NCBI GenBank assembly: GCA_964577515.1
Contig: CAZNZN010000001.1
Coordinates: forward strand, 876 to 64,875
Length of the DNA: 64,000 nucleotides
Source: an uncultured Candidatus Saccharibacteria bacterium
GTDB taxonomy: Bacteria > Patescibacteriota > Minisyncoccia > Phycocordibacterales > UBA9973
Reading direction: 5' to 3'
Shown here piece after piece: positions 1 through 64,000 of the stretch. The position numbers and the translations under genes are program-made. The notes beneath the pieces are model-generated. The model saw only the letters and a list, made by a program, of their open reading frames with translations. It was not told the DNA's origin and did no database searches. How positions within the stretch are numbered: the stretch's first letter is position 1; each line of letters begins with the position of its first letter.

Positions 1-47
1 AAAAATGAGATAATGATAAAAATTTCATTTTCACACTTTTAAACCCA

Positions 48-395
48 TTGTTTATGTCGAAAACGACAAAAGACCTGGCACATGATTTCATAAAAAACCA
101 GGCAATAGATTGTGGAACGGTTAATAGCTACAGGCTCGCGACTGGAATCAGAGAAGCGGCTGAAGACTTCAGTCGGATCTCTGGGCACTTTGCTCGTTAC
201 ACCATCAACGAACAACCTGTATTTCTCGTCGATGAAGACAAGATGCCAAAGCAAACCGCAGACATCATCAAACCTGCAGCATTGCAACCAACCGGTTTCC
301 CGGGCATCAAATTTCTAAAGGAGTGTGCATGCGCACACATCCCCACAGATCCCGTCGTTGCCACTATCACCCCTGCGGGGTACGTGGCTGATTAA
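48..395 (+). CDS. hypothetical protein
   Basis: 115-aa ORF with no recognisable motif. A hairpin terminator follows it. Confidence 0.35.
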   Translation: MFMSKTTKDLAHDFIKNQAIDCGTVNSYRLATGIREAAEDFSRISGHFARYTINEQPVFLVDEDKMPKQTADIIKPAALQPTGFPGIKFLKECACAHIPTDPVVATITPAGYVAD

Positions 396-411
396 AAATT
401 TTTAACCAAAC

Positions 412-447
412 AAAAGACCCCGATTTTTTAATCGGGGTTCACTTTTT
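412..447. terminator. bidirectional intrinsic terminator
   Basis: Hairpin GACCCCGAT-TTTTTA-ATCGGGGTT flanked by A/T runs. It sits between the convergent ORF 48..395 and truB. Confidence 0.5.
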
Positions 448-1210
448 ATAGTATCTTTGTTCTGTTTATGTTTGTTACTACCGCAGGAATACCAAGGGCT
501 TCTCCTAAAAGAACACCGAGACTACGAATATACACCCCACTAGAAACAGTGAACCGTACACTTGCTACAGTGACGAAGTCCTCACTGTTTTGATACGAGG
601 CCCACTGCGTCAAAATAGCTTCTTGTCGAAAATCTCCTACCACCTTTTCAATAGTAGCAACTGCTTCATCTATAACACTTTCAACCTTTTTATCTTCTAA
701 TGAGAGCAATATGGCTTCATACACTTCTCCTTCTTTTACCGGAAGATCCGAAGGAAGTGTCCCAGCTCGCGCATGATGAAACAGTGGCACTCCATCAACA
801 GGTTTTGATGAGTATGGAGGATACCGAAGCGACTGCGTTCCAATAATGGCTTGCAGTACACTGATAAGTGCTTCCTTTGATATTTTTCTGGGCGCATACT
901 GCGTGAGTATACCCAACATATCATAAGTATCCGTGGCAATGCCAAACACGATAGTACACTCATATACCTTATCGTGAAGCAACCACTGATCTTTCTTTTT
1001 GCACGCTTCACCAAGAAGAAGAATCATCTCTCCTTGAGCCATAGGATCGAGACGCCCTGCATAAGTGACAGGAACGGATTCAGACAAAGAAAGCGTTCGA
1101 CGAAACCGCGTCACAAGCATTGCAAGTGTTTCTCCGGCGAACTTCTTTCCCAAAAAGACCCCTGGTGCGATTTGACTAAAGTCATCTTTTTCTGTATGAT
1201 TGTCTGACAT
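446..1210 (-). CDS. truB: tRNA pseudouridine(55) synthase TruB-like
   Basis: AGRLDPMAQGEMILLLGEACK matches the TruB catalytic motif (G-x-LDP-x-A-x-G...LGEATK). Confidence 0.7.
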   Translation of the reverse strand: MSDNHTEKDDFSQIAPGVFLGKKFAGETLAMLVTRFRRTLSLSESVPVTYAGRLDPMAQGEMILLLGEACKKKDQWLLHDKVYECTIVFGIATDTYDMLGILTQYAPRKISKEALISVLQAIIGTQSLRYPPYSSKPVDGVPLFHHARAGTLPSDLPVKEGEVYEAILLSLEDKKVESVIDEAVATIEKVVGDFRQEAILTQWASYQNSEDFVTVASVRFTVSSGVYIRSLGVLLGEALGIPAVVTNINRTKIL

Positions 1211-1234
1211 AAACGATACTCATACTATACAGCC

Positions 1235-1750
1235 TTGAAGGAACGAATCAACAATCAAATACGAGCAACTGAATTACGCGTTCTTGACGCAGAAGGAACA
1301 AATCTCGGTGTACTTCCTTTTACAGAAGCATTGCAAATGGCGCGCGACCAGGGAGTAGATCTGATTGAAATCAACGCTGATGCAAAACCCCCTATCGCAA
1401 AAATAATGGAGTTTGGGAAATACCAATACGAACTCAAAAAGAAAGCGCAGAAGGCAAAAGCTGGAGCAAAAACTACAGAAACAAAATCTATCCAAATCAA
1501 AGTTGGCACCGGGGATCACGATCTTGAACTTAAGGCGAAAACAGCATCAAAATGGCTCAAAGAAGGTCACCGTATCAAAGTAGAGCTCTTCCTTCGCGGG
1601 CGCATGAAAGGGATGAACCAAGAGTTCCTTAGAGAACGCCTTGATCGAGTGCTCCATTTTATCACTGAACACTACAAAATCGCTGAGCCTCACAAGCAAT
1701 CCCCTAAAGGTATCGCCATTGTGATAGAAAAAGACAAAGCAGCAAAATAA
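1235..1750 (+). CDS. infC: translation initiation factor IF-3
   Basis: Conserved infC-rpmI-rplT order. The start is TTG (IF-3 genes typically use non-ATG starts). Full-length IF-3 N and C domains are present (IRATELRVLDAEG...KVELFLRGRMKG). Confidence 0.9.
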   Translation: MKERINNQIRATELRVLDAEGTNLGVLPFTEALQMARDQGVDLIEINADAKPPIAKIMEFGKYQYELKKKAQKAKAGAKTTETKSIQIKVGTGDHDLELKAKTASKWLKEGHRIKVELFLRGRMKGMNQEFLRERLDRVLHFITEHYKIAEPHKQSPKGIAIVIEKDKAAK

Positions 1751-1824
1751 GGTTGACGGAACGCTATTTTTTAGTATTATAGAGGGACTTATTCTCGCAA
1801 ATCTGAGAGAAACGGTAGATATAT

Positions 1825-2010
1825 ATGAAAACCAACAAATCATACACAAAACGCCTAAAAGTGACCAAAACTGGCAAAATCCTTGGACGGAAGCCTGGTT
1901 TCAACCACTTCAACGCGAAGCAGTCACGAACCAGCCAGCTTGAGGGACGAAAGATGGTGGCGTTCCCTATGACAAACAAGGAAAAAGCGCAGTTTATCCC
2001 CCACAATTAA
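1825..2010 (+). CDS. rpmI: 50S ribosomal protein L35
   Basis: 61-aa basic protein (KRLKVTKTGKILGRKPGFNHF). It lies between infC and rplT. Confidence 0.85.
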   Translation: MKTNKSYTKRLKVTKTGKILGRKPGFNHFNAKQSRTSQLEGRKMVAFPMTNKEKAQFIPHN

Positions 2011-2029
2011 CACCATTTAGAGTTACCAT

Positions 2030-2374
2030 ATGACACGAGTAAAAGGAGGCGTCGTAGCCCTAAAAAAACGAAAAAATGTGCTTGCGATGACCAAAGGATA
2101 CCGCTTTGGACGATCAACAAAGACAGCACAAGCAACAGAAGCGATTGCACACGCAGGAACATACGCATTTGCACACCGACGTGACAAAAAAAGCGATAAG
2201 CGCCAACTCTGGCAAGTACGTATCAATGCTGCAGTTCGAGAACTTGGCATGAGCTACTCAAAGTTCATCGGTGCACTCAAAAAGACAAACATCGAACTCG
2301 ACCGAAAGATTCTCTCAGATATTGCGCACACAAACCCTGAAACATTCAAAAAAATCGTTTCAAAAATACAATAA
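2030..2374 (+). CDS. rplT: 50S ribosomal protein L20
   Basis: L20-like sequence (MTRVKGGVVALKKRKNVL...RRDKKSDKRQLWQVRINAA). Confidence 0.9.
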   Translation: MTRVKGGVVALKKRKNVLAMTKGYRFGRSTKTAQATEAIAHAGTYAFAHRRDKKSDKRQLWQVRINAAVRELGMSYSKFIGALKKTNIELDRKILSDIAHTNPETFKKIVSKIQ

Positions 2375-2376
2375 AT

Positions 2377-2405
2377 AAAAAACCTCTCATATGAGAGGTT
2401 TTTTA
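2377..2405. terminator. bidirectional intrinsic terminator shared by rplT and map
   Basis: Perfect palindrome AACCTCTCATATGAGAGGTT flanked by an A6 run and T-run. The map stop codon overlaps the T-run. Confidence 0.6.
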
Positions 2406-3164
2406 TTTCGTCAAAATTTCTGCTCCTGTTTCAGTGATGAGTACCGTATGTTCAAAATGTGCAGCTCGAGTCCCGTCTGCAGTCTTGTAAGTATACCCGT
2501 CTGCGGCAAGCACTACATCCTCCCCTCCAAGAGTAAACATGGGTTCTATCGCGATTACCATTCCAGGAACAAGCGCTTCCCCTTTTCCTGGCTTGCCAGT
2601 ATTTTGAACATAAGGGTCTTCATGAATATACCGTCCAACACCATGCCCTGAAAAACCATAGACAATACCTAGCCCCGCTTCTTCAGCAACTGATTGTATG
2701 GCGTATCCAATATCTCCGAGTCGTGCACCAGGAACGATAGCTTCTATACCTGCCTCAAGCGCTGTCTTTGTTGCGCTAAGAAGTTTTTTGTTTTTTGCAG
2801 AAATCTCTCCAACAGGAACAGTTACTGCGTGGTCGAGAAATACTCCTTCGTAGTTGAGCCCTAAATCAAGAGAGACAATATCTCCTTCTTTAAGGATTTT
2901 TTTTCCAGGGATACCGTGCACTACCTCACTATTCACTGACACACAAAGCGTTGAAGGATATGGAAATGTCGCCCCTTCCGGCTGGTAATCTAAAAACGCA
3001 GGAGTGTGCCCAGCTTTTTTGATACACTCGTATGCATATGCATCGAGCTCTGCTGTGCTTATCCCGGGTGCAACACGCTTTGCAACATCGCGCAAAATAG
3101 CAGCGAGGATAGGACCCCCTTTTTTCAATCGTGCTATTTCACTATCGGTTTTGATAATAATCAT
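2403..3164 (-). CDS. map: methionine aminopeptidase type I
   Basis: Type-I methionine aminopeptidase (MetAP) metal-ligand motifs: VVHGIP, DIVSLD, GHGVGRYIHE, IAIEPM. Confidence 0.9.
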   Translation of the reverse strand: MIIIKTDSEIARLKKGGPILAAILRDVAKRVAPGISTAELDAYAYECIKKAGHTPAFLDYQPEGATFPYPSTLCVSVNSEVVHGIPGKKILKEGDIVSLDLGLNYEGVFLDHAVTVPVGEISAKNKKLLSATKTALEAGIEAIVPGARLGDIGYAIQSVAEEAGLGIVYGFSGHGVGRYIHEDPYVQNTGKPGKGEALVPGMVIAIEPMFTLGGEDVVLAADGYTYKTADGTRAAHFEHTVLITETGAEILTK

Positions 3165-3167
3165 ATT

Positions 3168-3761
3168 TTATACAAGCCCCAATTCTTCACAGATGTCTCT
3201 GTGTACTGCCTCAATACTTTGTTCACCATGAATCGTATGAAAAATAACTTTCCCCGAATCTCTAAGTGATTCTATTGCAGGTACTACATTTTCATGGAAC
3301 CATTGTATCCTGTTCCACACTCGATGCTGATCTGTATCGTCTGGGCGCCCTCTTCCGAGTAAATGTTCATATGCCCATTCATCACTTACCTGCAGAAAAA
3401 ATATGTGTGGCTCCCACTCATAAAAATCAAAAGCAGATAATAATGCCGGGATCTCAATAGCAATACGAGGAGTGCCGTCAATAAAAACATACTGTTCTCC
3501 ATCATAGTCTTCTATCAGGCGATGCGACCATGCATGTACACCTAGGAATGCCGGCGGTAGTCCACCTTGCTCCATAAGTGCTTTGGTTTTTTGCGCAGTA
3601 AAAGATTTTTTTTGGACAAGTTCTCGAAACATGGAACCTGTTTCAAGATGGTACGTCCTAATAGAAGGATCTATTGATTGAAGCTTCTTTTGAAGCAATG
3701 CAACTTGCGTGCCCTTACCAGCACCAGAGTGACCGATAAAGATATACACGTTATGTTTCAT
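3168..3761 (-). CDS. adk: adenylate kinase
   Basis: P-loop GHSGAGKGTQ and DGTPR (DGFPR-like). Canonical secY-adk-map position. Confidence 0.8.
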   Translation of the reverse strand: MKHNVYIFIGHSGAGKGTQVALLQKKLQSIDPSIRTYHLETGSMFRELVQKKSFTAQKTKALMEQGGLPPAFLGVHAWSHRLIEDYDGEQYVFIDGTPRIAIEIPALLSAFDFYEWEPHIFFLQVSDEWAYEHLLGRGRPDDTDQHRVWNRIQWFHENVVPAIESLRDSGKVIFHTIHGEQSIEAVHRDICEELGLV

Positions 3762-3802
3762 AGGTACTAGCAGTATAGCACTACTCCCCTTTCATCAAGA
3801 GT

Positions 3803-5077
3803 TTAGTATTCGTGAAGAGCAACCTGAGCATCCACTTTTCGAATAAGGTCAATAACCACAGAAACAACAATAAGTAGTGATGTGCCCCCTACAGCAAAAG
3901 CAGTGATACCTGTTGTTGTTTGGACAACAATAGGAAGGACAGCGACGATACCAAGGAACAATGATCCCACAAGGGTGATACGAGTCACAATAGTTGCAAG
4001 ATGGCGCATCGTCGCTTCTCCTGGACGAATCCCAGGGATAAACGCACCGTTTTTTTGAAGATTTTCAGCTATTTGCTTTGGATCAAAAGTGACTGCAGTA
4101 TAAAAATAGGTAAAGAATACTACAAGCACAAAATATACTAGTGCATATAGCCATGTTGTCTGAAGGAACCATGTGAGTCCGTGTCCTATTGATTGGAGAG
4201 CAGTAGAAGATGCATTAATAAATACACCTGAAAGAAAACGAGGGAAGAGGAGCAGTGATGATGCAAAAATAATTGGCATCACACCAGCTTGTGCAAGACG
4301 AAGCGGAAGGTATGTTTCACCTCCCCCAGTTGAACGAATTCCGCGCACTGCTCGAGCATAAGTTACCTGCACGGGACGCTCTGCTTCATAGATATACACC
4401 ACTCCAGCAATCACAAGGATACCAATAACTATATAGGCGAGAAGCATTGGAAGTTGATCAATGGTGAAAGTAAAGAAGAACTGTGCCACTTTTGCCGGGA
4501 TAACAGAAAGAATCCCCGACATAATGATAAGTGAAGTCCCATTTCCAATACCAAATTCATTGATGAGTTCCCCAATCCAAAGAAGGAGAACAGAACCAGC
4601 GGTGATGATCACAATGTTGAAGATAATCCCTTGCAATGAGAGTGCATCGATAGCTCCTTGAGATTGGAAAAGCTTTATAAAACTAAACGCTTGCAACACA
4701 GCCAACGGCACCGAGAGTAACCGTGTGTATTGGTTGAAGCGCTTACGTCCTGCCTCACCGTTTTCCTGCATCATCTCCTTGATACTAGGTACCATCATAG
4801 AGAGAAGTTGCATAATAATAGAAGCAGTAATATATGGACCAACACCGAGCATCACAATAGAAAAGTTTGAAAGTCCCCCACCTGAGAGAGCATTAAAGAT
4901 ACCAAGAAGCTGGTTTCCTTGAAGAAACTGATTGAGCTTCAACGTATCAACTCCTGGAACTGGGATAGTCGCAAGAAGACGAAATACGAAAAGCGCTCCA
5001 ACAACAAAGAGTACTCTATTGCGAAGCGTTCTGTCAGTAACGATGGTCTTGAGTTTTGAGAAAAATGAATTCATCAC
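3803..5077 (-). CDS. secY: preprotein translocase subunit SecY
   Basis: 424 aa and polytopic. SecY signature regions are present. Located after rplO. Confidence 0.95.
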   Translation of the reverse strand: MMNSFFSKLKTIVTDRTLRNRVLFVVGALFVFRLLATIPVPGVDTLKLNQFLQGNQLLGIFNALSGGGLSNFSIVMLGVGPYITASIIMQLLSMMVPSIKEMMQENGEAGRKRFNQYTRLLSVPLAVLQAFSFIKLFQSQGAIDALSLQGIIFNIVIITAGSVLLLWIGELINEFGIGNGTSLIIMSGILSVIPAKVAQFFFTFTIDQLPMLLAYIVIGILVIAGVVYIYEAERPVQVTYARAVRGIRSTGGGETYLPLRLAQAGVMPIIFASSLLLFPRFLSGVFINASSTALQSIGHGLTWFLQTTWLYALVYFVLVVFFTYFYTAVTFDPKQIAENLQKNGAFIPGIRPGEATMRHLATIVTRITLVGSLFLGIVAVLPIVVQTTTGITAFAVGGTSLLIVVSVVIDLIRKVDAQVALHEY

Positions 5078-5156
5078 GTACGAGATTAATTTTTGTAATG
5101 ACTACTATATGATACAGACGAGTAATTTTTCATGTTATTTCGTCCGTGATTCATGA

Positions 5157-5597
5157 CTAGCCGTGTACGACACCACCTACTTTTTCTATCTTTGTCTTTG
5201 CGGTAGTTGAAACAGCGCAGTCATAAAACGCAACTGCCTTAGTAAGATCTCCTGTTGAAAGGATCTTTACAGCAGGAAGCTTTCCTCCCGTGCGAGTAAT
5301 AAGCCCCTTTGCGAAAAGCGCTGAAGGAGTCACCGCTTCATTTACCTCAAAAGCAGCATTGATAGCAGCAAGGTTTACTACTTGTGGTTTTATCTGGAAA
5401 GCCTTGTTTATGTTCTTTCCGCGACCTCGAAGTTTTGGAAGTTTTTTAATAGCATCTCGGAGTGCTGGTCGGATTTTATGTCCAGCACGTGCTTTTTGCC
5501 CTTTAGTACCACGACCAGCAGTTTTCCCTCGTTTACTTCCTCTTCCAACAAGTTTTTCTTTTTTATTTTTTGTTTTTCGTTTTAGTGTGTGCAACAT
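5157..5597 (-). CDS. rplO: 50S ribosomal protein L15
   Basis: Gly/Arg/Lys-rich N-terminus (RGSKRGKTAGRGTKGQK), typical of L15. Confidence 0.9.
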   Translation of the reverse strand: MLHTLKRKTKNKKEKLVGRGSKRGKTAGRGTKGQKARAGHKIRPALRDAIKKLPKLRGRGKNINKAFQIKPQVVNLAAINAAFEVNEAVTPSALFAKGLITRTGGKLPAVKILSTGDLTKAVAFYDCAVSTTAKTKIEKVGGVVHG

Positions 5598-5611
5598 ACC
5601 ATAACTCTTGA

Positions 5612-6208
5612 TTACTTCTTTTCTCCAGAAGTAGCAGTCTCTGTTGAAAGAGCTTCTGGCTTAGGTGTAGTAAATGTGTGTGGAACACCAACACGAGCAA
5701 GGGCCTTCATGGTAGCTCGTGCTGTATTGAGCTTGTTCTTGCTTCCTGAAAGAATCTTTGTAGTGACATCACGAACACCTGCAATATTCAAAATATCGCG
5801 AGCCGCTGCTCCAGATACAAGTCCTTTTCCACGATTTGGGAAGATGGTGATAGAAGAAGAACAATACTTAGCATCAACACCAAAAGGAATAGACTGTGTC
5901 TTTGTACGCTTGATCTTGATAGCATGCTTTTTTGCGTCTTTTAGTGCTTTTGCAATAGCAAGTGCTGTATCGTTCCCTTTTCCAGTACCAAGGCCAACGA
6001 CACCGTTTTTGTCCCCGATAATCATTGAAACTGCAAAACTCATGCGGCGCCCTCCAGCAACAACACGAGTAACGCGTCGAATATCAATAATCTTCTGATC
6101 GACATCTTTTACTCGATCCGCAAATGACTTAGCACCGTCTGGACGAGGACGTCGTGGTGCCCCAGAACGAGGTGATGATGGTCTAGTTGTAGTTGTTTTT
6201 TCTGTCAT
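5612..6208 (-). CDS. rpsE: 30S ribosomal protein S5
   Basis: S5 dsRBD/C-terminal motifs (VTRVVAGGRRMSFAVSMIIGDKNGVVGLGTGKG). Carries a Pro/Arg-rich N-terminal extension. Confidence 0.9.
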   Translation of the reverse strand: MTEKTTTTRPSSPRSGAPRRPRPDGAKSFADRVKDVDQKIIDIRRVTRVVAGGRRMSFAVSMIIGDKNGVVGLGTGKGNDTALAIAKALKDAKKHAIKIKRTKTQSIPFGVDAKYCSSSITIFPNRGKGLVSGAAARDILNIAGVRDVTTKILSGSKNKLNTARATMKALARVGVPHTFTTPKPEALSTETATSGEKK

Positions 6209-6217
6209 AAATTTTTA

Positions 6218-6565
6218 TTAAAACTGAAGTCCTGCCTCACGTGCAGCATCAGCAAGTGCTTTTATTCGACCTGCGTACTTGAACCCGTTTCGGTCAAACA
6301 CTACAGTGGTAATACCCTTTGCAAGTGCAGCTTTTGCAATATCTTTTCCAACCTGGATCGCTCCTTGCATTTTGGTAGCGTTTTTTCGTCCCATATCATT
6401 TGCTGCAACAACCGTTCGTGCGCTGACATCATCAATAAGTTGCGCATACATGAAGTTATTTGAGCGAAAAACACTCATACGAGGGCGAGTCTCGGTACCT
6501 GAAACAAGCGCGCGAACTTTTCGCTTGATTCTCATTTTTTTCTCTTGTGTACTTTGTCGTGACAT
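6218..6565 (-). CDS. rplR: 50S ribosomal protein L18
   Basis: L18 family (RPRMSVFRSNNFMYAQLIDD). Confidence 0.9.
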   Translation of the reverse strand: MSRQSTQEKKMRIKRKVRALVSGTETRPRMSVFRSNNFMYAQLIDDVSARTVVAANDMGRKNATKMQGAIQVGKDIAKAALAKGITTVVFDRNGFKYAGRIKALADAAREAGLQF

Positions 6566-6584
6566 ATATTTCTCGTTAACTTAA

Positions 6585-7118
6585 CTATGCTGTTTTCTTT
6601 CCAGCTTTTCGACGAATAACCTCATCATCGTAGTGAAATCCTTTCCCTTTATATGGTTCTGGTTTCTTCATTGCACGAATCTTTGCAGAGAACTGACCAA
6701 CGAGTTCCTTATCAATACCAGAAAAAGTGATATTGTTCTTTTCTGCTGTTACAGTAAGTCCTTCTGGGATAGCGACAACAACAGGGTGAGAGAACCCGAG
6801 GGCGAGATGGAGCTCTTTCCCTTTTACCTCACTCTTATATCCAACCCCTTCAAGAATAAGCTTCTTTGTATACGGAGTATTTACTCCTTGCAGCATATTC
6901 TTTACATGTGATGCATATGTTCCCCAAAGAGCGCGTGAAAATGGATCTTCTGCTTTAGGCGAAAAAGAAACAATATTATCTGCAATAGTGATAGTAATAC
7001 TATCTTTGAACTCTTTTGAGAGCATTCCTAGTGGTCCCTTTACGGTAAAAATACCGTTAACAAAAGAAACTTCTGTTTTTGCTGGAATCGTTAGTTGTTG
7101 TTTTCCTACTCGGCTCAT
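6585..7118 (-). CDS. rplF: 50S ribosomal protein L6
   Basis: L6 family (MSRVGKQQLTIPAKTEV...). Confidence 0.9.
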   Translation of the reverse strand: MSRVGKQQLTIPAKTEVSFVNGIFTVKGPLGMLSKEFKDSITITIADNIVSFSPKAEDPFSRALWGTYASHVKNMLQGVNTPYTKKLILEGVGYKSEVKGKELHLALGFSHPVVVAIPEGLTVTAEKNNITFSGIDKELVGQFSAKIRAMKKPEPYKGKGFHYDDEVIRRKAGKKTA

Positions 7119-7128
7119 AGTAATAACT

Positions 7129-7533
7129 CTACCAGATCATAAATAATACTTCTCCACCGACCTGCTCCTTTCGAGCTTGTTTATCTGAAAGTATCCCCTT
7201 TGGAGTTGAAAATACTGTCATACCGTATCCACTTTTGATTGAGTGGATTTCTCGAACTCCCATGTATACTCGTCGAGATGGCTTTGAGACACGCTTCACA
7301 TCAGTGATTCGTGACTTCCCCATTGGGTATGCAAGTTCGATTTCGATAACGGGAACATTGTTCTTTTCTGTTTTCTTTGAGATATTTGCTACGAAACCGC
7401 TGTCTTTGAGACATTCAGCGATAGCAAATTTGATTTTTGAAAACGGAACAACCACTGATTTCTTAGAAACCATTGCTCCGTTTTTTATTGCAATAAGCAT
7501 GTTTGAAATAGGATCCATATGTGTTTTTACCAA
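7129..7533 (-). CDS. rpsH: 30S ribosomal protein S8
   Basis: S8 family ([25 protein letters not shown]). Confidence 0.9.
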
Positions 7534-7712
7534 GATGACTTACGAATGCCTGGAATCATTCCTTCGTTTGCGAGTTCGCGGAAACAGATACGACAAAGAC
7601 CGAAGTCTCTCATGTAGCCATGACGACGTCCGCAGCGAAAACAGCGGTTTACCGCTCGTGTACTATATTTGGGCGTCTTTTGAGAACGCGCAATAACTGA
7701 TGTTTTTGCCAT
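7527..7712 (-). CDS. rpsN: 30S ribosomal protein S14 type Z (zinc-binding)
   Basis: 61 aa with CxxC...CxxC ([20 protein letters not shown]). Confidence 0.9.
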
Positions 7713-7834
7713 AATTTGTTATATATCCTCTAAAATATCACCTCTTCCTTTCTAGGACATCGTTTTTCTCGATATACCAGAGAGATAGAAGGATTTCAAA
7801 GGAACTCAGGTATCCTACCAGAGAAGCCTTCCAA

Positions 7835-7870
7835 AGTCAAACAAAATCCCCCTACTCTGCAGGAGGGGGA
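7835..7870 (-). terminator. intrinsic terminator overlapping the stop of the inserted gene
   Basis: Hairpin TCCCCCT-(10 nt loop)-AGGGGGA. On the minus strand it is followed by TTTTGTTTG. Confidence 0.45.
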
Positions 7871-8478
7871 GCTGTTTTCTTCTTTTGTTTTCCTAACTGC
7901 AAGGAAATGCGCTCGCCCTGCATGACACTTTCATATGTCAATGAGGAGTTTGTATGTGCTGTCACAAACCCCATATCATTTTTAAACCTGTCCAGAAGCG
8001 CTCGTTTCTCTGGGTTTGAACTCTTCATAGTGAAAAGTTCGTGGGCCCTCTTCCTGCACAGATTTCCGATACGACCTTTTGCCTGTTCGACCGCAGCACT
8101 GTGAATTTTCTTCACCATCGCCACATCTTCAACAGAGTTTCGCTTATTGCCTACAAAAGCATCGTAACTCTGTAAAAAAGTAAAGAGTGCGTCAAAGGTA
8201 GCACAGGCATTGATTTGGGTAATAAAAAGACTTATTGCCCTGTCAACAAATTCGTATTGATTTGGGTTCTCTTTTTTGTACCGCAACCAAAAGTCAGCTA
8301 TTTGTTCATAACTGACTCTTCTTGGTGAAGCGTCAAAATGCAGTAACTGGCACACGTGCTCATACTTGATACGAGCGATAGTACGCTTTTGTTGCAGTAT
8401 TTTTGATATCAGAAAGAAAAACAAAAGTCCTATCGCCAAAACAATGGCGACAATGAAGATATATTCTCCGGGTTTCAT
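7852..8478 (-). CDS. hypothetical N-terminally membrane-anchored protein inserted between rpsN and rplE
   Basis: 208-aa ORF. One N-terminal TM helix (IFIVAIVLAIGLLFFFLI) and a charged cytoplasmic domain. No known motif. Confidence 0.55.
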   Translation of the reverse strand: MKPGEYIFIVAIVLAIGLLFFFLISKILQQKRTIARIKYEHVCQLLHFDASPRRVSYEQIADFWLRYKKENPNQYEFVDRAISLFITQINACATFDALFTFLQSYDAFVGNKRNSVEDVAMVKKIHSAAVEQAKGRIGNLCRKRAHELFTMKSSNPEKRALLDRFKNDMGFVTAHTNSSLTYESVMQGERISLQLGKQKKKTAPPPAE

Positions 8479-8522
8479 ATAAAGTAGTTTTGTCTGATAC
8501 TACAAGAAACCTCTAAAAAGTC

Positions 8523-8548
8523 AAAACCCTCTCATATGAGAGGGTTTT
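8523..8548. terminator. palindromic hairpin between rplE and the inserted gene
   Basis: AAAACCCTCTCATATGAGAGGGTTTT. Near-identical to the rplT/map terminator. Confidence 0.5.
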
Positions 8549-8559
8549 GTTAAAGAGTG

Positions 8560-9096
8560 TTATTTCTTGAAAGGGATACCGAGATGAGTGAAGTACGCAA
8601 GTGCTTCTTCTTTAGTTTTTGCAGAAGAGACAAGTGTCACTGCAAGACCAAACACGTCGCGGAGGTCTTCATCAGCAGTCTCTGGGAAGATAGTGTGCTC
8701 TTTGATACCGATAGTCATGTTTCCGATAGCATCAACTGATTTTGGATCAATTCCTCGGAAGTCTTTTGTTCGAGGAAGAGCGATGTTGATGAACTTATCC
8801 AAGAAGTGATACATACGTGCACCACGAAGAGTTACTGCAAGTCCGATAGGATCACCTGTTCGAGTTTTAAAACTTGCAACAGATTTCTTTGCTGTACGGA
8901 GTGAAGGTTTTTGCCCAGTGATTCGCGCAAGACGATCAGCAACAGTGTTGTTCTTCTCTCGATCTTTCTTCATTCCTGTTCCAGTCCCACTTGCTACAGT
9001 GATTTTAACAAGGTGCGGTGCTGACATCGGATTTTTGTACCCAAATTGCGCAAGCGCTTTCATTGTTTGTGATTCTTTTTCTTTAACTGTTTGCAT
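8560..9096 (-). CDS. rplE: 50S ribosomal protein L5
   Basis: L5 family (GLAVTLRGARMYHFLDKFINIALPRTKDFRG). Confidence 0.9.
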   Translation of the reverse strand: MQTVKEKESQTMKALAQFGYKNPMSAPHLVKITVASGTGTGMKKDREKNNTVADRLARITGQKPSLRTAKKSVASFKTRTGDPIGLAVTLRGARMYHFLDKFINIALPRTKDFRGIDPKSVDAIGNMTIGIKEHTIFPETADEDLRDVFGLAVTLVSSAKTKEEALAYFTHLGIPFKK

Positions 9097-9097
9097 A

Positions 9098-9406
9098 TTA
9101 CTTCAACTCTTGTCCGCTTTTTTTAGCAATGCGAACATTTTTATCAGCGACCTTCTTTGTTCCTACTCGACTTTGCTTTCCTGACTTAGGATCAACCACC
9201 ATCACGTTTGATGCGTTGATAGGTGCTTCTATTTCGATAATAGAACCTTTTTCATTACGGCTCTTTGGCTTTTGGTGACGCTTTACTTTGTTTACCCCAG
9301 CAACGACAACACGGTTTGCAGCGGAAAACACCTTTGAAATAGTGCCTTTTTGGCCTTTATTCTTTCCTGCGATGATTATGACGTTGTCTCCTTTTTTGAT
9401 CTTCAT
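9098..9406 (-). CDS. rplX: 50S ribosomal protein L24
   Basis: KOW motif MKIKKGDNVIIIAGKNKGQKG. The ORF-track upstream extension was trimmed to this Met. Confidence 0.85.
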   Translation of the reverse strand: MKIKKGDNVIIIAGKNKGQKGTISKVFSAANRVVVAGVNKVKRHQKPKSRNEKGSIIEIEAPINASNVMVVDPKSGKQSRVGTKKVADKNVRIAKKSGQELK

Positions 9407-9425
9407 ATAAAAACTCTTTGTGGTA

Positions 9426-9797
9426 TTAGAGCACTTCTGGTGCAAGTGATGCTATTTTCTGGTAGCCAAGCTCTGCGATTTCTCGAGGGATAGGACCAAA
9501 GATACGTCCAGCCTTAGGTTCCTGCTTTCCTTTTTCAAGAATTACTACCGCATTATCATCGAAAGAGATGTAAGAGCCATCAGCCCGACGAAATGGTGCT
9601 TTTTGACGAACAACAACAGCGTAACAAACGTCTTTCTTTTTCACTGCTTTTCGAGGTTCAGCTTTTTTGACAGAAATCACAACAATATCGCCAATTCCTG
9701 CATAACGACGCTTTGATCCACCAAGTACTTTGAAAATCTTTCCGATTTGTCCTCCGGCGTTATCTGTGATTTTAACTAATGATTCATTCTGCAACAT
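9426..9797 (-). CDS. rplN: 50S ribosomal protein L14
   Basis: L14 family (MLQNESLVKITDNAG...). Confidence 0.9.
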   Translation of the reverse strand: MLQNESLVKITDNAGGQIGKIFKVLGGSKRRYAGIGDIVVISVKKAEPRKAVKKKDVCYAVVVRQKAPFRRADGSYISFDDNAVVILEKGKQEPKAGRIFGPIPREIAELGYQKIASLAPEVL

Positions 9798-9807
9798 ATC
9801 ATAACTC

Positions 9808-10050
9808 TTACTTTACAACACTAAAGTGTTTATCCTTAGAAAGTGGTCGACTCTCAACAATCTCAACAATCTCTCCTACCTTGTGAGCATTATCTTCATC
9901 ATGTGCTTTAAACTTTTTTGTGATCTTAACGTACTTTTGATACTTTGGATGCTTCACAAAACGGGTCACAGCAACAACAACCGTCTTATCCATCTTGTCT
10001 GAGACAACGGTGCCCTTGATTGTTTTTTTGTTGTTGGTTGTTGTTTTCAT
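9808..10050 (-). CDS. rpsQ: 30S ribosomal protein S17
   Basis: S17 OB-fold ([29 protein letters not shown]). Confidence 0.9.
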
Positions 10051-10094
10051 ATTATTAAGTCTTGATACTATACCGTATTTTTATAAAAAGTCTA

Positions 10095-10277
10095 CTATTG
10101 GGTGTTTATGAGCGTAAGGATGCGAGCGATAGTTTTCTTATTTGCTCGATACTCTTTAAGATCTCCCCCTTTTCCAAGGTTTTTCCCAAAGGTCGCACTT
10201 GCAACCGCCGCTTTGAGCTTTGCGAGTTCTGCCACAAGTTCTTGTGGGGTTTTGTCTTTTAGTGATGTTTTTTTCAT
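10095..10277 (-). CDS. rpmC: 50S ribosomal protein L29
   Basis: 60-aa helical protein (TPQELVAELAKLKAA) between rplP and rpsQ. Confidence 0.85.
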   Translation of the reverse strand: MKKTSLKDKTPQELVAELAKLKAAVASATFGKNLGKGGDLKEYRANKKTIARILTLINTQ

Positions 10278-10282
10278 AGTGA

Positions 10283-10699
10283 TTATACTCGTGCAACAAC
10301 GCGTGATTTGATAGGAAGCTTGGTTCCCGCCTTTCGAAGCGCTTCTCGGGCAACTACCTCAGTAACACCGTCTACTTCAAAAATAATACGACCAGGAAGA
10401 ATTTCCATGCAGTACCCATCGAGATCTCCTTTTCCACCACCCATCGGTACTTCTGCTGGCTTTGAAGTAATAGGTCGGTCTGGAAATACACGTACCCACA
10501 TACGACCAGTCTTTCCAAGGTGACGAGATGCTGCCTTACGTGCCGCTTCGATTTGGTTTGAGGTAATACGAGCAAGAGACTCGGTCTTGAGTGCGAATGA
10601 CCCAAAAGATACTGTTGTTCCGCGAGTTTCAACACGCTTTGTCATGTCGGTTCGCTTCTTTTGCCATTTTCTAAATTTTACTTTTTTAGGATACAACAT
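10283..10699 (-). CDS. rplP: 50S ribosomal protein L16
   Basis: L16 family (MLYPKKVKFRKWQKKR...PMGGGKG). Confidence 0.9.
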   Translation of the reverse strand: MLYPKKVKFRKWQKKRTDMTKRVETRGTTVSFGSFALKTESLARITSNQIEAARKAASRHLGKTGRMWVRVFPDRPITSKPAEVPMGGGKGDLDGYCMEILPGRIIFEVDGVTEVVAREALRKAGTKLPIKSRVVARV

Positions 10700-10710
10700 G
10701 GTAATAACTC

Positions 10711-11379
10711 TTATTTCTTTTCTCCGCGAGAGAATATCTGACCCTTATAGATCCATACTTTGATACCAATATCTCCGTAGGCAAGGTGTGCGCGCTCACG
10801 AGCAAAATCAATATCAGCACGAACTGTTTGTAGTGGAATAGATCCACGTTTAAGCTCTTCACTTCGAGCGATTTCTGCCCCACCGAGACGTCCCCCCATG
10901 TAGAATTTCACCCCTTGGACACCACGAACTGCCATCACTTTTTCGATAAGCTGTTTCATAACGCGACGATACGGAAGACGTTTTTCAAGTCCTTCTGCAA
11001 GCATGTAGGCAACGATTTTTGCATCTGCTTCAGGATTTGTTACTTCAACAATCTCAAGCTTGATATCATCAGTAACAACAAGTTTTGCACGCTTAAGGGT
11101 CTTCACAATATCTGCTTTGAGTTTTGTTGCTCCCTCACCACTACGGCCAATCACCATTCCAGGACGAGAAGTACGGATAATGATACGTACTGCTTTTTGT
11201 CCTCGTTCAATTTCTACGCTTGATACATATGAACCACGAAGGCGTTTCTCGAGAAACTCACGAATAGTAACATCAACCTTGAGGTTGTCGACAAATTTTG
11301 CATCTGTAGCAAACCAGCGTGATTTCCAATCACGAAGTGTTACAAGACGATGTGCGTATGGGTGAACTACTTTAGACAT
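10711..11379 (-). CDS. rpsC: 30S ribosomal protein S3
   Basis: S3 KH plus C-terminal domain (GRLGGAEIARSEELKRGSIPLQTVRADIDF). Confidence 0.9.
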   Translation of the reverse strand: MSKVVHPYAHRLVTLRDWKSRWFATDAKFVDNLKVDVTIREFLEKRLRGSYVSSVEIERGQKAVRIIIRTSRPGMVIGRSGEGATKLKADIVKTLKRAKLVVTDDIKLEIVEVTNPEADAKIVAYMLAEGLEKRLPYRRVMKQLIEKVMAVRGVQGVKFYMGGRLGGAEIARSEELKRGSIPLQTVRADIDFARERAHLAYGDIGIKVWIYKGQIFSRGEKK

Positions 11380-11385
11380 AATGAT

Positions 11386-11760
11386 TTATTTATTTTTTGC
11401 TACTTTCTTCTTTGCAGCGACCTTCTTTGACTTCGGTGCTTTCTCAGCAAGAACAACATCAACATGGCTCATTTTCTTGCGAATAGGCTTTGCAGACCCC
11501 ATAGCGCGAGGCATGTACCGCTTCATGACGAGTCCTTTGTTTACCTCAATAGTTTTAATAACTAAATTGTCAGTAGCAAGACCAGATTGCACTGCATTTG
11601 CCGCAGCACTCTTGATGAGTTTCTTGATAGGATCAGCCGCCCGCTTTGGCATGTATGAAAGTGTCACCTCCGCATCAGCGATAGTTTTGCCTTTTACAGC
11701 GTTAGCAACAAGGCGAACCTTGCGTGGTGATTGGCGATAATTGGTAAGTGATGCTTTCAT
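11386..11760 (-). CDS. rplV: 50S ribosomal protein L22
   Basis: L22 family with a Lys-rich C-terminal tail. Confidence 0.9.
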   Translation of the reverse strand: MKASLTNYRQSPRKVRLVANAVKGKTIADAEVTLSYMPKRAADPIKKLIKSAAANAVQSGLATDNLVIKTIEVNKGLVMKRYMPRAMGSAKPIRKKMSHVDVVLAEKAPKSKKVAAKKKVAKNK

Positions 11761-11777
11761 AAAAGTAAACTAAACGA

Positions 11778-12125
11778 TTATTTTTTCTTAGTATCAGTGG
11801 TAGAAGCCTTCGCAGCTTTTGCAGCAGCAATTTCAGACTCTTTTTTCTTTTGATCGAGTTCTTTCTGCATCTTACCTCCATGACGAGTAAACTTGCGTGT
11901 AGGAGAAAATTCTCCGAGACGGTGTCCCACCATATCTTCAGTAACAAGGACCTCTATGTGCTGACGGCCGTTGTGTACCCCGAAGGTAAATCCTACCATT
12001 TCTGGTGCTATCTGTGAGTCTCGTGACCATGTTTTAATAACTCCTGCAGAAAGGGGTGCTTTGCCCGCAATCTTTTTGAGGAGTTTTTCATCAATATATG
12101 GTCCTTTTGCAAGTGATCGTGTCAT
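11778..12125 (-). CDS. rpsS: 30S ribosomal protein S19
   Basis: S19 core ([12 protein letters not shown]...[18 protein letters not shown]) plus a Lys-rich C-terminal extension. Start trimmed to [10 protein letters not shown]. Confidence 0.85.
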
Positions 12126-12196
12126 GGTTTTAGAATAAAAGAAGCTCGTTCTGAGCTCCGCATATCTTAGCAAATTATTAGGTATTGTCAAATCTT

Positions 12197-12583
12197 CTAT
12201 AAGAAAAGCTTCGGGATGAAGATGATGCACCCGACGGCGATAGCTCCTGCGACCGTCAAAAGGACTGCTCCGGCTGCAACATCTTTGGTATCACGAGCGT
12301 ACGGGTGGTAATTGGGACTCGTAAGATCAATGTCAAACTCAAGTGCTGTATTAAAACCTTCTGCAGCAAGGACTGCTGCTATAGAAAGTACAATAAGACC
12401 CCACTCTGCTTCGCTGATATGAAACCAGAAGCCCAGAAAAATTGCTATAAGCGCAACAACACCATGCACCCATGCGTTGTGCTGTGTCTTGAAAATGACC
12501 ACCACCCCTCGAAGGGCATACCTTAAACTCCTCGCTCGTGCTATTATCGAAAATCGTTTTTTCTCTGAGAGTTTCTTTTCCAT
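12197..12583 (-). CDS. dgkA: diacylglycerol/undecaprenol kinase DgkA family
   Basis: 128 aa with 3 TM helices. DgkA motifs are present (EGFNTALE...[12 protein letters not shown]). Inserted between rpsS and rplB. Confidence 0.7.
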
Positions 12584-12629
12584 ATACTAAGTATAACAAA
12601 AACCACTACTTTCGGAGTGGTTTTTAGTA

Positions 12630-13466
12630 CTATCGCTTTCCTTTTCTTCGAGAAACAATCAGTGAGTTTGAATATTTCTTTGGAGTTCGAGTTCGTACAC
12701 CGTACGCTTGTTTTCCATGTCGTGTTTTTGGACCACGTCGAAGACCGATACCTTGTCGTCCTTCTCCTCCACCGTGTGGGTGATCAACCGGGTTCATTGC
12801 AGTACCACGAACAGTTGGGCGAATACCCTTCCATCGAGAACGTCCTGCTTTACCAAAGTTGCGAAGTTTGCTCTCTTCGTTTGATACCTCTCCGATACAT
12901 GCCCATGCACTGTCGAGTACTTTTCGAACCTCTCCAGAAGGCATTTTAAGGTTAGTATATCCGTTATCTTGAGCGGCAACTTGTGCAAATACCCCCGCAG
13001 AACGAACAAGTGATGCTTTTGCGCCAGGCTTAAGAGCCACGTTGTATACAAAAGTACCAACAGGAACATTTTTGAGCGGAAGTCGATTTGCCACCTCTAC
13101 AGGTGCGGTTTCAGATACGATAAATGCAGCGCCAACCCCGACGTTCTTCGGGAGAACAACATACCGCTTTTCTCCATCAGCGTACACAGCAATACCAACA
13201 AAAGCGGTGCGATTTGGATCGTATTCTACAGAAACAATCTTTGCTGGGATGTCTATCTTGTTGTACAAGAAATCAACTGCTCGATATGCTCGCTTATGCC
13301 CTCCTCCTTTATGCGGAGTAGTGATACGACCTTGGTTGTTTCGTCCAACAGAACGCTTCTTTCCTTTAGTGAGGGATTTGAGCGGTTTTGTAGCAGTGAG
13401 CACCTTTCGGTATTCAACCCCTTGCTGTTGTCGTTTTGATGGTGTTGTTGGTTTAAATTTCTTCAT
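12630..13466 (-). CDS. rplB: 50S ribosomal protein L2
   Basis: L2 family (GGGHKRAYR...HPHGGGEGR). Confidence 0.95.
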   Translation of the reverse strand: MKKFKPTTPSKRQQQGVEYRKVLTATKPLKSLTKGKKRSVGRNNQGRITTPHKGGGHKRAYRAVDFLYNKIDIPAKIVSVEYDPNRTAFVGIAVYADGEKRYVVLPKNVGVGAAFIVSETAPVEVANRLPLKNVPVGTFVYNVALKPGAKASLVRSAGVFAQVAAQDNGYTNLKMPSGEVRKVLDSAWACIGEVSNEESKLRNFGKAGRSRWKGIRPTVRGTAMNPVDHPHGGGEGRQGIGLRRGPKTRHGKQAYGVRTRTPKKYSNSLIVSRRKGKR

Positions 13467-13483
13467 ATAATTGCGATTACGGA

Positions 13484-13777
13484 TTAAATGACATCAATAG
13501 TCTTTCCTTTTGGAAGCGTGATGTATGCCTTCTTCCCTGCTGCACCAAACCCGAGTGTTCCCTTGCGGAAAAAAGTTTTTCGTTTTATTTGAACAGTACG
13601 AACTGAGAGTGGTTTTTGCTTGTATTGCGCTTCAAATGCTTTTCCTATCTCACTTTTTGTAGCATCAACCGCCACATCAAAAGTGTAGGTACGTACTGAT
13701 TGGGCATTTGCTGCCTTTTCAGTGATACGAGGGTTCTTCAAAATACCAGTAATTGTTGTTGTTTCTTTTGTCGCCAT
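13484..13777 (-). CDS. rplW: 50S ribosomal protein L23
   Basis: L23 family (ILKNPRITEKA). Confidence 0.9.
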   Translation of the reverse strand: MATKETTTITGILKNPRITEKAANAQSVRTYTFDVAVDATKSEIGKAFEAQYKQKPLSVRTVQIKRKTFFRKGTLGFGAAGKKAYITLPKGKTIDVI

Positions 13778-13787
13778 ATACTAACTC

Positions 13788-14450
13788 TTATGCCATCTTC
13801 GCTTCTAGAGAAGGGAGGATATCTTTAGGGTCGACCATAATAATGTGTGAGAAATGCATTACATCAAGTGTATTGATATCTTTTGCAAGTGCTACGGTTA
13901 CTCCAGGAAGATTTGCAAAGCTCTTCTCTATCACTGTATCACGCTTTGGAAGCGCAAGAAGTGCAGTAGTTGCTTTCTTAGAGGTAAGTTTTTCAAATCC
14001 TTTCACTGTAGCAAGGTCCTTAAGAACACTTTGTGCAGTTTTTGTTTTCATTGCATCAAGTGCGAGAGTATCAACAAAGAGTACTTGATTATCTGCAAAG
14101 CGTTTTGATAACACAGTAAAGAGTGCTTTTGCACGCATTTTCTTATTGATCTTTTGTGAGTAATCTTTTTCGTTGCGAGGACCAAAAGTGACTCCTCCTC
14201 CTACCCAGATAGGGCTTCGTGAAGACCCGTGTCGAGCACGACCGGTTCCTTTTTGTTTCCATGGCTTTTTACCACCACCAGAAACTTCGCCGCGATCCTT
14301 TGTATGTGCAGTACCAGCACGCTTGTTTGCGGCCATACCTACTGCAACCTGGTGTACCAAATCAGCGTTCCATTTTACTCCAAACACTTTTGCTGGAAGT
14401 GTAAGAGATCCTGCTTTTGTTCCTTTTTGATTATAGAGTGTTGTTTCCAT
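13788..14450 (-). CDS. rplD: 50S ribosomal protein L4
   Basis: L4 family (GGGKKPWKQKGTGRARHGS). Confidence 0.9.
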   Translation of the reverse strand: METTLYNQKGTKAGSLTLPAKVFGVKWNADLVHQVAVGMAANKRAGTAHTKDRGEVSGGGKKPWKQKGTGRARHGSSRSPIWVGGGVTFGPRNEKDYSQKINKKMRAKALFTVLSKRFADNQVLFVDTLALDAMKTKTAQSVLKDLATVKGFEKLTSKKATTALLALPKRDTVIEKSFANLPGVTVALAKDINTLDVMHFSHIIMVDPKDILPSLEAKMA

Positions 14451-14461
14451 AGTATTAACTC

Positions 14462-15073
14462 TTATTTCGCTGTACTAATAAGTACTACTGAATCACGTCG
14501 ACCTGGTACTGCACCGCTGATATAAAGGGTGTTTGTAGCAGCATCAACAGCAACTACTTTGAGCCCCTTTACGGTTACTGTGTCACCACCGGTACGTCCC
14601 GCCATACGCATTCCTTTTGGAACACGAGTACGGAGCCCTCCTCCGATAGATCCTGGTTCACGTTCTGAGTGCTTCTGACCGTGTGACCGTGGTCCTCCAT
14701 GGAAGCCATGGCGCTTCACAACACCTTGAAATCCTTTTGATTTTGAGGTACCTGTTACCACCACCTCATCACCTGAAGCAAATGTCGATACTGCTATAGT
14801 ATCCCCGACCGCACCCTCTGGTGCTGCATCAAAACGAAACTCTTGAATGAGCTTGTATGCTTTACCACCAAGCGCCCCTTTGAGCGCTTGAGAGATGCGA
14901 GACTCTTTTTGGTCTTCTGAAGCAACCTGTACGGCGTTGTAACCGTCAGTAGCAACAGTTTTTATCTTTGTAATAACGTTTGGAGACGCAACTACCGCAG
15001 TGACTGGAAGTACTTTTCCATCCTCACTAAAGAGCTGTGTCATATTCACTTTTCTTCCGACGATGTATTTCAT
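14462..15073 (-). CDS. rplC: 50S ribosomal protein L3
   Basis: L3 family (GTSKSKGFQGVVKRHGFHGGP). Confidence 0.9.
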   Translation of the reverse strand: MKYIVGRKVNMTQLFSEDGKVLPVTAVVASPNVITKIKTVATDGYNAVQVASEDQKESRISQALKGALGGKAYKLIQEFRFDAAPEGAVGDTIAVSTFASGDEVVVTGTSKSKGFQGVVKRHGFHGGPRSHGQKHSEREPGSIGGGLRTRVPKGMRMAGRTGGDTVTVKGLKVVAVDAATNTLYISGAVPGRRDSVVLISTAK

Positions 15074-15145
15074 AATGTTCTTGTCCTAAACGACTTAATG
15101 CCGAAGGATATTGGACCATTTAAAGACTATTTAAATGTGGTTGAG

Positions 15146-15173
15146 ATTATACACGGGATTTAAAAAAGCGCAA
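15146..15173 (-). promoter_or_regulatory. sigma70-like promoter upstream of rplC
   Basis: On the minus strand: TTGCGC-N16-TATAAT, about 65 nt upstream of the rplC ATG. Confidence 0.4.
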
Positions 15174-15182
15174 GAACAATGC

Positions 15183-15210
15183 AAAAAACCACCCGTAGGG
15201 GTGGTTTTTT
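15183..15210. terminator. intrinsic terminator between rpsJ and rplC
   Basis: A6-CCACCC-GTAG-GGGTGG-T6, symmetric. Confidence 0.55.
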
Positions 15211-15223
15211 GTTGAGAGATGCA

Positions 15224-15574
15224 TTACATCATCTTTACATCAATATCTACACCAGATGGCATTGAGAGGTTTGTAAGCGCCTCAATCACCTTTGGTGATG
15301 GGTTCTCGATGTCGATCAGTCGTTTATGCACGCGCATTTCGAACTGTTCTCGAGAGTTTTTGTAGATGAACGGCGATCGGTTAACCGTGTACTTCTTGAT
15401 CTCTGTAGGGAGAGGGATCGGTCCACGAACCTTTGCATCGTACCGTGTTGCAGTATCAATAATCTGCTTGGTACTTGCGTCAAGAATCTTGTTCTCATAC
15501 GCACGTACTCGGATACGAAGCATTGATTGCACATCATCCTTTGCGTTTTTTTTGTTTGTTGTTTTTGCTGTCAT
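15224..15574 (-). CDS. rpsJ: 30S ribosomal protein S10
   Basis: S10 family ([17 protein letters not shown]...). Confidence 0.9.
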
Positions 15575-15665
15575 ACGAATGTACTAAGCGGAGGGCTGGT
15601 GTTTCTGTCGTAAGTGCATATGTTTTTACTACAGAACCCGGGCCACTCTACGCAATAGGCTGATA

Positions 15666-16853
15666 TTACTTGATAACCTTTGTTACCACACCGGCACCAA
15701 CAGTCTTTCCTCCTTCTCGGATTGCGAAGCGCATTTGGTCTTCCATAGCAACTGGAGCAACGAGTTTAACTGTTACTTTCACTGTGTCTCCTGGCATTAC
15801 CATTTCTGTTCCTGCTGGGAGTGTTACTTCTCCAGTAACGTCAGTGGTTCGGATGTAGAACTGTGGTTTGTATCCGTTCATAAATGGAGTGTGTCGTCCA
15901 CCTTCCTCTTTCTTGAGTACGTATACTTCACCTTCAAATTCTGTGTGTGGAGTTACAGAGCCGGTCTTCGCGAGCACTTGTCCTCGGGTGAGATCTTCTT
16001 TCTTCACACCGCGGAGAAGGATACCTGCGTTGTCCCCTGCTTGTCCTTCAGAAAGTGACTTGTTGAACATTTCGATACCAGTCACTGTGGTTTTCATAGT
16101 GTCCTTGATACCAACGATTTCAACTTCTTCACCAACTTTCACGATTCCACGTTCGATACGTCCTGTTACTACAGTTCCGCGTCCTTCGATAGAAAAGATA
16201 TCTTCGATAGGCATGAGGAACGCTTTGTCGAGGTCGCGAACTGGAAGTGGGATGTAGGTGTCGAGTGCGTTTGCAAGCTCGAGCACTTTTTGTGCCCATG
16301 TATCATCAAGACTTGTAGCTTCAAGCGCTTTAAGTCCAGACCCACGGATTACAGGACAATCCTTGTCAAATCCTTGCTTTGCAAGAATTTCACGGATTTC
16401 TTCTTCAACGAGGTCAATCATGTCTGGGTCATCCACCATGTCACACTTGTTGAGGAACACGATAATCTTTGGAACACCCACTTGTTTTGCAAGGAGGATG
16501 TGCTCTCGTGTTTGAGGCATTGCACCATCAGTAGCAGCAACCACAATGATTGCTCCGTCCATTTGTGCTGCACCAGTGATCATGTTCTTGATGTAGTCAG
16601 CGTGTCCTGGAGCGTCGATGTGCGCGTAGTGACGTGTCTCTGTCTCGTACTCGTTGTGAGAAATGTTGATAGTAATACCACGTGCTTTCTCTTCAGGAGC
16701 ACCGTCGATTTCATCAACTTTCTTGAGCTTCACTTGCTTTCCGGCCATGTTCAACACATGGAGGATAGCCGCAGTAAGCGTAGTCTTTCCGTGGTCAACG
16801 TGACCAATAGTTCCTACGTTTACGTGTGGCTTTGAACGATTAAATTCTGCCAT
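15666..16853 (-). CDS. tuf: elongation factor Tu
   Basis: [15 protein letters not shown]-type motifs, NKCD. 395 aa. Confidence 0.95.
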
Positions 16854-16924
16854 AATAAATTAACGTTAAATTACTTAATAAAAATCGCAAATAAAAACAA
16901 AACGCAAAACTGCGATTGCCCTTC

Positions 16925-16952
16925 ATCATAGCACTCCGGGCACCTTTGTCAA
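16925..16952 (-). promoter_or_regulatory. sigma70-like promoter for tuf
   Basis: On the minus strand: TTGACA-N16-TATGAT, about 65 nt upstream of the tuf ATG. Confidence 0.45.
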
Positions 16953-16980
16953 ATAAAACACCCCCTCTTGCGAGGGGGCT
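16945..16980 (-). terminator. intrinsic terminator after the hypothetical gene, upstream of tuf
   Basis: CCCCCTC-TTGC-GAGGGGG hairpin followed on the minus strand by TGTTTTATTTG. Confidence 0.5.
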
Positions 16981-16983
16981 TCT

Positions 16984-17448
16984 TCATTTTTTAAGAGTAC
17001 CCGCTATTTCCTTGCAGGCCTCAAACATTTTAAAAACGACAGCGAGTGCTTCTTCAGAGAGGGTGTGCATTGGAAGTTGCATATCAACCCACTGCTTTTC
17101 GTCGGGAGCGTCATAGAGCGCCTTCCAGTTGAAAATGTACGGCCTGTTTGACCGCAACGCACTGTCTTTCGCCCATTTCTTTTCAGTGAAATACTTTTCA
17201 GGACGAGAACTGTCAAACAGTCGAACAATAATGTCGTTGTTTGTCTGGGTAACAAATACAACAGTCTTTTCCCCTTGATGGTTTATCACCATCCGATGGA
17301 TGCTCCCTGTTAAATCAGGGAAGTGTCCAATCGGTCTCTCTTCAACAATGGAAAAATGTTTTTTGATAATCTTCTTGGCTCTCTCAAGTGGAGAGTGTAA
17401 GGAACTGGTCATATGAATGAAATTTTCATAAAGATACCACAAAATCAT
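16984..17448 (-). CDS. hypothetical protein
   Basis: 154-aa ORF (possibly starting at the internal MTSSLHSP). No known motif. Lies between the SDR gene and tuf. Confidence 0.45.
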   Translation of the reverse strand: MILWYLYENFIHMTSSLHSPLERAKKIIKKHFSIVEERPIGHFPDLTGSIHRMVINHQGEKTVVFVTQTNNDIIVRLFDSSRPEKYFTEKKWAKDSALRSNRPYIFNWKALYDAPDEKQWVDMQLPMHTLSEEALAVVFKMFEACKEIAGTLKK

Positions 17449-17485
17449 TTTTTGTCAAAAAAAACACCTGAAAGGGTGCTTTAAC

Positions 17486-18178
17486 TTACAAAGAAAGTAC
17501 TTTCCTCAAGTGTTCTACATACTGACCCGGGGTGAGTTTTTCCACAGCTGGATCAGCAATGAGTTCTGGAAATTCTCGCTCTGTAAGCGGTGTCACGATA
17601 AGCGACGGTTCATCGCAGATCACTTCTTTGAAGACTTTTTCTTCTCTCCACTGCGCTAGTAAGCTACTGAGCTTTGCTTTCGCCTGTACGTACCCCTCTT
17701 CGTCTTTACGATATGGGTGCCCCGGCTCAAAGTGCGCGGCCCAAGAGCTAACTCCAAGGAGAACGGTATCTTCTTGGAGCTTTTCACCAAAGATCTCTTT
17801 GAGTCCAAACACTACTGTTTCAGCAGTACGGACATTTACCCTTTCGTGATACTCAATAGAGTGAGTTTCCTTCTCTTCTTGCGTCTCCCCTGGAAACATA
17901 GGGTCACTATCTTTCCGTAGATCTCCTACCAACAGTACTACCTGTTCAGGGAGAACTCCTTCTGTAGAAAGATTTTTAAAATAGTTAACCATACTATCAT
18001 GACTTTCTATTTCTACTGTCGCACAGTGTGCATTTGGGAAAGTACCAAAAAGGTCTTGTGCCTTTTGGATACTTCTCACTGGAAGATAGAGTTCGTGGCC
18101 CTCACTAAGCATTTGTAGAGTAAACGCAGTACCAATACCACCAGTACTTCCTGTTACAACGATTGTTTGTTTTTTCAT
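17486..18178 (-). CDS. atypical short-chain dehydrogenase/reductase (Rossmann NAD(P)-binding)
   Basis: N-terminal TGSTGGIG glycine-rich loop. Start trimmed to MKKQTIVVTG. Inserted between fusA and tuf. Confidence 0.6.
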   Translation of the reverse strand: MKKQTIVVTGSTGGIGTAFTLQMLSEGHELYLPVRSIQKAQDLFGTFPNAHCATVEIESHDSMVNYFKNLSTEGVLPEQVVLLVGDLRKDSDPMFPGETQEEKETHSIEYHERVNVRTAETVVFGLKEIFGEKLQEDTVLLGVSSWAAHFEPGHPYRKDEEGYVQAKAKLSSLLAQWREEKVFKEVICDEPSLIVTPLTEREFPELIADPAVEKLTPGQYVEHLRKVLSL

Positions 18179-18245
18179 GTGCAGTATTTTACGCCTACTG
18201 TAGCACAAAAACAAAAAGTCCCCGTAAGGGACTTTTTGAGAACAC

Positions 18246-20387
18246 TTATGCTCGAGATTTGATGATGGTATCAGCCACATTTTGCGGCACGATATCATAT
18301 CGCAAGAATTCCATAGTAAATCCTGCGCGTCCTTCAGTCATAGATCGAAGGGTTGTCATGTATCCAAACATTTCAGAAAGTGGGACAACGGCGTTAACTA
18401 CTTGGTTCATACCGCGAGTCTCCATACCTTCGATAAGTCCACGACGTGACGAAAGTGATCCAGTAACATCTCCCATGAACTTATCAGGGGTGACCACTTC
18501 TACTTTCATCATCGGCTCAAGGATCACTGGGCGAGCAGCTTTTGCCGCATCTTGAAGTGCCATAGATGCTGCAATCTTAAAGGCCATTTCGTTTGAGTCC
18601 ACTTCGTGGAAGCTTCCGTCATAGAGGTCAACAGATACGTTTTCCATCTTAAATCCTGCAACCACTCCACGATCAAGTCCTTCTCGAAGCCCTTTTTCAA
18701 CAGCAGGGATGTATTCCCCTGGGATCGCCCCTCCTTTGATACTGTTCACAAACTCGAAGAATCCATCACGTTTAACGTTCTTTGGAAGATCTTTTGGATC
18801 AACACTGAGATCCATAGGTTTGATCTTGATCTTAACGTGACCATAGTTACCCTTACCTCCAGACTGCTTGATGTACTTTCCTTCTGCTTCTGCAGTACCA
18901 GTAATAGTCTCACGGTATGCCACTTGTGGCTTACCAACATTTGCTTCAACACCAAACTCACGCTTCATACGATCAACGATAATTTCAAGGTGAAGCTCTC
19001 CCATTCCTGCGATGATTGTTTCCTCTGTTTCAGGATCGGTTGATACTTTAAAGGTTGGATCTTCTTGTGCAAGACGATTGAGCGCAAGCCCCATTTTTTC
19101 TTGGTCTGCTTTTGTCTTTGGTTCAATACGAAGGTTGATCACTGGTTCTGGGAATTTGATACGATCAAGCATGATTGGTGTCTTCTCATCGCAGAGCGTA
19201 TCTGAAGTGTTAGTATCTTTGAGTCCTACCGCAGCAGCGATTTCTCCAGCAAAGACCTTCTTTACTTCCTCACGTTGGTCCGCTTGCATACGCACAATAC
19301 GACTCATACGCTCTTTGTTGCGTGTACGAGGGTTGTAAATATATGACCCTGCTTCAACAGTACCTGAATACACACGGAAGAAAACAAGCTGTCCAACGAA
19401 TGGGTCAGACATACTCTTAAATGCGAGCGCAGCAAATGGTGCCTTGTCATCTGCAGGACACGCTATGACTTCTTCTGTTTCTGGGTTGATAGCAGCTGCT
19501 GGTTTGATATCTGTTGGCGCTGGAAGATAGTCCACCACTGCGTCGAGCACGAGCTGTACTCCTTTGTTCTTAAGTGCACTTCCTGCATAAACTGGGAAGA
19601 TTTCGTTGGCAATCACCGCCTTTCGAAGTGTCTTTTTGAGATCTTCAAGAGATGGTTCGTTCCCTTCAAGGTATGCACTCATAAGCGCTTCGTCATTTTC
19701 AACGATACGCTCAATGAGCTCTGCACGATACTTAGTAGCATCTGCCATCATGTTCTCAGGGATTTCTTTTTCTACTACCTTGTTTCCCATATCACCTTCG
19801 AAGTAGTATGCCTTCATTTTAAGAAGATCTACCACCCCTTCGTGGTGATCCTCAAGTCCAATAGGAAGCTGTGCGCGCACCGCTTTCTTTGAGAGACGTT
19901 CGAGAATAGTTTTATATGAGTGCTCAAATGATGCACCAGTACGATCGAGTTTGTTCACAAAACAGATACGAGGAACATTTGCTTCATCAGCATAGCGCCA
20001 GTTGGTTTCAGACTGTGGTTCTACCCCTGCAACACCATCAAACACTACAACAGCACCGTCGAGCACACGAAGTGATCGTTTCACCTCAACGGTAAAGTCG
20101 ATGTGTCCTGGAGTGTCGATAATATTAAACCGAAAACGCTTACTTTTGTCTGCATTTGCATACGTCGGGATCCATGAACATGTCACCGCAGCTGAGGTAA
20201 TAGTAATACCACGCTCTCGTTCTTGTTCCATCCAGTCAGTGGTAGTCTCACCATCGTGCACTTCACCGATTTTGTGTGACATTCCTGTATAGAAAAGCAC
20301 ACGCTCTGAAGTTGTTGTTTTACCCGCATCAATGTGGGCGATAATTCCGAAGTTTCGTGTCTTATCAAGGGGAAATTCTCGTTCCAT
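18246..20387 (-). CDS. fusA: elongation factor G
   Basis: [10 protein letters not shown], 713 aa, five-domain EF-G. Confidence 0.95.
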
Positions 20388-20454
20388 AAATAAAATATGT
20401 ATTGTTTTGTGAATTCGATTAATAATGCCGCGTCAAACGCGGTCAGGTGAGGAT

Positions 20455-20483
20455 ACTATACGAAGAAAACAGCCTTTTTGCAA
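20455..20483 (-). promoter_or_regulatory. sigma70-like promoter for fusA
   Basis: On the minus strand: TTGCAA-N17-TATAGT, about 60 nt upstream of the fusA ATG. A GCCGCG/CGCGGT hairpin lies in the leader. Confidence 0.4.
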
Positions 20484-20489
20484 GAGCAG

Positions 20490-20522
20490 GAAAGCCCCCT
20501 CACTGCCAGAGGGGGCTTTTTT
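20490..20522. terminator. intrinsic terminator (first of a tandem pair) between rpsG and fusA
   Basis: AAA-AGCCCCCT-(9 nt)-AGGGGGCT-T6. Confidence 0.55.
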
Positions 20523-20566
20523 GAGAAAAAGAGGGGTACAGATAGAGACCTAATCGAGAGTATAAC

Positions 20567-20592
20567 AAAAAATCCCCGTTTGGGGATTTTTT
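20567..20592. terminator. intrinsic terminator (second of the tandem pair) just after rpsG
   Basis: A6-TCCCC-GTTT-GGGGA-T6. Confidence 0.55.
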
Positions 20593-20605
20593 GTTGGAGA
20601 GTTTT

Positions 20606-21076
20606 TTACCAAGCAAAGTGAGCAAATGCTTTGTTTGATTCTGCCATCTTGTGAGTATCTTTCTTTTTCTTGACAGCGTTTCCTTCTCCTTTCGCTGCTT
20701 GCATAAATTCTTCAGCAAGTGCATCAGCCATTTTCATACCTTTTCGGCCTCGAGCACTTTCGATGATCCATCGCATAGCAAGTGCAAGACGTCGCTCTGC
20801 ACGTACCTCTCGAGGGACCTGGTAGTTTGCACCACCAATACGTCGTGAACGAACCTCAACGAGTGGTCCAGCGTTTTTAAGTGCGTTATCAAAAACTTCA
20901 AGAGGATTTTCGGTACCTTCCTTTTCTTTTACAATATCAAGTGCTCCATATACTACAGCACGTGCAGTGTTTTTCTTTCCATCCCACATGATACAGTTGA
21001 TGAATTTTTCAAGCTGTTCTGAGCCGAACTTGATGTCAGGAGAAACAATATTTCGATTAGTTACTTTTCTTCGCAT
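20606..21076 (-). CDS. rpsG: 30S ribosomal protein S7
   Basis: S7 family (MWDGKKNTARAVVYGALD). Confidence 0.9.
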   Translation of the reverse strand: MRRKVTNRNIVSPDIKFGSEQLEKFINCIMWDGKKNTARAVVYGALDIVKEKEGTENPLEVFDNALKNAGPLVEVRSRRIGGANYQVPREVRAERRLALAMRWIIESARGRKGMKMADALAEEFMQAAKGEGNAVKKKKDTHKMAESNKAFAHFAW

Positions 21077-21094
21077 AGTATTATATAGATTCTA

Positions 21095-21514
21095 TTACGC
21101 TTTTGCTTTTGGACGCTTTGTTCCATAAAGTGAGCGACTCTTTCGACGCTTATCGAGCCCTTGTGTATCAAGACGACCGCGAACGATGTGGTATCGAACT
21201 CCAATCAAGTCTTTCACACGACCACCTCGGATCACTACCACTGAGTGTTCCTGAAGGTTGTGTCCTTCACCAGGAATGTAAGCAGTTACTTCTTGCCCAT
21301 TGGTAAGACGTACACGAGCGATTTTTCGAACCGCTGAGTTTGGTTTCTTTGGGGTGGTAGTAGTCACTTTCACACATACTCCTCGTTTAAATGGAGATGG
21401 GTAAAATACTGGTTTGTTATGAATATGGTTCATTCCACGAGAAAGTGCCACCGCTTTTGATTTTCGGGCAACCTTTGTTCGTGGTTTCTTTATAAGCTGA
21501 TTTATCGTAGCCAT
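21095..21514 (-). CDS. rpsL: 30S ribosomal protein S12
   Basis: [12 protein letters not shown]...[10 protein letters not shown]...[14 protein letters not shown]. Carries a ~13-aa insertion ([13 protein letters not shown]) before the KRGVC motif. Start trimmed. Confidence 0.9.
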
Positions 21515-21568
21515 TTGTCCCGCTATCCTACTATACAAACACCAACCGCGCAAGTACCCTCCCCTTTT

Positions 21569-22243
21569 TTAGAGAGAAATACCGGTAAAAAGGGTAAAAA
21601 GTGAAAAGGCAAGAGGTGCGACAAACTTCCACCCGAAAAACACAAAGACAACAAGGAGTGGGAGACTGTACTGCTCAAGGCGTTGCATACTCTTTGCAAA
21701 ACGCCATGGGACCACTGCACTCAAGAAACGAAACCCATCAAGTGGCGCAAGCGGAATAGCATTAAATAGCGCGAGGACAATATTGATAAGTACAACAATA
21801 CTTGCGATTTCAAACAGTGCTTGTGTTCCAAAACCCACTGCAGCAGCACCACGAATAACAAGCCCAACAAAAAGCGCGATACTGAGATTCACTACTATTC
21901 CTGCTATAGAAACTATAGCAACACTTTTACGGCCTCGTTTTAGGTTGTCAGGATTATATGGCACAGGCTTTGCCCATCCTACAACAAACCCAGCACCTGA
22001 GAGGATCAAGACGAGTGGTAAAATAACAGAACCAAACCATTCTATGTGTTTAAGCGGGTTCAGTGTGATACGCCCAAGCATCCGTGCGGTAGGATCGCCT
22101 TCTCGCTCTGCAGCTATCCCGTGGGCAACTTCATGCACAATAATAGAAATAATGAGTACCAAGAAATAAAAGATTGAAATTGGACCTGACATACCACCAC
22201 AGTATACTAGACCTCTAGAAAATCTCCTCCCAAAACCGAACAA
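21569..22243 (-). CDS. site-2 protease family (peptidase M50) membrane metalloprotease
   Basis: HEVAHG (HExxH) and NAIPLAPLDG motifs. Multiple TM helices. Confidence 0.75.
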   Translation of the reverse strand: MFGFGRRFSRGLVYCGGMSGPISIFYFLVLIISIIVHEVAHGIAAEREGDPTARMLGRITLNPLKHIEWFGSVILPLVLILSGAGFVVGWAKPVPYNPDNLKRGRKSVAIVSIAGIVVNLSIALFVGLVIRGAAAVGFGTQALFEIASIVVLINIVLALFNAIPLAPLDGFRFLSAVVPWRFAKSMQRLEQYSLPLLVVFVFFGWKFVAPLAFSLFTLFTGISL

Positions 22244-22289
22244 GCGCTCGTTTGCACTATTAAAAAGAGTATGTTACTATGCGACCACT

Positions 22290-22535
22290 ATGGCAAAGAC
22301 ATGCGTCGTAACAGAAAAATCATCTATTGTGGCAGGTGGCTACTCAAACCGCACTCGTGCAACCAAGTTTCAACCACTTCCTGCAAAGCGAACTTATGCA
22401 AACCTTCAAAAGAAGCGTGTATTCGTTCCTGAACTTAACAAAACAGTAGTACTCACTGTTTCAGCAAAAGGTCTCCGTACCATCAAGAAAAACGGTGCCT
22501 ACGCTACGCTTAAAAAAGCAGGAGCAATCAAATAA
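22290..22535 (+). CDS. rpmB: 50S ribosomal protein L28
   Basis: 81 aa (CVVTEK...VSAKGLRTIKKNG). Confidence 0.8.
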   Translation: MAKTCVVTEKSSIVAGGYSNRTRATKFQPLPAKRTYANLQKKRVFVPELNKTVVLTVSAKGLRTIKKNGAYATLKKAGAIK

Positions 22536-22540
22536 CACCA

Positions 22541-22566
22541 AACGCCACCGACAGGTGGTGTTTTTG
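22541..22566 (+). terminator. intrinsic terminator after rpmB
   Basis: CGCCACC-GACA-GGTGGTG-T5. Confidence 0.5.
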
Positions 22567-22600
22567 TTGATAACGGTATACAGTACAAGAAAAAAACAAC

Positions 22601-22759
22601 ATGGCAGCAAAATGTCCTTGGTGCAAAGAAGGAGTAGCTGAAGCACAAATAGCAGCACACAAGAAAACTTGCTCCTTCCGAAAACCTGTTCCCACAATCA
22701 CGGGGATTGATCGATCTCCTGTAAAAATGAATGCTAAAAAACCAAAAAAGGAGCACTGA
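22601..22759 (+). CDS. small CxxC...HxxxC zinc-ribbon-like protein (52 aa). Not in the ORF track.
   Basis: Own translation: MAAKCPWCKEGVAEAQIAAHKKTCSFRKPVPTITGIDRSPVKMNAKKPKKEH. Confidence 0.3.
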   Translation: MAAKCPWCKEGVAEAQIAAHKKTCSFRKPVPTITGIDRSPVKMNAKKPKKEH

Positions 22760-22799
22760 GCTCTTTTTTATTTTGTCTTATTTCGTTTATACTAAACCG

Positions 22800-23012
22800 A
22801 TGCATCGAGAAAAAAGAGTTCGCTCAATACTAAAAGCTATCACCTACCGTATCATCAGTATCATCCTCGACAGTACTATTGCTTACGCTATCACCCAAGA
22901 CACGCGACAAACAGTGCTCCTCGTCATTGTTTCAAACCTCATCAGTATCCTCGTCTATTTCATCCACGAACGCGCCTGGAACCGTATTCACTGGGGGAAA
23001 CACACACTCTAA
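22800..23012 (+). CDS. DUF2061-like small membrane protein
   Basis: YFIHERAWNRIHWGK C-terminal motif typical of DUF2061. Start trimmed to MHREKRV. Confidence 0.5.
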   Translation: MHREKRVRSILKAITYRIISIILDSTIAYAITQDTRQTVLLVIVSNLISILVYFIHERAWNRIHWGKHTL

Positions 23013-23017
23013 TATCT

Positions 23018-23875
23018 TTATTTCCTCCACCATTTTGTGCCGTCTGTTTCAAAAGTCACAGTACCTTCTGTTTGAGTAGAAACGTACGGTATAGAAAACT
23101 GCTTAAGTAACGTGAGCACCTCTTTATGAGGGTGTCCGTAGGAGTTGTCACGCCCTGCAGAGATAAGGGCAAGGTCCGGGGTTGCAACCTTGAGCAATGC
23201 TGCTGTTGTCGAAGTTCGTGAGCCATGGTGCCCAAGTTTCAAAATATCTATATCAAGATTTTTTGATTGTTTTTTTACTAAGTACTGTTCTATCGGTGCA
23301 GGAGAATCCCCTGTAAAAAGAATACTCCGCTCTCCAGAGGTAAACTTTCCTACAACAGAACCAGTATTTGTCTCCCAGTCATGCACATCACGATCAGGGA
23401 ACAACACTGTAAAAGTATCGGTATCAGAGAGTGCCACCTCCATTCCAGCCCGAGCAACATAGAGCGGTATACGCTTTTTTTGTACAAGTGTGAGTAATTG
23501 CTCGTATTCTTTTGTATCACCCCCAACACCCGAAACGAGCATCATCCCTATCTTGTATCGAGCAATAATCGAAGTGAGTCCACCAATATGATCCATGTCG
23601 GGATGCGTCGCGACGACAACATCAATGCTCCTATCTCCCCAAGGCATCGTTTGTGCAAGTGCCGCTAATGCTTTCGTATCTTTTCCTCCATCAATAAGCA
23701 TCTGTTTTCCGTTCTTTGCCTGTATAAAAAAACTATCCCCCTGCCCCACATCAAACATAGTTACTGTGGTGTATCGCAGAGTCTCCGCATGACGAGAAAC
23801 TACCACTAACACTGTTCCAAGCCCAAAAACAACGATGAGGAGAAGTGCTAAACGCACAGTTTTTGTATTTACCAC
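23018..23875 (-). CDS. ComEC-type metallo-beta-lactamase domain protein (stand-alone)
   Basis: N-terminal TM anchor, then an MBL fold (VATHPDMDHIGG, LKLGHHGSRTS, GHPH). Confidence 0.75.
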   Translation of the reverse strand: MVNTKTVRLALLLIVVFGLGTVLVVVSRHAETLRYTTVTMFDVGQGDSFFIQAKNGKQMLIDGGKDTKALAALAQTMPWGDRSIDVVVATHPDMDHIGGLTSIIARYKIGMMLVSGVGGDTKEYEQLLTLVQKKRIPLYVARAGMEVALSDTDTFTVLFPDRDVHDWETNTGSVVGKFTSGERSILFTGDSPAPIEQYLVKKQSKNLDIDILKLGHHGSRTSTTAALLKVATPDLALISAGRDNSYGHPHKEVLTLLKQFSIPYVSTQTEGTVTFETDGTKWWRK

Positions 23876-24033
23876 ATACCAAGTATACTATCTCTATTAT
23901 AAGGATTTACACTCTTATGAGAGTACCTTATGTTCCGAGGAAACCTTGGGAGGCGTGACTGACCCCGGACAGAGAAAATATTTAGCAAAATATTTTCGTG
24001 TTTTCACAGGAATATAAGTACGAGAATAGTATT

Positions 24034-24621
24034 ATGTTTACCGAACAATCATTCAACATCCCCTCATTACAAGGTATCAGTGCAAAAAACATCGAAGAAC
24101 ACCTCAAGCTCTACGCTGGGTATGTAAAAAATGCAAACACTATCGTTGAAAAAATGGCAACTATCGACAGCGAGAAAGATGCTTACGTACTTGGAGAACT
24201 CTTCCGTCGGTTTAGTTTCGAATACAACGGCATGCGAAACCATGAAATATATTTCTCTTCGTTTGAAGGGGGAGCAGCGCCACTTAACCCAGAGAGTGCC
24301 CTCGGCAAAACACTTCTTGGACTTTTTGGAAACTATGAAACATTTGTGAGAGAGTTCACCTCACTCGCCCTCACCCGCGGTATCGGGTGGGCAATGCTTT
24401 GGTACGACACAAAGACAGAAAAAATACTTGCATCGTGGGTAGATGAACAACACCTCGGACAACTTCAAGGATGCGCACCAATAGTCGCGCTCGATATGTG
24501 GGAGCATTCTTACGTTGCTGACTACCACCCTTCTGGCAAGAAACAGTACGTACAAGATTTTTTTGCAAACATCAACTGGACTAGCGCTGAAAAACGGTTC
24601 GAAGATGCAATAAAAAAGTAA
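24034..24621 (+). CDS. sod: Fe/Mn superoxide dismutase
   Basis: DMWEHSYVADY (D-x-WEH-x-YY signature), plus N-terminal helical and C-terminal domains. Start trimmed to MFTEQSF. Confidence 0.85.
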   Translation: MFTEQSFNIPSLQGISAKNIEEHLKLYAGYVKNANTIVEKMATIDSEKDAYVLGELFRRFSFEYNGMRNHEIYFSSFEGGAAPLNPESALGKTLLGLFGNYETFVREFTSLALTRGIGWAMLWYDTKTEKILASWVDEQHLGQLQGCAPIVALDMWEHSYVADYHPSGKKQYVQDFFANINWTSAEKRFEDAIKK

Positions 24622-26026
24622 GGATATCTTTTCGAAAACAAACAACCACAACAAATATATAGAACACCGAGACGCCCCAGCCAGAAATGACTGGGGTGTT
24701 CCACGATGGTGCCTTCGAAAAAAGAGTGAGCAGCTCTACTACTCCATTACCAAACAGTGAAACAATATCTCCGATAAGATTTGCGAGTGGTGAGAACCAA
24801 AACAACACTACTGTGAGCAATCCTCCGAACATAAGTATAGGAATGATTGGAACCATAACAATATTTGCAAGAGGAGTAATCAGAGGAAACATTCCTGAAA
24901 AATACATAGTATACGGCAGTGTAAACAATGGGAGCCCTACTGCAAGGAGTAGCGTTTCTTGGAGCTGTAGTTTTTGTGGTATCCAGTGAAACACCCCTTT
25001 CAAAAGGGGGAGGAACATAATGATAAACAGTGTCGCAAGAAATGATAAATGAAATCCAGGATCTACAAATACCGTCAACGGGTGGAAAAAGAAAAAGAAT
25101 AAAAATGCCACAAGCAATGCGCGAAGTGTATGGTACGTGTTGAGTGTTGCTCCGGCAAAAAGGGCAATACTCCCCATTATCCCCGCGCGGACAGCAGCAA
25201 CACCACTACCACTGACAACGACTAGTACTATCACCCCAAAAAATATCAGTATTGTTTTAGCACGAAACGGAAAGCGTCGAAACAAAAAACCAAGAAATCC
25301 TGCGAGTACTGTGATGTTGTACCCAGAAAGAACAAGTGTATGTAGTGTTCCTGTCTGACGGAAAAGATCTGAGATAAAGGATGGAATACCACCTTGAAAA
25401 CCGACAAGCATGCCCCCAACAATCCCATCTATAGGAAACCCTATGCGTTGCGCAAGCATTGCTGCAATCCACAATCGAACCTGTGTCGCGATGCGAACTA
25501 CTTCCCAGCGATACTCACGATTCTTTTCAGTAAGAGGTACTACTTGCGCACGATACATGACTGCATCTACTCCACGACTTTCGAGATAGCCGTCATAGTC
25601 AAACACTCGCCCTGTCTCTGTACTAAAATCTTCTGGTAAAGCAACAACACCCCGGAAAGAAATAGTATCCCCCGGGAGTACTCGTTGTTGTTCGAAAGTG
25701 CTGACCTGTATGCGCACTGTTGTGCCTGACGGAATAACAATAAGACTGGTCTTTTCGAGACGCGTATCAACACGAGCCACGACCCCGGTGAGCGCTTGAT
25801 TGCCAAGTGGTACTTCTAGAGTATCGACCACAGAAAACCGCAATGCGCCGACAAGGACACTTCCTGTAAGCGCGAGTGCCAACACCACCGATTTCTTTGA
25901 GCGGAACAACAAAACAAAAAGTGCACCCCAGAGTGCACCAAGTACTACCACTTCACCAAAAGAAAACCCGAGTACATGATACCCTACTGCACCAATGACA
26001 ACGCTGATGCAAAAAAGAATAAGCAC
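24581..26026 (-). CDS. comEC: ComEC/Rec2 DNA-uptake channel, membrane (DUF4131 + competence) domains only
   Basis: 481 aa and polytopic. Matches the ComEC competence domain pattern. Lacks an MBL domain. Confidence 0.75.
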   Translation of the reverse strand: MLILFCISVVIGAVGYHVLGFSFGEVVVLGALWGALFVLLFRSKKSVVLALALTGSVLVGALRFSVVDTLEVPLGNQALTGVVARVDTRLEKTSLIVIPSGTTVRIQVSTFEQQRVLPGDTISFRGVVALPEDFSTETGRVFDYDGYLESRGVDAVMYRAQVVPLTEKNREYRWEVVRIATQVRLWIAAMLAQRIGFPIDGIVGGMLVGFQGGIPSFISDLFRQTGTLHTLVLSGYNITVLAGFLGFLFRRFPFRAKTILIFFGVIVLVVVSGSGVAAVRAGIMGSIALFAGATLNTYHTLRALLVAFLFFFFFHPLTVFVDPGFHLSFLATLFIIMFLPLLKGVFHWIPQKLQLQETLLLAVGLPLFTLPYTMYFSGMFPLITPLANIVMVPIIPILMFGGLLTVVLFWFSPLANLIGDIVSLFGNGVVELLTLFSKAPSWNTPVISGWGVSVFYIFVVVVCFRKDILTFLLHLRTVFQR

Positions 26027-26044
26027 ACTAAAAGTGTAACAAAC

Positions 26045-26770
26045 TTACAGCAAACTACTGAGTGTATAGTCTTGCACGAGATCGGTCTCTTCTGCTTTTG
26101 AAAACACTTTTTTATATTTTGCGCCTTTTGCACCCTTCACACGCTTTTCACACGCAGCCCATGTCTTGTCGACATGCACTTTACCTCCAACAAAAGAAAC
26201 ATACGAATACGCTTCTTTACCTTTGTTTGCTGACGGTGCTTTTTTCGGAGCTGACTTTGGCGGTGTTTCAGCAAGTTGTGCAATATATTTGGTATATGTC
26301 CCTTTGAACAAAGGGATCTTTTTCCCTAGCGCATAGGCGACTGCAAGCTCATCACAACGATCATTGAACTCATGCCCGCTATGCCCTGCCACTTTTACTA
26401 AGTGCAAGTGACGCCCGAGTGTGTCACGAAATGTAAGCAATTTTTGCCAATACTGTTTGTTCTCAACAGGCTTCTTTGTTGTCGCTGCTATCCAGTTATT
26501 ACGCACCCACCCATCAAGCCAAGAGTGTATCCCGTTTAATACGTATGTTGAGTCTGCGTGTAGTACTACTGTGTACCCCTTATATTTTTTTATTGCGAGT
26601 GCAAGTGCTTGTACAACAGCCTCAAGTTCCATCTGATTGTTTGTTGCAGGATCTCGTGCACCGGCTATTTCAACCACCTCTTTATCAGTCATGAGCACAG
26701 CCGCCCATCCACCTTTTCCAGGATTCCCTCGTGACGCCCCGTCGGTATATACAATCAATTCTTTTGTCAT
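26045..26770 (-). CDS. rnhA: ribonuclease HI with a C-terminal hybrid-binding (Cauli_VI/HBD) domain
   Basis: VYTDGASRGNPGKGGW...TNNQMEL...DELA catalytic core. C-terminal YSYVSFVGGKVHVDKTWAACEKRVKGAKGAKYKKVF resembles the RNase H1 HBD. Confidence 0.75.
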   Translation of the reverse strand: MTKELIVYTDGASRGNPGKGGWAAVLMTDKEVVEIAGARDPATNNQMELEAVVQALALAIKKYKGYTVVLHADSTYVLNGIHSWLDGWVRNNWIAATTKKPVENKQYWQKLLTFRDTLGRHLHLVKVAGHSGHEFNDRCDELAVAYALGKKIPLFKGTYTKYIAQLAETPPKSAPKKAPSANKGKEAYSYVSFVGGKVHVDKTWAACEKRVKGAKGAKYKKVFSKAEETDLVQDYTLSSLL

Positions 26771-26808
26771 GTAGAAAGTATACCAAAACAAAAAAAACAC
26801 TGTTGTAA

Positions 26809-27129
26809 TCAACAGTATCCTTTATCTAAAACAATCAATAAATCCTGAATAACAAGCCTAAACTGCTCCCATTGTTCATTTTTTGACTGGTCGTTATACC
26901 GTGGATGTTCTTTGAACCAACACTCAATAACATCTATTGGTTCAAGAGATAGTGCTCCTGCATAAGCGGAAAGCCTTGCTAGTGTCATATGAGCATGACC
27001 TCTTTCTATTTTGGAAAGAAATGAGCTAGAAATTCCCATTAGCTTCGCAAAATCTTTTCCTCGGCGTAACCCTTTTTTGATTCTAAGAGAAACAAGAACA
27101 TCACCTATACTACAAAGGTTTTTTTCCAT
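26809..27129 (-). CDS. XRE-family HTH transcriptional regulator
   Basis: Cro/C1-type helix-turn-helix (FAKLMGISSSFLSKIERG). Confidence 0.65.
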   Translation of the reverse strand: MEKNLCSIGDVLVSLRIKKGLRRGKDFAKLMGISSSFLSKIERGHAHMTLARLSAYAGALSLEPIDVIECWFKEHPRYNDQSKNEQWEQFRLVIQDLLIVLDKGYC

Positions 27130-27168
27130 AGTTATTTTTTAAAAAGAATACTAATGATTTCTATTTTG

Positions 27169-28806
27169 TCAAAAACTTTCCTGTATCCTCACTCGCACCC
27201 CTCCTTTCCAGCCAGCTTCGAGGGTGCCGATAAACGAGATTGTCGCACCAGGAACATATTGATTTTTCATTTCATCACCAACAAAAAAGGTAAACGCAGT
27301 AGCAATCCCTGTAGCATCGCGCACGACACACTCAAGGTGCTCTTTGTTTTTGCCGAACATCTTTGTACTAAGTATTTCGACATCCTCAAAAAGAAATCGT
27401 GGCTCAGGGTTCCCTACACCAAACGGCGCAAGCGCACGGAGCTTTTGTAGATGACGCATCGTTGCGATACCAAGTGGGAATGAAAGCGCATTCTCACTCT
27501 CGGTCGTATCTGCACTATGATCAACACGTTCAATTGCGGCGTTGAGCTCTTGTTCGAGAAAATGTATCTGCTCTTTTGCTACTGCGAACCCTCCTGCTGC
27601 TTGGTGCCCCCCTGCATGAAGCAACACTCCCTCGGGAAGTGCTTGAAAAAGATATGCAGCATGATGCTCGTCGAGCATGCGACATGATCCCTTGATGATA
27701 CCGTCTCCACTTTCGCCCCAAACAAAGAAACTCCGCTCATATGTTTCTTGGAGTTTGGTCGCAACGAGTCCGAGCACTGCTGGTCGCCACGTGAGATCTC
27801 CGAGGACAACAATCGGCGGGAGCTCCCGTGCTTCGAGTTTTTTGTGCGCTTCTTTGACGATACGAGCAACGAGTGTCTTTCGTTCGTTATTGATAGCTTC
27901 GAGTTTCTTGACGATTGCAAGCGCAGTGCTTGTATCTTCTGTTGCAAGGAGTTCAAACGCGAGCATTGGAGTGTCCATACGAGATGCCGCATTTAACCGC
28001 GGCGCAACAGAGAAGGTCAGATCGCTCTCGGTGAGTGTGTCGGGGTTCATATAGTTTTCAGCAAAGAGTGTGCGCAGACCGACGCGTCGAGTCTTTCGCA
28101 TGACGAGGATGCCGTAGGAAGCGAGCATTCTATTTTCTCCGACAAGTGGCACCATATCTGAAAGTGTTGCAAACCCGACTAAGTCGAGAAGCCATTTCTC
28201 CCACCCTTCTTTGATACCAAACTCATCGCGATGTTTTTCGAGAAATGCACAGACGAGATAAAACGCGACCCCCGCACCACAGGGATCACTGTTGGGGTAT
28301 GCACTCTTTTTTGGGTGGACCACTGCAAGCGCACTTGGAAGTTCGGCAAGAGGCTGGTGGTGATCAGTGATGATGACATCGATACCACGACTACGAGCAT
28401 CAGCTACTTCTGCAAGCGCGGTAATCCCGAGGTCTACAGTGATGATGAGCGTCACCTCTTGCGCTTCAAGCGCATCGAGTCCTCGAGTACTCATTCCATA
28501 CCCCTCATCGTGTCTATCAGGGATATATACATGGACTCGGTCAGCGCACCCTACTGCGCGAAAGAGATCGAGAAGGACAACTGCCCCTGGGATACCATCA
28601 CAGTCATAGTCTGCATAAATACCGAGACGCTCACCGTTTTTGATGGCAGTATAAATACGAGAGATAGCGGTGTGCATATCTTCAAAAAGCCAAAGGTCAC
28701 CGAGCGTGTACTCTGGGAAAAGAAACGGTTTCACTCCCGCTTCATCAATACCACGCGCTTCAAGGAGTAGTTTCTGAAATTCATCCGGAGTGGGAATAGT
28801 CTGCAT
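27169..28806 (-). CDS. recJ: single-stranded-DNA-specific exonuclease RecJ
   Basis: DHH (DYDCDG, ITDHH) plus DHHA1 (GGHQAAGG) motifs. Start taken as MQTIPTP. Confidence 0.85.
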   Translation of the reverse strand: MQTIPTPDEFQKLLLEARGIDEAGVKPFLFPEYTLGDLWLFEDMHTAISRIYTAIKNGERLGIYADYDCDGIPGAVVLLDLFRAVGCADRVHVYIPDRHDEGYGMSTRGLDALEAQEVTLIITVDLGITALAEVADARSRGIDVIITDHHQPLAELPSALAVVHPKKSAYPNSDPCGAGVAFYLVCAFLEKHRDEFGIKEGWEKWLLDLVGFATLSDMVPLVGENRMLASYGILVMRKTRRVGLRTLFAENYMNPDTLTESDLTFSVAPRLNAASRMDTPMLAFELLATEDTSTALAIVKKLEAINNERKTLVARIVKEAHKKLEARELPPIVVLGDLTWRPAVLGLVATKLQETYERSFFVWGESGDGIIKGSCRMLDEHHAAYLFQALPEGVLLHAGGHQAAGGFAVAKEQIHFLEQELNAAIERVDHSADTTESENALSFPLGIATMRHLQKLRALAPFGVGNPEPRFLFEDVEILSTKMFGKNKEHLECVVRDATGIATAFTFFVGDEMKNQYVPGATISFIGTLEAGWKGGVRVRIQESF

Positions 28807-28841
28807 GCCAAGAAGTGTACCATGGTACACTTCTTGGCATG
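28804..28841. repeat. 38-bp perfect palindrome spanning the divergent recJ and HIT start codons
   Basis: CATGCCAAGAAGTGTACCATGGTACACTTCTTGGCATG. Confidence 0.9.
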
Positions 28842-29249
28842 GAAAAAACGATATTTCAAAAAATCATTGCTCGAGAAATCCCAGCAATTATTGTCTATGA
28901 AGACGACCGATGTGTGGCAATACTCGACATCAGTCCTATCAACCCAGGCCACACCCTTGTTATTCCTCGCGACCCTTACAAAAATATTTTTGAACTCCCA
29001 AAAGAGTTACTCGCACACCTCTTTTCAGTAGTACAAAAAATTGCAGGAGTACAGAAAAGTGCACTAGGTGCTGATGGTGTAAACATCATTATGAACAACG
29101 ATGCCGCAGCAGGGCAAGTAGTTTTCCATGCACATATCCATGTCATCCCTCGATACACTGGGGACGGTTACGAACATTGGCACAGCAAACGTCCCTACAA
29201 CGAAGGTGAAGCAGACCTTATTGCAGAAAAAATTAAAAATGCATTATAA
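28839..29249 (+). CDS. HIT-family (histidine triad) hydrolase
   Basis: HAHIHVIPR histidine triad. Start taken as MEKTIFQ. Confidence 0.8.
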   Translation: MEKTIFQKIIAREIPAIIVYEDDRCVAILDISPINPGHTLVIPRDPYKNIFELPKELLAHLFSVVQKIAGVQKSALGADGVNIIMNNDAAAGQVVFHAHIHVIPRYTGDGYEHWHSKRPYNEGEADLIAEKIKNAL

Positions 29250-29665
29250 AAAGCTGCCGACAATGTCGGCAGTTCTTTTGTAAAAACAATCGGAACCATT
29301 ATATGGATCCAACTTTTTTCGGTTTCGTCTGTGCGAAAGTACAGCACTACCTTCCCGCCAATATCGGCAAGAACGGGTTCGTAGACCCTGTCCCCTAAAG
29401 AACACGAGAAAACGGGTGTCTTCCCAGACACTCCTCGCTCTTCCCATATACAGAACATGTAGGAAGAATCCTTACCTTCTCCAACCTTCACAAGCGCCGC
29501 TTGTAAAAGAGCGAGAGGGGAGGAAAAAGTTTTTTCAATGTTCATACATTCAGGAAGCGCAAAGCGTTCGACAGGGTTCCCTATGGGGCCACCATAGGGA
29601 CGGCCTTGTCCTTTCGCACACAGTGTGACGACAAGGGACAATAAAATGCAGAGAATCTTTTTCAT
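29195..29665 (-). CDS. small secreted/lipoprotein-like hypothetical protein
   Basis: Signal peptide MKKILCILLSLVVTLCAKG with a possible lipobox. Its 3' end overlaps the HIT gene and its terminator, so the call is uncertain. Confidence 0.35.
   Translation of the reverse strand: MKKILCILLSLVVTLCAKGQGRPYGGPIGNPVERFALPECMNIEKTFSSPLALLQAALVKVGEGKDSSYMFCIWEERGVSGKTPVFSCSLGDRVYEPVLADIGGKVVLYFRTDETEKSWIHIMVPIVFTKELPTLSAAFYNAFLIFSAIRSASPSL
29251..29280 (+). terminator. intrinsic terminator after the HIT gene
   Basis: CTGCCGAC-loop-GTCGGCAG followed by TTCTTTTG. Confidence 0.5.
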
Positions 29666-29712
29666 ACAAAAAGTTTTCTTAACTGTATATGAGTCAAACA
29701 ATAAGTCAACAC

Positions 29713-29737
29713 AAAAGCCCGGAGAACCGGGCTTTTT
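29713..29737. terminator. intrinsic terminator after pgk (end of the pilus-tpiA-pgk operon)
   Basis: AAAA-GCCCGG-AGAA-CCGGGC-TTTTT. Confidence 0.55.
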
Positions 29738-29796
29738 AATTTTTTTCTTAGGACTTGGAAGTGGAGTGAGCCCTACCTTGGTTTTTCATAATTGCG

Positions 29797-30921
29797 CTAT
29801 TTCAACGATTGTATCCCAGGAAGTGTTCCTTTTGCAAGATATTCAATAGTAGCACCCCCTCCTGTAGAGACAAAAATATTTTTTTTGCCAAGTGTTTTTT
29901 GTTCGACCACTGCCCCAGTGTCCCCTCCACCGATCAGTACTGATGCTTTGGTCGAAGCCATAGCATCCGCGAGCCCAAGTGTTCCTTTGGTGAACCCTTT
30001 TTCATACCATCCTGTAGGCCCATTCCAGACTACGACCTTTGCTTGTGCTATTTTTGCAGCAATAAGCGCTACACTCTGAGGACCAATATCAACGATAACA
30101 TCTCCCTTTTCTACAGCATCAATAGTAACCGCTGTTTTCTTTTCATCACGAAGTACAACAACATCAACAGGTAAGAGCACTTTTGGAGAACGAAGTAGCG
30201 TAGCGATCTCTTTTTCATACCCATTTTCCACGACTGACCTCCCGACTTCAAGTCCTGCAGTTTTATAGAAAGCATTGAGTATTGCTCCTGCGATCACTAC
30301 CTGATCGGCATCTTTTATAAAACGTTTCAAAAGAGGAATCTTGGTACTAAACTTTGCTCCACCGAGAATAAACAAGAAAGGATGCTTTTTATTTTCGAAA
30401 AGTGGCGCAATAGCACGTAGTTCTTTTTCTAGCTGGATACCAGCATATGAGGGGAGGTAGCGTGGCACTCCGACCACTGACGCATGCGCTCGGTGTGAAA
30501 CAGAGAAAGCGTCATTGACATACACCTCTGCAAGACCAGCAAGTGTCTTAGAAAATGATGCAGCATTTTTTTCTTCTTCAGGATATTGACGAATATTCTC
30601 AAAAAGCATTACGGTGTCTTGTGTAACTGCAGCACAAAGCTCGACAATCGCGCTGGTGTTGTAGAGTGGTTCAGTAATAAACACTGTTTTGAACTTGTTG
30701 GAAAGGTATGTTGCAATAGGACGTAGTGAAAGTGACGCATCACCAAGGTGTGCAAGCAGGAGTACCTGGTAGCCTTTCCTCTGCAAAGTTTGGATAGAAG
30801 CTACTGCCGCATCAATACGTCGAGTATCGAGTATTTTGTTCCCTTTTAACGGAACATTGAAGTCTACACGAACAAGCGCTCGACCTTTTTTTGTTTTTGG
30901 AATAGTAGTAAGTGATTTCAT
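29797..30921 (-). CDS. pgk: phosphoglycerate kinase
   Basis: Pgk N and C domains (RVDFNVPL..., GGGA...). 374 aa. Confidence 0.95.
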   Translation of the reverse strand: MKSLTTIPKTKKGRALVRVDFNVPLKGNKILDTRRIDAAVASIQTLQRKGYQVLLLAHLGDASLSLRPIATYLSNKFKTVFITEPLYNTSAIVELCAAVTQDTVMLFENIRQYPEEEKNAASFSKTLAGLAEVYVNDAFSVSHRAHASVVGVPRYLPSYAGIQLEKELRAIAPLFENKKHPFLFILGGAKFSTKIPLLKRFIKDADQVVIAGAILNAFYKTAGLEVGRSVVENGYEKEIATLLRSPKVLLPVDVVVLRDEKKTAVTIDAVEKGDVIVDIGPQSVALIAAKIAQAKVVVWNGPTGWYEKGFTKGTLGLADAMASTKASVLIGGGDTGAVVEQKTLGKKNIFVSTGGGATIEYLAKGTLPGIQSLK

Positions 30922-30925
30922 ACGG

Positions 30926-31708
30926 TTACGCGAGAAGTGCTATATTTTTTGCGAGCATTGCAAAACGGCGCGCATCAAGACTTACCCGACCAACAAGAAA
31001 GCCTTGTGCACCACCTTCACTAACAAATGCTGCAGCATTCTGTTCGTTGACAGAGCCTCCATAAAGGATAGTAACCTTCTGACTCTCTTTTTCACCGAGA
31101 GCATCAGCAATCACTTTTCTAATAAAAATCACCATTTCTCGACACTCTACAGGCGTTGCTTCACGTACTGCATTTTTTCCAATAGCCCAGACTGGTTCAT
31201 AAGCGATCACTAGCTGTTTTAACTGCGCTTTTGGTATGCTTGTTACTACTTTTTCTACTTGTTCTTTGACAGTACTCAAATACCACCCATGCGCATCACG
31301 TTCTTTTTCTCCAACACAAACAATAGGGATAATCTTCTTCTGCAAAAGAAGCTCCGCAGAAAGTGCTACCTGTTCATCGGTTTCTCCACGAGCACGACTT
31401 TCTGAGTGGCCGACAATACAATACTGCGCACCGTATGACTTGAGCATCCCAGCGCTTACGAGCCCTGTCTGAGCTATCTCGCTCATTGCAGCTACTCCCT
31501 GTGCTCCTACAGCGAGTGTTTTCTTACTCTGTTTTGTAATAAAAGGAAGGTGTATTGTCGGAACACAAACAGCAACACCAATTTTTTTATAGGTTCGAGC
31601 AATAGCAAGCGTTTTTTTAGCAAGTGAGAGAGCATCAGAAGCTTTTTCTGGTGCCATTTTCCAATTCCCAATCAAAAGTATCATAGGAAGCAGTATACCA
31701 CGCCGCAA
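30926..31708 (-). CDS. tpiA: triosephosphate isomerase
   Basis: GNWKM, IVGHSESR, and GGS loop motifs. The true start may be the internal MILLIGNWKM. Confidence 0.9.
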   Translation of the reverse strand: MRRGILLPMILLIGNWKMAPEKASDALSLAKKTLAIARTYKKIGVAVCVPTIHLPFITKQSKKTLAVGAQGVAAMSEIAQTGLVSAGMLKSYGAQYCIVGHSESRARGETDEQVALSAELLLQKKIIPIVCVGEKERDAHGWYLSTVKEQVEKVVTSIPKAQLKQLVIAYEPVWAIGKNAVREATPVECREMVIFIRKVIADALGEKESQKVTILYGGSVNEQNAAAFVSEGGAQGFLVGRVSLDARRFAMLAKNIALLA

Positions 31709-31711
31709 ATG

Positions 31712-33199
31712 TTACTCTTCGAGCTCTTCCCAGAGAATGATTTGGTATTTGTCAGATGCAAGCGGAAAATTTGGGGGTGGCGCATAGAGAAGGTTTGTAT
31801 CGTAGGTAATAGTACGAGTATCATATCCTGTGCCATCAGTATATGCATACCCATATCGTTGATTTGTCCCAAGCATTCCATAAAGCGAGATGCTATTGCG
31901 ATACACGTTGCTTCCACAATAGTTTGTCCCCCCACCATTTGTTGGAGGATCATAGTACGGCCGACCAATACGTCCATTTTGAGCAATCAATGCAGCATCA
32001 ATTTTAAGATTATTTGCTGAAAATAGCCCTGTAGTAATGTTATTTTGAGCAACAAGAGCAATAACATCTGACCCGTCATAATTGGTATAGCTCAGGTTAT
32101 TATTAACAATGATAGATCTTCGAGTTGTCGCGTTGTCAGGAAAACGAGCAGCCGCAATAGTAATTCTAGCGGTGTTTATTTGCCCCTCAACCCATACGTT
32201 GTCATCAACATAAATCAACCCATTAGAAGGTATCGTGTAATTTGCAACAAATGTTTTAGTGCCTATGCTCCAAGTACCCCAGTTTGCCTCACCAGTAACA
32301 TTTGTACAGTTATTTGGTGCAGCAGTGAGTGTATTTACCTTATACACATCAAAAGTATCATTTGTTTTGAGGATTATTTGGTACCCTTGAGCTCCAGACG
32401 GCAGAAGCGCTACTCCTCCTGCTTGCGCCTGTGTTTTGATTGTTGCGAGATCGTTTGTAATCCCAGCAAAATCAACAGCAGGAACAGGAAATGATCGTCC
32501 AGCCTTAAAAACATCTGTCCGAGTAGCAATTGAAGAAGGCGGTGCTTCTGCTGGACGAAAAGAAGTGTTTACCGTACCTGTACCAGCAGTAATATGCGTA
32601 TGAACACCAAACTCATTTCCCCCACTATGATCAGGATCATCGTAGGAAGTCTTTGCACTAGTTATTTTGTTCCATGCAACTCCATCAAAACGGATTCCTC
32701 CGTTTGAATGCAATGGCCCATACACAATAGTCCCTTCTCCAAAACGAATATCCGCATTCGCAAGTACTGAGTATTTTGCCAAAGAAGGGATAGCAAGATG
32801 GACAATGATGCTTCGAGAAGCTGAAGTATCAGCAAGCGCTGTTCCTGTTGATTTTATTTTTACCAATGTTGATCCGTCTGGTGGTGGTGTAATACTGAGT
32901 GTGTAAGTACCAATTTGTTGCCCCTCTTTGTCAGTAAACGGGTATGTATACGGTCCGGCCCCAGCATTTCCGAGAGTGTACCCATTCTGATAATGTGCCA
33001 AATACCATCGTGCATACTCGATACCAGCTTCTGCTATCTGCAAGGACACCTCTCTGCTTTGCACTCGTCGAGAAAGTTTTGTACTTGTCGCTCCCCATGA
33101 AACAAATGCGACAACCACCGTTATACTAATTGCCGCAAAAATCAACACCCCCATAAGAAGCATCCCTTTTTGTTTTAAGGTGTAAAGATTTTTTCTCAT
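31712..33199 (-). CDS. PilX-like minor pilin / pilus-associated protein
   Basis: N-terminal KQKGMLLMGVLIFAAISITVVVAF resembles the PilX N-terminal domain. The rest is a Gly/Thr/Asn-rich beta-rich region. Confidence 0.5.
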   Translation of the reverse strand: MRKNLYTLKQKGMLLMGVLIFAAISITVVVAFVSWGATSTKLSRRVQSREVSLQIAEAGIEYARWYLAHYQNGYTLGNAGAGPYTYPFTDKEGQQIGTYTLSITPPPDGSTLVKIKSTGTALADTSASRSIIVHLAIPSLAKYSVLANADIRFGEGTIVYGPLHSNGGIRFDGVAWNKITSAKTSYDDPDHSGGNEFGVHTHITAGTGTVNTSFRPAEAPPSSIATRTDVFKAGRSFPVPAVDFAGITNDLATIKTQAQAGGVALLPSGAQGYQIILKTNDTFDVYKVNTLTAAPNNCTNVTGEANWGTWSIGTKTFVANYTIPSNGLIYVDDNVWVEGQINTARITIAAARFPDNATTRRSIIVNNNLSYTNYDGSDVIALVAQNNITTGLFSANNLKIDAALIAQNGRIGRPYYDPPTNGGGTNYCGSNVYRNSISLYGMLGTNQRYGYAYTDGTGYDTRTITYDTNLLYAPPPNFPLASDKYQIILWEELEE

Positions 33200-33828
33200 T
33201 GTTGTATTTTAAGGTTACGAATAGCGACCTGCGAACTGACTTCTGCTACAGGAGGAGGTTGCTTTGTATCTTGATCAATTCTTATCTTAATACCAATCAA
33301 GCGCACCGACTCCAAAGCACCCGAAGTTGGGTCAACAATACCTCCAGAGCCTCCAGTATAGGTATCACTATAATAGGTAAACATAGAGATACTTTCAGAT
33401 TGATTTCTGACCCCTGTCATAAAGGTAGTAGTTATTTTATTTGCTTGGTTATAGACAAGCGGGTTCCCTGTTGGTTTAATCACTTCTTTTATTAGATTCG
33501 TCCCTGAAACACTGTACTTAACCCATTCTTTTAAATTATCATTATCAATATCGCTATAGAAAGAGAAGCTATAGGCCCCTATTGCATCAATCGGGTACGC
33601 ACCAGCATTTGAAGGGCTCGATGAACGAATTTCTTCAGTCATTGGACGAAGGAGTTTTTGTGCACTATCGGCAGTAGAAAGTGTATTATTAAAATATCGC
33701 CCATAAGAGAAAACATCTGCTTCAAACTTTCCAATAACAACACTGAGTACTCCGACGATAGCAACAACGACAAGAATCTCAATGAGTGTAAGTCCTTTAT
33801 TCTTATGGAGTGATTGTTGTTGTATCAT
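33196..33828 (-). CDS. type IV pilin-like protein (prepilin N-terminal methylation motif)
   Basis: KGLTLIEILVVVAIVGVL class-III signal (G/TLIE). Start overlaps the upstream gene. Confidence 0.7.
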   Translation of the reverse strand: MIQQQSLHKNKGLTLIEILVVVAIVGVLSVVIGKFEADVFSYGRYFNNTLSTADSAQKLLRPMTEEIRSSSPSNAGAYPIDAIGAYSFSFYSDIDNDNLKEWVKYSVSGTNLIKEVIKPTGNPLVYNQANKITTTFMTGVRNQSESISMFTYYSDTYTGGSGGIVDPTSGALESVRLIGIKIRIDQDTKQPPPVAEVSSQVAIRNLKIQQ

Positions 33829-35572
33829 ACGTATCACCATTAATTGTAATATCTTTTACTACTGACGTATAGCCGGACTTACTTATAATCATACTGTATA
33901 TACCGTTTGAAAGTCCCCCAAAGTCAATCTGCCCAGGAGGAAGACATCCAGAAGAGTATGTAATACCTATATCACTTATACTTGGTGTTTTGGTTGTATC
34001 AATGGTTGAAAGAAATATCTTATAACGAAGGTATTGGTCTCCATTATGACTATCAGCGATATCTGCTCCGTTCACTGTGTAGTATGTTTGATCTGTGCCA
34101 TCAGGACCGACAAAGTTCCATGTTGTAGCATCATTATTGGTTGCTATTTGAAAACGTATCGCACTTGCTCCTACTCCAACAGGCTGAGTCCCTGGGAGCC
34201 AAGATAGTTGCTGAAATGTTGTCGGCGCACCAAAGTCGATAGTTGAAGAGGTAAGCGATCCGTTTTGAATGTATAGTCCAGCGCTTCCCAAAAGAGTGAT
34301 TGCTCCAACCGTGCTGTAGTCAATATTTCCATCAGAAGAAGCAAATTTTGTTTCATCGGTAAACAATGACTGTCCGCCACCACCGCTCCAATCTGTCTGC
34401 GTTAGCGAGCCGACACTTGTTTGACCACTACGACTTGCTGGACCGGAAAGAGCTACAGTAGCACCTGCGACAGGAAGACCTGAAGCATCAACAACTGCAA
34501 CAACAAGACGGTTGGGGGCTTCATCGTCTAGTGTAAGCGTCACTTGCGGCGCAGCTCCGGGCGAAATTGATAGCGGAGCAATAGGGTTGGTCCCCACAAT
34601 ATCGTATGTTGTCCCATTAATAACAGGAGAGTACGTGTCCCATTCAATACCTGAAAGGGTCAATGTACTTCCTGTCACAGAAAAAGGAATAGTAGTTTTT
34701 CTAACATCAGGGCTAGTTCCTATAAGTTTTGTTCCTACAAAACTACCAGATACACCACTGATGACAGTACATTGTGTAGTGCGCAAAGCAAGTGTTACTG
34801 TTGCGGTTGTATCAATAGCAAACGTTGATTGTGTAACAGTATTTGCAGCAACAGTAAGATGCGGCTTCACTGGATTAGGGTTACCTGTATCACCAGGCGT
34901 ATAGGTTCGGTCAACAGAATACCCTGATTTTGTCACAGTGATTTTATACTGCTCCGTCGAAGGAGGAGCATCAACAATAGTAAGCACCCCGTTCGTATCG
35001 GTAGTATCAGTAATGTTCACCTGTGGATTTAAGGCGGTGTTTTGTATTGTTACAGTAGCAGCAGGAACAGGTGCACCATTTGCATCAATAGCTTTTATTA
35101 TAAGCGCACCATTTCCATTTTCGGTTTCTAACCCTTTAGGAGCAACACCACTAGTATATTCAGCGGTAACAGGAGTAATACAAGAAGTGCACGCTACCTC
35201 TATAGAAACAAGTTTGTTGTCTGCAGGAGATAAATCGTTTGGTGTACCACCAAGGGTGCCATCCGCAGGGTAATCAATGTTACGAATTGTTGTTGTGACA
35301 AGAAAAGTAATACCGTTACGAACAACAGTCGCTGTCTGCGCAACGATTCCTGAAGGGATACCGTTTATTGTTCCAACATCTGTATATTGGAGGTTACGAA
35401 TAAATTCCATTTTTTCACTGGCGATCTGCGTTGCGATAGTCTTAACACGGATCCGTGTCGCAACTTCAGAAAGCTTTGCATATAATTGATATAGTGCTAC
35501 CGAGAAAACAACAAAAACAGCTGCTGCCACAAGTGTTTCTATAAGTGTTGTTCCTCGCTGAGAGCGACGCAT
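33803..35572 (-). CDS. large (589 aa) type IV pilin-like protein with carboxypeptidase-regulatory-like beta-sandwich repeats
   Basis: RGTTLIETLVAAAVFVV prepilin motif. Repeated ATVTIQNT...TDTNGVLTI-like segments. Confidence 0.65.
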   Translation of the reverse strand: MRRSQRGTTLIETLVAAAVFVVFSVALYQLYAKLSEVATRIRVKTIATQIASEKMEFIRNLQYTDVGTINGIPSGIVAQTATVVRNGITFLVTTTIRNIDYPADGTLGGTPNDLSPADNKLVSIEVACTSCITPVTAEYTSGVAPKGLETENGNGALIIKAIDANGAPVPAATVTIQNTALNPQVNITDTTDTNGVLTIVDAPPSTEQYKITVTKSGYSVDRTYTPGDTGNPNPVKPHLTVAANTVTQSTFAIDTTATVTLALRTTQCTVISGVSGSFVGTKLIGTSPDVRKTTIPFSVTGSTLTLSGIEWDTYSPVINGTTYDIVGTNPIAPLSISPGAAPQVTLTLDDEAPNRLVVAVVDASGLPVAGATVALSGPASRSGQTSVGSLTQTDWSGGGGQSLFTDETKFASSDGNIDYSTVGAITLLGSAGLYIQNGSLTSSTIDFGAPTTFQQLSWLPGTQPVGVGASAIRFQIATNNDATTWNFVGPDGTDQTYYTVNGADIADSHNGDQYLRYKIFLSTIDTTKTPSISDIGITYSSGCLPPGQIDFGGLSNGIYSMIISKSGYTSVVKDITINGDTYDTTTITP

Positions 35573-35579
35573 GGTATTG

Positions 35580-36788
35580 TTATTTAATTGAATCCATTAT
35601 TGAATACATAGGAGAGAGCATTGAAACCGCAAAAAATCCAACAGCTGCTCCGATAAAAATCATAAGTACTGGTTCAATAATCGTCGAGAGATCTTTAGTT
35701 TTATTATCGACTTCTCCTTCATAAAAAGTAGCGACGTCTAAAAGCATCGTTCCAAGATTTCCTGTCTCCTCTCCTACTTCTATCATCTCGCTCATCATCA
35801 CAGGGTAGAGTTGTGTATGTGTTTTAAATACTCCAGAAATAGGAGCACCTTTCTGCACTGCAGCTTCGACTTCTTCAAGCACTTCTTTATAATACGCGTT
35901 TTGCACAACCTCTTTTGTAATAGCAATCGCTCGACTAATAGAAACGCCTGACCCTAGAAGAGATGAAAGTGTTCGCGTTGTACGAGCAGTATTCACTTCC
36001 TTTGCAATCCCTCCAACAACAGGAAGACGTGTAGAAAGCCAATCAATCATCCTTTTTGTTCTTGGTATCTTACTTATCGCTACTCCAAGACCAACAACCG
36101 CAGCAAGCGCGAGGAAAACTAACAGCACATGATTTGATATCAAGTCACTAAGTCCTATAACAAATTTTGTTGAACCAGGAAGTTCTGTACCAAGATCTTT
36201 AAAAGTCTTCGTGAGTGTTGGGACAACATAAATAAACATAAGTATCGCTATAAGTATGATCGCTGACATGATGATAGATGGGTACATCATTGCGCTTTTT
36301 ATTTTTTTATTTAACGCATAACTTTTTTCAAGGTTAAGCCCGATTTCATTGAGTGTTTTTGGGAGACCACCTGACTCTTCTCCTGCGCGAACCATAGCAA
36401 CAAACAGCGGTGAAAACACTTTGGGAAACTTTGTAAGCCCTTCAGAGAACGTCCCTCCTTTATCAATTGTTTCTGAGAGTGTTTGGATTATTTTTTTAAA
36501 GTAAGCATTTGTAGTCTGCTTAGAGAGTACCTGAAACGCTCTCGAAAGAGAGAGTCCTGCGCGAAGCATCCCTGAAAGATTTTTAGTAAAGATAATTTTT
36601 TCACTCAGCTTAACACTGTTACCTATAAAAGGAATAGTGATATTCATAGCCCCCTTCTTTTCTTCAAGCATAACAGGTGAAAGCCCTTGATTTTTTAGCG
36701 CAACAATAGCAGTTGCTTTATCATCGGCCTCGAGGGTTCCACTCACTACTCTTCCTGTTACTTGTCGTGCTTTGTAAGAAAACTTCAT
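35580..36788 (-). CDS. pilC: type IV pilus assembly platform protein PilC (GspF family)
   Basis: 402 aa. Two T2SSF repeats and 3 TM helices. Confidence 0.85.
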   Translation of the reverse strand: MKFSYKARQVTGRVVSGTLEADDKATAIVALKNQGLSPVMLEEKKGAMNITIPFIGNSVKLSEKIIFTKNLSGMLRAGLSLSRAFQVLSKQTTNAYFKKIIQTLSETIDKGGTFSEGLTKFPKVFSPLFVAMVRAGEESGGLPKTLNEIGLNLEKSYALNKKIKSAMMYPSIIMSAIILIAILMFIYVVPTLTKTFKDLGTELPGSTKFVIGLSDLISNHVLLVFLALAAVVGLGVAISKIPRTKRMIDWLSTRLPVVGGIAKEVNTARTTRTLSSLLGSGVSISRAIAITKEVVQNAYYKEVLEEVEAAVQKGAPISGVFKTHTQLYPVMMSEMIEVGEETGNLGTMLLDVATFYEGEVDNKTKDLSTIIEPVLMIFIGAAVGFFAVSMLSPMYSIMDSIK

Positions 36789-36853
36789 GTCTCTCTAGTA
36801 TACCGTGTGACATAAAAAAAACGACCCTTGGTAGGATCGTTTTGTTGAAAACA

Positions 36854-38602
36854 TTACTCACTCACCACACGGAGCACTTCTTCAATGGTTGTTTTTCCTT
36901 GCACTGCTTGAAAGATACCATCTTCAATCATTGTTATCATCCCCTCTTTTTTTGCTTGTGCCTCTACCTCGTCAGCAGATCCGCCGCGTAGAATGATTTC
37001 CTTCACTGCGGGGCTCACTTTGAGTGCCTCATGAATACCAACGCGGCCCTTATATCCATCCTCTGATTCTTCATTTTTTACTGGACGAAAGAGAGGTATC
37101 TCTTTCCATGGCGTTTTTGGTTTTATTATCTGCTCTCCTTCAAGGAACCCACGGATACGTTCAAGATCAACTATCTTGTTAAGGTTCACTATCTCTGCAT
37201 CAGTTAAGAAATACTGTTCTTTTTTTGCAGTGAGTCGACGTACAAGACGCTGTGCAATAATCACCTTTGCAGTAGAAACGATCAGAAACGGTTCAACCCC
37301 CATATCTATAAGCCGAGGAATAGCCCCAGCAGCTGAGTTGGTGTGGATAGTAGAAAGCACCAAGTGACCAGTAAGCGCAGCATTCACCGCAAGAGAAGCC
37401 GTCTCTCCATCACGAATCTCCCCCACCATAATGATATTTGGATCTTGTCGAAGGAGTGCACGAAGCCCGTTTGCAAACGTCATACCAATCTCACTTTTTA
37501 CTTGCGTTTGATTGATACGTGGCATTTGATACTCAATCGGATCTTCAATGGTTGAGATATTCACCGCAGGAGTATTTAAAATATCAAGCATTGTATAGAG
37601 CGTCGTTGTCTTTCCTGATCCTGTCGGACCAGACGCAAGCACAATCCCTGAGTGCTGTTTCATTCCTTCGTGGATACTTTCAAGACATGATCCGTGAAAC
37701 CCAAGCCCTTCAAGAGTGAACCCGTGTGAAGACTCACGCAAAATACGTATCACCGTCTTCTCGCCAAAGTATGTTGGGAGTGTTGAAACACGAAATGATA
37801 CGGGTGAATCATCAAGTACGATTTTGAACCGTCCGTCTTGTGGAAGACGTTTTTCGTCAAGTTTCAAATTTGAAAGGACCTTGATACGAGCCGTCATTGC
37901 TGGAGCAGCGTCTTTCGGAAGCGTCATAGCGTCATGGAGTATCCCGTCAATACGATATCGCACCACCAGTGACTCTTCTCCAGGCTCAATATGTACATCA
38001 GAAGCTCCTTGCAAGATAGCGTGTGAAATAAGACTGTCAACGATTTTCACCACTGGCAAATCCTCTGCAAGTTCTTTGAGATCTTTTTCTGATGTTGTGT
38101 CGTCTTTCTCATCAACTTTTTGAATACTCCCGACCTCTTTTTGAATAATAGAATCAAACTCTGCCTGAAGACTCTTTTTGTACTGCAGTAGTACCGCCTT
38201 TATAGATTCACTATCAGTAAGACGAGGAAGAATACGAAGTCCTGTTTTTTTCTTTACGAAATCAATCGCAGGAAGGTTATCAATATCGAGAAGACATATT
38301 TCGAGATCGTTTCCCTTTTTTCGACAAGGCACCACGTTATATTTACGTGCAATTGGTTCTGGAATTAGTTGCAGTATTTCTTTATCGATTTTTTCTTTTT
38401 CAATATTAAGGTATGGGACACCGATCACGTACGCCTGCAACTTACGAAGCTCTTGCTCTTTGAGTTTGTTGTTTGTAAGGAGGTAGTCAGAAAGCGTTGT
38501 TCCTTTTGCTTTTTTTTCTGCTTCAAACGCATTCAAATCATCAACAGAGATGATGTTCGTATCAAGAATAAGTCGTGTTAATTTTGCTTCATCAACAACC
38601 AT
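36854..38602 (-). CDS. pilB: type IV pilus assembly ATPase PilB (GspE family)
   Basis: Walker A GPTGSGKTTTL, Asp box, His box. N-terminal GSPII-like domain. Confidence 0.9.
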   Translation of the reverse strand: MVVDEAKLTRLILDTNIISVDDLNAFEAEKKAKGTTLSDYLLTNNKLKEQELRKLQAYVIGVPYLNIEKEKIDKEILQLIPEPIARKYNVVPCRKKGNDLEICLLDIDNLPAIDFVKKKTGLRILPRLTDSESIKAVLLQYKKSLQAEFDSIIQKEVGSIQKVDEKDDTTSEKDLKELAEDLPVVKIVDSLISHAILQGASDVHIEPGEESLVVRYRIDGILHDAMTLPKDAAPAMTARIKVLSNLKLDEKRLPQDGRFKIVLDDSPVSFRVSTLPTYFGEKTVIRILRESSHGFTLEGLGFHGSCLESIHEGMKQHSGIVLASGPTGSGKTTTLYTMLDILNTPAVNISTIEDPIEYQMPRINQTQVKSEIGMTFANGLRALLRQDPNIIMVGEIRDGETASLAVNAALTGHLVLSTIHTNSAAGAIPRLIDMGVEPFLIVSTAKVIIAQRLVRRLTAKKEQYFLTDAEIVNLNKIVDLERIRGFLEGEQIIKPKTPWKEIPLFRPVKNEESEDGYKGRVGIHEALKVSPAVKEIILRGGSADEVEAQAKKEGMITMIEDGIFQAVQGKTTIEEVLRVVSE

Positions 38603-38650
38603 AACTGTATTGTAACAAAAAAACCGACATAGTGTCGGTTTTTTTGTTTT

Positions 38651-39739
38651 TTAAAACTCTTTAAAAATTGATTTTCGCTTATTGAGCTCAGACGTATCGT
38701 TTGGATCGTACACGCCGTTGGTATAACACCCCGGATCATTTGCATCTTTTACACCGTCACCGTCATTATCAATACCATCGCTACATTCAGGTTGCGGTGC
38801 ACCGGTCACTGTAACTGTTGCGTTGGCATCAGTAGTCCCTCCTGCTCCAGTACATGAGACAGTGTAGGTAGTAGTACTTGCAGGAGATACTGCGAGAGAT
38901 CCACTCGTTGCACCTCCAGTATTAAACCCAAACCCACTACATGATGTTGCGTTTGTTGAACTCCAAGTAAGTGTTGAAGAATTCCCGAGCGGTATCGATG
39001 TAGGGTTTGCAGTAAGAGAAGCTGTTGGAGCAGGTGGATTTACCTGACAAATACTTCCGTTCCATGTTGTCCCCCCAGCACATGAAGCTGTTGCAGAAGA
39101 CTGTGCGAGAAGCACTGCATTGTGGTACAGATAAAAATCAGTTTGCCCATAGCCAAGCGTTGTCGCTTGCGTCCCTCCAGCAAGTGGAGACGGGGTAAAT
39201 GATGCAGGAGAGCCAGTGTTTCGAGTAATCGCTGTAGGGTTCACCGTGAGATTTGCAGTAGTCCATGAAACAGTACTTCCACAAGACGAAGCATTTGCAG
39301 CAATGGTACACCCTACAGCTGATAGGGTCCCTGAAGGCGCCCCTCCGTTGTTTACCACAACAAGCGCAGTATCTGACGCATTCGCATACCCAGCCTTCAC
39401 ACAGGTTATTTCAAAGAGATGACTTCCAGCGGTAAGTCCTGTGATATCTTCAAACTGTGTCGCGTTTGCACTCTTATTCCCTGACCACCAACCGTTGTTT
39501 GTTGCTGTACAACTATCAGGAGATCCTGTGGTGGTCCATGTAAGACGTGTTTGGTTGGTAGGGAGAGTCATTGTATCTGGAACAGCAGTAAGTGTTACTG
39601 TGATAGCAACAGGAGCTCCTCCATCTACAACATACGGGAGTGCACTACTATAAGGGACAAAGCCTGCTAAAGCCTCCCTTGAAAAACCAAAGAAAGTGAA
39701 AGCAGTTAAAACAATAAAAGAAAGAAAGTATTTATTCAT
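38651..39739 (-). CDS. secreted Thr/Ser/Gly-rich protein with a C-terminal Asp-rich Ca-binding-like motif
   Basis: Signal peptide, then repeated Cys-containing beta-rich segments. C-terminal CSDGIDNDGDGVKDANDPGC resembles TSP3/dockerin-like Ca-binding motifs. Confidence 0.55.
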   Translation of the reverse strand: MNKYFLSFIVLTAFTFFGFSREALAGFVPYSSALPYVVDGGAPVAITVTLTAVPDTMTLPTNQTRLTWTTTGSPDSCTATNNGWWSGNKSANATQFEDITGLTAGSHLFEITCVKAGYANASDTALVVVNNGGAPSGTLSAVGCTIAANASSCGSTVSWTTANLTVNPTAITRNTGSPASFTPSPLAGGTQATTLGYGQTDFYLYHNAVLLAQSSATASCAGGTTWNGSICQVNPPAPTASLTANPTSIPLGNSSTLTWSSTNATSCSGFGFNTGGATSGSLAVSPASTTTYTVSCTGAGGTTDANATVTVTGAPQPECSDGIDNDGDGVKDANDPGCYTNGVYDPNDTSELNKRKSIFKEF

Positions 39740-39768
39740 ATCAATAACTATGGTTAGAACTGACTAAT

Positions 39769-41724
39769 TTATTCACAATATTCTCCATCAACGATTTCAA
39801 TACTCAAAGGGAGTGCCCCACTCATATCTACGTTCGACCATGTAAACGTAGGGTCTGGGTCACCTCTTTGCTGTACTGCACAGGTCGACATTCTGTTTCC
39901 GTACGTGTCATACAGGTTAGTATGACCTCCTGGCATTGAGCTACCCAAAGACCATCGAATATACACATCAGATACTCCAAAAAAATTTAGAGGGCCGGCA
40001 GTGCCACCACCAGGACCAAGGGGGAATGGATTATTTGATGGCACTAATGAAACACCGTCAACAGCAGCATCTTCCAAAATAGTCGCCAGTGAATTATTTG
40101 TAGCGTTAAACTCATGTACACCAGAATTCACAGAATCATCTACCTCAACGGTAAAGCTGACATAAAACGTCTGTGGCAAAGGAGGAGTTGTGGGGACGTT
40201 CACTGTGAAATACTGTGATGCCGGTGCAAAATAAGGACTATATGCAGGAATAGAAACTACGCCAGGAAAAAGATTAGCTGTGTTTCCTGTAGGAAGATCT
40301 ATCCATGAGAAGGTAACCGTTTGATCAAGTGCTGACAAATTTTCAATGTAGCCATCCACCTGTATCTCATCCCCTTGTGAAAAAGGTTGACCAGGGTGGG
40401 TAAAGTTGGACAAGCTTATAGTCACATACAACTCATTATTTGCACCAGCATAAAACTGAGCAGCTTGTACTTCCGCTGTAGGAAGAACACTAAGAGCAAG
40501 GAATATAACAAACCCAGCAATGATTTGCGGAGATGCTCGTCGCTTCTTTATATAGAGTCCGATAAGTGCAATAACAACAAGGATAAGAACGAGAAGCACC
40601 GCTCCTTGTCCCCCAGAAAATACACTAGGATTCTTTGTTGATGTTGTGGCAATACTGGTTTCGTCTTGCGCAACTGTAGCACCTGCAGCATTTGTGACTG
40701 CAACAGAAACTACTGGATTAAAACAGTTATGTTTTACTTGCACAGTTGCTGTTTGTACCCCGTTTTTTGGTGACGAAACTACTGCTTTACCGCAGGTAAG
40801 CCCTCCACTTGTCTTTATGACAACTGCAGCATCTTTGAAAACAGCCCCTGCACTAGTAAGCGCAAATGCTATTACTGCTTGTTCACCTTTAGCGTAATAA
40901 TCCTTATCAGCAAGAATACTTTTGATAGAAGCAAATGATCCAAAGACACTGTATCCCGCAACAACACTGTTTGATACTGATTGTCCGTTTACAAGCTGTA
41001 CGACTGTTTTATAGAGCCCTGCATCTTTTGGAACAGGAAGAGTGACTGCAATTGTTTTCTTTTCAGCTGGCTTCACCAAAAAAGGAGTAGTCGTACCTCC
41101 GATAGCTTCTACAGAAGCGCCGTAGATGTTTCCTGAAAATGTTTTAAAAGAAGGAGTGCCTGCAATAGGACCACTTGCGGTGTTGGTAACAACACAGGTA
41201 AGCACCGGTGCTTCGTTTTCACGGAGAAGCACTGTAGATGATAGTTGCAACGACTTTTTCTGTTCAGCACCACTGACAGTACAGCTTCCTGGGACAATAA
41301 CGAGTCCCTTCTCTTCTGCACTGAAGGTGACATCTTTCAATGTCATCAGTCCAAGTGTAAGTCCTGACTTTTCAGAAACAACAAGCTGCATCGTGTAGGT
41401 ACCACTAAGCACTGCTGGTGGTACATAGACTGCACTCTTCTTTAGAGTGCCTTGTTCCGCTAGAGCAAAAACCTCTGGGAAAACTGTCTCATCAACAACA
41501 ACCCGATCTTTGTTCAAAAGGCGAATACCGTACATCACTTCAGGATGTGCACCTGCACCATTTGTCATGGTAAATGAAAAGGCAACCGAACGACCTACTT
41601 GGTCAGTAACGGAAGCACCTTGAATATTTACTTGCGAAAGTTGTCGAACTTGTTGCGCAAACGCGACAGGCGAAGCGACAAACATTCCGAGGACAATCAA
41701 AACACCTACAATGATTCTCTTCAT
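39769..41724 (-). CDS. large surface protein with two extracellular domains joined by a predicted TM helical hairpin
   Basis: Signal peptide MKRIIVGVLIVLGMFVASPVAFA, a ~390-aa domain, TM (GAVLLVLILVVIALIGLY), KKRRASPQ, a second hydrophobic helix (IIAGFVIFLALSVLPTA), then a ~260-aa Pro-rich domain. Confidence 0.55.
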   Translation of the reverse strand: MKRIIVGVLIVLGMFVASPVAFAQQVRQLSQVNIQGASVTDQVGRSVAFSFTMTNGAGAHPEVMYGIRLLNKDRVVVDETVFPEVFALAEQGTLKKSAVYVPPAVLSGTYTMQLVVSEKSGLTLGLMTLKDVTFSAEEKGLVIVPGSCTVSGAEQKKSLQLSSTVLLRENEAPVLTCVVTNTASGPIAGTPSFKTFSGNIYGASVEAIGGTTTPFLVKPAEKKTIAVTLPVPKDAGLYKTVVQLVNGQSVSNSVVAGYSVFGSFASIKSILADKDYYAKGEQAVIAFALTSAGAVFKDAAVVIKTSGGLTCGKAVVSSPKNGVQTATVQVKHNCFNPVVSVAVTNAAGATVAQDETSIATTSTKNPSVFSGGQGAVLLVLILVVIALIGLYIKKRRASPQIIAGFVIFLALSVLPTAEVQAAQFYAGANNELYVTISLSNFTHPGQPFSQGDEIQVDGYIENLSALDQTVTFSWIDLPTGNTANLFPGVVSIPAYSPYFAPASQYFTVNVPTTPPLPQTFYVSFTVEVDDSVNSGVHEFNATNNSLATILEDAAVDGVSLVPSNNPFPLGPGGGTAGPLNFFGVSDVYIRWSLGSSMPGGHTNLYDTYGNRMSTCAVQQRGDPDPTFTWSNVDMSGALPLSIEIVDGEYCE

Positions 41725-41843
41725 ATTAAAATTTTTATATTGAAAACAACTACTAATACTTGTAAAGTATAGCATTTAAAAAAGAGGAAAAGAAAAAACC
41801 TTCGGTGTACACCGAAGGTTTTAATCTTTTTGCATCTTACTAC

Positions 41844-42527
41844 TTACTGCTTCACCCACCGTGTCCTAGTCAACGTTCCGTTAGACGACGGAGCTGACGT
41901 TAAGTCCATTACCGTTTCCGATATGAACTCAACTGTTTGAACCTTATTAGCTGTAGTGAGAGTATTTCCCACTAAAGCCCAATGACTGTTCCAGCTATCC
42001 TGAGGTGAACCGCAAACGGTCGTTTGAAGCGTCAGGAAGTAATCCTGCTGCTTAAAGACCATAGGAGGCTGGCACGGCATTGCTGCAGTACCATCAAACC
42101 ATACCGTCTGACCTGGAAACAAAGCCCACTGGTTTGTTGCAACCCAGCGAGAACTTCCAGTGCAAATCAACCGTGTTTCATTCTGTGTAAACACAGAGAC
42201 TGAAACGGTTTTTGTTGCAGGGGTCGTCCCCTCTTCGCCCTGAGCGACGAAAGCTAACTGCGTGTCAGCAGTTGCAGTAACAGTGTAAGATCCTGTTACG
42301 GCCGGCTGAACCTGGTTCCCCACCAACACTGTTTTTGCGTAAGCAGTGCTGAAAGGAATTGTAACCACTTGTCCATACAGCGCCTTTGCAGGCTCTGACA
42401 CGGTCAGGGTTGGGTTTTGTTTAACCGGATCCGGATTTTTAGGGATGTCATCTTTGCCGCATGATGCAATAAAAAGGGTGGCAAATACAGCGCTCCACCC
42501 TAAAGCGCCTGTAAAAAACTTTTTCAT
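41844..42527 (-). CDS. lipoprotein (hypothetical)
   Basis: Lipobox LFIASCGKDD. Local GC is visibly higher than the surroundings. Confidence 0.5.
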   Translation of the reverse strand: MKKFFTGALGWSAVFATLFIASCGKDDIPKNPDPVKQNPTLTVSEPAKALYGQVVTIPFSTAYAKTVLVGNQVQPAVTGSYTVTATADTQLAFVAQGEEGTTPATKTVSVSVFTQNETRLICTGSSRWVATNQWALFPGQTVWFDGTAAMPCQPPMVFKQQDYFLTLQTTVCGSPQDSWNSHWALVGNTLTTANKVQTVEFISETVMDLTSAPSSNGTLTRTRWVKQ

Positions 42528-42747
42528 TTTTTAGGTTTTCTAGGTGAGAGGCAATATCGCCAAAAGAAGTTTTAAGGTGCTTAGAGACCTTTGAGTACAG
42601 TATACACCTTTTAGGGCTTTTTGTCAAAGTTTTCCACAGGACTTGACCATTCTTAGCACATATACTACTATATGTGTAGTAAGTGTCCGGCCGAGAGGTG
42701 CGGACATTTCTGTTAAAAACCCTTACAAATCAATACAAAATCAATAT

Positions 42748-43950
42748 ATGTTAGATATAAAAGCCTTAAAAGTCGCCATCGAACAGCTCGAAAGTGAGCG
42801 TCGAATCGCTCGAGATAAGCTCATTGACGCTATTGAGCAGTCTCTTGCTGCGGCATACAAAAAAGAATACGGAAAGAAAGGGCAAGTAGTCCGCAGTCAC
42901 ATCGACCTTGATGCGGGGACTGTTGCTTTTGACCAGGTCAAGACGGTCGTTGACGGGTCTATGGTGTACTTCGAAGATGAAGACATCTCTGAAACCGACG
43001 AACGCGAAGCATACAACGAGGAAAAACATATCCTCCTCGAAGACGCGCGTATCATGAAAGCTGACGCACAGCTTGGTGATGAAATCGTGTTTGATCTTGA
43101 ATCAAAAGACGATTTTGGACGTATCGCAGCACAAACAGCAAAGCAGGTTATTATCCAGCGTATCCGCGAGGCAGAACGTTCATCTATTATGGAAGAGTTC
43201 GGTGGAAAAGAAGGCGATATCGTTAGTGGGTATATCCAAAAAGTAGACCGTGGCACGGTGTTCATTGATTTTAACCGTGCAACAGGGGTTATTCCTCAAG
43301 CAGAACAAATACCAGGCGAGCACTACGCCCGAGGACAACGTATCCGTGGGTACCTCTATCACGTGGAAGAGTCTCCTCGTGGTATCAACCTTCGTATCTC
43401 TCGTACACATCCTAAGTTTCTCGAAAAACTCTTTGCATACGAATCTCCTGAAGTAGCAAGTGGCATCGTAGAAATCCGTTCTGTGGCACGAGAACCAGGA
43501 AGTCGTTCAAAGATCGCTGTGTACACTGCGGATGCAAACATTGATCCAGTAGGATCATGCGTAGGACAGCGTGGCGTACGTGTCAGTACTGTGATGAGTG
43601 AACTCGCAGGAGAAAAAATCGACATTATCGAATGGTCAGAAGATCCAGCGGAATTCGTTCGAAAAGCACTTTCTCCAGCAAAAGTACTCGACATCACCCT
43701 TGACGAACAAGAACACAAGGCAACTATTGAGGTTACCCCCGATCAGCTTTCTCTTGCAATCGGTAAGGGAGGGCAAAATGTTCGACTTGCTGCACGACTT
43801 ACCGGATGGAAAATCGATATCAAAGGCAACGAAGACGCTCCTGTGGCAGAACAAGAAGAAACAGCAACAGACGACTTCCAGCCGCTTGCGTCTCTTTCAA
43901 ATACCGATGAAGCGCCAATGATTAGTAGCAGTAACGAAGAATTAGAATAA
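42748..43950 (+). CDS. nusA: transcription termination/antitermination factor NusA
   Basis: NusA N-terminal, S1 and two KH domains (KIDIIEWSEDP, GKGGQNVRLAARLTGWKIDI). Start trimmed to MLDIKALK. Confidence 0.9.
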   Translation: MLDIKALKVAIEQLESERRIARDKLIDAIEQSLAAAYKKEYGKKGQVVRSHIDLDAGTVAFDQVKTVVDGSMVYFEDEDISETDEREAYNEEKHILLEDARIMKADAQLGDEIVFDLESKDDFGRIAAQTAKQVIIQRIREAERSSIMEEFGGKEGDIVSGYIQKVDRGTVFIDFNRATGVIPQAEQIPGEHYARGQRIRGYLYHVEESPRGINLRISRTHPKFLEKLFAYESPEVASGIVEIRSVAREPGSRSKIAVYTADANIDPVGSCVGQRGVRVSTVMSELAGEKIDIIEWSEDPAEFVRKALSPAKVLDITLDEQEHKATIEVTPDQLSLAIGKGGQNVRLAARLTGWKIDIKGNEDAPVAEQEETATDDFQPLASLSNTDEAPMISSSNEELE

Positions 43951-43957
43951 ACATCAC

Positions 43958-44488
43958 ATGAATCTTCTCCACGAAATCACCGCAGGGAAACAAACCCCGC
44001 ATGTCATCAATGTTATTGTCGAAATCCCGAAAGGATCAAAAAACAAATACGAGCTTGATAAAGAAACAGGTCTGATCACTCTTGATCGTGCGCTACACAC
44101 TTCTCAAGACTATCCTTTTGACTATGGGTTTATGCCACAAAGCCACTGGGCCGACGGCGACCCACTTGATGTGGTCCTCCTCACTACGTATCCGCTAGCA
44201 CCAGGAGTACTCGTAAAAGTACGCCCTGTTGGTATCATGCACATGGTAGATGACGGTGAAAGCGATGCGAAGATCCTCGGTGTGCCAGATCATGACCCTC
44301 GTTGGGATGATGTGCAAGACCTTGAAGACATCAACAAGCATACCCTCAAAGAAATCGAGCACTTCTTCCTTACCTATAAGAAACTGCAAAACAAAGAAGT
44401 GCACATTGATGGTATCGAAGGGAAAGAACAAGCACTTGCTGCAATCACAAAAAGCCAAGAGCTCTATAAAGAAAAATTTGGAAACTAA
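43958..44488 (+). CDS. ppa: inorganic pyrophosphatase (family I)
   Basis: DxDPLD-type motifs (ADGDPLDVVLL) and KYE. Confidence 0.9.
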   Translation: MNLLHEITAGKQTPHVINVIVEIPKGSKNKYELDKETGLITLDRALHTSQDYPFDYGFMPQSHWADGDPLDVVLLTTYPLAPGVLVKVRPVGIMHMVDDGESDAKILGVPDHDPRWDDVQDLEDINKHTLKEIEHFFLTYKKLQNKEVHIDGIEGKEQALAAITKSQELYKEKFGN

Positions 44489-44493
44489 CCCAC

Positions 44494-44521
44494 AAAAAAG
44501 ACCGCTTTTGCGGTCTTTTTT
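44494..44521 (+). terminator. intrinsic terminator after ppa
   Basis: A6-GACCGC-TTTT-GCGGTC-T6. Confidence 0.6.
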
Positions 44522-44598
44522 GCCCTCTAGGTAAAGAGAGGCATCCTGTAAGAAGCCCTCTACCAAATCGTCAGTATTTGTGTATACTAAGAAACGAT

Positions 44599-45114
44599 AT
44601 GAAACGCTTTATTACTCTAGGATTTATTGTTATAGCACTTCTCCCACGCCTTGCTGCCGCACAAGAAAAGGTAGGTATTTCTCCTGTACAAAAGGAAACA
44701 GCTGAGATCAGAAAACCAACAAAAGAAGAAATTGCACAAACAAAAAAACAAAAAATGGAAGCTGACTTCCAAGAAACTATCAAACAACTCACCGCTGTGG
44801 CAACACGAACTCAAACAGCTATTGATCTCCTTTCAAAAAATGGAAAAGATACATCAGACGCTCAAGTGCTCCTCACTAAAGCGACTGACGCATTAACAGC
44901 TGCACAAACGAGTCTCGATATCTTAAGTGCGACACCTGAAAAACCATCAGAAGAAAAAATCCCTCCAAAAGCAGCAAAAGCTGTCCCTTCTATAAAAGAA
45001 CAAGTGAAAAAGATTCAAGACACACTCAAAGAAAGTCGTGATGCGCTTATAAAAAGCATTGCAACGCTCAAAGAAATACTCGCTCCACAAAAAGAAGCAG
45101 AACAAGAATCATAG
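44599..45114 (+). CDS. secreted coiled-coil hypothetical protein
   Basis: Signal peptide MKRFITLGFIVIALLPRLAAA. Lys/Glu/Thr-rich helical sequence. Confidence 0.45.
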   Translation: MKRFITLGFIVIALLPRLAAAQEKVGISPVQKETAEIRKPTKEEIAQTKKQKMEADFQETIKQLTAVATRTQTAIDLLSKNGKDTSDAQVLLTKATDALTAAQTSLDILSATPEKPSEEKIPPKAAKAVPSIKEQVKKIQDTLKESRDALIKSIATLKEILAPQKEAEQES

Positions 45115-45117
45115 TTT

Positions 45118-45399
45118 ATGGATAAGAGCACCCTTACACAAACAACGCTCGCACAGATTCCGGAAGAATTTCGTCCAAACAAACATGAACACCGAAGCCC
45201 TTGGGCATTGATAAGTATCTTTATTATCGTCATCGTCTTTGGAGCATTTTTTATTTTTAGAAAAAATCGGATTGTTACAACTCTCTCTGTAGTACCAACA
45301 CCTTCTTCTACACCCACAACAAAAACGCCCCCAGCACTTTCTGAGCTTGAAGCTTCAGTTGGGGCAATCACCATTCCGGACTATACCGAAAGTCTCTAA
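45118..45399 (+). CDS. small single-pass membrane protein with a Pro/Thr/Ser-rich tail
   Basis: TM helix LISIFIIVIVFGAFFIF. Confidence 0.4.
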   Translation: MDKSTLTQTTLAQIPEEFRPNKHEHRSPWALISIFIIVIVFGAFFIFRKNRIVTTLSVVPTPSSTPTTKTPPALSELEASVGAITIPDYTESL

Positions 45400-45448
45400 C
45401 TATTCGTGTTTTGTCGAAACTACGCCAGTATGTTAGACTGTCGCCACA

Positions 45449-46489
45449 ATGAAAAAACACAATGTGCAAACAACAGTAAAAACCTTGGAAAACGCAATGG
45501 TTGAAATACAAGGAACACTTTCTTGGGAAGATTTTAGTACATATGAAAAGAAAGCCTTTGAGCGACTTGCTGCCCACTTAGAAGTAGACGGTTTTCGTAA
45601 AGGAAATGTTCCCGAAGCAGTAGCAAAAAGCAAAATTGGCGACGAGCTCATTCTGGCAGACATGGCTGAGCTTGCGATTGCAGAGCTCTATCCTACAATT
45701 CTTGAAACTGAAAAAATTGATGCTATTGGACACCCGGCGCTTGCCATAACAAAACTTGCACGAAACAATGAACTCAGATTCACTCTCACGACAGCAGTGC
45801 TCCCAAAAATAACACTTCCAGAATATAAAAAAGTAGCAAAAGGGATCGCCGCAAAAGCGCCTGCAACAGCAACCGAAGAGGAAATCGATAAGGTTGTTGA
45901 GGATCTCCGACAAATTCGTGCGTATGGACATGTACATGATCACGCAGATCATGACCATGGGCACACCGAGCAGCTTCCTGAAGTGAACGACGAATTTGCA
46001 AAATCTTTTGGTAACTTTGCAACAGTAGCAGAACTCCGAGCAAAAATTAAAGAAAATATCCTTAAAGAAAAAGAACAAGGGGAAAAAGACAAACGACGCA
46101 TTGCTATTATGGACGCAATCATCGCCGAGACGACTTTCCCTGTACCAGCAGTTGTTATTGCTTCAGAACAAGAAAAGATGATCGGACAAATGGAGCAAGA
46201 AGTAACACGGAGTGGTATGAAGTTTGAAGAATACCTCACCCATATCAAAAAAACTCGTGAAGAGCTGGTAAAAGAGTTCGCGCCAGAAGCAGAACGACGT
46301 GCACGCTTTCAAATGCTCATCAATGCAATCGCCAAAGATGCTGGTATAGCACCAACAGAAGAAGAGGTGAAGAAAGAAGCTGAATCGCTGATGGCCACAT
46401 ACCCAGGGGCAGATCTTGCTCGAACTACAGCATACGCTGACATGGTACTGACAAACGACAAGGTCCTCTCAATGCTCGAAGAACAATAA
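45449..46489 (+). CDS. tig: trigger factor lacking the PPIase (FKBP) domain
   Basis: N-domain signature GFRKGNVP and the C-domain arms are present. The PPIase segment is replaced by a His-rich loop HVHDHADHDHGH. Adjacent to clpP. Confidence 0.75.
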   Translation: MKKHNVQTTVKTLENAMVEIQGTLSWEDFSTYEKKAFERLAAHLEVDGFRKGNVPEAVAKSKIGDELILADMAELAIAELYPTILETEKIDAIGHPALAITKLARNNELRFTLTTAVLPKITLPEYKKVAKGIAAKAPATATEEEIDKVVEDLRQIRAYGHVHDHADHDHGHTEQLPEVNDEFAKSFGNFATVAELRAKIKENILKEKEQGEKDKRRIAIMDAIIAETTFPVPAVVIASEQEKMIGQMEQEVTRSGMKFEEYLTHIKKTREELVKEFAPEAERRARFQMLINAIAKDAGIAPTEEEVKKEAESLMATYPGADLARTTAYADMVLTNDKVLSMLEEQ

Positions 46490-46520
46490 AAAAACCCCTC
46501 CAAACGGAGGGGTTTTGTTT
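46488..46520. terminator. bidirectional intrinsic terminator (tig / LpxC-like)
   Basis: A7-CCCCTCC-AAAC-GGAGGGG-TTTTGTTTT. Confidence 0.6.
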
Positions 46521-47329
46521 TAGGAAAAAACATTGTTAATAGCAGAGAGTGTTTCACGATGCCCCGCCATATAAGAAGTTGCAGCACCTATGGGAAGAGC
46601 AGTGTGACTAACAAGGGACAGTTCACCAAGAAAATCTTGCATCCGGTGATACCCCCAGTGGATAGCCGCAACCTCCTTTGATGGAAAATCACTTTTCCAT
46701 GAGACAGTGCGCATGTGCCCCCAAATACCAAGAGTGCTCAGAACTTTTGCTGGAACCTTTCTTTTTGAAAGCCCTTGTGGTTTTGCTGAGAGCACCTCTA
46801 AAATCTTAGCAGTTTCATAAAGTTTGGAGAAAAGAATGCTCTGCTTGTTTTCAGGAAGGTCTTCCCACTGAGAAACAACTTCCAACCGCAAATCCGGGAG
46901 TGGTTGCGGTGCGAGCACCACATAAGAACCCAGCTTGTTTGCACTTGCATACTCTCCTTTTTGAGGAAAACGCACAACAGGAAGTATGGCTTCTGTTCCA
47001 TACAGATAAGGAGAGAGCTCAGTGAAATACTCAAGCGCTGTATAGTAGGGCGGCCAAGTATCAGCGCTAATCAGAACACAATCAATACCAAGGAATCGAA
47101 GTATTCCGATATGCTCCCAGACATTAAGGACGTGCCCTTTATAAAAAAGTTGTACTCTTCCTTTTTTATATCGTGCGATACGCCAATCTATTGGAATGAT
47201 TTCATCACCAACCTTCCACCACCATCCAAGTTTACTGTATGGAGCAAAAGTGATAGCACTTCTTTTGTTTAAGAAGTTTTTTCCTGTTATTGTTACAGAA
47301 CGAGACAATAGTTTTTGTTTAATATCCAT
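46520..47329 (-). CDS. LpxC-family (UDP-3-O-acyl-GlcNAc deacetylase-like) protein
   Basis: VWEHIGILRFLGID resembles LpxC TVEHL..AL.GLGID. HRMQDFLGEL resembles HKMLDAIGDL. A GH motif lies near the C-terminus. Start trimmed to MDIKQKLL. Confidence 0.55.
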   Translation of the reverse strand: MDIKQKLLSRSVTITGKNFLNKRSAITFAPYSKLGWWWKVGDEIIPIDWRIARYKKGRVQLFYKGHVLNVWEHIGILRFLGIDCVLISADTWPPYYTALEYFTELSPYLYGTEAILPVVRFPQKGEYASANKLGSYVVLAPQPLPDLRLEVVSQWEDLPENKQSILFSKLYETAKILEVLSAKPQGLSKRKVPAKVLSTLGIWGHMRTVSWKSDFPSKEVAAIHWGYHRMQDFLGELSLVSHTALPIGAATSYMAGHRETLSAINNVFS

Positions 47330-47612
47330 TTTGTCTTTTTTTCTAGAGACTACTAGAAAACAAGAAAAAGTCAAAAGAAAAAGCCCCTAAAGGCTTTTAT
47401 TTTTGTAGCAAACCCAGAAACGTCATCTGGATTTCAATGAGTTCTATATATGAATACATGGCAAGGTTTTTGTTTATTTAATTCTACAATAGAAATACAT
47501 ATAGTCAATGTATTCCCCTTTTACTACCAAAACGGTATAGTACCTCTATACTGCAATGCTGCTACGACCGTCTGCCGATAGTATTATTCATTTTGATTTT
47601 TTGAACACACAT

Positions 47613-48203
47613 ATGTTGATTCCAACCGTTATTGAAAAGACAGGGATGGGAGAGCGTGCATACGATATCTACTCTCGCCTCCTTAAAGAAAGAATTGTTT
47701 TTATAAACGATGAAATAAACGATCACACCGCAAACCTTGTTATCGCCCAATTACTCTTTCTCGCAAACGAAGATCCTAAAAAAGATATTCATCTGTATAT
47801 CAACTCACCAGGAGGATCAATCACCGCAGGACTTGCTATTTATGACACCATGCAATTTATCAAACCCGATGTGAGCACATACTGTCTGGGACTCGCAGCA
47901 TCAATGGGGGCGCTGTTACTTCTTGCTGGAAAAAAAGGGAAACGCTACGCACTTCCTCACGCTCGCGTCATGATTCATCAACCATGGGGCGGTGTCCAAG
48001 GGCAGTCAGTAGATATTCAGATCCAAGCAAAGGAATACGAGAAAATGCGAAAAACAACTGACGGCCTTATTGCAAAACATACTGGGCAAAAACTCGACAA
48101 AGTAGAAAAAGATACCGATCGAGATTTTTGGATGTCAGCTGAAGAAGCAAAGAAATATGGCATCGTCGATGCGGTGATTACAAAAACTCCTAACGAAAAA
48201 TAA
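47613..48203 (+). CDS. clpP: ATP-dependent Clp protease proteolytic subunit
   Basis: Ser-His-Asp catalytic context ([16 protein letters not shown]). Start trimmed to MLIPTVIE. Confidence 0.9.
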
Positions 48204-48208
48204 TCTCC

Positions 48209-49729
48209 ATGGACAACTTCATCCTCGCAATCGCCATGCTCCTTGCAGGTGGAGCGCTTGGGTACAGTATTAGAGCAGTTATTTTTGTTCTCAGAAAAAA
48301 CTCTGTCGAGTTCTCTGTTTCACAGCGACTAATGCACGCTCGTGAGCAAGCACAAAAAATCGTTGACGAAGCTCAAGAAAAAGTCACCGCGTTGTGGGAC
48401 GAAATAAGAGATACTGAAAAACAAAAAGAGGGTGACTATAAGCAAACCGAGGATCGTCTTATAAAGAAAGAATCTCTTCTTGATATTCGAGCACAAGAGC
48501 TGGATGAGCGCTCTCGACAACTAGAACAACGCTCCCTCCAAGTAGAAACACTTACCCGACAGGCTGAAACACTCCTTGAAACACGAGAAAGTGAACTCGA
48601 ACGCCTTGCGGGATTCTCACAAGAAGACGCACGGAACGCACTTGTTATTGATACACAAAAAAAATATGAGGAAGATCTTCTTGTGCAGAGCATGAAACTC
48701 GATACCGTATTACGAGAAACCCTTGAAGAGAGGGCAAAAAACATTCTTCTTACGACAATTCAACGACTTGCCGTGCCAACAACCAACGAACTCACCACTG
48801 CAACTGTCACACTCCCTAGTGATGACCTCAAAGGGAAAATCATCGGAAAAGAAGGAAGGAACATACGAGTATTCGAACGTATCGCAGGGGTAGAGCTGTT
48901 AGTAGATGAAGCCCCAGGATGTATTATTGTTTCTTGTTTTGATCCAGTACGACGAGCTATTGCAGCAGATGCTCTGGAGGTACTCGTAAAAGACGGCAGG
49001 ATCCAACCCGCAAAAATCGAGGAGGAGCTTGAAAAAGCAAAAGAGCGAATTCACCAAACCATCAAAGATAAAGGTGCCCAAGCTGTCTATGAGTGCGGGA
49101 TTTACACGCTTGATCCGCGAGTTGTAGCAATACTCGGGAGACTGCACTACCGCACAAGCTATGGACAGAACGTATTGCAACACTCTATTGAAATGGCGCA
49201 CATTGCAGGAATGCTCGCAGCCGAGCTTGGTGCGGATGTTGCTATAGCAAAAGCTGGAGCACTTGTGCACGACATAGGAAAAGCACTTGACCACGAGTTT
49301 GAAGGAACACATGTAGAGATTGGAATAAAAATGCTTCGACGTTTTGGCACCGATGAAAAAATTATTAGCGCAATGAAGAGTCACCACGACGACTGTCCTC
49401 ACGAATCAGTAGAAGCAGTACTCGTACAGACCGCAGATATGATATCTGGAAGTCGACCTGGTGCACGCCGAGACACTGCCGAGATGTACCTCAAACGACT
49501 CACCGACCTCGAAGGCCTTGCCACACGGTTTGGTGGAGTAGAAAAAGCATACGCACTACAAGCAGGAAGAGAGATTCGCATTTTTGTTCATCCAGAAGCT
49601 ATCTCCGATATGGAGGCGCGAACACTTGCTCGATCAATAGCACAAAATATTGAAGAAGAGCTACGCTATCCAGGACAAATAAAGGTGACCATTATTCGGG
49701 AAACTCGTATCACTGACTATGCACGATAA
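48209..49729 (+). CDS. rny: ribonuclease Y
   Basis: N-terminal TM, coiled coil, KH (GKIIGKEGRNIRVFE) and HD (HSIEMAHIAG...HD) domains. Confidence 0.9.
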   Translation: MDNFILAIAMLLAGGALGYSIRAVIFVLRKNSVEFSVSQRLMHAREQAQKIVDEAQEKVTALWDEIRDTEKQKEGDYKQTEDRLIKKESLLDIRAQELDERSRQLEQRSLQVETLTRQAETLLETRESELERLAGFSQEDARNALVIDTQKKYEEDLLVQSMKLDTVLRETLEERAKNILLTTIQRLAVPTTNELTTATVTLPSDDLKGKIIGKEGRNIRVFERIAGVELLVDEAPGCIIVSCFDPVRRAIAADALEVLVKDGRIQPAKIEEELEKAKERIHQTIKDKGAQAVYECGIYTLDPRVVAILGRLHYRTSYGQNVLQHSIEMAHIAGMLAAELGADVAIAKAGALVHDIGKALDHEFEGTHVEIGIKMLRRFGTDEKIISAMKSHHDDCPHESVEAVLVQTADMISGSRPGARRDTAEMYLKRLTDLEGLATRFGGVEKAYALQAGREIRIFVHPEAISDMEARTLARSIAQNIEEELRYPGQIKVTIIRETRITDYAR

Positions 49730-49766
49730 AAAAAATACTCGGACCATGTCCGAGTATTTTTTTTAC
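49727..49766 (+). terminator. intrinsic terminator after rny
   Basis: A8-ATACTCGGAC-CAT-GTCCGAGTAT-T8 (10-bp stem). Confidence 0.65.
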
Positions 49767-49781
49767 TGTATACTTGTAAAT

Positions 49782-52472
49782 ATGTTTACTCCTCGCGAAA
49801 CTTTTTCTACAACACAACAAGAGCTATCACACCTTGGCCAAGAATCGCAGCGCGCATATATATTACAGAAAGAACATGTTCGATCGCTCGAATCAGCAAC
49901 GACACATACCGTTGAAACATACGCTCGAGCACAAGCAGCTGATTTTCTCCATGAGAGCGCAATACTTCCCGCCCATGAGGCAGAGCGCATTATTCTTCGA
50001 CTTAAACCAGAGTCTCATGACAAAAAAATAGAAGAGCTTTTTGGTGTCATGGTAGAAAAAGGAGTTAAAAACGCTCTTGATATTGTACAAAAAATGAAAG
50101 ACCCTCATTTACGAGATGATTTTCATCGATTCCTTGTGCAGTACCTCCATAGTATCGGAGCAATCCCAGGACTTAAAGAAAAAGATGGTCTCTATAGTGA
50201 GCTTTCTCACACGCTCTTTTCTATCGCTCTCCCCCAAGAAGAAAATGAGGACTTCAAAAAGAAAACAGCTGCAATGGAACAGTTTTGTACAAGTCTTGTT
50301 TCACTTGTTGGTATTGGTAACAGCGTTGCAATAGAACTCGCAGTTGAACACAGTAGGAAAGATATTGTTGTCTATATTGCCGTACCCAAAAATACTATTG
50401 ACGGCTTTGAGAAGCTTGTACATTCTTTTTTTCCTGGAGCAGCAGTGGAGGAAGCAGTAGATGATTACAACATTTTTGGAACTGAGACGCCAGCAATTTC
50501 TGGAAGTACAGCAACACTACGAGATGCAGCATGGAAACCATTGCAAACATACGAGGATTTCCAAAACGATCCTTTTGGTGCAATCCTAGGAGCCCTTTCT
50601 CGTATAGCAGAAACAGGAGAAGGCTGCGCTATACAGTGTGTTATTGCAGAACCGTTTGAGCGTATTACCGAACGAAACAACGCTATTATCAGCGATACAC
50701 AAAAAGGAGGAGTCACTGTCAAAGATCTTTATAAGAATGCAACTGAAGGAGTAGTTACTGGTCTTGCAAAGGAAGCATGGTCACTATTTTCTTCAAAAAA
50801 ACACGAAGAAAACACCACTGTTGATACTGAAGGGTTGGAACTTCTCAAAAAGAAAAATAGTGCCCGTATCGTAGAAGCAACACTGCGCATTATTGCGAGT
50901 GCTCAAAACAGTACACGCGCTGAACAACTACGTACATCCGTAGAGGCGACCTTTGGTCAATTTACACACCCACAAGGAAATATGCTCACCTGGGTTCCAG
51001 CAAAAGGTGATGCCCTACTATCACTCGCAGAAGATTTCTCATTCCGTCGCAGCGGGAGAAATCCGCTTGAACTCTCTCTCAAAGAAACCGCTTCTCTTTT
51101 TCACTTCCCTACAGGAACCAAGAGCCCCCACGAGCTTATAGGAAACGACGGTGTAAGCGCGCCTGCACCACAAAACGCAACTCAAAGAGGAGAAGGAGTG
51201 TACCTTGGAACCAATACCTTCAGAGGACAAACGAGTGATATATTCCTCGCAAAAGAAGACCGTGTTCGTCACTGTTATGTGATAGGGCAAACAGGGACAG
51301 GAAAAACGACCATACTAAAAAACATGGTGATCCAAGACATCAAAAACGGTAACGGCGTCTGCTTCATTGATCCACATGGAAGCGATCTAGAAGATATTTT
51401 GGCAAATATTCCTGCTGAACGTATCGACGATGTTATCTACTTTGACCCAGCGCATACCGCTCGACCTATGGGGCTCAACATGCTTGAGTATGATATACAG
51501 TTTCCTGAACAAAAAATCTTTGTTATCAACGAACTTCTTGCTATTTTCAACAAACTCTTTGATATGAAAGTTGCCGGAGGGCCTGCCTTTGAACAATACT
51601 TCAGAAACTCTGCAGGGTTGGTCATGGAGGATCCCGAAAGTGGATCTACACTACTTGAAATTGGACGAGTACTTTCTGACAAAGCATTCCGACAGATGAA
51701 ACTCGAACGATGCAAAAACCCTATCATCAAACAGTTTTGGGAAAATGCAGAAAAAACTACAGGTGAAGCCTCTCTTGCAAACTTTGTTCCCTACATCACC
51801 AACAAGTTTGATGTATTCATCTCTAACGACATCATGCGTCCAGTGATTGCGCAACAAAAAAGTGTTCTTAATTTCCGCGAAATAATGGACAAGAAAAAAA
51901 TACTTTTGGTAAACCTTTCAAAAGGACGCCTCGGAGATATAAACTCTCACCTTATCGGTCTTGTTCTTGTAGGAAAGCTCACCATGGCAGCACTCTCTCG
52001 TGTGGATATGGTTGGCAAAGGACCGATCAACGATTTCTACCTCTATATTGATGAGTTCCAAAATGTTACTACTGACTCTATTGCAACCATTCTCTCAGAA
52101 GCTCGAAAATATCGACTTTCACTTACCGTTGCACACCAATACATTGAACAGCTTGAAGAAAATATAAAAAACGCAGTATTTGGTAACGTCGGAAGTATGA
52201 TCATTTACCGTGTTAGCCCTGAAAATGCTGCAGTATTCGAACGCCAACTTGCGCCAACCTTTACTCCTGATGATATTCTCAAGTTACAAAACTTCAACGC
52301 TATCGCGAAAATGTTGGTACAAGGAATCCCAGAAAAACCTTTCACGCTTCGCATTCCTCCACCACCAAAAGGAAACGCTACGATTGCTGAAAAGGTAAAA
52401 GAGTTGTCGTATCTCAAATATGGACGCCCTCGTGAGGAGGTTGAGAACGAAATAATGGCACGGTATCGCTAA
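49782..52472 (+). CDS. TraG/TraD/VirD4-like type IV coupling-protein-family P-loop ATPase with a ~450-aa N-terminal domain of unknown function
   Basis: Walker A GQTGTGKTT, Walker B LYIDEFQN. The TraG-D_C-like segment is RKYRLSLTVAHQYIEQLEE...VGSMIIYRVSPENA. No TM helices were seen. Confidence 0.6.
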   Translation: MFTPRETFSTTQQELSHLGQESQRAYILQKEHVRSLESATTHTVETYARAQAADFLHESAILPAHEAERIILRLKPESHDKKIEELFGVMVEKGVKNALDIVQKMKDPHLRDDFHRFLVQYLHSIGAIPGLKEKDGLYSELSHTLFSIALPQEENEDFKKKTAAMEQFCTSLVSLVGIGNSVAIELAVEHSRKDIVVYIAVPKNTIDGFEKLVHSFFPGAAVEEAVDDYNIFGTETPAISGSTATLRDAAWKPLQTYEDFQNDPFGAILGALSRIAETGEGCAIQCVIAEPFERITERNNAIISDTQKGGVTVKDLYKNATEGVVTGLAKEAWSLFSSKKHEENTTVDTEGLELLKKKNSARIVEATLRIIASAQNSTRAEQLRTSVEATFGQFTHPQGNMLTWVPAKGDALLSLAEDFSFRRSGRNPLELSLKETASLFHFPTGTKSPHELIGNDGVSAPAPQNATQRGEGVYLGTNTFRGQTSDIFLAKEDRVRHCYVIGQTGTGKTTILKNMVIQDIKNGNGVCFIDPHGSDLEDILANIPAERIDDVIYFDPAHTARPMGLNMLEYDIQFPEQKIFVINELLAIFNKLFDMKVAGGPAFEQYFRNSAGLVMEDPESGSTLLEIGRVLSDKAFRQMKLERCKNPIIKQFWENAEKTTGEASLANFVPYITNKFDVFISNDIMRPVIAQQKSVLNFREIMDKKKILLVNLSKGRLGDINSHLIGLVLVGKLTMAALSRVDMVGKGPINDFYLYIDEFQNVTTDSIATILSEARKYRLSLTVAHQYIEQLEENIKNAVFGNVGSMIIYRVSPENAAVFERQLAPTFTPDDILKLQNFNAIAKMLVQGIPEKPFTLRIPPPPKGNATIAEKVKELSYLKYGRPREEVENEIMARYR

Positions 52473-52516
52473 GCACCGCCACCCCTCTTTACTAGAGGGG
52501 TTTTGTGTTATTATAG

Positions 52517-53428
52517 GTGCATATGAGTGAAAAAATCCCCCCAGAAATAGAGATCCAAGGCCAAGAAGAACACGCACCAGCACACACTGAAGAGGGTGCA
52601 CTAGAAGTACCTGTTATTAAAACAGAAGCAGTAGAAGAAACAAATGCCAAAGTACAAGAAGTAAGCGCTGCTATTCATGAAGAGCTAGCAACAGCTACAA
52701 AAGAAGTAGAAAAGACCCCTGAGGTACCAGGTACTAGTTTTACCGTTATGAGTGATAAACAAACCGCAAGCGAGGGCTTCCTTAAGAGAGCAGCCGCAAA
52801 AGGAAGAAAAATGCTCATGCTCCTTGGTATGACAGGTGTTATGGCATCTTCTGCGCACGCAGGGAGCAACTCAACACTAGAACATGATGGTGGTAGTACG
52901 CCAGAAAAAACGGCGGCAGCACCAAGCGAAGGAGAGAAGCCATACGAACAAGTCTTTTCTCAAGAAAAAGTAGGGCACATCACCCTTGAAGGGCGTATGC
53001 TTATACCTCAGTCAGATACTACAAGAGAATTCTATTCAGTATACTTCTCTCATGATGGAAAATCAGAAAATACCTTAGGAGAATTTTTGACCCTCATGAA
53101 AAAAAAGGGATATATTCCAGCTAATGGTAAAATGCTTGAAAAAATCTATAACCAAAACAAGGATGACCCACTGTTTAACAAAAAAGCGAAATGGTTGCTT
53201 GCCCCAATACCAGCAGGAGACATTGACGATACTCGACCTAATGAAGAAAAAGTCATTAATCATGAAGACGGGTCAATTGAATATATTTTTCCAACAAACG
53301 CAGTTTACCCTACTAAAAACCCTGTGGGGCTTGGGCGCTACGAGATCAGCCAAGGAATTCCAAACGATAGCTACGGATTCCTTTTCTACAAAGTAAAAAC
53401 CACTGCACACTACCAAGAAGGACTCTAA
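52517..53428 (+). CDS. hypothetical protein with an acidic N-terminal region
   Basis: 303-aa ORF directly downstream of the ATPase. No known motif. Confidence 0.4.
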   Translation: MHMSEKIPPEIEIQGQEEHAPAHTEEGALEVPVIKTEAVEETNAKVQEVSAAIHEELATATKEVEKTPEVPGTSFTVMSDKQTASEGFLKRAAAKGRKMLMLLGMTGVMASSAHAGSNSTLEHDGGSTPEKTAAAPSEGEKPYEQVFSQEKVGHITLEGRMLIPQSDTTREFYSVYFSHDGKSENTLGEFLTLMKKKGYIPANGKMLEKIYNQNKDDPLFNKKAKWLLAPIPAGDIDDTRPNEEKVINHEDGSIEYIFPTNAVYPTKNPVGLGRYEISQGIPNDSYGFLFYKVKTTAHYQEGL

Positions 53429-53431
53429 CAG

Positions 53432-53725
53432 TTAGCAGAAAAACGAAACCCTCCGACTGGAGGGTTTCTTGCGCAAAAAGCGCGGAAGAAATGATTGTCG
53501 CACCTCGCGACACATTTTTTTGTACTCTTCATCCCCCAACGCTTTTCGCATTAGGCGATTTTCGTGTCTTACAGTTATAACAATCAACATGATCGCCATA
53601 ACCAAAACAAAACAGATTATCCAAAGTACGAAAAATAAAACAATGTTGTTCATAAAAACGGATTTTTGATTTAAGTATATTATAACACATAATATGTTTT
53701 TTTGCAAATATTGGATACCTTGCAC
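53432..53725 (-). CDS. possible small membrane protein
   Basis: TM helix IVLFFVLWIICFVLVMAIMLIVI. The 3' end runs through the hairpin terminator at 53449-53470, so the call is doubtful. Confidence 0.25.
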   Translation of the reverse strand: MQGIQYLQKNILCVIIYLNQKSVFMNNIVLFFVLWIICFVLVMAIMLIVITVRHENRLMRKALGDEEYKKMCREVRQSFLPRFLRKKPSSRRVSFFC

Positions 53726-53747
53726 CGAAAAAGCCTTGGTATATAAT
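53720..53747 (+). promoter_or_regulatory. sigma70-like promoter upstream of hup
   Basis: TTGCAC-N16-TATAAT, about 85 nt upstream of the hup ATG. Confidence 0.4.
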
Positions 53748-53831
53748 GATAAAAGCGAAACGCCCTCGTTTTCGCATACACACTGACGAGATTATTAGCA
53801 CCTAGTCCTTTGGGATTTCCCAAATACAGCT

Positions 53832-54104
53832 ATGAATAAACAAGCACTTGTTGAACTCGTGCACAACAAACTCGGCGGTACGAAAGTGCAAGCCGAAGAA
53901 GTTGTAGAGAGTCTGATCGAAGCGATCACCAAGACCCTCAAGAAAGGCGAAGAAGTTTCTATCGCTGGTCTTGGTATCTTTTCAGTAAAGACCCGCGCTG
54001 CTCGAATGGCTCGCAATCCAAAAACTGGAGAGCAAGTAAAAGTTGCAGCAGCCCGCGTTCCTCGCTTCCGCGCAGCGAAAGCACTCAAGGACGCTGTCAA
54101 ATAG
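53832..54104 (+). CDS. hup: DNA-binding protein HU
   Basis: HU/IHF fold (GLGIFSVKTRAARMARNPKTGEQVKVAAARVPRF). Confidence 0.9.
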   Translation: MNKQALVELVHNKLGGTKVQAEEVVESLIEAITKTLKKGEEVSIAGLGIFSVKTRAARMARNPKTGEQVKVAAARVPRFRAAKALKDAVK

Positions 54105-54212
54105 TCATTTTCCGGTACCGGAGCATGATCTCGCAAAACAACCCCACGAAGGGGTTGTTTTGTTTGACAAATGAGTGTCATGGGGTAGTATAAGGAAAAA
54201 TATATTTCCAAT

Positions 54213-54566
54213 ATGAAAAAAGTTCTGTTGTTGTCTCCGCAGGGCACTGATGTTTCTGAAACAAGAAACGTTTTGCTGCAATCAGGTCTTCGACCTGAAA
54301 ACATTTTAGCAAAAAGTATCACTGAGATCCCTCCATCAGATTTTCCACGAATAGTGGCAAAGAATGATATTTCCAGGGTACTGATCTTTGGTATTGACCC
54401 AGGGACGATCAAGACCTTGATGCAAAAAGTACAAAAAACACTCCAGAATCAAATCTGCCCACAATTTTTTAAAAAAGCAGAAGGAGAAAAAGACCAAAAC
54501 CTCACCTTTAAAGGTGTCACCGGTTCTTGTAAAGTAATCAATTGTCCTACTGAAATATTTCGGTAG
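54213..54566 (+). CDS. hypothetical protein
   Basis: 117-aa ORF with no known motif. Confidence 0.4.
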   Translation: MKKVLLLSPQGTDVSETRNVLLQSGLRPENILAKSITEIPPSDFPRIVAKNDISRVLIFGIDPGTIKTLMQKVQKTLQNQICPQFFKKAEGEKDQNLTFKGVTGSCKVINCPTEIFR

Positions 54567-54567
54567 T

Positions 54568-54609
54568 AAAAAGAGCCTTACCGCTGTAGCAGTAAGGCTT
54601 TATTTTTAT
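54568..54609. terminator. bidirectional intrinsic terminator
   Basis: AGCCTTAC-(10 nt)-GTAAGGCT followed by TTTATTTTTA. Overlaps the desaturase stop codon. Confidence 0.55.
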
Positions 54610-55682
54610 ACAGGCCTCCTTCCAAGAAGTTTGAGGAAGCGTACATGAGAAGCAAGAGCATCACGCATCGTGTTATGCACGACCATTTGCACACCATGCT
54701 TTTGACATATTGGCTTGATAAGCCGATGAATCACGGGATAGTGTACATGAGAAAATCCCGGAAAAAGATGATGCTCAATTTGGAAATTGAGTCCTCCTAC
54801 CCACCAACTAAGCACACTGTTCTCCACAGCAAAGTCTGCAGTTGTCACAACTTGGTGACGGAACCATTCTGTCTTGTGCACCGTTGCTGCGCTAGGGTGT
54901 TGTGTTTCATCCACACTATGCGCAAGTTGAAACACTGTTGCAATCTTGAGTCCACAGGATAGCGACATAACACTATACCCTATCACCCACTGCCACACAC
55001 CAAGTGTATACATAGGCACAACAACAAAAAACAGTATGTGTACAACTTTGCTCATCCAGAAGAGCACGTGTTCTCCTGGCGAAAAAGCAATAGGGCTCTT
55101 GTACAGAATCCTTCGTGTAAAATACTTCTTGTAATCATTCCACCATACCCACTGTAGATACAGGAGACTGTAGAAAAATCGCCAGTACCACCATTTATGC
55201 TGGTGGCGATGTCTAGGTCGCCAGGGCTGTTCTTCATGTAAACGCAACCTCTCTGCTGTTTCAATGTCTTCATCAAACCCATCAATGTTGGTATGGGTGT
55301 GGTGAATAATGTTGTGTTTCGTTTTCCAGAGCGTGTCATTTGCCCCGAGAAAGTTCAAGGATAATCCCGCCACTGTATTGATCCATGCCTTTTTACTGTA
55401 GCTTCCGTGTAACGCATCGTGCATCACACAAAAACCTATTCCAGGGAGAATATATCTTCCCAAAAGAACTACCGCAAAAAGCTTTAACCACCATGGTGGA
55501 GCCATCCCTACAATAAAAAAGTACAGTGCGAAGAACAAGGAAAACAGGACAATCGTCTTTTGATACAAACGCCAATCCCCTTTTTCGCTTATCCCATGAG
55601 AATCGAAATACTCGTAAACAACATTTTTGACTTCTGTTGTGAAGTCGCCTGCATTTGTAAACTTTGGAACTAGTTGTTTCAT
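54606..55682 (-). CDS. membrane fatty-acid desaturase
   Basis: Three histidine boxes (HDALH, HNIIHH, QIEHHLFP). Multiple TM helices. Start trimmed to MKQLVPKF. Confidence 0.8.
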   Translation of the reverse strand: MKQLVPKFTNAGDFTTEVKNVVYEYFDSHGISEKGDWRLYQKTIVLFSLFFALYFFIVGMAPPWWLKLFAVVLLGRYILPGIGFCVMHDALHGSYSKKAWINTVAGLSLNFLGANDTLWKTKHNIIHHTHTNIDGFDEDIETAERLRLHEEQPWRPRHRHQHKWWYWRFFYSLLYLQWVWWNDYKKYFTRRILYKSPIAFSPGEHVLFWMSKVVHILFFVVVPMYTLGVWQWVIGYSVMSLSCGLKIATVFQLAHSVDETQHPSAATVHKTEWFRHQVVTTADFAVENSVLSWWVGGLNFQIEHHLFPGFSHVHYPVIHRLIKPICQKHGVQMVVHNTMRDALASHVRFLKLLGRRPV

Positions 55683-55793
55683 AGTTGAAGTTTTTTGTGA
55701 AAGAAAAAGATGTTTCCTTATAGTGTAGCAATAGTACAGAAGCTGTAAATTGACAAAAAAGTATCTTGCCGTAGTATCAAGAAAAAAGGAAAA

Positions 55794-56129
55794 ATGCAAA
55801 AAATAACAATTTTACTCTTCAGCTTCAACGCTGAAGAAATCGTTATGCAGCTCAAAGAGCTGCTCCCTGTAACCACTGTAGTGTCGTGTGCTCCAAAAGA
55901 AAACGCATACGACCCAGTGAGGAAAGAAAGGCCGAGATGGGTATTTATAGACGCTTGCCTCCCCGAAACGCTTATCGAAGAGGTTCACAACGCTTCTGAA
56001 GAGGCAAAGTGGGATTTCGATATTCAACTTGATCATATCCTGGTAGGGCACACTGATCTTCGACCACCCGGGGTGCATATCTTCCGAGGTCTAAAAGAGG
56101 CTGCAGAACTTATTAAGAAAAATTTTTAA
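55794..56129 (+). CDS. hypothetical protein
   Basis: 111-aa ORF with no known motif. Confidence 0.4.
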   Translation: MQKITILLFSFNAEEIVMQLKELLPVTTVVSCAPKENAYDPVRKERPRWVFIDACLPETLIEEVHNASEEAKWDFDIQLDHILVGHTDLRPPGVHIFRGLKEAAELIKKNF

Positions 56130-56134
56130 CCACG

Positions 56135-56159
56135 AGCGCCGGAAACGGTGCTTTTTTTT
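56135..56159 (+). terminator. intrinsic terminator
   Basis: AGCGCC-GGAAAC-GGTGCT-T7. Confidence 0.45.
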
Positions 56160-56189
56160 ATAACCGTTTGTTTACCTACTCTTACGTTG

Positions 56190-56260
56190 TGCGAGTACGG
56201 GGAATCGAACCCCGGTCTCAACCTTGGGAAGGTCGCATTCTACCACTAAACCATACTCGC
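56190..56260 (-). tRNA. tRNA-Gly (anticodon CCC), no encoded CCA
   Basis: Cloverleaf folded by hand: acceptor GCGAGTA/TACTCGC, anticodon stem CGACC/GGTTG, loop TTCCCAA, T-loop GGTTCGATTCC. Confidence 0.8.
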
Positions 56261-56344
56261 AAATGCCCTGTGGCACTATTTTACTCCCCTTTTATCAAAA
56301 ACAAAAATACTCTAGAAAATCTCTTCTAGAGTATTTTTGTTTTG

Positions 56345-56415
56345 TGCGGGATAGGGGAATCGGACTCCTGCTCTCAGTTTGGAAAACTGATGTTCTACCA
56401 TTAAACTAATCCCGC
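56345..56415 (-). tRNA. tRNA-Gly (anticodon TCC), no encoded CCA
   Basis: Acceptor GCGGGAT/ATCCCGC, anticodon stem TCAGT/ACTGA, loop TTTCCAA, T-loop AGTCCGATTCC. Confidence 0.8.
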
Positions 56416-56484
56416 GTATTGTTATCTTAACAAAAAGTCGTTCAAAATCAAAGACTTTTTAGGGGCGCTATTTTAAACCCTAAG

Positions 56485-56557
56485 TCGGGGTGCCGGGATT
56501 CGAACCCGGAGTCACCTGTTCCCAAAACAGGCATGTTAGCCGTTACACCACACCCCG
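56485..56557 (-). tRNA. tRNA-Pro (anticodon TGG), no encoded CCA
   Basis: Acceptor CGGGGTG/CACCCCG, D-loop with GG, anticodon stem CCTGT/ACAGG, loop TTTGGGA (G37), T-arm CCGGGTTCGAATCCCGG. Confidence 0.8.
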
Positions 56558-56639
56558 ACTTAGCTTTCAAAGACCCAGCACTATTCGTATAGGAAAGTAC
56601 GAAGCACACTATACTACAAATCCTCTCGATTTACCAGAG

Positions 56640-56996
56640 TTACTCAATGTCAAAAATCTCCACAATAGATCCCTGCCCTGAGAGAAGCACCACAATCCCC
56701 TGTATACGGTAATGAGAAATCTTTTTTGTTGCTACATAATACTGCGCAGATACATACACCTTCTGCATTTTTTGTTTTGTCAGGTTTTCTGCTGGGTTTA
56801 TCAAACCTCCCTGTTTCCCTGTCTTTACCTCAAAAAAATACCAAGTAATCCCTTTTTTCGCGACAACGTCAATCTCTCCATATCGATTGGCGACATTTCG
56901 CTCAATAACAACGAAGCCATTCTTTTTGAGGAAATCGCAGGCAGCACTCTCTCCTAGCTCCCCAATTTTTTGTGTTTTAGAAGTAAAATGTTTCAC
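56640..56996 (-). CDS. yraN: YraN-family (UPF0102) endonuclease-like protein
   Basis: GELGESAACDFLKKNGFVVIERNVANRYGEIDVVAKK...FFEVKTGK matches the YraN pattern. Confidence 0.7.
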   Translation of the reverse strand: MKHFTSKTQKIGELGESAACDFLKKNGFVVIERNVANRYGEIDVVAKKGITWYFFEVKTGKQGGLINPAENLTKQKMQKVYVSAQYYVATKKISHYRIQGIVVLLSGQGSIVEIFDIE

Positions 56997-57267
56997 GTGA
57001 AACGTCTCCCCTCTCTTGTTTCATATGAAACAAATTAGGGCTTATGTACAAAGGTTTTTTAGCAACAAATCATAAGGACACTTCTAGTATACGCCATAAA
57101 AAGGCGTCTGTTATCCTATCTACACACACACTTATCCACAGTTTTGTCAAAAAAACTGAAAAATAAGGTGAAAAACAACATATACGACGCCTTTTGTCTA
57201 AAAGACGTCTCATAGCATGGTGCGTACCTATATAAAAAGCCCCTTATCAGGGACTTTTTATATTTTG

Positions 57268-57338
57268 TGCGGCTACAGAGAATCGAACTCTGGTCTCGTC
57301 CTTGGCAAGGACGCATTCTACCACTAAACCATAACCGC
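57268..57338 (-). tRNA. tRNA-Gly (anticodon GCC), no encoded CCA
   Basis: Acceptor GCGGTTA/TAGCCGC, anticodon stem CGTCC/GGACG, loop TTGCCAA, T-loop AGTTCGATTCT. Confidence 0.8.
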
Positions 57339-57998
57339 TTATTCAAAGTTTTCATCCTGCGCTAAAGAAATCCATTTCATGATCTTTTTCTTTAAAACAG
57401 TACTTGAGATTATACTCATACCAGTACCATATTGCAATCTCCCAACCTCCTCCTTCCCCTTAATGATCTGAGTTTTATAAAACTGTTCTCTGGAAATACC
57501 TAAAAGGTTCGCCCACACTTCCTTGCACAAGGATTCGTTCAAAGCAGAAGAGATACTTAGACATACCCGCAACTTCTCCCTTGAAATACCTAGATATTTC
57601 AAGGAAAAAGCTAAAAAAATCTTATGGAGAGAAAAGTCGGTATTTGTAATCCTTACAAAATGTCTTGACTGCCTATCTCCTTCTCCTGCATAAATCATAA
57701 GCCCTGCCCAAAATAAGGGGTCTTTTCGATATAGTTGGTACTCTTTCTCCGCTTCTTTTTCAACAAGAGCATACTGGTACTGCAACTTAAGTTTCCGTAC
57801 CATGTTCATCCGCTCCATCCGTTCTTTTGAACCGCCTATATTTTTTTTGGAATGTTCTGAAGAAAGCTGTTTTGACCATTCTTCCCCCTTAAACCAGGTA
57901 GAAAGTGTTGCACGTGAAACTCCCGTATCGCGGTGTATTTCTCGGTAGGTTCTTCCCTCTCTACGCAATTGGAATATTCTTTGCTTATCAGGTCTCAT
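57339..57998 (-). CDS. HTH-domain protein with a LAGLIDADG-like motif (possible homing-endonuclease relic)
   Basis: N-terminal HTH (TYREIHRDTGVSRATLSTWFK) and FWAGLMIYAGEGD (LAGLIDGDG-like). The stop codon abuts the 5' end of tRNA-Gly(GCC). Confidence 0.35.
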   Translation of the reverse strand: MRPDKQRIFQLRREGRTYREIHRDTGVSRATLSTWFKGEEWSKQLSSEHSKKNIGGSKERMERMNMVRKLKLQYQYALVEKEAEKEYQLYRKDPLFWAGLMIYAGEGDRQSRHFVRITNTDFSLHKIFLAFSLKYLGISREKLRVCLSISSALNESLCKEVWANLLGISREQFYKTQIIKGKEEVGRLQYGTGMSIISSTVLKKKIMKWISLAQDENFE

Positions 57999-58064
57999 TA
58001 TTTATAAGTATAATACGACGGTTTTATTTTACAAATCTAACGTCTTGTACTATTATTAAGACAC

Positions 58065-58136
58065 GCACCTATGGTGAAATGGATATCACAGCGGTCTTCG
58101 GAACCGTTATTCTGGGTTCGAGTCCTGGTAGGTGCA
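58065..58136 (+). tRNA. tRNA-Arg (anticodon TCG), no encoded CCA
   Basis: Acceptor GCACCTA/TAGGTGC, D-stem GTGA/TCAC, anticodon stem GCGGT/ACCGT, loop CTTCGGA, T-loop GGTTCGAGTCC. Confidence 0.75.
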
Positions 58137-58149
58137 CAAAGTAATCTCT

Positions 58150-59661
58150 ATGAAAAAAATAAATAAAGAACAAATCCCTCTATTTGTTTCACATGTAACA
58201 AAGCGCCTGCAAGATGCTGGGTTTGAAGCCTACCTAGTCGGTGGATGTGTCCGAGACCTTCTTATGGGGAACAAGCCCAAAGATTGGGACCTTACAACTA
58301 ACGCTCGCCCGGAAGAGGTCCAAGCTGTATTCTCAGAACTCAAGACCGTGTACGAAAACACCTTTGGAACGGTTACCATTTTAAACATGCCCCCAGAGGA
58401 AACTATAGGTGTTACACGTGTAACACCTGACCAAGACAATACCGTCCAGGCAACAACATATCGTTCTGAAGGAGGGTATAGTGACAACCGTCGTCCTGAC
58501 ACTGTTTCCTATGAAACAGTGCTCGAAAAAGATCTTGAACGCCGAGATTTCACCATAAACGCCATAGCCTATGACCCCATAAAAGACATTGTAAAAGACA
58601 TATTTGAAGGTATAAAAGACATAAAAGACAAAGTTGTTTCTTGTGTCCTTGAGCCAAGTACTCGCTTCCGAGAGGATGCTCTCCGTATGGTTCGTGCAGT
58701 AAGGTTTTCCACAACACTAGGATTTTCTATTGCACCAGGTACACTAAGTGCGATAGAGAAGGAGCACCGTCTTGCACAGCACCTTTCTCAGGAAAGAATC
58801 CGCGATGAGCTTCTCAAAATAATCTCTTCAAAAGAACCAGCCTACGGGGTAGACCTTTTGCAAAAAACAGGACTTCTTTCCCATATACTCCCAGAGCTTG
58901 AGGAAGGGCTTGGATGTGAACAAAAAGGGGCCCATATTTATGATGTCTACCAACACTGTCTCCACGCACTCCAGCATGCAGCGGACAAAAACTTTTCATT
59001 AGAGGTACGTCTTGCTGCACTTTTCCATGATATTGGGAAGCCAAGAACGCGCCGATATGACAGCAAGAAAGACAAATACACCTTTTTTGGACATGAAGTA
59101 GTAGGGGCAAAAATGGCAAAGATAGCACTCGAACGATTAAAAGTCTCACGTGAAACAGTCTCACGTGTAACATCCCTGGTGCGAAACCATATGTTTTTCT
59201 CAGATACCGAGCAGATCACGCTCTCTGCGGTTCGACGTATTATTGCAAAAGTAGGACCTGAACATATATGGGAACTCATGCAGGTCCGAGAATGTGACCG
59301 TGTAGGTATGAAAAAGGCTGAAGCGCCATACCGACTCCGCAAGTATCACGCTATGATTGAGGAAGCACTTCGAGACCCGATATCTGTGGGGCAGCTTGCT
59401 ATAGACGGAAACTACCTCATGAAGGAGTTAGATATGAAACCAGGACCTCGTATGGGGTGGCTTCTCCATGCGCTCCTTGAAGAGGTACTCGAAAACCCAA
59501 GCATAAATACTGTTGAACAACTCACAGAACGAGTAAAAGACCTCGAGGAACTCGAAGACAAAGACTTAAAAACACTAGGGGAGAAGGGGAAGGAGAAGAA
59601 AGAGGAAGTAAATGAAGGAGAAGTACAGCAATTGCACGCGAAACATAACGTAAAAAAATAA
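58150..59661 (+). CDS. cca: CCA-adding tRNA nucleotidyltransferase with an HD domain
   Basis: Pol-beta head GGCVRDLLMG...DWDL. HD motif LFHDIGK. Lys/Glu-rich C-terminal tail. Confidence 0.85.
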   Translation: MKKINKEQIPLFVSHVTKRLQDAGFEAYLVGGCVRDLLMGNKPKDWDLTTNARPEEVQAVFSELKTVYENTFGTVTILNMPPEETIGVTRVTPDQDNTVQATTYRSEGGYSDNRRPDTVSYETVLEKDLERRDFTINAIAYDPIKDIVKDIFEGIKDIKDKVVSCVLEPSTRFREDALRMVRAVRFSTTLGFSIAPGTLSAIEKEHRLAQHLSQERIRDELLKIISSKEPAYGVDLLQKTGLLSHILPELEEGLGCEQKGAHIYDVYQHCLHALQHAADKNFSLEVRLAALFHDIGKPRTRRYDSKKDKYTFFGHEVVGAKMAKIALERLKVSRETVSRVTSLVRNHMFFSDTEQITLSAVRRIIAKVGPEHIWELMQVRECDRVGMKKAEAPYRLRKYHAMIEEALRDPISVGQLAIDGNYLMKELDMKPGPRMGWLLHALLEEVLENPSINTVEQLTERVKDLEELEDKDLKTLGEKGKEKKEEVNEGEVQQLHAKHNVKK

Positions 59662-59676
59662 CCCCTTTCCAGGAGG

Positions 59677-60165
59677 TTAGTTTTTTTGTAATGCATGCGG
59701 AGAAACCACCAAAGGAGAAAAAGCTGTGGTATCCAAGACATCAGAGCAACAATAATCAGTCTCCTCCTTAGTAAAAAGCGCTTCATTTGCTTTTTTACTA
59801 TAGGAAAGTTGATCCAGTACCCTGCAATACAGTGCTTCATTTTTTGAAAGCACCCTGCTAAGCAACCTGCGGTCTTTTCGTGAAAGAAGGTACTCTTCTT
59901 TCATAAGAGCTGCTAGGGAATTACCTTTGGAGACGATCCATTCAAGCTGTAATGTTGCGTGTTCTAACATTGAAACGGTGTCAAACACATGATAGCGCAG
60001 TACCCAAAGGTTGATCGCTGTAGTTTGCCGATAGATAAGACAGATTGCTTCAAACAATCTAAGAAACATGGTGATATTTTTGGGACACTCTCTATAAGAG
60101 ATCTCTTGCCAAAAATCAGCCAGTCCACTCGTGATTTGATCATGGTTTTTAAAGGTTCTCTTCAT
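59677..60165 (-). CDS. hypothetical protein
   Basis: ORF trimmed to MKRTFKNHDQ. No known motif. Confidence 0.35.
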   Translation of the reverse strand: MKRTFKNHDQITSGLADFWQEISYRECPKNITMFLRLFEAICLIYRQTTAINLWVLRYHVFDTVSMLEHATLQLEWIVSKGNSLAALMKEEYLLSRKDRRLLSRVLSKNEALYCRVLDQLSYSKKANEALFTKEETDYCCSDVLDTTAFSPLVVSPHALQKN

Positions 60166-60182
60166 AAAAAGCTTTTCTTGAG

Positions 60183-60214
60183 TATAACAAAACCCCCTTC
60201 TTAGAGAAGGGGGG
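60183..60214 (-). terminator. intrinsic terminator after the small membrane protein gene
   Basis: CCCCCTTC-TTAGA-GAAGGGGG. T-run on the minus strand (TTTTGTTATA). Confidence 0.5.
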
Positions 60215-60235
60215 AGAAATGGGAGAGGTCGTTGA

Positions 60236-60463
60236 CTAACACATACCAGAAGTGAGCATTCGTTCCTTTTGCGCTCTTTTAGCGCTTCTGTATTGGAAAA
60301 ATCCCCAAACAAGCGTCACAAGAGCCGCCAGAGCAGAAAGCCCTGCAATGACAACGGCAAACAATGTTACCGGCTGAACCTTAAAGAGAAAGACAATGCT
60401 TACACCAATGATACCCGCACCAGCGAAGCATCCGGCAAGAACAAGTGGTAGTTTCATAAACAA
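60236..60463 (-). CDS. small two-TM membrane protein
   Basis: 75 aa, two hydrophobic helices, basic C-terminal tail. Confidence 0.4.
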   Translation of the reverse strand: MFMKLPLVLAGCFAGAGIIGVSIVFLFKVQPVTLFAVVIAGLSALAALVTLVWGFFQYRSAKRAQKERMLTSGMC

Positions 60464-60515
60464 CAGGTTTATATGTTTTGCATCATACTACCACAAAACA
60501 GCTTGTCGTACAGAG

Positions 60516-61310
60516 CTAATCACTGAGTTCAAGCACGACAGGGCAGTGATCACTCCCAAAAACGTCTGGCAAAATACTTGCATGTACAACTCGATCTCGA
60601 AGAGTAGCGCTTGCAACTATATAGTCGATACGCCACCCAACATTGCGTTCGCGTGCTTTTGCAAAGTGGCTCCACCATGTATATCCACCGTTTCCGTTAT
60701 GGAATAGCCGGTAGGTGTCGACAAAACCTGCAGCAACAATGCGGTCGAATCCTTCACGTTCTTCATCAGTAACCCCCTTGTTGCCAACATTATCCTTTGG
60801 ACGAGCGAGGTCATCTGGAGTATGTGCGACGTTGAGATCCCCACAGAATACCACCGGCTTTTTCTCCTCGAGCTGTTTCATATAAGCGAGAAATGCTGGA
60901 TCCCACCCCTTGTGCCGAAGAGGAAGGCGAGAAAGGTCGTCTTTTGCATTTGGCGTATAGACGGTCACGACAAACATATCTGCAAACTCTGCAGCAATAA
61001 CGCGCCCTTCAGTGTTGAGGTCTCCATATTCATCAACGAGGGAGTATTTTTTTGCGATAGCTTCCGGTATATCGTTTGTCACAGAGAGCGGTTTTTGTTT
61101 TGAAAAAAGAGCAGTACCACTATACCCCTTACGCGATGCACTGTTCCAATACTCGTAATACTGCGAAAGATCAACTTCGTTTTGGTGCTGCTCTGCTTTT
61201 GTTTCTTGAAGACACAAGACATCTGGATCGTGCGTTTTGATAAATGGAAGGAGAAGTCCCTTTTTATGTACCGCTCTGATACCGTTGACGTTCCAAGAGA
61301 TGATTTTCAT
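60516..61310 (-). CDS. xth: exodeoxyribonuclease III / AP endonuclease
   Basis: MKIISWNVNG, LCLQETK, and C-terminal SDHCPV motifs. Confidence 0.9.
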   Translation of the reverse strand: MKIISWNVNGIRAVHKKGLLLPFIKTHDPDVLCLQETKAEQHQNEVDLSQYYEYWNSASRKGYSGTALFSKQKPLSVTNDIPEAIAKKYSLVDEYGDLNTEGRVIAAEFADMFVVTVYTPNAKDDLSRLPLRHKGWDPAFLAYMKQLEEKKPVVFCGDLNVAHTPDDLARPKDNVGNKGVTDEEREGFDRIVAAGFVDTYRLFHNGNGGYTWWSHFAKARERNVGWRIDYIVASATLRDRVVHASILPDVFGSDHCPVVLELSD

Positions 61311-61349
61311 ACTTCTCATCATAACAAAAAAATCGACCAAAAGGTCGAT

Positions 61350-61700
61350 TCACAAAAAAGATGCAAGCACGTACTTTTTTTCTTCGGCAGAAAGTGCCTG
61401 ACTCATGCACTGGTACTTCACCCCTCCAATATAAGCTTCTTTGACCTCTGATGAGTGAACATCTGCAAAAGAAAGCGACGGTTTCTCCTTCGTATCCTTC
61501 CCATACGTCGTATGAAGTATCTGACGAATAGCCCACACAAACTCTTCGAGTCCTGTAGCTTGGAGTGGTATTACTGAGCGTTTGGGAGCGAAAAGGACTG
61601 CTTCTGCAACAATGCACGATATATGTGTATACTGCGTTTCAACTCTCCGAATTTCTTTTATATAGAGCATGGTTAGACATTTTTGTTTGTTATAGCACAA
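61350..61700 (-). CDS. hypothetical protein
   Basis: 116-aa ORF with no known motif. Confidence 0.3.
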   Translation of the reverse strand: MCYNKQKCLTMLYIKEIRRVETQYTHISCIVAEAVLFAPKRSVIPLQATGLEEFVWAIRQILHTTYGKDTKEKPSLSFADVHSSEVKEAYIGGVKYQCMSQALSAEEKKYVLASFL

Positions 61701-61771
61701 AAACTACTTACCCAAAAACACACAAGCCCCGGTCTTTCGACACGGGGCTTTTCATACTTCACAAAATCAAA

Positions 61772-62485
61772 TTACTTTGCCTCACCAGCAGACGAATTTT
61801 CTGCGGGCTTAACATCAGCCGGCTTCTCCTCTTTTTTTACAGGAGGAATAACCTTGAAACCGCCATTGTCAAACACCTGTAAAGTACATCCGGTATCTGC
61901 TGCTTGCTTAAACATTTCTTTCATGTCCAACGCGGGAGTAACAGCGGTACGATGAGCAGGAGCCGGAGGCGATGGGGGTATGTGATTTTGTATTGTTATC
62001 GGAGTTTGATTTTGCCTTGTAAGCATATAGATTACAAAAGCAATCAGTCCGAAAAACAACAGAAGCCACAGAGGCCACAACCATCCGAGGTCATCATACC
62101 AGTAATAATGGTGATGGCGACATTCCGGAGCCGGCATCCTCTTGTAGGAAATGTGTCGATTGAAACTACCACTTACCTCCTTGAGGTTTGAAACCGCAGG
62201 AGGGAAAAAGCGTTCGGGCACATTGGGGATACCGGGGAACATTGTTCCTGAACCAGCGTAATCCTCAACGACGATTGAGTCGTTGAAGCTCTGGGTGATG
62301 ATCCCTTTAGCCCTTTTTTCTTCCACCACATACCTCCACGGACGCGGAGCGGGAGGAGACATTTTAACCGGCTTGGGCTGGATGCAAGGACAGGTGTCTT
62401 TTTTCACAGGTGCAAAAGACGGCTGCGCAGTGGCGCAAAAAGTCAGGATGGTGCTGGTCAGTACCAGCATGAAGAAATTCTTCAT
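61772..62485 (-). CDS. hypothetical membrane protein (signal peptide plus one internal TM)
   Basis: MKNFFMLVLTSTILTFCATAQ signal. TM WLWPLWLLLFFGLIAFVIYML. Pro-rich segments. Confidence 0.45.
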   Translation of the reverse strand: MKNFFMLVLTSTILTFCATAQPSFAPVKKDTCPCIQPKPVKMSPPAPRPWRYVVEEKRAKGIITQSFNDSIVVEDYAGSGTMFPGIPNVPERFFPPAVSNLKEVSGSFNRHISYKRMPAPECRHHHYYWYDDLGWLWPLWLLLFFGLIAFVIYMLTRQNQTPITIQNHIPPSPPAPAHRTAVTPALDMKEMFKQAADTGCTLQVFDNGGFKVIPPVKKEEKPADVKPAENSSAGEAK

Positions 62486-62593
62486 TTTAATTGATTTTGA
62501 GAGTTAAAGATCAGTCCACTTGTATTTAGGCGGGACCAGTTATGCCTTTATGTATTTAAATAAATTGTAGCACCTTTTAGCTTTTTTGTCAAG

Positions 62594-63499
62594 CTATCGC
62601 TTTGAATGGAACTTTTTGTGAACTTCGCGAAGTTGTTTGTCAGTGATATGGGTATATACCTGGGTTGTCGCAATATTTGCGTGTCCAAGCATCATCTGCA
62701 CACTACGGATATCTGCACCATTCGAAAGAAGGTCTGTTGCAAACGAGTGCCTCAGCACGTGTGGGGTCACCTTCTTTGAAATACCTGCCTTTATCGCATA
62801 GTGTTTGACGGTGCGCTCTATAGAGCGGGGAGTGAGTCGGCCCGCGGTGTCGTTGTTTGAACTGTTGACGAACAATGGCTCTGCCATATCTTTACGTGCT
62901 TTGAGGTATGTAGCGATTGCTGCTTTCGCATCATCAGAAAGAAACACCACTCGTACTTTTTCACCTTTCCCACGAATAGAGAACTCATCTTTTGAAAGAT
63001 CGAGATCGCGGTTTAGTGAACAAAGCTCTGAAAGACGAAGTCCAGTAGAGAAAAAGAGTTCAAGCAATGCTTTGTCACGCATCCCTCGTAGGGTAGCGGT
63101 ATCAGGCGCCTTCAGTAAACGAGAGAGCTCATCGACAGAGATCAGATCAAGATGTCGAGCACCGGTCTTTGCAAGCTCGATCACATCAGGCGCAACAGCG
63201 ACAATGTTTCGTTTGCGACAATATTTCAAAAAAGACCGGAGCGCTATCATGTAGTAGTTCTGTGTATTCTTCTTCATTGTTGCCGCAGCTTGCCCACGCA
63301 CCTTGACCCCTGGCGCTCGATTGAGCTTGAGACGGAACTCTCTCAAAAGATCTTCAGTGATGTCTGCTACCTTTTGTACCTGCATATCGAGCGCAAAACG
63401 ACTAAGATACCGATCATAGTTCTCGACCGTTTTGAGGCTGCGCCCTTTTTCTATTTCTATATATTCGAGAAACTGTCGTTTCGCAGCAGAAAAATCCAT
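62594..63499 (-). CDS. xerC: tyrosine recombinase XerC/XerD family
   Basis: C-terminal catalytic HVLRHSFAT...LGHANIATTQVYTH (R-H-R-Y tetrad context). 301 aa. Confidence 0.85.
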   Translation of the reverse strand: MDFSAAKRQFLEYIEIEKGRSLKTVENYDRYLSRFALDMQVQKVADITEDLLREFRLKLNRAPGVKVRGQAAATMKKNTQNYYMIALRSFLKYCRKRNIVAVAPDVIELAKTGARHLDLISVDELSRLLKAPDTATLRGMRDKALLELFFSTGLRLSELCSLNRDLDLSKDEFSIRGKGEKVRVVFLSDDAKAAIATYLKARKDMAEPLFVNSSNNDTAGRLTPRSIERTVKHYAIKAGISKKVTPHVLRHSFATDLLSNGADIRSVQMMLGHANIATTQVYTHITDKQLREVHKKFHSKR

Positions 63500-63590
63500 A
63501 CCTTGTATATATAGTATAGCCGAAAGACCCGCTATTGTGCGACATAAACATGAGACTTGCTTTTTTTATTGAATATGTTAGAATAGCATC

Positions 63591-63851
63591 ATGCTAACGT
63601 CGAAGAAAAAACAATCAATCATCAAAAAGCACCAGGTACACGACAAGGATACTGGTTCTAAAAAGGTGCAGGTTGCAGTGTTGACTGAGACTATCGATAA
63701 GCTTGCTGACCATTTGAAAAAGCACAAGAAGGACAACCACTCTCGTCGCGGACTCATCAAGATGGTTGCACACCGTCGTAGTCACCTCAAGGTACTTGAG
63801 AAATCAAATCCAAAGCAATACGCTGAAGCACTCAAGATTGTAAAATCATAA
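63591..63851 (+). CDS. rpsO: 30S ribosomal protein S15
   Basis: S15 family (GSKKVQVAVLTETIDKLADHLKKHKKDNHSRRGL). Confidence 0.9.
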   Translation: MLTSKKKQSIIKKHQVHDKDTGSKKVQVAVLTETIDKLADHLKKHKKDNHSRRGLIKMVAHRRSHLKVLEKSNPKQYAEALKIVKS

Positions 63852-63854
63852 AAC

Positions 63855-63892
63855 AAAAAATCATCCTTCGACATGTTCAGGATGATTTTTTG
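63855..63892 (+). terminator. intrinsic terminator after rpsO
   Basis: AATCATCC-(13 nt)-GGATGATT-T6. Confidence 0.55.
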
Positions 63893-64000
63893 TTTGTGCG
63901 CTATACTTAGCAAGGTACTTATATTTTTTATACACAAACAGTCAGTACCGCTGTTACTAATCATTTTTTATACTATGGCAATTATTAAACAGAAAGAACA

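Follow-up and report, generated by a model that had tools for sequence, protein, structure and literature searches.

A lineage-restricted membrane-protein gene in a variable slot between rplE and rpsN, probably a long-resident cassette at a split of the spc ribosomal protein cluster

The gene located between rplE and rpsN (ORF208) is probably a long-resident monocistronic cassette, situated in the gap between the two transcription units of a split spc cluster and followed by a putative S8-mimic leader. The window is the whole 64-kb stretch of DNA analysed; all features described here are on its minus strand. Starting upstream, rplE (L5; 8560..9096), one of the listed open reading frames, closes the upstream ribosomal transcription unit, and its 99%-identical orthologue in locus L001 matches Pfam Ribosomal_L5 and L5_C. 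It is followed by ORF208 (7852..8478; 208 aa, ATG start and TAG stop), encoding a lineage-restricted protein with a single predicted membrane span. The downstream unit is headed by rpsN (S14; 7527..7712; 61 aa, of the Zn-ribbon CxxC...CxxC type), the L001 product of which is identical to that of the window and matches Ribosomal_S14. Its second gene is rpsH (S8; 7129..7518), called in L001 at 129 aa with a Ribosomal_S8 match; S8 is the presumed ligand of the rpsN leader. The open reading frames and the annotation of the neighbours thus agree with the sequence-only reading that a 208-aa non-ribosomal gene separates rplE from rpsN.

The gap between rplE and rpsN was surveyed in 56 species-level relatives having rpsN within 4 kb. 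Its median length is 925 nt, with extremes of 101 and 3770 nt. Genes are present in 42 of the 56, comprising 0.3–3.8 kb of diverse content, and the slot is empty in 14. The 58 slot ORFs of at least 100 aa form 40 clusters; of these ORFs, 49 are co-oriented, and hydrophobic segments are present in 38. Their Pfam matches include PG_binding_1, Rce1-like, DUF2177, T4SS coupling protein and pilin-like families, among others. The junction had been regarded as a tight, conserved adjacency. In this lineage it is not; it is an operon boundary commonly holding unrelated extra genes, likely because the lineage splits the spc cluster after rplE.

Hairpin T1 (8522..8549), located after rplE, is a perfect 28-nt palindrome forming a 12-bp stem, followed by ACUUUUU. 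It is terminator-like, with a folding free energy of −19.6 kcal/mol (z = −6.5). L001 and L002 have a compensatory A-U to G-C change in the stem, and 68 of 81 sequences (the window plus fetched loci) have a comparable hairpin after rplE, including relatives without the insert. Hairpin T2 (7848..7866) lies over the TAG stop codon of ORF208, is followed by AUUUUGUUUG and is likewise terminator-like. It is weaker (−15.3 kcal/mol, z = −2.0) and identical in L001 and L002; given this weakness, transcription from rplE may continue into ORF208 and rpsN. Both are GC-rich hairpins at the end of a gene with a U-tract directly following. Most of the ORF208 family members shown have a hairpin and T-tract 3′ of the gene, and the region 7000–9500 contains nine terminator-like sites compared with 1.9 expected from shuffled sequences. 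The two hairpins that were said to bracket the insert are therefore present, one strong and one less so.

On each flank of ORF208 the terminator-like hairpin is directly followed by a promoter-like site. That of ORF208 (8497..8524) comprises TTGACT (−35), a 16-nt spacer and TAGTAT (−10). The −35 box overlaps the U-tract of T1, and the −10 box is 18 nt from the ATG, with no Shine-Dalgarno sequence. Nearly all family members are preceded by TTGACTTTT...TAnnAT (N17 spacer), mostly 18–20 nt from the start codon. The site of the rpsN-rpsH unit (7812..7840) has TTGACT, 17 nt and TAGGAT, and is TG-extended according to the scan; a TTGAC(T/C)-N17-TAGGAT-like sequence lies 5′ of the rpsN leader in many relatives, whether or not the gap contains cargo. 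Each of the two sites matches 9 of the 12 sigma-70 consensus positions, has a spacing within 16–18 nt, and is conserved at orthologous positions. A stricter pattern finds six sites in the 64-kb window (2.2 expected), including both of these. The suggestion that the two promoters flanking ORF208 arose as a duplication made by the insertion was dropped as unprovable; the same consensus is found at every cassette in relatives. ORF208 had been proposed to be an autonomous transcription unit, and the presence of a putative promoter and terminators, conserved in kind and not in sequence around every member, is consistent with this. From these signals we infer promoter and terminator activity at the locus.

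The 5′ leader of rpsN (7721..7808) is an 88-nt RNA predicted to form a long hairpin (P1–P3) with a minimum free energy of −29.2 kcal/mol (z −3.6) and an invariant internal loop AAUCC / G-N-GAUAUU. Neither this structured leader nor the promoter-like sites had been remarked upon in the sequence-only reading. The covariance model R1 has a single match at each locus, directly 5′ of rpsN, in ~45 relatives whatever the cargo, and a single match in the 64-kb window. Paired cells make up 92% of the leader alignment, and both sides change in 16 of the 20 pairs, with a covariation score of 0.60 compared with 0.08–0.16 for slid controls. RNAalifold applied to a MAFFT alignment missed P1 and placed the core in another register, but the covariance-model alignment and the covariation of the 596–644 pair favour a helix 21-like register. 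In an Rfam scan of the window the tRNAs alone reach the gathering score, and no family is found for the leader; matches within 7650–8600 are at chance level, and most of them, including the top-scoring ones, are centred on the terminator palindrome.

The core of the leader, AAAUC/GAUAUU, corresponds to AAGUC/GAUACU of the reference, E. coli 16S helix 21 (A595-A596-G597-U598-C599 / G639-A640-U641-A642-C643-U644). The residues compared are those of the two base triples of the S8 site together with the invariant A642 (PMC4176348). The leader contains the equivalents of A596–U644, the 597–643 pair with U641, A642 and U598–A640. The 597–643 pair has undergone a compensatory change to A-U, the 596–644 pair covaries (A-U versus G-C), and U641 and U643 change jointly in two lineages. 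There are departures from the S8 core, in that position 595 is variable and there is an extra bulged nucleotide beside the core. The leader lies in the 5′ UTR of an S8-encoding operon, directly 5′ of rpsN-rpsH. The internal loop is thus a candidate mimic of the S8-binding site of helix 21, and S8 would presumably bind the leader and repress translation of rpsN-rpsH. A literature search found no described rpsN leader or rplE|rpsN slot in CPR bacteria.

The ORF208 protein has an N-terminal transmembrane helix and a cytoplasmic domain. The helix (8392..8460, approximately residues 7–29) is seen as a hydrophobic stretch in the translation; a hydropathy scan flags the N-terminal segment in close homologues, and the AF2 model has a helix over residues 3–45 that contains the stretch. 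There are few charges before the helix and five K/R residues after it, a pattern common to all members. By the positive-inside rule only, the topology is predicted to be N-out/C-in, i.e. type-Ib single-pass. The cytoplasmic domain (7855..8391) is modelled as an 8-helix α-solenoid with a K-rich, Pro-containing C-terminal tail. The predicted pI of the protein is 9.6; across the family the domain is basic (pI 9.3–9.6) with a Lys-rich tail. AF2 confidence is high, with a pLDDT of 83.5 when the sequence is modelled alone and 87.7 (pTM 0.79) when the alignment is supplied. Nine columns of the family alignment are invariant, the start Met and C43, L46, W64, F77, L140, E157, K158 and E189. The invariant Cys is located ~15 residues past the transmembrane helix in the context C-x-(L/M/I)-L.

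The domain was originally described as having no recognisable motif, and the searches bear this out. The best Pfam match of ORF208 is to HipA_C (E = 0.004), whose 17 bits fall short of the cut-off of 30.5, and such weak matches are inconsistent between family members. The best NCBIfam score is 16 bits against a cut-off of 45, scans of ORF208 and its homologues with PHROGs and PADLOC gave nothing consistent, and phmmer and profile searches of the PDB with ORF208 or the family gave no match. Structure searches with the model returned generic helical repeats only, with no identifying fold; the solenoid is of a generic 8-helix VHS/ENTH/CID-like kind. No well-known family was therefore matched by sequence, profile or fold. 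Our best guess is that the product would serve, tethered to the membrane, as an adaptor or scaffold to which a partner binds.

The family is small. Only nine sequence clusters (208–232 aa, with one shared architecture) were found among about 1.8–5.8 billion proteins searched, and it is restricted to a single sub-lineage of Patescibacteria (Paceibacteria/Nomurabacteria-like). Wherever the context of a member can be read, the gene is in the rplE|rpsN gap, so the order rplE-X-rpsN holds for each of them. ORF208 is missing from most of 80 relatives, the slots of which are empty or hold other genes. It is also fast-evolving, diverging far faster than any ribosomal protein (32% identity where S14 is 98% identical). 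Comparison of the family profile with 46 other slot proteins (120–290 aa) by hhalign yielded a single candidate, the weakly matching L023 (211 aa, 26% probability); because of this result, the many other slot proteins consisting of a transmembrane helix and ~180 aa are not demonstrably homologous to ORF208.

Several other explanations have been considered for ORF208. Since the ATG is preceded by no Shine-Dalgarno sequence and the product has no database annotation or known domain, it could be no more than a spurious reading frame within a long stretch of non-coding DNA, but this can be given almost no credence. The frame is free of stops in nine diverged lineages, with a shared architecture and a confidently predicted fold, and dN/dS is 0.30–0.36, with frame and length preserved (neighbouring ribosomal protein genes have values of 0–0.12 for the most part, and about 0.2 for rpmC). 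Substitutions in the transmembrane helix relative to P0001 are all hydrophobic to hydrophobic, and the distance of the start codon from the −10 box is conserved. For these reasons ORF208 is a genuine protein-coding gene. That it might be a recently acquired mobile or foreign passenger, as was suggested at the outset, would fit with its interruption of an otherwise conserved cluster and with a local spike of divergence at the rplE/ORF208 boundary between close strains. However, close relatives (96–97% nucleotide identity) do not have an uninterrupted junction, carrying ORF208 at 94% amino acid identity, and homologues at 19–35% identity hold the same slot across species-level lineages where L5 is 71–87% identical. 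The GC content (0.419) is similar to the genome background (0.441 ± 0.025), a repeat search found no meaningful flanking direct or inverted repeats, there is no transposase or integrase among the top Pfam families of slot genes, and no similarity to phages, plasmids (tblastn) or PHROGs was detected. All copies are found at the one locus, unlike those of a mobile element or integron cassette. Recent acquisition is thus highly improbable. The other initial suggestion, a ribosome- or translation-associated factor, would make the protein a membrane-anchored one, for example a tether for translating ribosomes, that is kept beside ribosomal protein genes for this reason. The basic domain with its Lys-rich tail would suit such a role, and the strict confinement of the family to the ribosomal gene cluster could reflect a functional link. 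Yet the evidence for it is one of position, and in relatives this position is taken by at least 40 unrelated clusters, among them peptidoglycan-binding, pilin-like and T4SS proteins, while in fourteen it is vacant. Moreover the gene appears to have its own promoter and to be insulated by terminators rather than co-transcribed, its presence does not track conservation of the operon, the family is very small and diverges even where S14 is almost invariant, and structure searches revealed no likeness to any known ribosome-binding factor. This role is accordingly quite improbable.

A further possibility arises from the neighbours of the family gene. In L005/L007, L086 and L087/L088, representing three or four lineages, the order is rplE-CPBP-X-rpsN, where X is the ORF208 family gene, and CPBP is alone in the slot in L003, L004, L006 and L032. 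ORF208 might thus be the partner, substrate or regulator of this CPBP/Rce1-like ('Abi') intramembrane protease, as a two-gene membrane module (e.g. immunity-like or in proteolytic signalling) from which the protease has been lost at the slot in the lineage of the window. Both products are membrane proteins, the invariant Cys follows the transmembrane helix in its C-x-(L/M/I)-L context, the family diverges quickly and the contents of the slot vary. Against this, four lineages (window/L001, L083, L084 and L030) have the family gene without CPBP at the slot, and a tblastn search of the entire 64-kb window for a CPBP gene found none. In addition, each of the two genes has its own terminator-like and promoter-like sequences, shared descent of the slot contents can explain the adjacency, and PADLOC gives no match. 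We consider such a module unlikely.

We therefore prefer the explanation that ORF208 is a resident cassette at an operon boundary. The spc cluster would have been split after rplE in this lineage, the upstream unit closing at an intrinsic terminator and the downstream unit (rpsN-rpsH-rplF...) starting from its own sigma-70-type promoter, with the putative S8-mimic leader preceding rpsN. Because the junction would be an operon boundary, genes could be accommodated there with no polar effect on the synthesis of ribosomal proteins, and it would have become a variable slot across the lineage for diverse, mostly co-oriented and mostly membrane-protein genes. ORF208 would be an old resident, beside the protease gene in several lineages. 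It would be transcribed from its own promoter with a short leader lacking a Shine-Dalgarno sequence, terminated before the rpsN promoter, and its product would display the basic solenoid and tail on the cytoplasmic face of the membrane. An extension of this that we offer tentatively, and regard as rather doubtful, is that the gap is a dedicated cargo bay in the ribosomal supercluster, serviced by recombination and enabled by the split of spc with its new promoter and leader, in which membrane and host-interaction genes are swapped. ORF208 and CPBP would then be the ancestral resident module, acting at the membrane and possibly touching the translation or secretion machinery encoded around them.

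The S10-spc cluster is used as an archetype of frozen gene order, and here a whole CPR lineage has turned one of its tightest junctions into an operon boundary and a variable slot for accessory genes. To our knowledge almost nothing is known about gene regulation in this phylum. The rpsN leader provides a concrete, testable candidate for a new ribosomal leader; if it is indeed an S8 mimic, this lineage would have solved, apparently independently, the regulatory problem that E. coli solves at rplE. The ORF208 family itself adds to the uncharacterised membrane proteins known from episymbiotic bacteria, with no bearing on ribosome biology on present evidence.

Some features of this locus resemble known systems. 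ZipA and EzrA are type-Ib bitopic membrane tethers, an arrangement that suits the anchoring of a cytoplasmic partner. ORF208 has the same predicted topology, with a short extracytoplasmic N-terminus, one transmembrane helix and a helical cytoplasmic domain, but no similarity of sequence or fold was detected with either, and the likeness is one of analogy only. In integration hotspots a single interval between conserved core genes gathers diverse accessory genes across related genomes. The rplE|rpsN gap is alike in having diverse accessory genes between highly conserved core genes. Unlike the hotspots, it has no integrase, tRNA or mobile-element hallmarks, its flanks are ribosomal protein genes, and its cargo comprises single short cassettes, each with its own putative promoter and terminator.

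The spc operon of E. coli is autoregulated by S8 at a target that mimics helix 21 of 16S rRNA (PMC4176348; Cerretti et al. 1988 as cited there). The rpsN leader shares the core of that target (A596–U644, U598–A640, C599–G639, bulged U641 and A642) within the mRNA of an S8-encoding operon. It differs in being located in the 5′ leader before rpsN, after a new promoter, whereas E. coli has its site where rplE begins; 597–643 is A-U rather than G-C, 595 is variable, there is the extra bulged base, and Rfam provides no match. Insertions into the ribosomal supercluster typically fall between operons (PMC8046335). As in those cases, a few non-ribosomal genes are found here at a transcription-unit boundary, with content that is later lost or changed in descendants. 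The boundary described here is, however, inside the usual spc operon, arising from a lineage-specific terminator, promoter and leader, and in contrast to the single events of the Gammaproteobacteria and Bacilli its occupancy varies much more, the 42 occupied loci containing 40 clusters.

On the minus strand of the window the ribosomal genes run in the order rplB, a dgkA-like gene, rpsS, rplV, rpsC, rplP, rpmC, rpsQ, rplN, rplX and rplE (8560..9096), after which comes ORF208 (7852..8478, minus strand), the gene of a 208-aa membrane protein. The strand then continues as rpsN (7527..7712, minus strand, encoding a 61-aa S14 with CxxC...CxxC), rpsH, rplF, rplR, rpsE, rplO, secY, adk and map. The sequence-only reading had described ORF208, its neighbours and two hairpins around it, and the ORF, fold and palindrome data show that description to be correct. 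The dgkA-like gene (12197..12583, minus strand, between rplB and rpsS) matches DAGK_prokar (diacylglycerol/undecaprenol kinase-like; Pfam E = 3e-32), and is a second non-ribosomal gene within the ribosomal cluster. Unlike the content of the rplE|rpsN gap this insertion is conserved, being found by tblastn upstream of rplE in ∼27 relatives with 47-81% identity. The spacing between rpsE and rplO is only 14 nt (5597..5612), so that there is no rpmD (L30) gene between them; L30 is missing from many CPR bacteria. Following secY-adk-map (window 1..3800; 8312..9451 in L001, one of the two closest relatives) the genes rplT-rpmI-infC on the opposite strand take the place of infA-rpmJ-rpsM-rpsK-rpoA-rplQ, and thus the alpha operon is not contiguous here. 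Five tRNA genes are clustered at 56190..58136, of which one is on the plus strand and the others are on the minus strand.

ORF208 is a genuine gene. Among 5.8 billion proteins, word-indexed searching found one relative (P0001, 94% identity). Its gene has the same rplE-X-rpsN context, and occurs on two contigs with 96-97% identity to the window. Compared with these contigs ORF208 has no indels or stops, and a dN/dS of 0.30-0.36, against 0-0.12 for most of its ribosomal neighbours and ∼0.2 for rpmC. The first 14 codons hold half of the differences, with hydrophobic-for-hydrophobic swaps inside the TM helix. Five more clusters emerged when 1.84 billion representatives were scanned exhaustively with HMMER, and two were added by profile search. 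The resulting family comprises nine clusters of 208-232 aa, all with a hydrophobic helix at the N-terminus and a K/R-rich stretch after it; the seven aligned members have nine invariant columns in common (eight besides the start Met). That the ORF is spurious is scarcely credible.

All family members with readable surroundings are located between rplE and rpsN (loci L001, L002, L083, L084, L005/L007, L030, L086 and L087/L088, with at least the downstream side visible in L085). The lineages carrying them are 71-87% identical to the window in L5 and 92-98% in S14, but only 19-35% in the family protein. In DNA alignments of locus pairs the flanks match at 75-84%, and similarity ends at the edges of the gap. 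Divergence so far above that of the flanks could reflect either rapid evolution or the exchange of alleles in the gap. ORF208 has a GC content typical of the genome, and neither flanking repeats nor phage or plasmid relatives were found. It is thus an old resident rather than a recent arrival. At closer range, window 8390..8589 has 28 differences in 200 nt from the 96%-identical L001, in a stretch that takes in the stop codon of rplE, the loop of the terminator, the promoter and ORF208 codons 1-14, compared with 0-5 per 100 nt in the rest of the cluster. Similarly secY (3800..4900) has a dS of 0.50 versus L001, where neighbouring genes have ∼0.04-0.10. These local spikes in the sequence comparison suggest mosaic recombination within the population.

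The gap itself was compared across the rplE neighbourhoods of the 80 best-matching species representatives (L5 identity 58-80%), which are Patescibacteria under the label Paceibacteria, Nomurabacteria or (probably in a loose sense) Saccharibacteria. In 56 of the 80 rpsN lies at most 4 kb from rplE, at a distance of 101 to 3770 nt (median 925); in ten further loci it was not found within 4 kb. The gap is shorter than 330 nt in only 14 of the 56, while 42 have at least one gene in it. Counting gap ORFs of 100 aa or more gives 58, which form 40 sequence clusters; 49 of the ORFs point the same way as the ribosomal genes, and hydrophobic segments are present in 38. Their Pfam matches include peptidoglycan-binding, CPBP (Rce1-like intramembrane protease), DUF2177 membrane, endosialidase-chaperone, T4SS coupling and pilin-like N-methyl families, amongst others. 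Given this variable content the junction is a variable accessory-gene slot in the lineage, with ORF208 one of many occupants. The rplE-X-rpsN synteny that the sequence-only reading had asked about holds for every readable family member, but not for the relatives at large, most of which have an empty gap or one filled by other genes. One assembly (JADZEV01, isolate SJ839) provides both L005 and L006, two S10-spc clusters of ∼78% nucleotide identity with different slot contents; this bin probably mixes two organisms.

The slot is bounded by sequence signals on both sides. Directly after rplE lies a perfect 28-nt palindrome (8522..8549; ΔG −19.6 kcal/mol, z −6.5 versus shuffles) followed by ACUUUUU, and a weaker hairpin (7848..7866; ΔG −15.3, z −2.0) overlaps the ORF208 stop codon. 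Sigma-70-like promoter matches are found 3′ of each, TTGACT-16-TAGTAT at 8524..8497 and TTGACT-17-TAGGAT at 7840..7812, the latter flagged as TG-extended by the scan; the 64-kb window has six matches to a stricter pattern, these two included, against an expected 2.2. A strong hairpin with a T-tract 3′ of rplE occurs in 68 of 81 sequences scanned (the window and fetched loci), with or without cargo, and undergoes a compensatory A-U to G-C change between the window and L001/L002. The TTGAC(T/C)-N17-TAGGAT-like promoter 5′ of rpsN is likewise conserved across the lineage irrespective of cargo. A separate hairpin and a separate TTGACTTTT...TAnnAT promoter accompany each resident CPBP or ORF208-family gene; the distance from −10 box to start codon is mostly 18-20 nt, and a Shine-Dalgarno sequence is absent. 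The earlier suggestion of an autonomous unit is thus backed by sequence signals. The conserved terminator, the rpsN promoter and the leader that follows it indicate a spc cluster divided at rplE|rpsN into two putative transcription units, and genes placed between terminator and promoter should be non-polar. Such a location agrees with the finding that insertions in the ribosomal supercluster fall between operons (PMC8046335).

The earlier statement that the product has no recognisable motif stands, as neither ORF208 nor its homologues match a curated family in Pfam, NCBIfam, PHROGs, PADLOC or PDB sequences, and Foldseek against PDB and BFVD gave nothing below E = 1e-3. AlphaFold2 gave a pLDDT of 83.5 from the single sequence; with the seven-sequence alignment residues 30-208 were modelled as eight helices (pLDDT 87.7, pTM 0.79). 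The family is basic (pI 9.3-9.6), and most members have one or no K/R before the TM helix and five after it, from which an N-out/C-in topology is predicted by the positive-inside rule. On the basis of fold model, charge pattern and lack of a family match the protein is described as a predicted membrane-tethered cytoplasmic alpha-solenoid with a Lys-rich tail, plausibly an adaptor.

In our best explanation ORF208 would be an autonomous monocistronic cassette housed in a lineage-wide inter-operon slot, its product a lineage-restricted, fast-evolving, membrane-tethered cytoplasmic adaptor. We consider the genomic architecture in this scheme probable, and are much less confident of the role of the protein. 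A ribosome-associated factor, as had been proposed, might be anticipated from the position in a ribosomal cluster and the basic charge, yet the insulation of the gene, its narrow distribution, the speed at which it diverges and the unrelated genes that relatives have in the slot make this very unlikely. Recent acquisition of a mobile passenger is still less probable, given the homologues in the same slot across lineages, the genome-typical base composition and the lack of repeats or phage and plasmid relatives.

That ORF208 and the CPBP protease form a functional pair is unlikely, though less so than either of these. A CPBP gene separates rplE from the family gene in L005/L007 (4631-5251 and 4237-4857, respectively), L086 (2313-2924) and L087/L088 (2272-2925 in L087), and is present without a family gene in L003, L004, L006 and L032. 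The directly upstream arrangement is seen in three or four lineages, each gene having its own putative terminator and promoter. The context of the insulated cassette is of greater interest than ORF208 itself, in the split spc operon, the variable mid-cluster slot of a CPR lineage and a leader that is a candidate S8 mimic.

This leader is a structured RNA of ∼88 nt (7721..7808, minus strand; −29.2 kcal/mol, z −3.6) located between the promoter (7812..7840) and rpsN. Like the hairpin after rplE and the rpsN promoter, it is conserved in the lineage irrespective of cargo. A purine-rich AGAGGA 13 nt 5′ of the rpsN ATG is paired within its basal helix. A covariance model built on 25 relatives has exactly one match per locus in ∼45 loci, always directly 5′ of rpsN, and a single match in the 64-kb window. 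In the alignment made with the model, pairing holds in 92% of cells, 16 of 20 pairs vary on both sides and the covariation score is 0.60 (0.08-0.16 with partners slid), values somewhat inflated by the fitting of the alignment to the model. The leader has no Rfam match, and no rpsN or rpsH leader is listed in the r-leader survey (PMC7247131). With an internal loop that matches the S8-binding core of 16S helix 21, it is a candidate new ribosomal leader.

Its invariant internal loop has 5′-(N)AAUC-3′ opposite 5′-GAUAUU-3′. In helix 21 (h21) of Escherichia coli 16S rRNA, A595-A596-G597-U598-C599 lies opposite G639-A640-U641-A642-C643-U644, and S8 reads this helix via an A595-(A596-U644) triple, a (G597-C643)-U641 triple and the invariant A642 (PMC4176348). 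The leader is somewhat more likely than not to be an S8 site mimicking h21, judging from this resemblance; rpsH, encoding S8, is the second gene of the rpsN unit, which counts in favour. Also in favour, the leader and E. coli h21 share the pairs A596-U644, U598-A640 and C599-G639 as well as bulges at U641 and A642, G597-C643 is replaced by A-U, the 596-644 pair becomes G-C in distant members, and U641 and U643 become C together in two lineages. Against it, position 595 is variable in the leader and an extra base is bulged beside the core.

Follow-up and report, generated by a model that had tools for sequence, protein, structure and literature searches.

The recJ/HIT junction and its palindrome

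The window (the whole 64-kb stretch of DNA that was analysed) contains recJ on the minus strand and, divergently oriented on the plus strand, a gene for a HIT-family hydrolase. The region between the two genes is palindromic. The features of the junction are the following:

27169..28806, minus strand: recJ, single-strand-specific DNA exonuclease, 545 aa from the ATG at 28806 (Pfam DHH, DHHA1 and RecJ_OB; homologs)
28804..28806, minus strand: ATG start codon of recJ (CAT on the plus strand) and predicted transcription start of a leaderless mRNA (homolog N-termini)
28804..28841, no strand: 38-bp perfect palindrome, consisting of the entire 32-bp recJ/HIT intergenic region and both start codons
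28807..28813, minus strand: 7-nt spacer TCTTGGC between the putative -10 hexamer and the recJ ATG, without Shine-Dalgarno sequence
28814..28822, minus strand: putative extended -10 element for recJ, TG (28822-28821), G, TACACT (28819-28814), which mirrors the HIT element and is homologous to TGnTACAAT of the relatives
28823..28831, plus strand: putative extended -10 element for HIT, TG (28823-28824), G, TACACT (28826-28831) (sequence reading; genome-wide motif)
28832..28838, plus strand: 7-nt spacer TCTTGGC between the putative -10 hexamer and the HIT ATG, without Shine-Dalgarno sequence
28839..28841, plus strand: ATG start codon of HIT and predicted transcription start of a leaderless mRNA (profiles, gene calls, homolog N-termini)
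28839..29249, plus strand: HIT-family hydrolase gene, 136 aa (Pfam HIT, E = 1.4e-31; homologs)

The first-pass annotation had taken the outer CAT and ATG triplets of the palindrome as the most plausible starts of recJ and HIT, and both the Pfam profiles and the N-termini of homologs agree with this. The HIT and DcpS_C profiles start directly after the Met at 28839, the gene is called there in all assemblies, and the HIT homologs have the N-terminus MEKTIFQKII. About 70 RecJ homologs start with M(x)xTIPTPDE at the ATG listed above, and tblastn alignments begin at query residues 1-3. It was also correctly noted that both ORFs can be read from GTG codons as proteins beginning with MYHGTLLGM. These readings are alternative extensions, one of which is used in the database RecJ model P0001. 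The homolog N-termini speak against an overlap of the two genes at their 5' ends, which had been considered as well. Over-extended RecJ calls are frequent in these genomes, the promoter being read through as MYHGTLLGM... or MLQSGSM...

The sequence from 28804 to 28841, CATGCCAAGAAGTGTACCATGGTACACTTCTTGGCATG, is identical to its own reverse complement. An inverted-repeat search of the window returned two arms of 19 nt with 100% complementarity and 0 nt between them, and the symmetry ends at 28803/28842 (g/g). The perfect 38-bp palindrome without spacer is therefore confirmed. It occurs with the same sequence in 8 independent assemblies: it is unchanged across 8 contigs from independent ENA assemblies and two assemblers, and none of the contigs shows decay. 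A T/C polymorphism was seen nearby in L008. Its flanks are two different, intact and conserved genes and no inverted duplicates. A search for other copies, as had been suggested, was run on the 64-kb window with up to 3 mismatches and showed that core and half-site are single-copy, since the only two half-site matches are the arms themselves (0 of 100 shuffles reached 2). Neither the core nor the half-site was found in viral contigs. The palindrome is placed between two gene 5' ends and does not resemble an intrinsic terminator, a REP or a MITE, as it has no T-run, is single-copy and gave no signal in a terminator scan.

Putative promoter elements and predicted leaderless transcription

Each arm of the palindrome reads TG-G-TACACT-N7-ATG. 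The two hexamers are separate (28814-28819 and 28826-28831) and lie 6 bp apart, the CCATGG between them representing the two TGn motifs. The earlier statement that the junction leaves no intergenic promoter space is thus not supported: the 32 bases between the starts contain two extended -10 elements that adjoin each other and end 7 nt before their ATG codons. Extended -10 promoters function without a -35 box, and for this reason 32 bp are enough for two promoters. A standard sigma-70 scan (-35 plus -10) found nothing within the palindrome; we do not count this against the promoters, because promoters of the extended -10 type are expected to escape such a scan. The hexamer TACACT is a poorer match to TATAAT than the TACAAT of the relatives. 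Shine-Dalgarno motifs (GGAG, GAGG, AGGA, AAGG at -16 to -4) are absent before both recJ and HIT.

The same arrangement recurs throughout this genome, in which an extended -10 box (TGnTAnnnT) precedes the ATG of many genes by 6-8 nt. Within the window, an ATG at the head of an ORF of at least 80 aa follows TGNTANNNT at distances of 6, 7 and 8 nt in 4, 7 and 4 cases, respectively (15 in total), compared with a background of about 0.6 per offset at offsets 12-30. The motif is thus found genome-wide and is localised at gene starts, and at the palindrome TACACT (28826-28831) ends 7 nt before the ATG at 28839 and is mirrored on the minus strand. Only 16 of 79 ORFs have a Shine-Dalgarno-like site. 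Leaderless transcription in bacteria is recognised by a Pribnow box located 6-8 nt from the gene start (PMC6028130). From this we infer that the mRNAs of recJ and HIT are leaderless, with their start sites at the ATG codons.

The pattern corresponds to the leaderless promoters of the GeneMarkS-2 "group C", to which for instance Mycobacterium and Deinococcus belong and which are likewise characterised by TAnnnT 6-8 nt before the ATG, the lack of a Shine-Dalgarno sequence and a genome-wide occurrence at first genes (PMC6028130). In contrast to these promoters, the elements described here are mostly of the extended TGn type, they occur in a host from the Paceibacterota (CPR), and at the recJ/HIT junction two such units face outward and fill the whole intergenic region. 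Leaderless transcription in Paceibacterota was not described in any paper found by our literature search. The present data are sequence-level evidence that it is common in a Paceibacterota genome, and the annotation of start codons in this group would gain from a leaderless gene model.

Taken as a whole, the palindrome is probably a minimal two-way promoter, in which two promoters stand back to back and begin the messages of recJ and HIT directly at the start codons; its symmetry seems to stem from recent copying. Two outward-directed extended -10 elements (TGnTACACT) would stand back to back, their TG dinucleotides forming the central CA|TG. In one orientation, bound RNA polymerase would begin the HIT mRNA at A28839 or directly beside it; in the other, it would begin the recJ mRNA at 28806 or directly beside it, so that both messages would have neither a 5' leader nor a Shine-Dalgarno sequence. 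Since the two polymerase footprints would overlap completely, only one direction could fire at a time, and we infer a mutual exclusion of the two orientations.

Bacterial promoters are often bidirectional by virtue of the symmetry of the -10 element, with one bound polymerase excluding the other, and the production of mRNA frequently relies on bidirectional promoters of this type (Warman et al., bioRxiv 10.1101/2020.01.31.928960; PMC12825309). The palindrome is similar to these promoters in its symmetry, with an extended -10 element on each strand, and in the two mutually exclusive polymerase orientations that this symmetry would allow. However, the promoters of Warman et al. are pseudo-symmetric, their start sites lie 7-25 bp (mostly 18 bp) from each other, and their -10 hexamers overlap or are shared. 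At the recJ/HIT junction the predicted starts fall on the two start codons at a distance of 33 bp, each hexamer stands on its own, and the symmetry holds without exception over 38 bp.

A very small genome would in this way need no more than 38 bases for two complete promoters together with two translation starts. Such a compactness would result from the combination of extended -10 elements, which need no -35 box, with leaderless mRNAs, which need no ribosome-binding site. Overall, the palindrome is an elegant extreme case of known mechanisms rather than a novel type of system.

Related junctions and the origin of the symmetry

We compared 44 related junctions with an adjacent, divergent recJ/HIT pair. 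The hexamer TANNNT is present 5-9 nt before the ATG in 34 of the 44 junctions on the recJ side and in all 44 on the HIT side, compared with 8-26 of the 44 at other offsets. At the control distance of 11-15 nt it was found in 22-26 of the 44, the junctions being AT-rich and the matches partly belonging to the opposing box. In 34 of the 44 junctions -10-like hexamers occur 5-9 nt before both starts. The position profile of the 44 relatives yields TGnTAnAAT at -16 to -8 on the recJ side and TAnAnT at -12 to -7 on the HIT side. Three relatives (L013, L016 and L175) exhibit the same abutting layout over 38 bp (AnnnTAnCA|TGnTAnnnT) with 7-14 of the 19 arm positions complementary, and the two closest relatives with an adjacent pair and a HIT gene of the same type as in the window (L179 and L089; 73% and 68% HIT identity) possess a 42-bp version.

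The perfect palindrome itself was not found in any of the 44 junctions and is also absent in L179 and L089. The relatives with the recJ/HIT pair lack a stable hairpin and keep the -10 geometry. In view of these comparisons, a start codon with a -10 box at a distance of 6-8 nt on both strands is ancestral at the recJ/HIT junction, while the perfect symmetry is not.

The junction is labile among the relatives, with lengths of 38, 42 or approximately 137 bp or with inserted genes, and in L170 the spacer is inverted. The closest HIT relatives (86-89% identity) carry an extra gene between HIT and recJ. The nearest relatives with an adjacent pair show 73% HIT and 78% RecJ identity, and apart from near-identical strains no closer adjacent pair (>78% RecJ or >73% HIT) was found in genome and metagenome contig scans, protein searches and contig look-ups. 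A scan of 1.04 Mb of related loci revealed no other perfect palindrome that extends from start codon to start codon; about 75 palindromes had arms of at least 13 nt and nearly all of them were terminator-like. One candidate with CAT...ATG ends (L070, 8273..8303) was rejected, as it follows the stop codon of a gene, lies outside the ORF of the facing gene and is located between convergent genes.

The two arms differ in their similarity to the related junctions. When the window arm is compared to L179 and L089, 17 of 19 positions are identical to the promoter and spacer of the recJ side but only 11-12 of 19 to those of the HIT side. The mean alignment scores of the arm to 19 relatives are 3.7 for the recJ side and -0.4 for the HIT side. 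Moreover, the HIT-side spacer TCTTGGC resembles the recJ-side spacer of the relatives (CTTGGTCT), unlike their HIT-side spacers AGCCCGT and TACCCT. Because of the difference between 17 and 11-12 identical positions, the HIT side seems to be a copy of the recJ side in inverted orientation, and by this comparison both palindrome arms are of recJ-like ancestry. Perfect symmetry is limited to a single species and seems to be the result of a copying accident in the recent past, not the mark of a conserved site for a regulator.

Most likely, promoter and spacer of the recJ side were copied in inverted orientation onto the HIT side, probably by template switching (hairpin-templated synthesis) at a pre-existing imperfect palindrome of 38-42 bp. 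Template switching turns imperfect palindromes into perfect ones (PMC7202029), and it homogenises the arms of inverted repeats and inverts their spacers (PMC8604942). Comparing the end states between species, we regard it as the likeliest cause of the perfect symmetry. An imperfect inverted repeat exists at the orthologous site in the five relatives with the 38-bp and 42-bp layouts, the changes are clustered, and the donor arm (the recJ side) can be identified. In addition, a spacer inversion at the recJ/HIT junction distinguishes L170 from its sister species L171, L172 and L174.

These observations parallel the quasipalindrome template switches described in the literature (PMC7202029; PMC8604942; PMC8794818; PMC13100816): an imperfect repeat in the relatives corresponds to a perfect one here, clustered changes bring one arm into exact complementarity with the other, and the spacer is inverted at the same locus in sister lineages. 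In contrast to the cases described there, the converted tract at the recJ/HIT junction would be a working promoter together with the 5' spacer of a neighbouring gene, and the event is reconstructed from a comparison between species only. The junction thus appears to be a natural case in which the copying of an inverted repeat has left HIT with a promoter that duplicates that of recJ exactly, and it fits recent work in which template switching is proposed as a source of promoter evolution.

Other explanations of the palindrome

A neutral perfect palindrome would be expected to decay, and the perfection could therefore also reflect selection. One reading of this kind, which we regard as unlikely, is an operator for a dimeric regulator, either the XRE protein encoded at 26809..27129 or another one, that would repress recJ and HIT jointly. 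HTH dimers typically bind palindromes that overlap promoters. The symmetry indeed exceeds the needs of two promoters: 8 of the 19 arm positions are symmetric for function (ATG, TG, and T, A and T of the -10 hexamer), and the remaining 11 free positions would match by chance with p ~3e-7. The XRE gene is encoded on the same strand as recJ, 40 bp downstream of it, and was seen only in the species of the window and in one other lineage, besides a weak match of 30% in L022. The first-pass annotation, which had proposed the operator, itself tied the idea to the presence of the palindrome in relatives with the divergent pair, and it is missing in all those examined.

The XRE protein, which had been named as a candidate binder, is weakened in this role by the other lineage. 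The only XRE ortholog found (L173/L174; 70% identity, same recJ-XRE-rnhA gene order) has a nearly identical recognition helix (SFLSKIERGH vs. SFLSKMERGH), but the junction of the same organism (XRE on L173, junction on L174) is 137 bp long and shares no 8-mer with the palindrome. Furthermore, the XRE gene carries its own conserved promoter-like sequence (TTGACA-N16-TAYTCT), and its upstream region contains no sequence related to the palindrome. A regulator site is further disfavoured by the lack of a second half-site copy in the 64 kb and in the viral contigs, by a length of 38 bp, which is about twice that of usual HTH operators, and by the derivation of both arms from recJ promoter sequence instead of a distinct motif. 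There is some likeness to the operators of XRE/Cro regulators over divergent promoters, for example in phage immunity regions, where a palindrome is likewise located between divergent genes with an XRE-family gene nearby. At the recJ/HIT junction, however, the XRE gene lies outside the divergent pair, the relative with the ortholog lacks the palindrome, and the candidate site is a single copy of 38 bp.

Selection could also have acted on the symmetry as such. The palindrome would then be a "coin-flip" promoter that binds RNA polymerase equally in both directions and that may extrude a cruciform under negative supercoiling or bind a dimeric factor, which seems improbable to us. If it were true, the ratio of the DNA-repair exonuclease RecJ to the HIT hydrolase would be fixed, or their expression would be mutually exclusive and sensitive to supercoiling, through a minimal regulatory device in a reduced CPR genome.

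The palindrome is very unlikely to act as an RNA hairpin that is transcribed from distant promoters inside the opposite genes and whose stem, at each 5' end, would stabilise the mRNA or make the start codon inaccessible. A strong RNA hairpin is predicted (-31.6 kcal/mol, z = -7.1), and a weak sigma-70-like match exists on the minus strand inside HIT (29117..29088), but promoter-like matches turn up about as often in shuffled sequence (2 found, 1.5 expected). Both ATG codons would be buried in the hairpin, the genes have no Shine-Dalgarno sequence, the related junctions keep the -10 geometry without a stable hairpin, and no Rfam family matches at the palindrome or in the long-form junctions of the relatives. 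If transcription begins at the ATG codons, the palindrome is not transcribed, which makes the previously suggested hairpin at both 5' ends unlikely.

We give similarly little credence to a structural or recombination element, be it a cruciform, a dif/Xer-like or invertase site, the end of a mobile element or a cluster of restriction-modification targets (CCATGG, GTAC, CATG). While the predicted DNA hairpin (-18.2 kcal/mol, z = -8.6) and the lability of the junction in the relatives would fit such an element, the palindrome is single-copy and every base of its arms can be assigned to promoter, spacer or start codon. The GC skew has no turning point here, leaving a replication terminus or dif unsupported, and the restriction targets are present at about the expected frequency (observed/expected 0.94 for CATG and 0.90 for GTAC; 12 vs. 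12.1 for CCATGG). L003 (HIT 100%, RecJ 75%) was considered as a recombination breakpoint and discarded, since its divergence begins approximately 650 bp away, inside recJ.

Finally, chimeric reads can yield perfect palindromes without a spacer, but a fold-back assembly artefact is refuted by the 8 contigs from independent samples and two assemblers and by the two different intact genes at the flanks.

Sequence of the palindrome and start codons of recJ and HIT

The sequence CATGCCAAGAAGTGTACCATGGTACACTTCTTGGCATG (window 28804..28841) is identical to its own reverse complement. Its arms of 19 nt each are joined with zero spacer and the symmetry ends at 28803/28842. An assembly artefact is ruled out, since eight contigs of independent ENA assemblies, produced by two assemblers, share these 38 bases together with their flanks; one of the eight has a SNP nearby. 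The perfect palindrome described in the first-pass annotation is therefore confirmed. Its half-site has no further match anywhere in the 64-kb window, even with up to three mismatches allowed. In 1.04 Mb of related DNA, no other of the approximately 75 long perfect palindromes covers a pair of start codons, which argues against a recurring class.

Each of the two flanking ORFs has a possible GTG start within the palindrome (MYHGTLLGM...), and the database RecJ entry P0001 (553 aa) is annotated with an extension of this type. The outer CAT/ATG triplets, 32 bp apart, are the true start codons, as the first-pass annotation had considered most plausible, since the HIT and DcpS_C profiles start directly after the Met at 28839 and approximately 70 RecJ homologs open with M(x)xTIPTPDE in register with the Met at 28806. 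In this group, RecJ database models frequently have an N-terminal over-extension (P0001, P0003, P0004, P0006 and others; compare window 28815..28830), as gene calling ran on through the promoter. The extension reads MYHGTLLGM in the window; in other cases it is, for example, MLQSGSM or MVQSWSM (from ATGTTACAATCTGGGTCTATG). Paceibacterota / Patescibacteria (CPR) MAGs are the nearest genomes, with a RecJ identity of at most 80%.

Probable promoter elements within the 32 bp

In the short junctions of relatives, a -10 hexamer is located 6-8 nt upstream of each start codon, often with a TGn extension.

Short recJ/HIT junctions of two related contigs
L010: CAT-AATTCTT-ATTTTA-C-CA-TTA-TG-T-TACAAT-CTGGGTCT-ATG
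L022: CAT-GCATAG-AGTATA-TG-G-TAGAAT-TTGACCC-ATG

In the adjacent junctions of relatives, TANNNT is positioned 5-9 nt upstream of the ATG in all 44 cases on the HIT side and in 34 on the recJ side, compared to 8-26 of 44 at other offset windows. The position profile of the 44 junctions gives TGnTAnAAT at -16..-8 (recJ side) and TAnAnT at -12..-7 (HIT side). Within the window, TGNTANNNT is followed by an ATG at 6, 7 and 8 nt in 4, 7 and 4 cases, respectively, counting only ATGs that open an ORF of at least 80 aa, against a background of approximately 0.6 per offset at 12-30 nt. Shine-Dalgarno-like sites are rare in the window, and the starts of recJ and HIT both lack them. In bacteria, the accepted signature of leaderless transcription is a Pribnow box at a distance of 6-8 nt from the gene start (PMC6028130).

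On either strand, the palindrome reads TG-G-TACACT-TCTTGGC(7 nt)-ATG; the central CATG comprises both TG motifs, placed back to back, and the start codons lie in the outer CATGs. Since each of the two extended -10 elements lies 7 nt from its ATG, the 32 bp would represent two abutting promoters facing outward, and the palindrome is quite probably a compact double promoter. Extended -10 promoters are able to function without a -35 element, so that 32 bp can be sufficient. The conclusion that there is no intergenic promoter space is thereby replaced, and the reasoning that led from it to an operator, a hairpin or overlapping genes is superseded. From the sequence, we infer that both mRNAs would start at or beside the respective ATG and that, since the two polymerase footprints must overlap, only one direction would be transcribed at a time. 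Symmetric bidirectional promoters have been described to fire in such a mutually exclusive way (PMC12825309).

The site would work like two promoters of leaderless genes. It would also act like a symmetric bidirectional promoter, but falls outside the published definition, which demands start sites 7-25 bp apart and shared or overlapping -10 hexamers; the present site has two distinct hexamers and predicted start sites at a distance of 33 bp.

Operator, hairpin and other roles

The neighbouring XRE regulator (26809..27129), suggested as binder in the first-pass annotation, indeed lies near the recJ/HIT pair, but it is unlikely that the palindrome is its operator. The single informative XRE homolog is P0122 (70% identity), encoded in the related contig L173 with the gene order recJ-XRE-rnhA of the window. 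L174 holds the recJ 5' end of this organism, as its RecJ (P0016) is 100% identical to that of L173 over 195 shared aa. Although the recognition helices are near-identical (SFLSKIERGH vs SFLSKMERGH), the L174 junction is of a 137-bp form without any 8-mer in common with the palindrome, so that the organism carrying the ortholog lacks the supposed target. L175 has the 38-bp layout but no XRE. The single-copy status in the 64-kb window, the length of 38 bp and a promoter-like motif of XRE's own also argue against an operator. This motif, TTGACA-N16-TAYTCT (window 27130..27175, minus strand; L173 588-628), is conserved and its TTGACA overlaps the recJ stop codon; XRE therefore probably has its own promoter and a short leader.

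An RNA hairpin at the 5' ends would have a predicted stem of -31.6 kcal/mol, but it would bury both ATGs and would not be transcribed under the leaderless model; the palindrome has no Rfam family match. A restriction-site role (CATG, GTAC and CCATGG occur at expected frequency), a replication terminus (no GC-skew turning point at the palindrome) and a recombination breakpoint (that of L003 is 650 bp away) were rejected. L003 is identical to the window from ~28150 rightwards (palindrome, HIT, PGK) and only ~50% identical further left, inside recJ (27550..28150); either strain-level recombination or a chimeric contig would explain this.

Origin of the symmetry and variation of the junction

Of the 19 positions in an arm, 8 are set by promoter function (ATG, TG and the hexamer T, A, T). 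Since the remaining 11 are complementary as well, with a chance probability of ~3e-7, the symmetry requires a separate explanation. A selected regulator site, as first proposed, fails the conservation test suggested with it: the perfect palindrome is absent from every relative compared, including those that keep the gene pair. L013, L016 and L175 have the exact 38-bp layout, with an arm complementarity of only 7-14/19.

L179 and L089, which encode a HIT of the same type as in the window (identity 73% and 68%, respectively), possess a 42-bp version. Their promoters have TGnTACAAT on both sides, but the spacers differ (AGCCCGT for HIT vs TTTGGTCT for recJ). The window arm TGGTACACTTCTTGGCATG is identical to their recJ side at 17 of 19 positions and to their HIT side at 11-12; its mean alignment score over 19 relatives is 3.7 (recJ side) and -0.4 (HIT side). 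Both arms are therefore of the recJ type, with the HIT side resembling the recJ promoter and spacer copied in the inverted orientation. Template switching at an imperfect palindrome would create perfect symmetry. We lean slightly towards this origin, which we only infer since no close intermediate was found among the relatives. The site agrees with the pattern expected of a quasipalindrome template-switch product, with a polarity based on distant outgroups. Template switching is also reported to homogenise the arms of inverted repeats and invert their spacers (PMC8604942), to build hairpins (PMC8794818) and to shape promoters (PMC13100816).

Four related species have a long-form junction.

Long-form junction (136-139 bp quasi-palindrome)
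L170: 1365-1503
L171: 1368-1503
L172: 692-827
L174: 429-565

Its inverted arms of 23-25 nt carry the -10 boxes of both genes. The conserved centre of ~70 nt (AAAAAGCACGGATATTTC...CTCGAGCTC...) is inverted in L170 compared to the three others (L170 alignment score: reverse complement 35, direct -5), which shows template-switch-like dynamics at the same junction in sister species. The long form has no Rfam match; possible readings of its centre are an invertible segment, a gene for a small RNA or the product of a template switch.

The divergent recJ/HIT pair is widespread among relatives and kept across most of ~80 Paceibacterota species (loci L009-L175), which points to a functional connection of the HIT hydrolase with the 5'-3' exonuclease. 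In different lineages, the same slot is occupied by two types of HIT (HAHIHVIPR and VPHFHIHLIPS, ~40% identical). The junction is labile, with 38, 42 or ~137 bp or inserted genes. In the closest relatives by HIT (86-89% identity), HIT and recJ are separated by an extra ORF (L009 1946-2587; L176 1525-2154; L177 456-911), of 209-213 aa in L009 and L176 (no Pfam hit on record for the L176 copy) and a different one of 151 aa in L177 (no hit on record). In L179 (2880-3000), the promoter-proximal ATG is followed by 17 additional in-frame codons (TPQTKLDTKEQVLYGA) before the conserved MPTIPTPDEF, which represent either an N-terminal extension of RecJ or a 51-nt leader in an otherwise leaderless-looking lineage.

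Convergent ORFs flank a second perfect palindrome without spacer (36 bp, window 2373..2408, AAATAAAAAACCTCTCAT|ATGAGAGGTTTTTTATTT), which resembles a terminator for both directions; its core is found again in a related form, CCCTCTCATATGAGAGGG, at 8522..8549. In more distant relatives, the 27-31 bp palindrome AACTTGAnnTCGCAAATTGCGAnnTCAAGTT, with several copies per locus (L072 1228-1685; L087 2154-2596; L109 753-880; L078 3350-3380), looks like a repeat family or an operator array. The window also encodes five tRNAs, with four minus-strand genes (56190-57338) and a single plus-strand gene (58065-58136).

Follow-up and report, generated by a model that had tools for sequence, protein, structure and literature searches.

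Few surface machines are conserved in Patescibacteria; type IV pili are one of them and are thought to serve host attachment and DNA uptake. In the 64,000-nt stretch of DNA analyzed here (the window), genes for such a pilus stand on the same strand as two glycolytic genes, tpiA and pgk, and the locus raises the question of whether pilus assembly and lower glycolysis share one operon. The initial annotation had read it in this way, as a single seven-gene unit in which tpiA and pgk were co-transcribed with, and translationally coupled to, the pilus genes. The seven minus-strand genes it described are all present, with identities given by HMMs.

Genes and junctions

Listed from the upstream end, the genes are as follows.
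36854..38602, minus strand: pilB, assembly ATPase of the type IV pilus, with an MshEN domain at the N terminus (PF00437, E 2e-120; PF05157, E 2.5e-12)
35580..36788, minus strand: pilC, inner-membrane platform protein (PF00482, E 1e-58, in two stretches or repeats)
33803..35572, minus strand: 589-aa prepilin-like gene (G/TTLIE, Glu5; CarboxypepD_reg/Ig-like domain)
33196..33828, minus strand: 210-aa prepilin gene (KG/LTLIE, Glu5; the longest ORF, 33196-33840, encodes 214 aa)
31712..33199, minus strand: 495-aa gene for a pilin resembling ComZ (KG/MLLMG, Gly at +5, no Glu5)
30926..31684, minus strand: tpiA, triosephosphate isomerase, 252 aa from ATG 31684 (PF00121, E 1e-62)
29797..30921, minus strand: pgk, phosphoglycerate kinase (PF00162, E 2e-106)

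PilB matched TIGR02538 over its full length with 534 bits, under the equivalog cutoff, and the matches of PilC to the GspF and PilC NCBIfam models were likewise below their cutoffs. Neighboring genes overlap or nearly touch at pilC-589 (7 nt), 589-210 (overlap), 210-495 (the ATGA at 33196-33199, correctly noted at the outset), and tpiA-pgk (4 nt), but not at pilB-pilC (65 nt) or between the 495-aa gene and tpiA (27 nt). The gaps of 3 to 5 nt claimed elsewhere are thus wrong at pilB-pilC and pilC-589. The overlap placed at 33803-33840 is real and spans 38 nt with the longest ORF of the 210-aa gene, but only 26 nt from the start at 33828, which is the one used by public gene calls and homologues; a Shine-Dalgarno-like GGTGA lies 5 nt upstream of this gene's ATG.

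The gap of 3 nt claimed before tpiA needs a TTG start at 31708. The conserved N terminus of triosephosphate isomerase, M(I/V)LL(I/V)GNWKMA, begins instead at ATG 31684 (here MILLIGNWKMA), and public gene calls independently report an enzyme of 252 aa with a 27-nt gap upstream. The TTG is not conserved. The start of tpiA is most likely ATG 31684, and with this start a 27-nt spacer separates tpiA from the last pilin gene.

Promoter-like boxes and hairpins

Further elements flank these genes.
38614..38648, minus strand: terminator-like hairpin of the upstream secreted-protein gene (-19.8 kcal/mol, z = -6.5), then a U-run
38609..38617, minus strand: TGtTACAAT, an extended -10 element separated by 6 nt from the pilB ATG
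36814..36843, minus strand: intrinsic-terminator-like hairpin between pilB and pilC (11 bp, 4-nt loop, U8)
36797..36802, minus strand: TATACT, a -10 hexamer lying 8 nt upstream of the pilC ATG
31692..31700, minus strand: TGgTATACT, an extended -10 element inside the 27-nt spacer, separated by 7 nt from the tpiA ATG
29713..29737, minus strand: bidirectional-looking terminator hairpin after pgk (RNA folding), predicted to end the tpiA-pgk unit

A -10-like box ends 5 to 9 nt before the tpiA ATG in 29/29 related loci, with a TGn extension in 27, against a chance expectation of ~0.06 per locus. It is kept in the 13 loci that have no upstream pilus gene, often after a terminator, and information content upstream of tpiA peaks only at -15/-14 and from -12 to -7. 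We infer that this box is a leaderless promoter of tpiA-pgk. Such a box precedes pgk in just 5/29 loci, never with the TGn extension, and none is found in the tpiA-pgk junction here; pgk is the operon partner of tpiA, and the close linkage claimed for the two, with its 4-nt gap, stands. Translational coupling of tpiA to the preceding pilin gene, on the other hand, does not fit the spacer and its conserved element. Of the two signals that the initial annotation had named as counting against its reading, a promoter-like box is present between that pilin gene (31712..33199) and tpiA but a terminator is not: no hairpin fits the spacer, and RNA folding gave no stable fold there. Because of this, it is plausible that transcripts of the pilin genes also run on into tpiA.

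The pilB start has a similar geometry, with a -10-like hexamer ending 5 to 9 nt before the ATG in 11/12 related loci (TGn-extended in 8) and, in the window, the hairpin of the upstream gene just before the element; the box is a putative leaderless promoter of pilB. Boxes of the TGnTACACT type end 5 to 9 nt before the pilC ATG in 7/12 related loci, and the box here, which has no TG extension, is a putative promoter of the pilC-pilin unit. The hairpin between pilB and pilC has a folding energy of -13 kcal/mol with a modest z of only -1.5; it is seen in some relatives (e.g., L006) but not all, and pilB and pilC abut in L026 and L027. The initial annotation had placed the first terminator at 29713-29737, a hairpin that is real, but had overlooked this one. 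Judged by sequence, an operon free of internal promoters and terminators is not what the locus presents, given the tpiA box, the recurrent pilC box, and the hairpin with U8 that splits pilC from pilB here.

A TG two bases before the hexamer, contacted by sigma-70 region 3, marks extended -10 promoters, and leaderless genes with a -10 box ~7 nt before the start codon are known from Mycobacterium, Streptomyces, and Deinococcus-Thermus. As in those genes, the boxes described here end 6 to 8 nt before ATG or GTG, come with no Shine-Dalgarno sequence, and stand at predicted operon-first genes; heavy use of the TGn extension sets the boxes here apart from those groups. With a box at this distance, the predicted transcription start would coincide with the start codon or adjoin it. 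Our literature search found no description of leaderless expression of this kind in Patescibacteria. A generic sigma-70 scan of the window was uninformative (28 sites versus 24.6 expected); as the scan requires a -35 element, the extended -10 boxes escaped it. Two further, weak -10-like hexamers were rejected as promoters: a TAAAAT before the 495-aa gene, which has no TG extension and is present in 0/5 relatives, and a TACAAT inside the 589/210 overlap, which also has no TG extension, lies in coding sequence, and is 14 nt from the real ATG. Rfam detected only tRNAs in the window, none of them within the pilus-tpiA-pgk region.

Three pilin-like proteins as a candidate tip complex

Prepilins with a class III signal (G at -1, Glu at +5, hydrophobic helix) are present. 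The 210-aa protein passes both HMMs (N_methyl, 28.4 bits; TIGR02532, 26.7 bits), the 589-aa protein falls just under the N_methyl cutoff (20.7 against 21.2 bits) while its homologues carry PF07963, and the 495-aa protein is atypical, with Gly at +5. Searches of pilin-family profiles against PDB sequences returned N-terminal helix matches only (geopilin, PilA) or none.

The 589-aa protein has weak matches to GspI (TIGR01707, E 4e-4) and to ComGE, and its Glu12 is invariant across 44 homologues. One stretch matches CarboxypepD_reg significantly (E 1e-10); the additional repeats of this domain in the earlier description are visible by eye only. It is probably a minor pilin in the GspI/PilV position with a large surface extension. 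The 210-aa protein had been proposed as the major pilin. Its AF2 model (pLDDT 86.5) has XcpW, EpsJ, GspJ, and Thermus TTHA1219 as top Foldseek matches, the first three with E values of 5e-4 to 2e-2, a probability of ~1, and TMt of 0.5 to 0.6, and by this modeled fold it is instead a minor pilin of the GspJ/PilW-like type.

The 495-aa protein has no Pfam or NCBIfam domain, and a profile of 54 homologues found no PDB sequence at E <= 1. Its model has, in a single chain, an N-terminal pilin helix, a pilin domain like that of GspK, and a large beta-solenoid of the ice-binding-protein type. Structurally, ComZ of Thermus thermophilus (PDB 6qvi) is its best match and the only one over the full length, with a low global TM-score of 0.31 and ~11-13% identity. 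ComZ is a DNA receptor at the pilus tip that joins a GspK-like pilin domain to a beta-solenoid and is likewise reported to have Gly at +5 (PMC6561018). As modeled, the 495-aa protein resembles a ComZ-like tip pilin; the label PilX-like given earlier was roughly right as to the GspK-like fold and is less precise. The GspK-like domain, the lack of Glu5, and the last place in the gene order are all those of a K-position pilin.

In relatives, the same site is occupied by a cassette of four genes (about 150, 157, 166, and 580 aa), the last three of which match the 589-, 210-, and 495-aa proteins in order by hhalign; the best match of the 589-aa protein is the second cassette gene (94.6% probability over 75 columns in the N-terminal helix region). 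The set of pilin-like genes is thus not unusually large, as had been thought: three is the normal core minor-pilin set, and the alternative set of the relatives has four.

Known systems offer three points of comparison. The proposed I-J-K order directly downstream of the platform gene is that of GspI-GspJ-GspK/XcpV-W-X of type II secretion and PilV-W-X of type IVa pili, with a modeled GspJ fold in the J position, a GspK-like domain without Glu5 in the K position, and a priming and tip role that we infer here as well. Differences are the beta-solenoid inserted where GspK has an alpha-helical insertion, the size of the putative I-position protein (589 aa versus ~120 aa), and the lack in the window of a GspH/FimU-like fourth member, which relatives have. 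The Thermus pilA1-pilA2-pilA3-comZ locus similarly has a cluster of pseudopilin-like minor pilins whose last member is large and atypical, with Gly at +5, and the gene just upstream of that one is GspJ-like here and matches TTHA1219. However, no sequence similarity to ComZ is detectable (no profile match, 11-13% identity), there are three pilins here and four there, the first one here has a ~450-residue extension, this locus has no adjacent major pilin gene and no outer-membrane secretin in view, and DNA binding by the 495-aa protein is putative, by analogy with ComZ. The pilus loci of TM7x, a member of the Saccharibacteria, encode small major pilins and the large minor pilins PilX1 and PilX2 (PMC11623550; PMC12206443). 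They share with this locus patescibacterial PilB and PilC, minor pilins resembling type II secretion pseudopilins, and one oversized minor pilin with a noncanonical signal peptide that is proposed to sit at the tip. They differ in lineage (the window is from a Paceibacteria/Nomurabacteria-like patescibacterium), in the beta-propeller of PilX2 where the protein here has a modeled solenoid, and in holding the major pilin, PilD, PilT, and PilM/N/O, which the search of this window did not turn up. Literature searches for a connection between Patescibacteria and either ComZ or leaderless mRNA had no relevant result.

A six-frame regular-expression search of the 64 kb for class III signal motifs found only the three known genes, and no motif belongs to a small pilin; the major pilin gene may lie elsewhere in the genome. 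PilD, PilT, and PilM/N/O were absent from the window ORFs scanned, a set without the smaller ORFs and several ORFs of the ribosomal-protein region. The description of a type IV pilus cluster consisting of PilB, PilC, and three prepilin-like genes, with no secretin or PilMNO in view, is thus borne out, and the search for pilD and pilT that had been suggested came back empty for those ORFs.

Transcription units and possible roles

We consider it probable that the locus of this Paceibacteria-type patescibacterium consists of three adjacent same-strand units, namely, pilB, pilC with the three minor pilin genes, and tpiA-pgk. Each would open with an extended -10 promoter (TGnTAYAMT) ending 6 to 8 nt before the ATG, and within units genes would be joined by overlaps or gaps of 4 to 7 nt (pilC to 589 to 210 to 495; tpiA to pgk). 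The 589-, 210-, and 495-aa proteins would form a GspI/J/K-type priming and tip complex, made up of an I-position pilin with a large Ig-like surface extension, a pilin of GspJ/PilW fold, and a capping pilin without Glu5 that has a GspK-like domain and a beta-solenoid as in ComZ. Sitting on PilC and driven outward by PilB, this complex would nucleate a filament built from a major pilin whose gene lies elsewhere. tpiA-pgk would be a housekeeping operon, a neighbor by inherited synteny that receives read-through from the pilin genes at most.

A single operon from pilB to pgk, tying the pilus to lower glycolysis, seems to us quite improbable. It is consistent with the shared strand, with the hairpin-free spacer, and with the 16/29 relatives in which a pilus gene ends 11 to 35 nt directly upstream of tpiA, in loci whose tpiA identity ranges between 43% and 71% (in L027, the abutting gene is pilC). 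However, HIT and recJ on the downstream side show the same degree of synteny, so this adjacency looks like an inherited block and not a functional fusion, and the unconserved TTG, the tpiA box that persists in loci without pilus neighbors, and the pilC box and hairpin upstream all argue against one unit. Slightly less probable still is that the TGnTATAMT boxes are A/U-rich translation-initiation signals, for example for S1-dependent ribosome loading in a lineage that makes little use of Shine-Dalgarno sequences, in which case one long mRNA could still exist. Their A/T richness, their fixed distance from the ATG, and the lack of an evident -35 element would fit such a role. The conserved TG two bases before the hexamer points instead to an extended -10 promoter, and so does the distribution of the boxes, which precede genes that come first after a terminator (pilB, the gene at 12583, and tpiA of several relatives) and are absent at the operon-internal pgk and pilin genes; a box precedes the 495-aa gene, taken as an internal control, in 0/5 relatives. 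The motifs upstream of internal genes are different ones, GGTGA in the case of the 210-aa gene and a AAGAGTTA-like sequence in that of ribosomal-protein genes. Across the window, 14% of TAYAMT hexamers are followed, 5 to 9 nt on, by the start codon of an ORF of 60 aa or more, and the same count for control hexamers gave 1.6 to 7.3%.

With the three units retained, the main alternative concerns what the tip binds. The preferred role is DNA binding for uptake, by analogy with ComZ, a DNA-binding tip pilin (PMC6561018) and the sole full-length structural match, and in keeping with ComEC and RecJ, which are encoded, along with RNase H and an MBL-fold protein, 1 to 9 kb downstream. The complex could instead be a host-cell adhesin in which the 495-aa solenoid and the 589-aa Ig-like extension bind the surface of the bacterium that hosts this epibiont, which is a serious possibility though not the one we would expect; CarboxypepD_reg/Ig-like domains are common among surface adhesins, and Saccharibacteria need the large minor pilin PilX2 for host binding (PMC11623550), whereas the match to ComZ and the nearby ComEC and RecJ speak for DNA. 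The two roles can coexist.

Overall, the locus is an ordinary one. The link between pilus and glycolysis is most likely one of neighborhood only and should not be built upon. The conserved -10-to-ATG geometry gives a simple way of placing operon boundaries and start codons in such genomes, as in the corrected tpiA start, and the three pilin-like genes provide a concrete candidate for a DNA- or host-binding tip in Paceibacteria, a class without a genetic system. We put forward only tentatively, and with more doubt than confidence, that thousands of Paceibacteria combine a ComZ-like solenoid DNA-receptor cap with leaderless extended -10 expression of most operon-first genes. If so, operon-first genes, including pilB, pilC, and tpiA, would run leaderless from extended -10 promoters, and the locus, together with ComEC and RecJ, would be a dedicated DNA-scavenging machine for organisms unable to make nucleotides.

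Gene content and junctions of the pilus-glycolysis region

The window comes from a Patescibacterium and has a GC content of ~43%; among species-representative genomes, those with the nearest tpiA loci carry the labels Candidatus Nomurabacteria, Paceibacteria, Paceibacterota, or Minisyncoccia. HMM searches gave the following assignments for the pilus and glycolysis genes:

36854-38602, minus strand, pilB (T2SSE, E = 2e-120, plus an MshEN domain)
35580-36788, minus strand, pilC (T2SSF, E = 1e-58)
33803-35572, minus strand, 589-aa protein (prepilin N-terminus; a single significant CarboxypepD_reg domain)
33196-33840 or 33196-33828, minus strand, prepilin of 214 or 210 aa (N_methyl above cutoff)
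31712-33199, minus strand, 495-aa protein without a Pfam or NCBIfam match
tpiA, minus strand (TIM, E = 1e-62)
pgk, minus strand (PGK, E = 2e-106)

A motif search of the 64 kb in all six frames found class-III signal peptides in the three pilin-like genes only, and none of PilD, PilT, PilM/N/O, or a secretin was found among the window ORFs scanned. Just downstream (3') of pgk, 23018-28830 holds genes for DNA uptake and DNA processing:

27169-28830, minus strand, recJ
26045-26812, RNase H
24581-26026, protein with a ComEC "Competence" domain
23018-23875, separate metallo-beta-lactamase-fold protein, which may be a split-off ComEC nuclease domain

The initial annotation read the genes from pilB to pgk as a single operon on the strength of their tight spacing. 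The ATGA overlap at 33196-33199 was confirmed, as was the near-touching tpiA-pgk boundary, a 4-nt gap. The 38-nt overlap between the 589-aa and 214-aa genes holds for the longest ORF and shrinks to 26 nt with a start at Met 33828, the start seen in homologues (mostly 209 aa) and in public gene calls, which places an SD-like GGTGA 5 nt 5' of the ATG. Gaps of 3 to 5 nt had been given for the other junctions; the pilC-589 gap is 7 nt and the pilB-pilC gap is 65 nt, and the 3-nt gap before tpiA is obtained only if that gene starts at TTG 31708. Nor is the run free of terminators before 29713-29737, as had been stated, since an 11-bp hairpin and the eight U after it, at 36814-36843 between pilB and pilC, had been overlooked.

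Directly 5' of pilB, 38651-39739 and 39769-41775 encode two secreted or membrane proteins (362 and 668 aa). Both carry Ig-like repeats, and the former has an acidic double-disulfide repeat at its end. Several relatives (L001, L004, L005, L015, and L026) have weak homologues in this position. Farther away, 49719-52472 encodes a 917-aa protein with weak TrwB/TraG/VirD4-type coupling-protein domains, which may be part of a Patescibacterial type IV secretion system of the kind that a 2025 preprint reportedly describes. A tRNA cluster at 56189-58137 has five genes (three Gly, one Pro, and one Arg) with an HTH protein gene (57339-57998) among them, and a tyrosine recombinase gene (62594-63499) lies a few kilobases away; the cluster and recombinase may mark an integration hotspot, or the recombinase may simply be XerC/D.

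Three pilin-like proteins and their cassette

The AF2 model of the 210-aa protein (pLDDT 86.5) best matched the minor pseudopilins XcpW, EpsJ, and GspJ and Thermus TTHA1219 (E = 5e-4 to 3e-2; probability, ~1). By these matches to its predicted fold, the protein is a J-type minor pilin and not the major pilin that it had been labelled. Its family is small and fast evolving (87 clusters). In the 589-aa protein, Glu5 is invariant, and the matches to GspI and ComGE are weak.

For the AF2 model of the 495-aa protein (pLDDT 80), the sole significant Foldseek match was ComZ (E = 7e-8), although the global TM-score was low (0.31). ComZ combines a GspK-like pilin domain carrying an inserted beta-solenoid with Gly at position 5, is located at the pilus tip, and binds PilA2 and DNA (PMC6561018). 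The signal of the 495-aa protein (KG/MLLMG) likewise places Gly at +5. No sequence-level link between the two proteins was found, and a literature search gave no paper connecting ComZ with Patescibacteria. The family of the 495-aa protein is large and well conserved, with >3,200 clusters at 90% identity and 56 to 87% identity among the best 120 matches listed.

In relatives, the slot between pilC and tpiA holds either a three-gene cassette as in the window (L001, L002, L003, L005, and L012) or a four-gene cassette (L004, L006, L007, L009, L010, L015, L019, L025, L026, and L030) encoding proteins of ~150, 157, 166, and 576 to 609 aa, the last of which also lacks Glu5. Profile-profile alignment paired the 589-, 210-, and 495-aa proteins with the second, third, and fourth genes of this cassette, respectively (probabilities of 92 to 97%). 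On these alignments, the cassette order probably corresponds to H-I-J-K, with the H-like gene absent from the window. The last proteins of the two cassette types have similar W-x-E motifs at the end. The occupation of one slot by two alternative cassettes looks like replacement of a cassette at an unchanged locus.

Promoter-like boxes and transcription units

The TPI N-terminus M(I/V)LL(I/V)GNWKMA is common to the window and 28 to 29 related Patescibacterial loci, which places the tpiA start at ATG 31684, 27 nt past the stop of the 495-aa gene and in agreement with public gene calls (TIM, 252 aa). The intervening spacer contains TGgTATACT, ending 7 nt 5' of the ATG. A -10-like hexamer ends 5 to 9 nt 5' of the tpiA ATG in all 29 related loci, against a background expectation of ~0.06 per locus, and carries the TGn extension in 27. 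Anchoring 28 sequences on the ATG gave a profile whose information content was focused at -15/-14 (T, G) and at -12 to -7, with unconstrained flanks. The box is also present in the 13 loci whose upstream neighbour is not a pilus gene, frequently right behind a terminator hairpin. At the operon-internal controls, it occurred in 5/29 loci for pgk, never TGn extended, and in 0/5 for the 495-aa gene. The best reading of this comparative evidence is that tpiA has its own promoter. Since the ATG stands as far from the -10 box as a transcription start usually does, we infer that the tpiA-pgk mRNA is leaderless.

The same geometry recurs at other genes. TGtTACAAT lies 6 nt 5' of the pilB ATG, directly behind the strong terminator of the preceding gene, and TATACT lies 8 nt 5' of the pilC ATG; among related loci, a box precedes pilB in 11/12 and recJ in 16/18, and a TGnTACACT-type box precedes pilC in 7/12. 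Window-wide, 14% of TAYAMT hexamers have a start codon at 5 to 9 nt that opens an ORF of at least 60 aa, compared with 1.6 to 7.3% for five control hexamers. A TAYAMT box that ends 6 to 8 nt 5' of the ATG or GTG is found at many operon-first genes (for example, at the starts 12583, 23875, 26026, 26770, 49782, and 57998), often TGn extended and often immediately behind a terminator, which suggests that leaderless mRNAs are common in this genome. For several genes (RNase H, recJ, and tpiA), the longest ORF probably begins 8 to 14 codons too early. A literature search found no paper describing leaderless expression in Patescibacteria.

A perfect 38-nt palindrome, CATGCCAAGAAGTGTACCA/TGGTACACTTCTTGGCATG, at 28804-28841 includes the ATGs of the divergent recJ (minus) and HIT-family (plus) genes and places the extended -10 box TGGTACACT 7 nt 5' of each, an arrangement that would give overlapping promoters of leaderless type placed back to back. 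Relatives also have the divergent HIT/recJ overlap. Within the minus-strand ribosomal protein run at 5157-14450, operon-internal genes have a recurring AAGAGTTA-like motif 3 to 6 nt 5' of the ATG and no canonical GGAGG, and this motif may be an unusual ribosome-binding signal.

Many relatives share the block pilB-pilC-[pilins]-tpiA-pgk-(HIT, opposite strand)-recJ. A pilus gene ends 11 to 35 nt 5' of tpiA in 16/29 loci (in one, L027, this gene is pilC). Because HIT and recJ are kept no less consistently than the pilus genes, and because the upstream neighbour of tpiA is unrelated in 13 loci, the pilus-tpiA adjacency looks like an inherited gene-order block and is no evidence of functional fusion. 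In all Patescibacterial loci (L001 to L030) where pgk was found, tpiA precedes pgk; the order is reversed in the Firmicutes, Chloroflexota, and other non-Patescibacterial loci retrieved (L031 to L045).

Our best reading of the sequence is therefore three putative units, [pilB], [pilC-589-210-495], and [tpiA-pgk]. Between the last pilin gene and tpiA, comparative evidence favours a promoter, but there is no terminator: the 27-nt spacer has no stable fold, so read-through from the pilin unit into tpiA-pgk is possible. Translational coupling across this junction is not supported, given the distance of the tpiA ATG from the preceding stop and its own box in every locus, and neither is the central proposal of the initial annotation, that of a pilus operon translationally coupled to glycolysis.

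A possible tip complex

The gene identities, the fold similarities of the AF2 predicted models, and the recurrent boxes with their spacing are observed. In the mechanism that we propose, the three pilins would assemble on PilC as a priming complex, PilB would push it outward, and the pilins would come to lie at the tip of a filament whose major pilin is encoded elsewhere. By analogy with the ComZ fold, and because ComEC (24581-26026) and RecJ (27169-28830) are encoded nearby, the solenoid cap might bind DNA, a role that we propose tentatively and with some doubt. Alternatively, or additionally, the cap may bind the host surface, as a tapirin-like solenoid, an Ig-like extension, and the precedent of Saccharibacterial PilX2 (PMC11623550) would favour.

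Type IV pili in Patescibacteria are already well known, and the core minor-pilin set is ordinary. The region offers two modestly useful leads, a candidate ComZ-like tip pilin and a conserved promoter geometry of putatively leaderless type.
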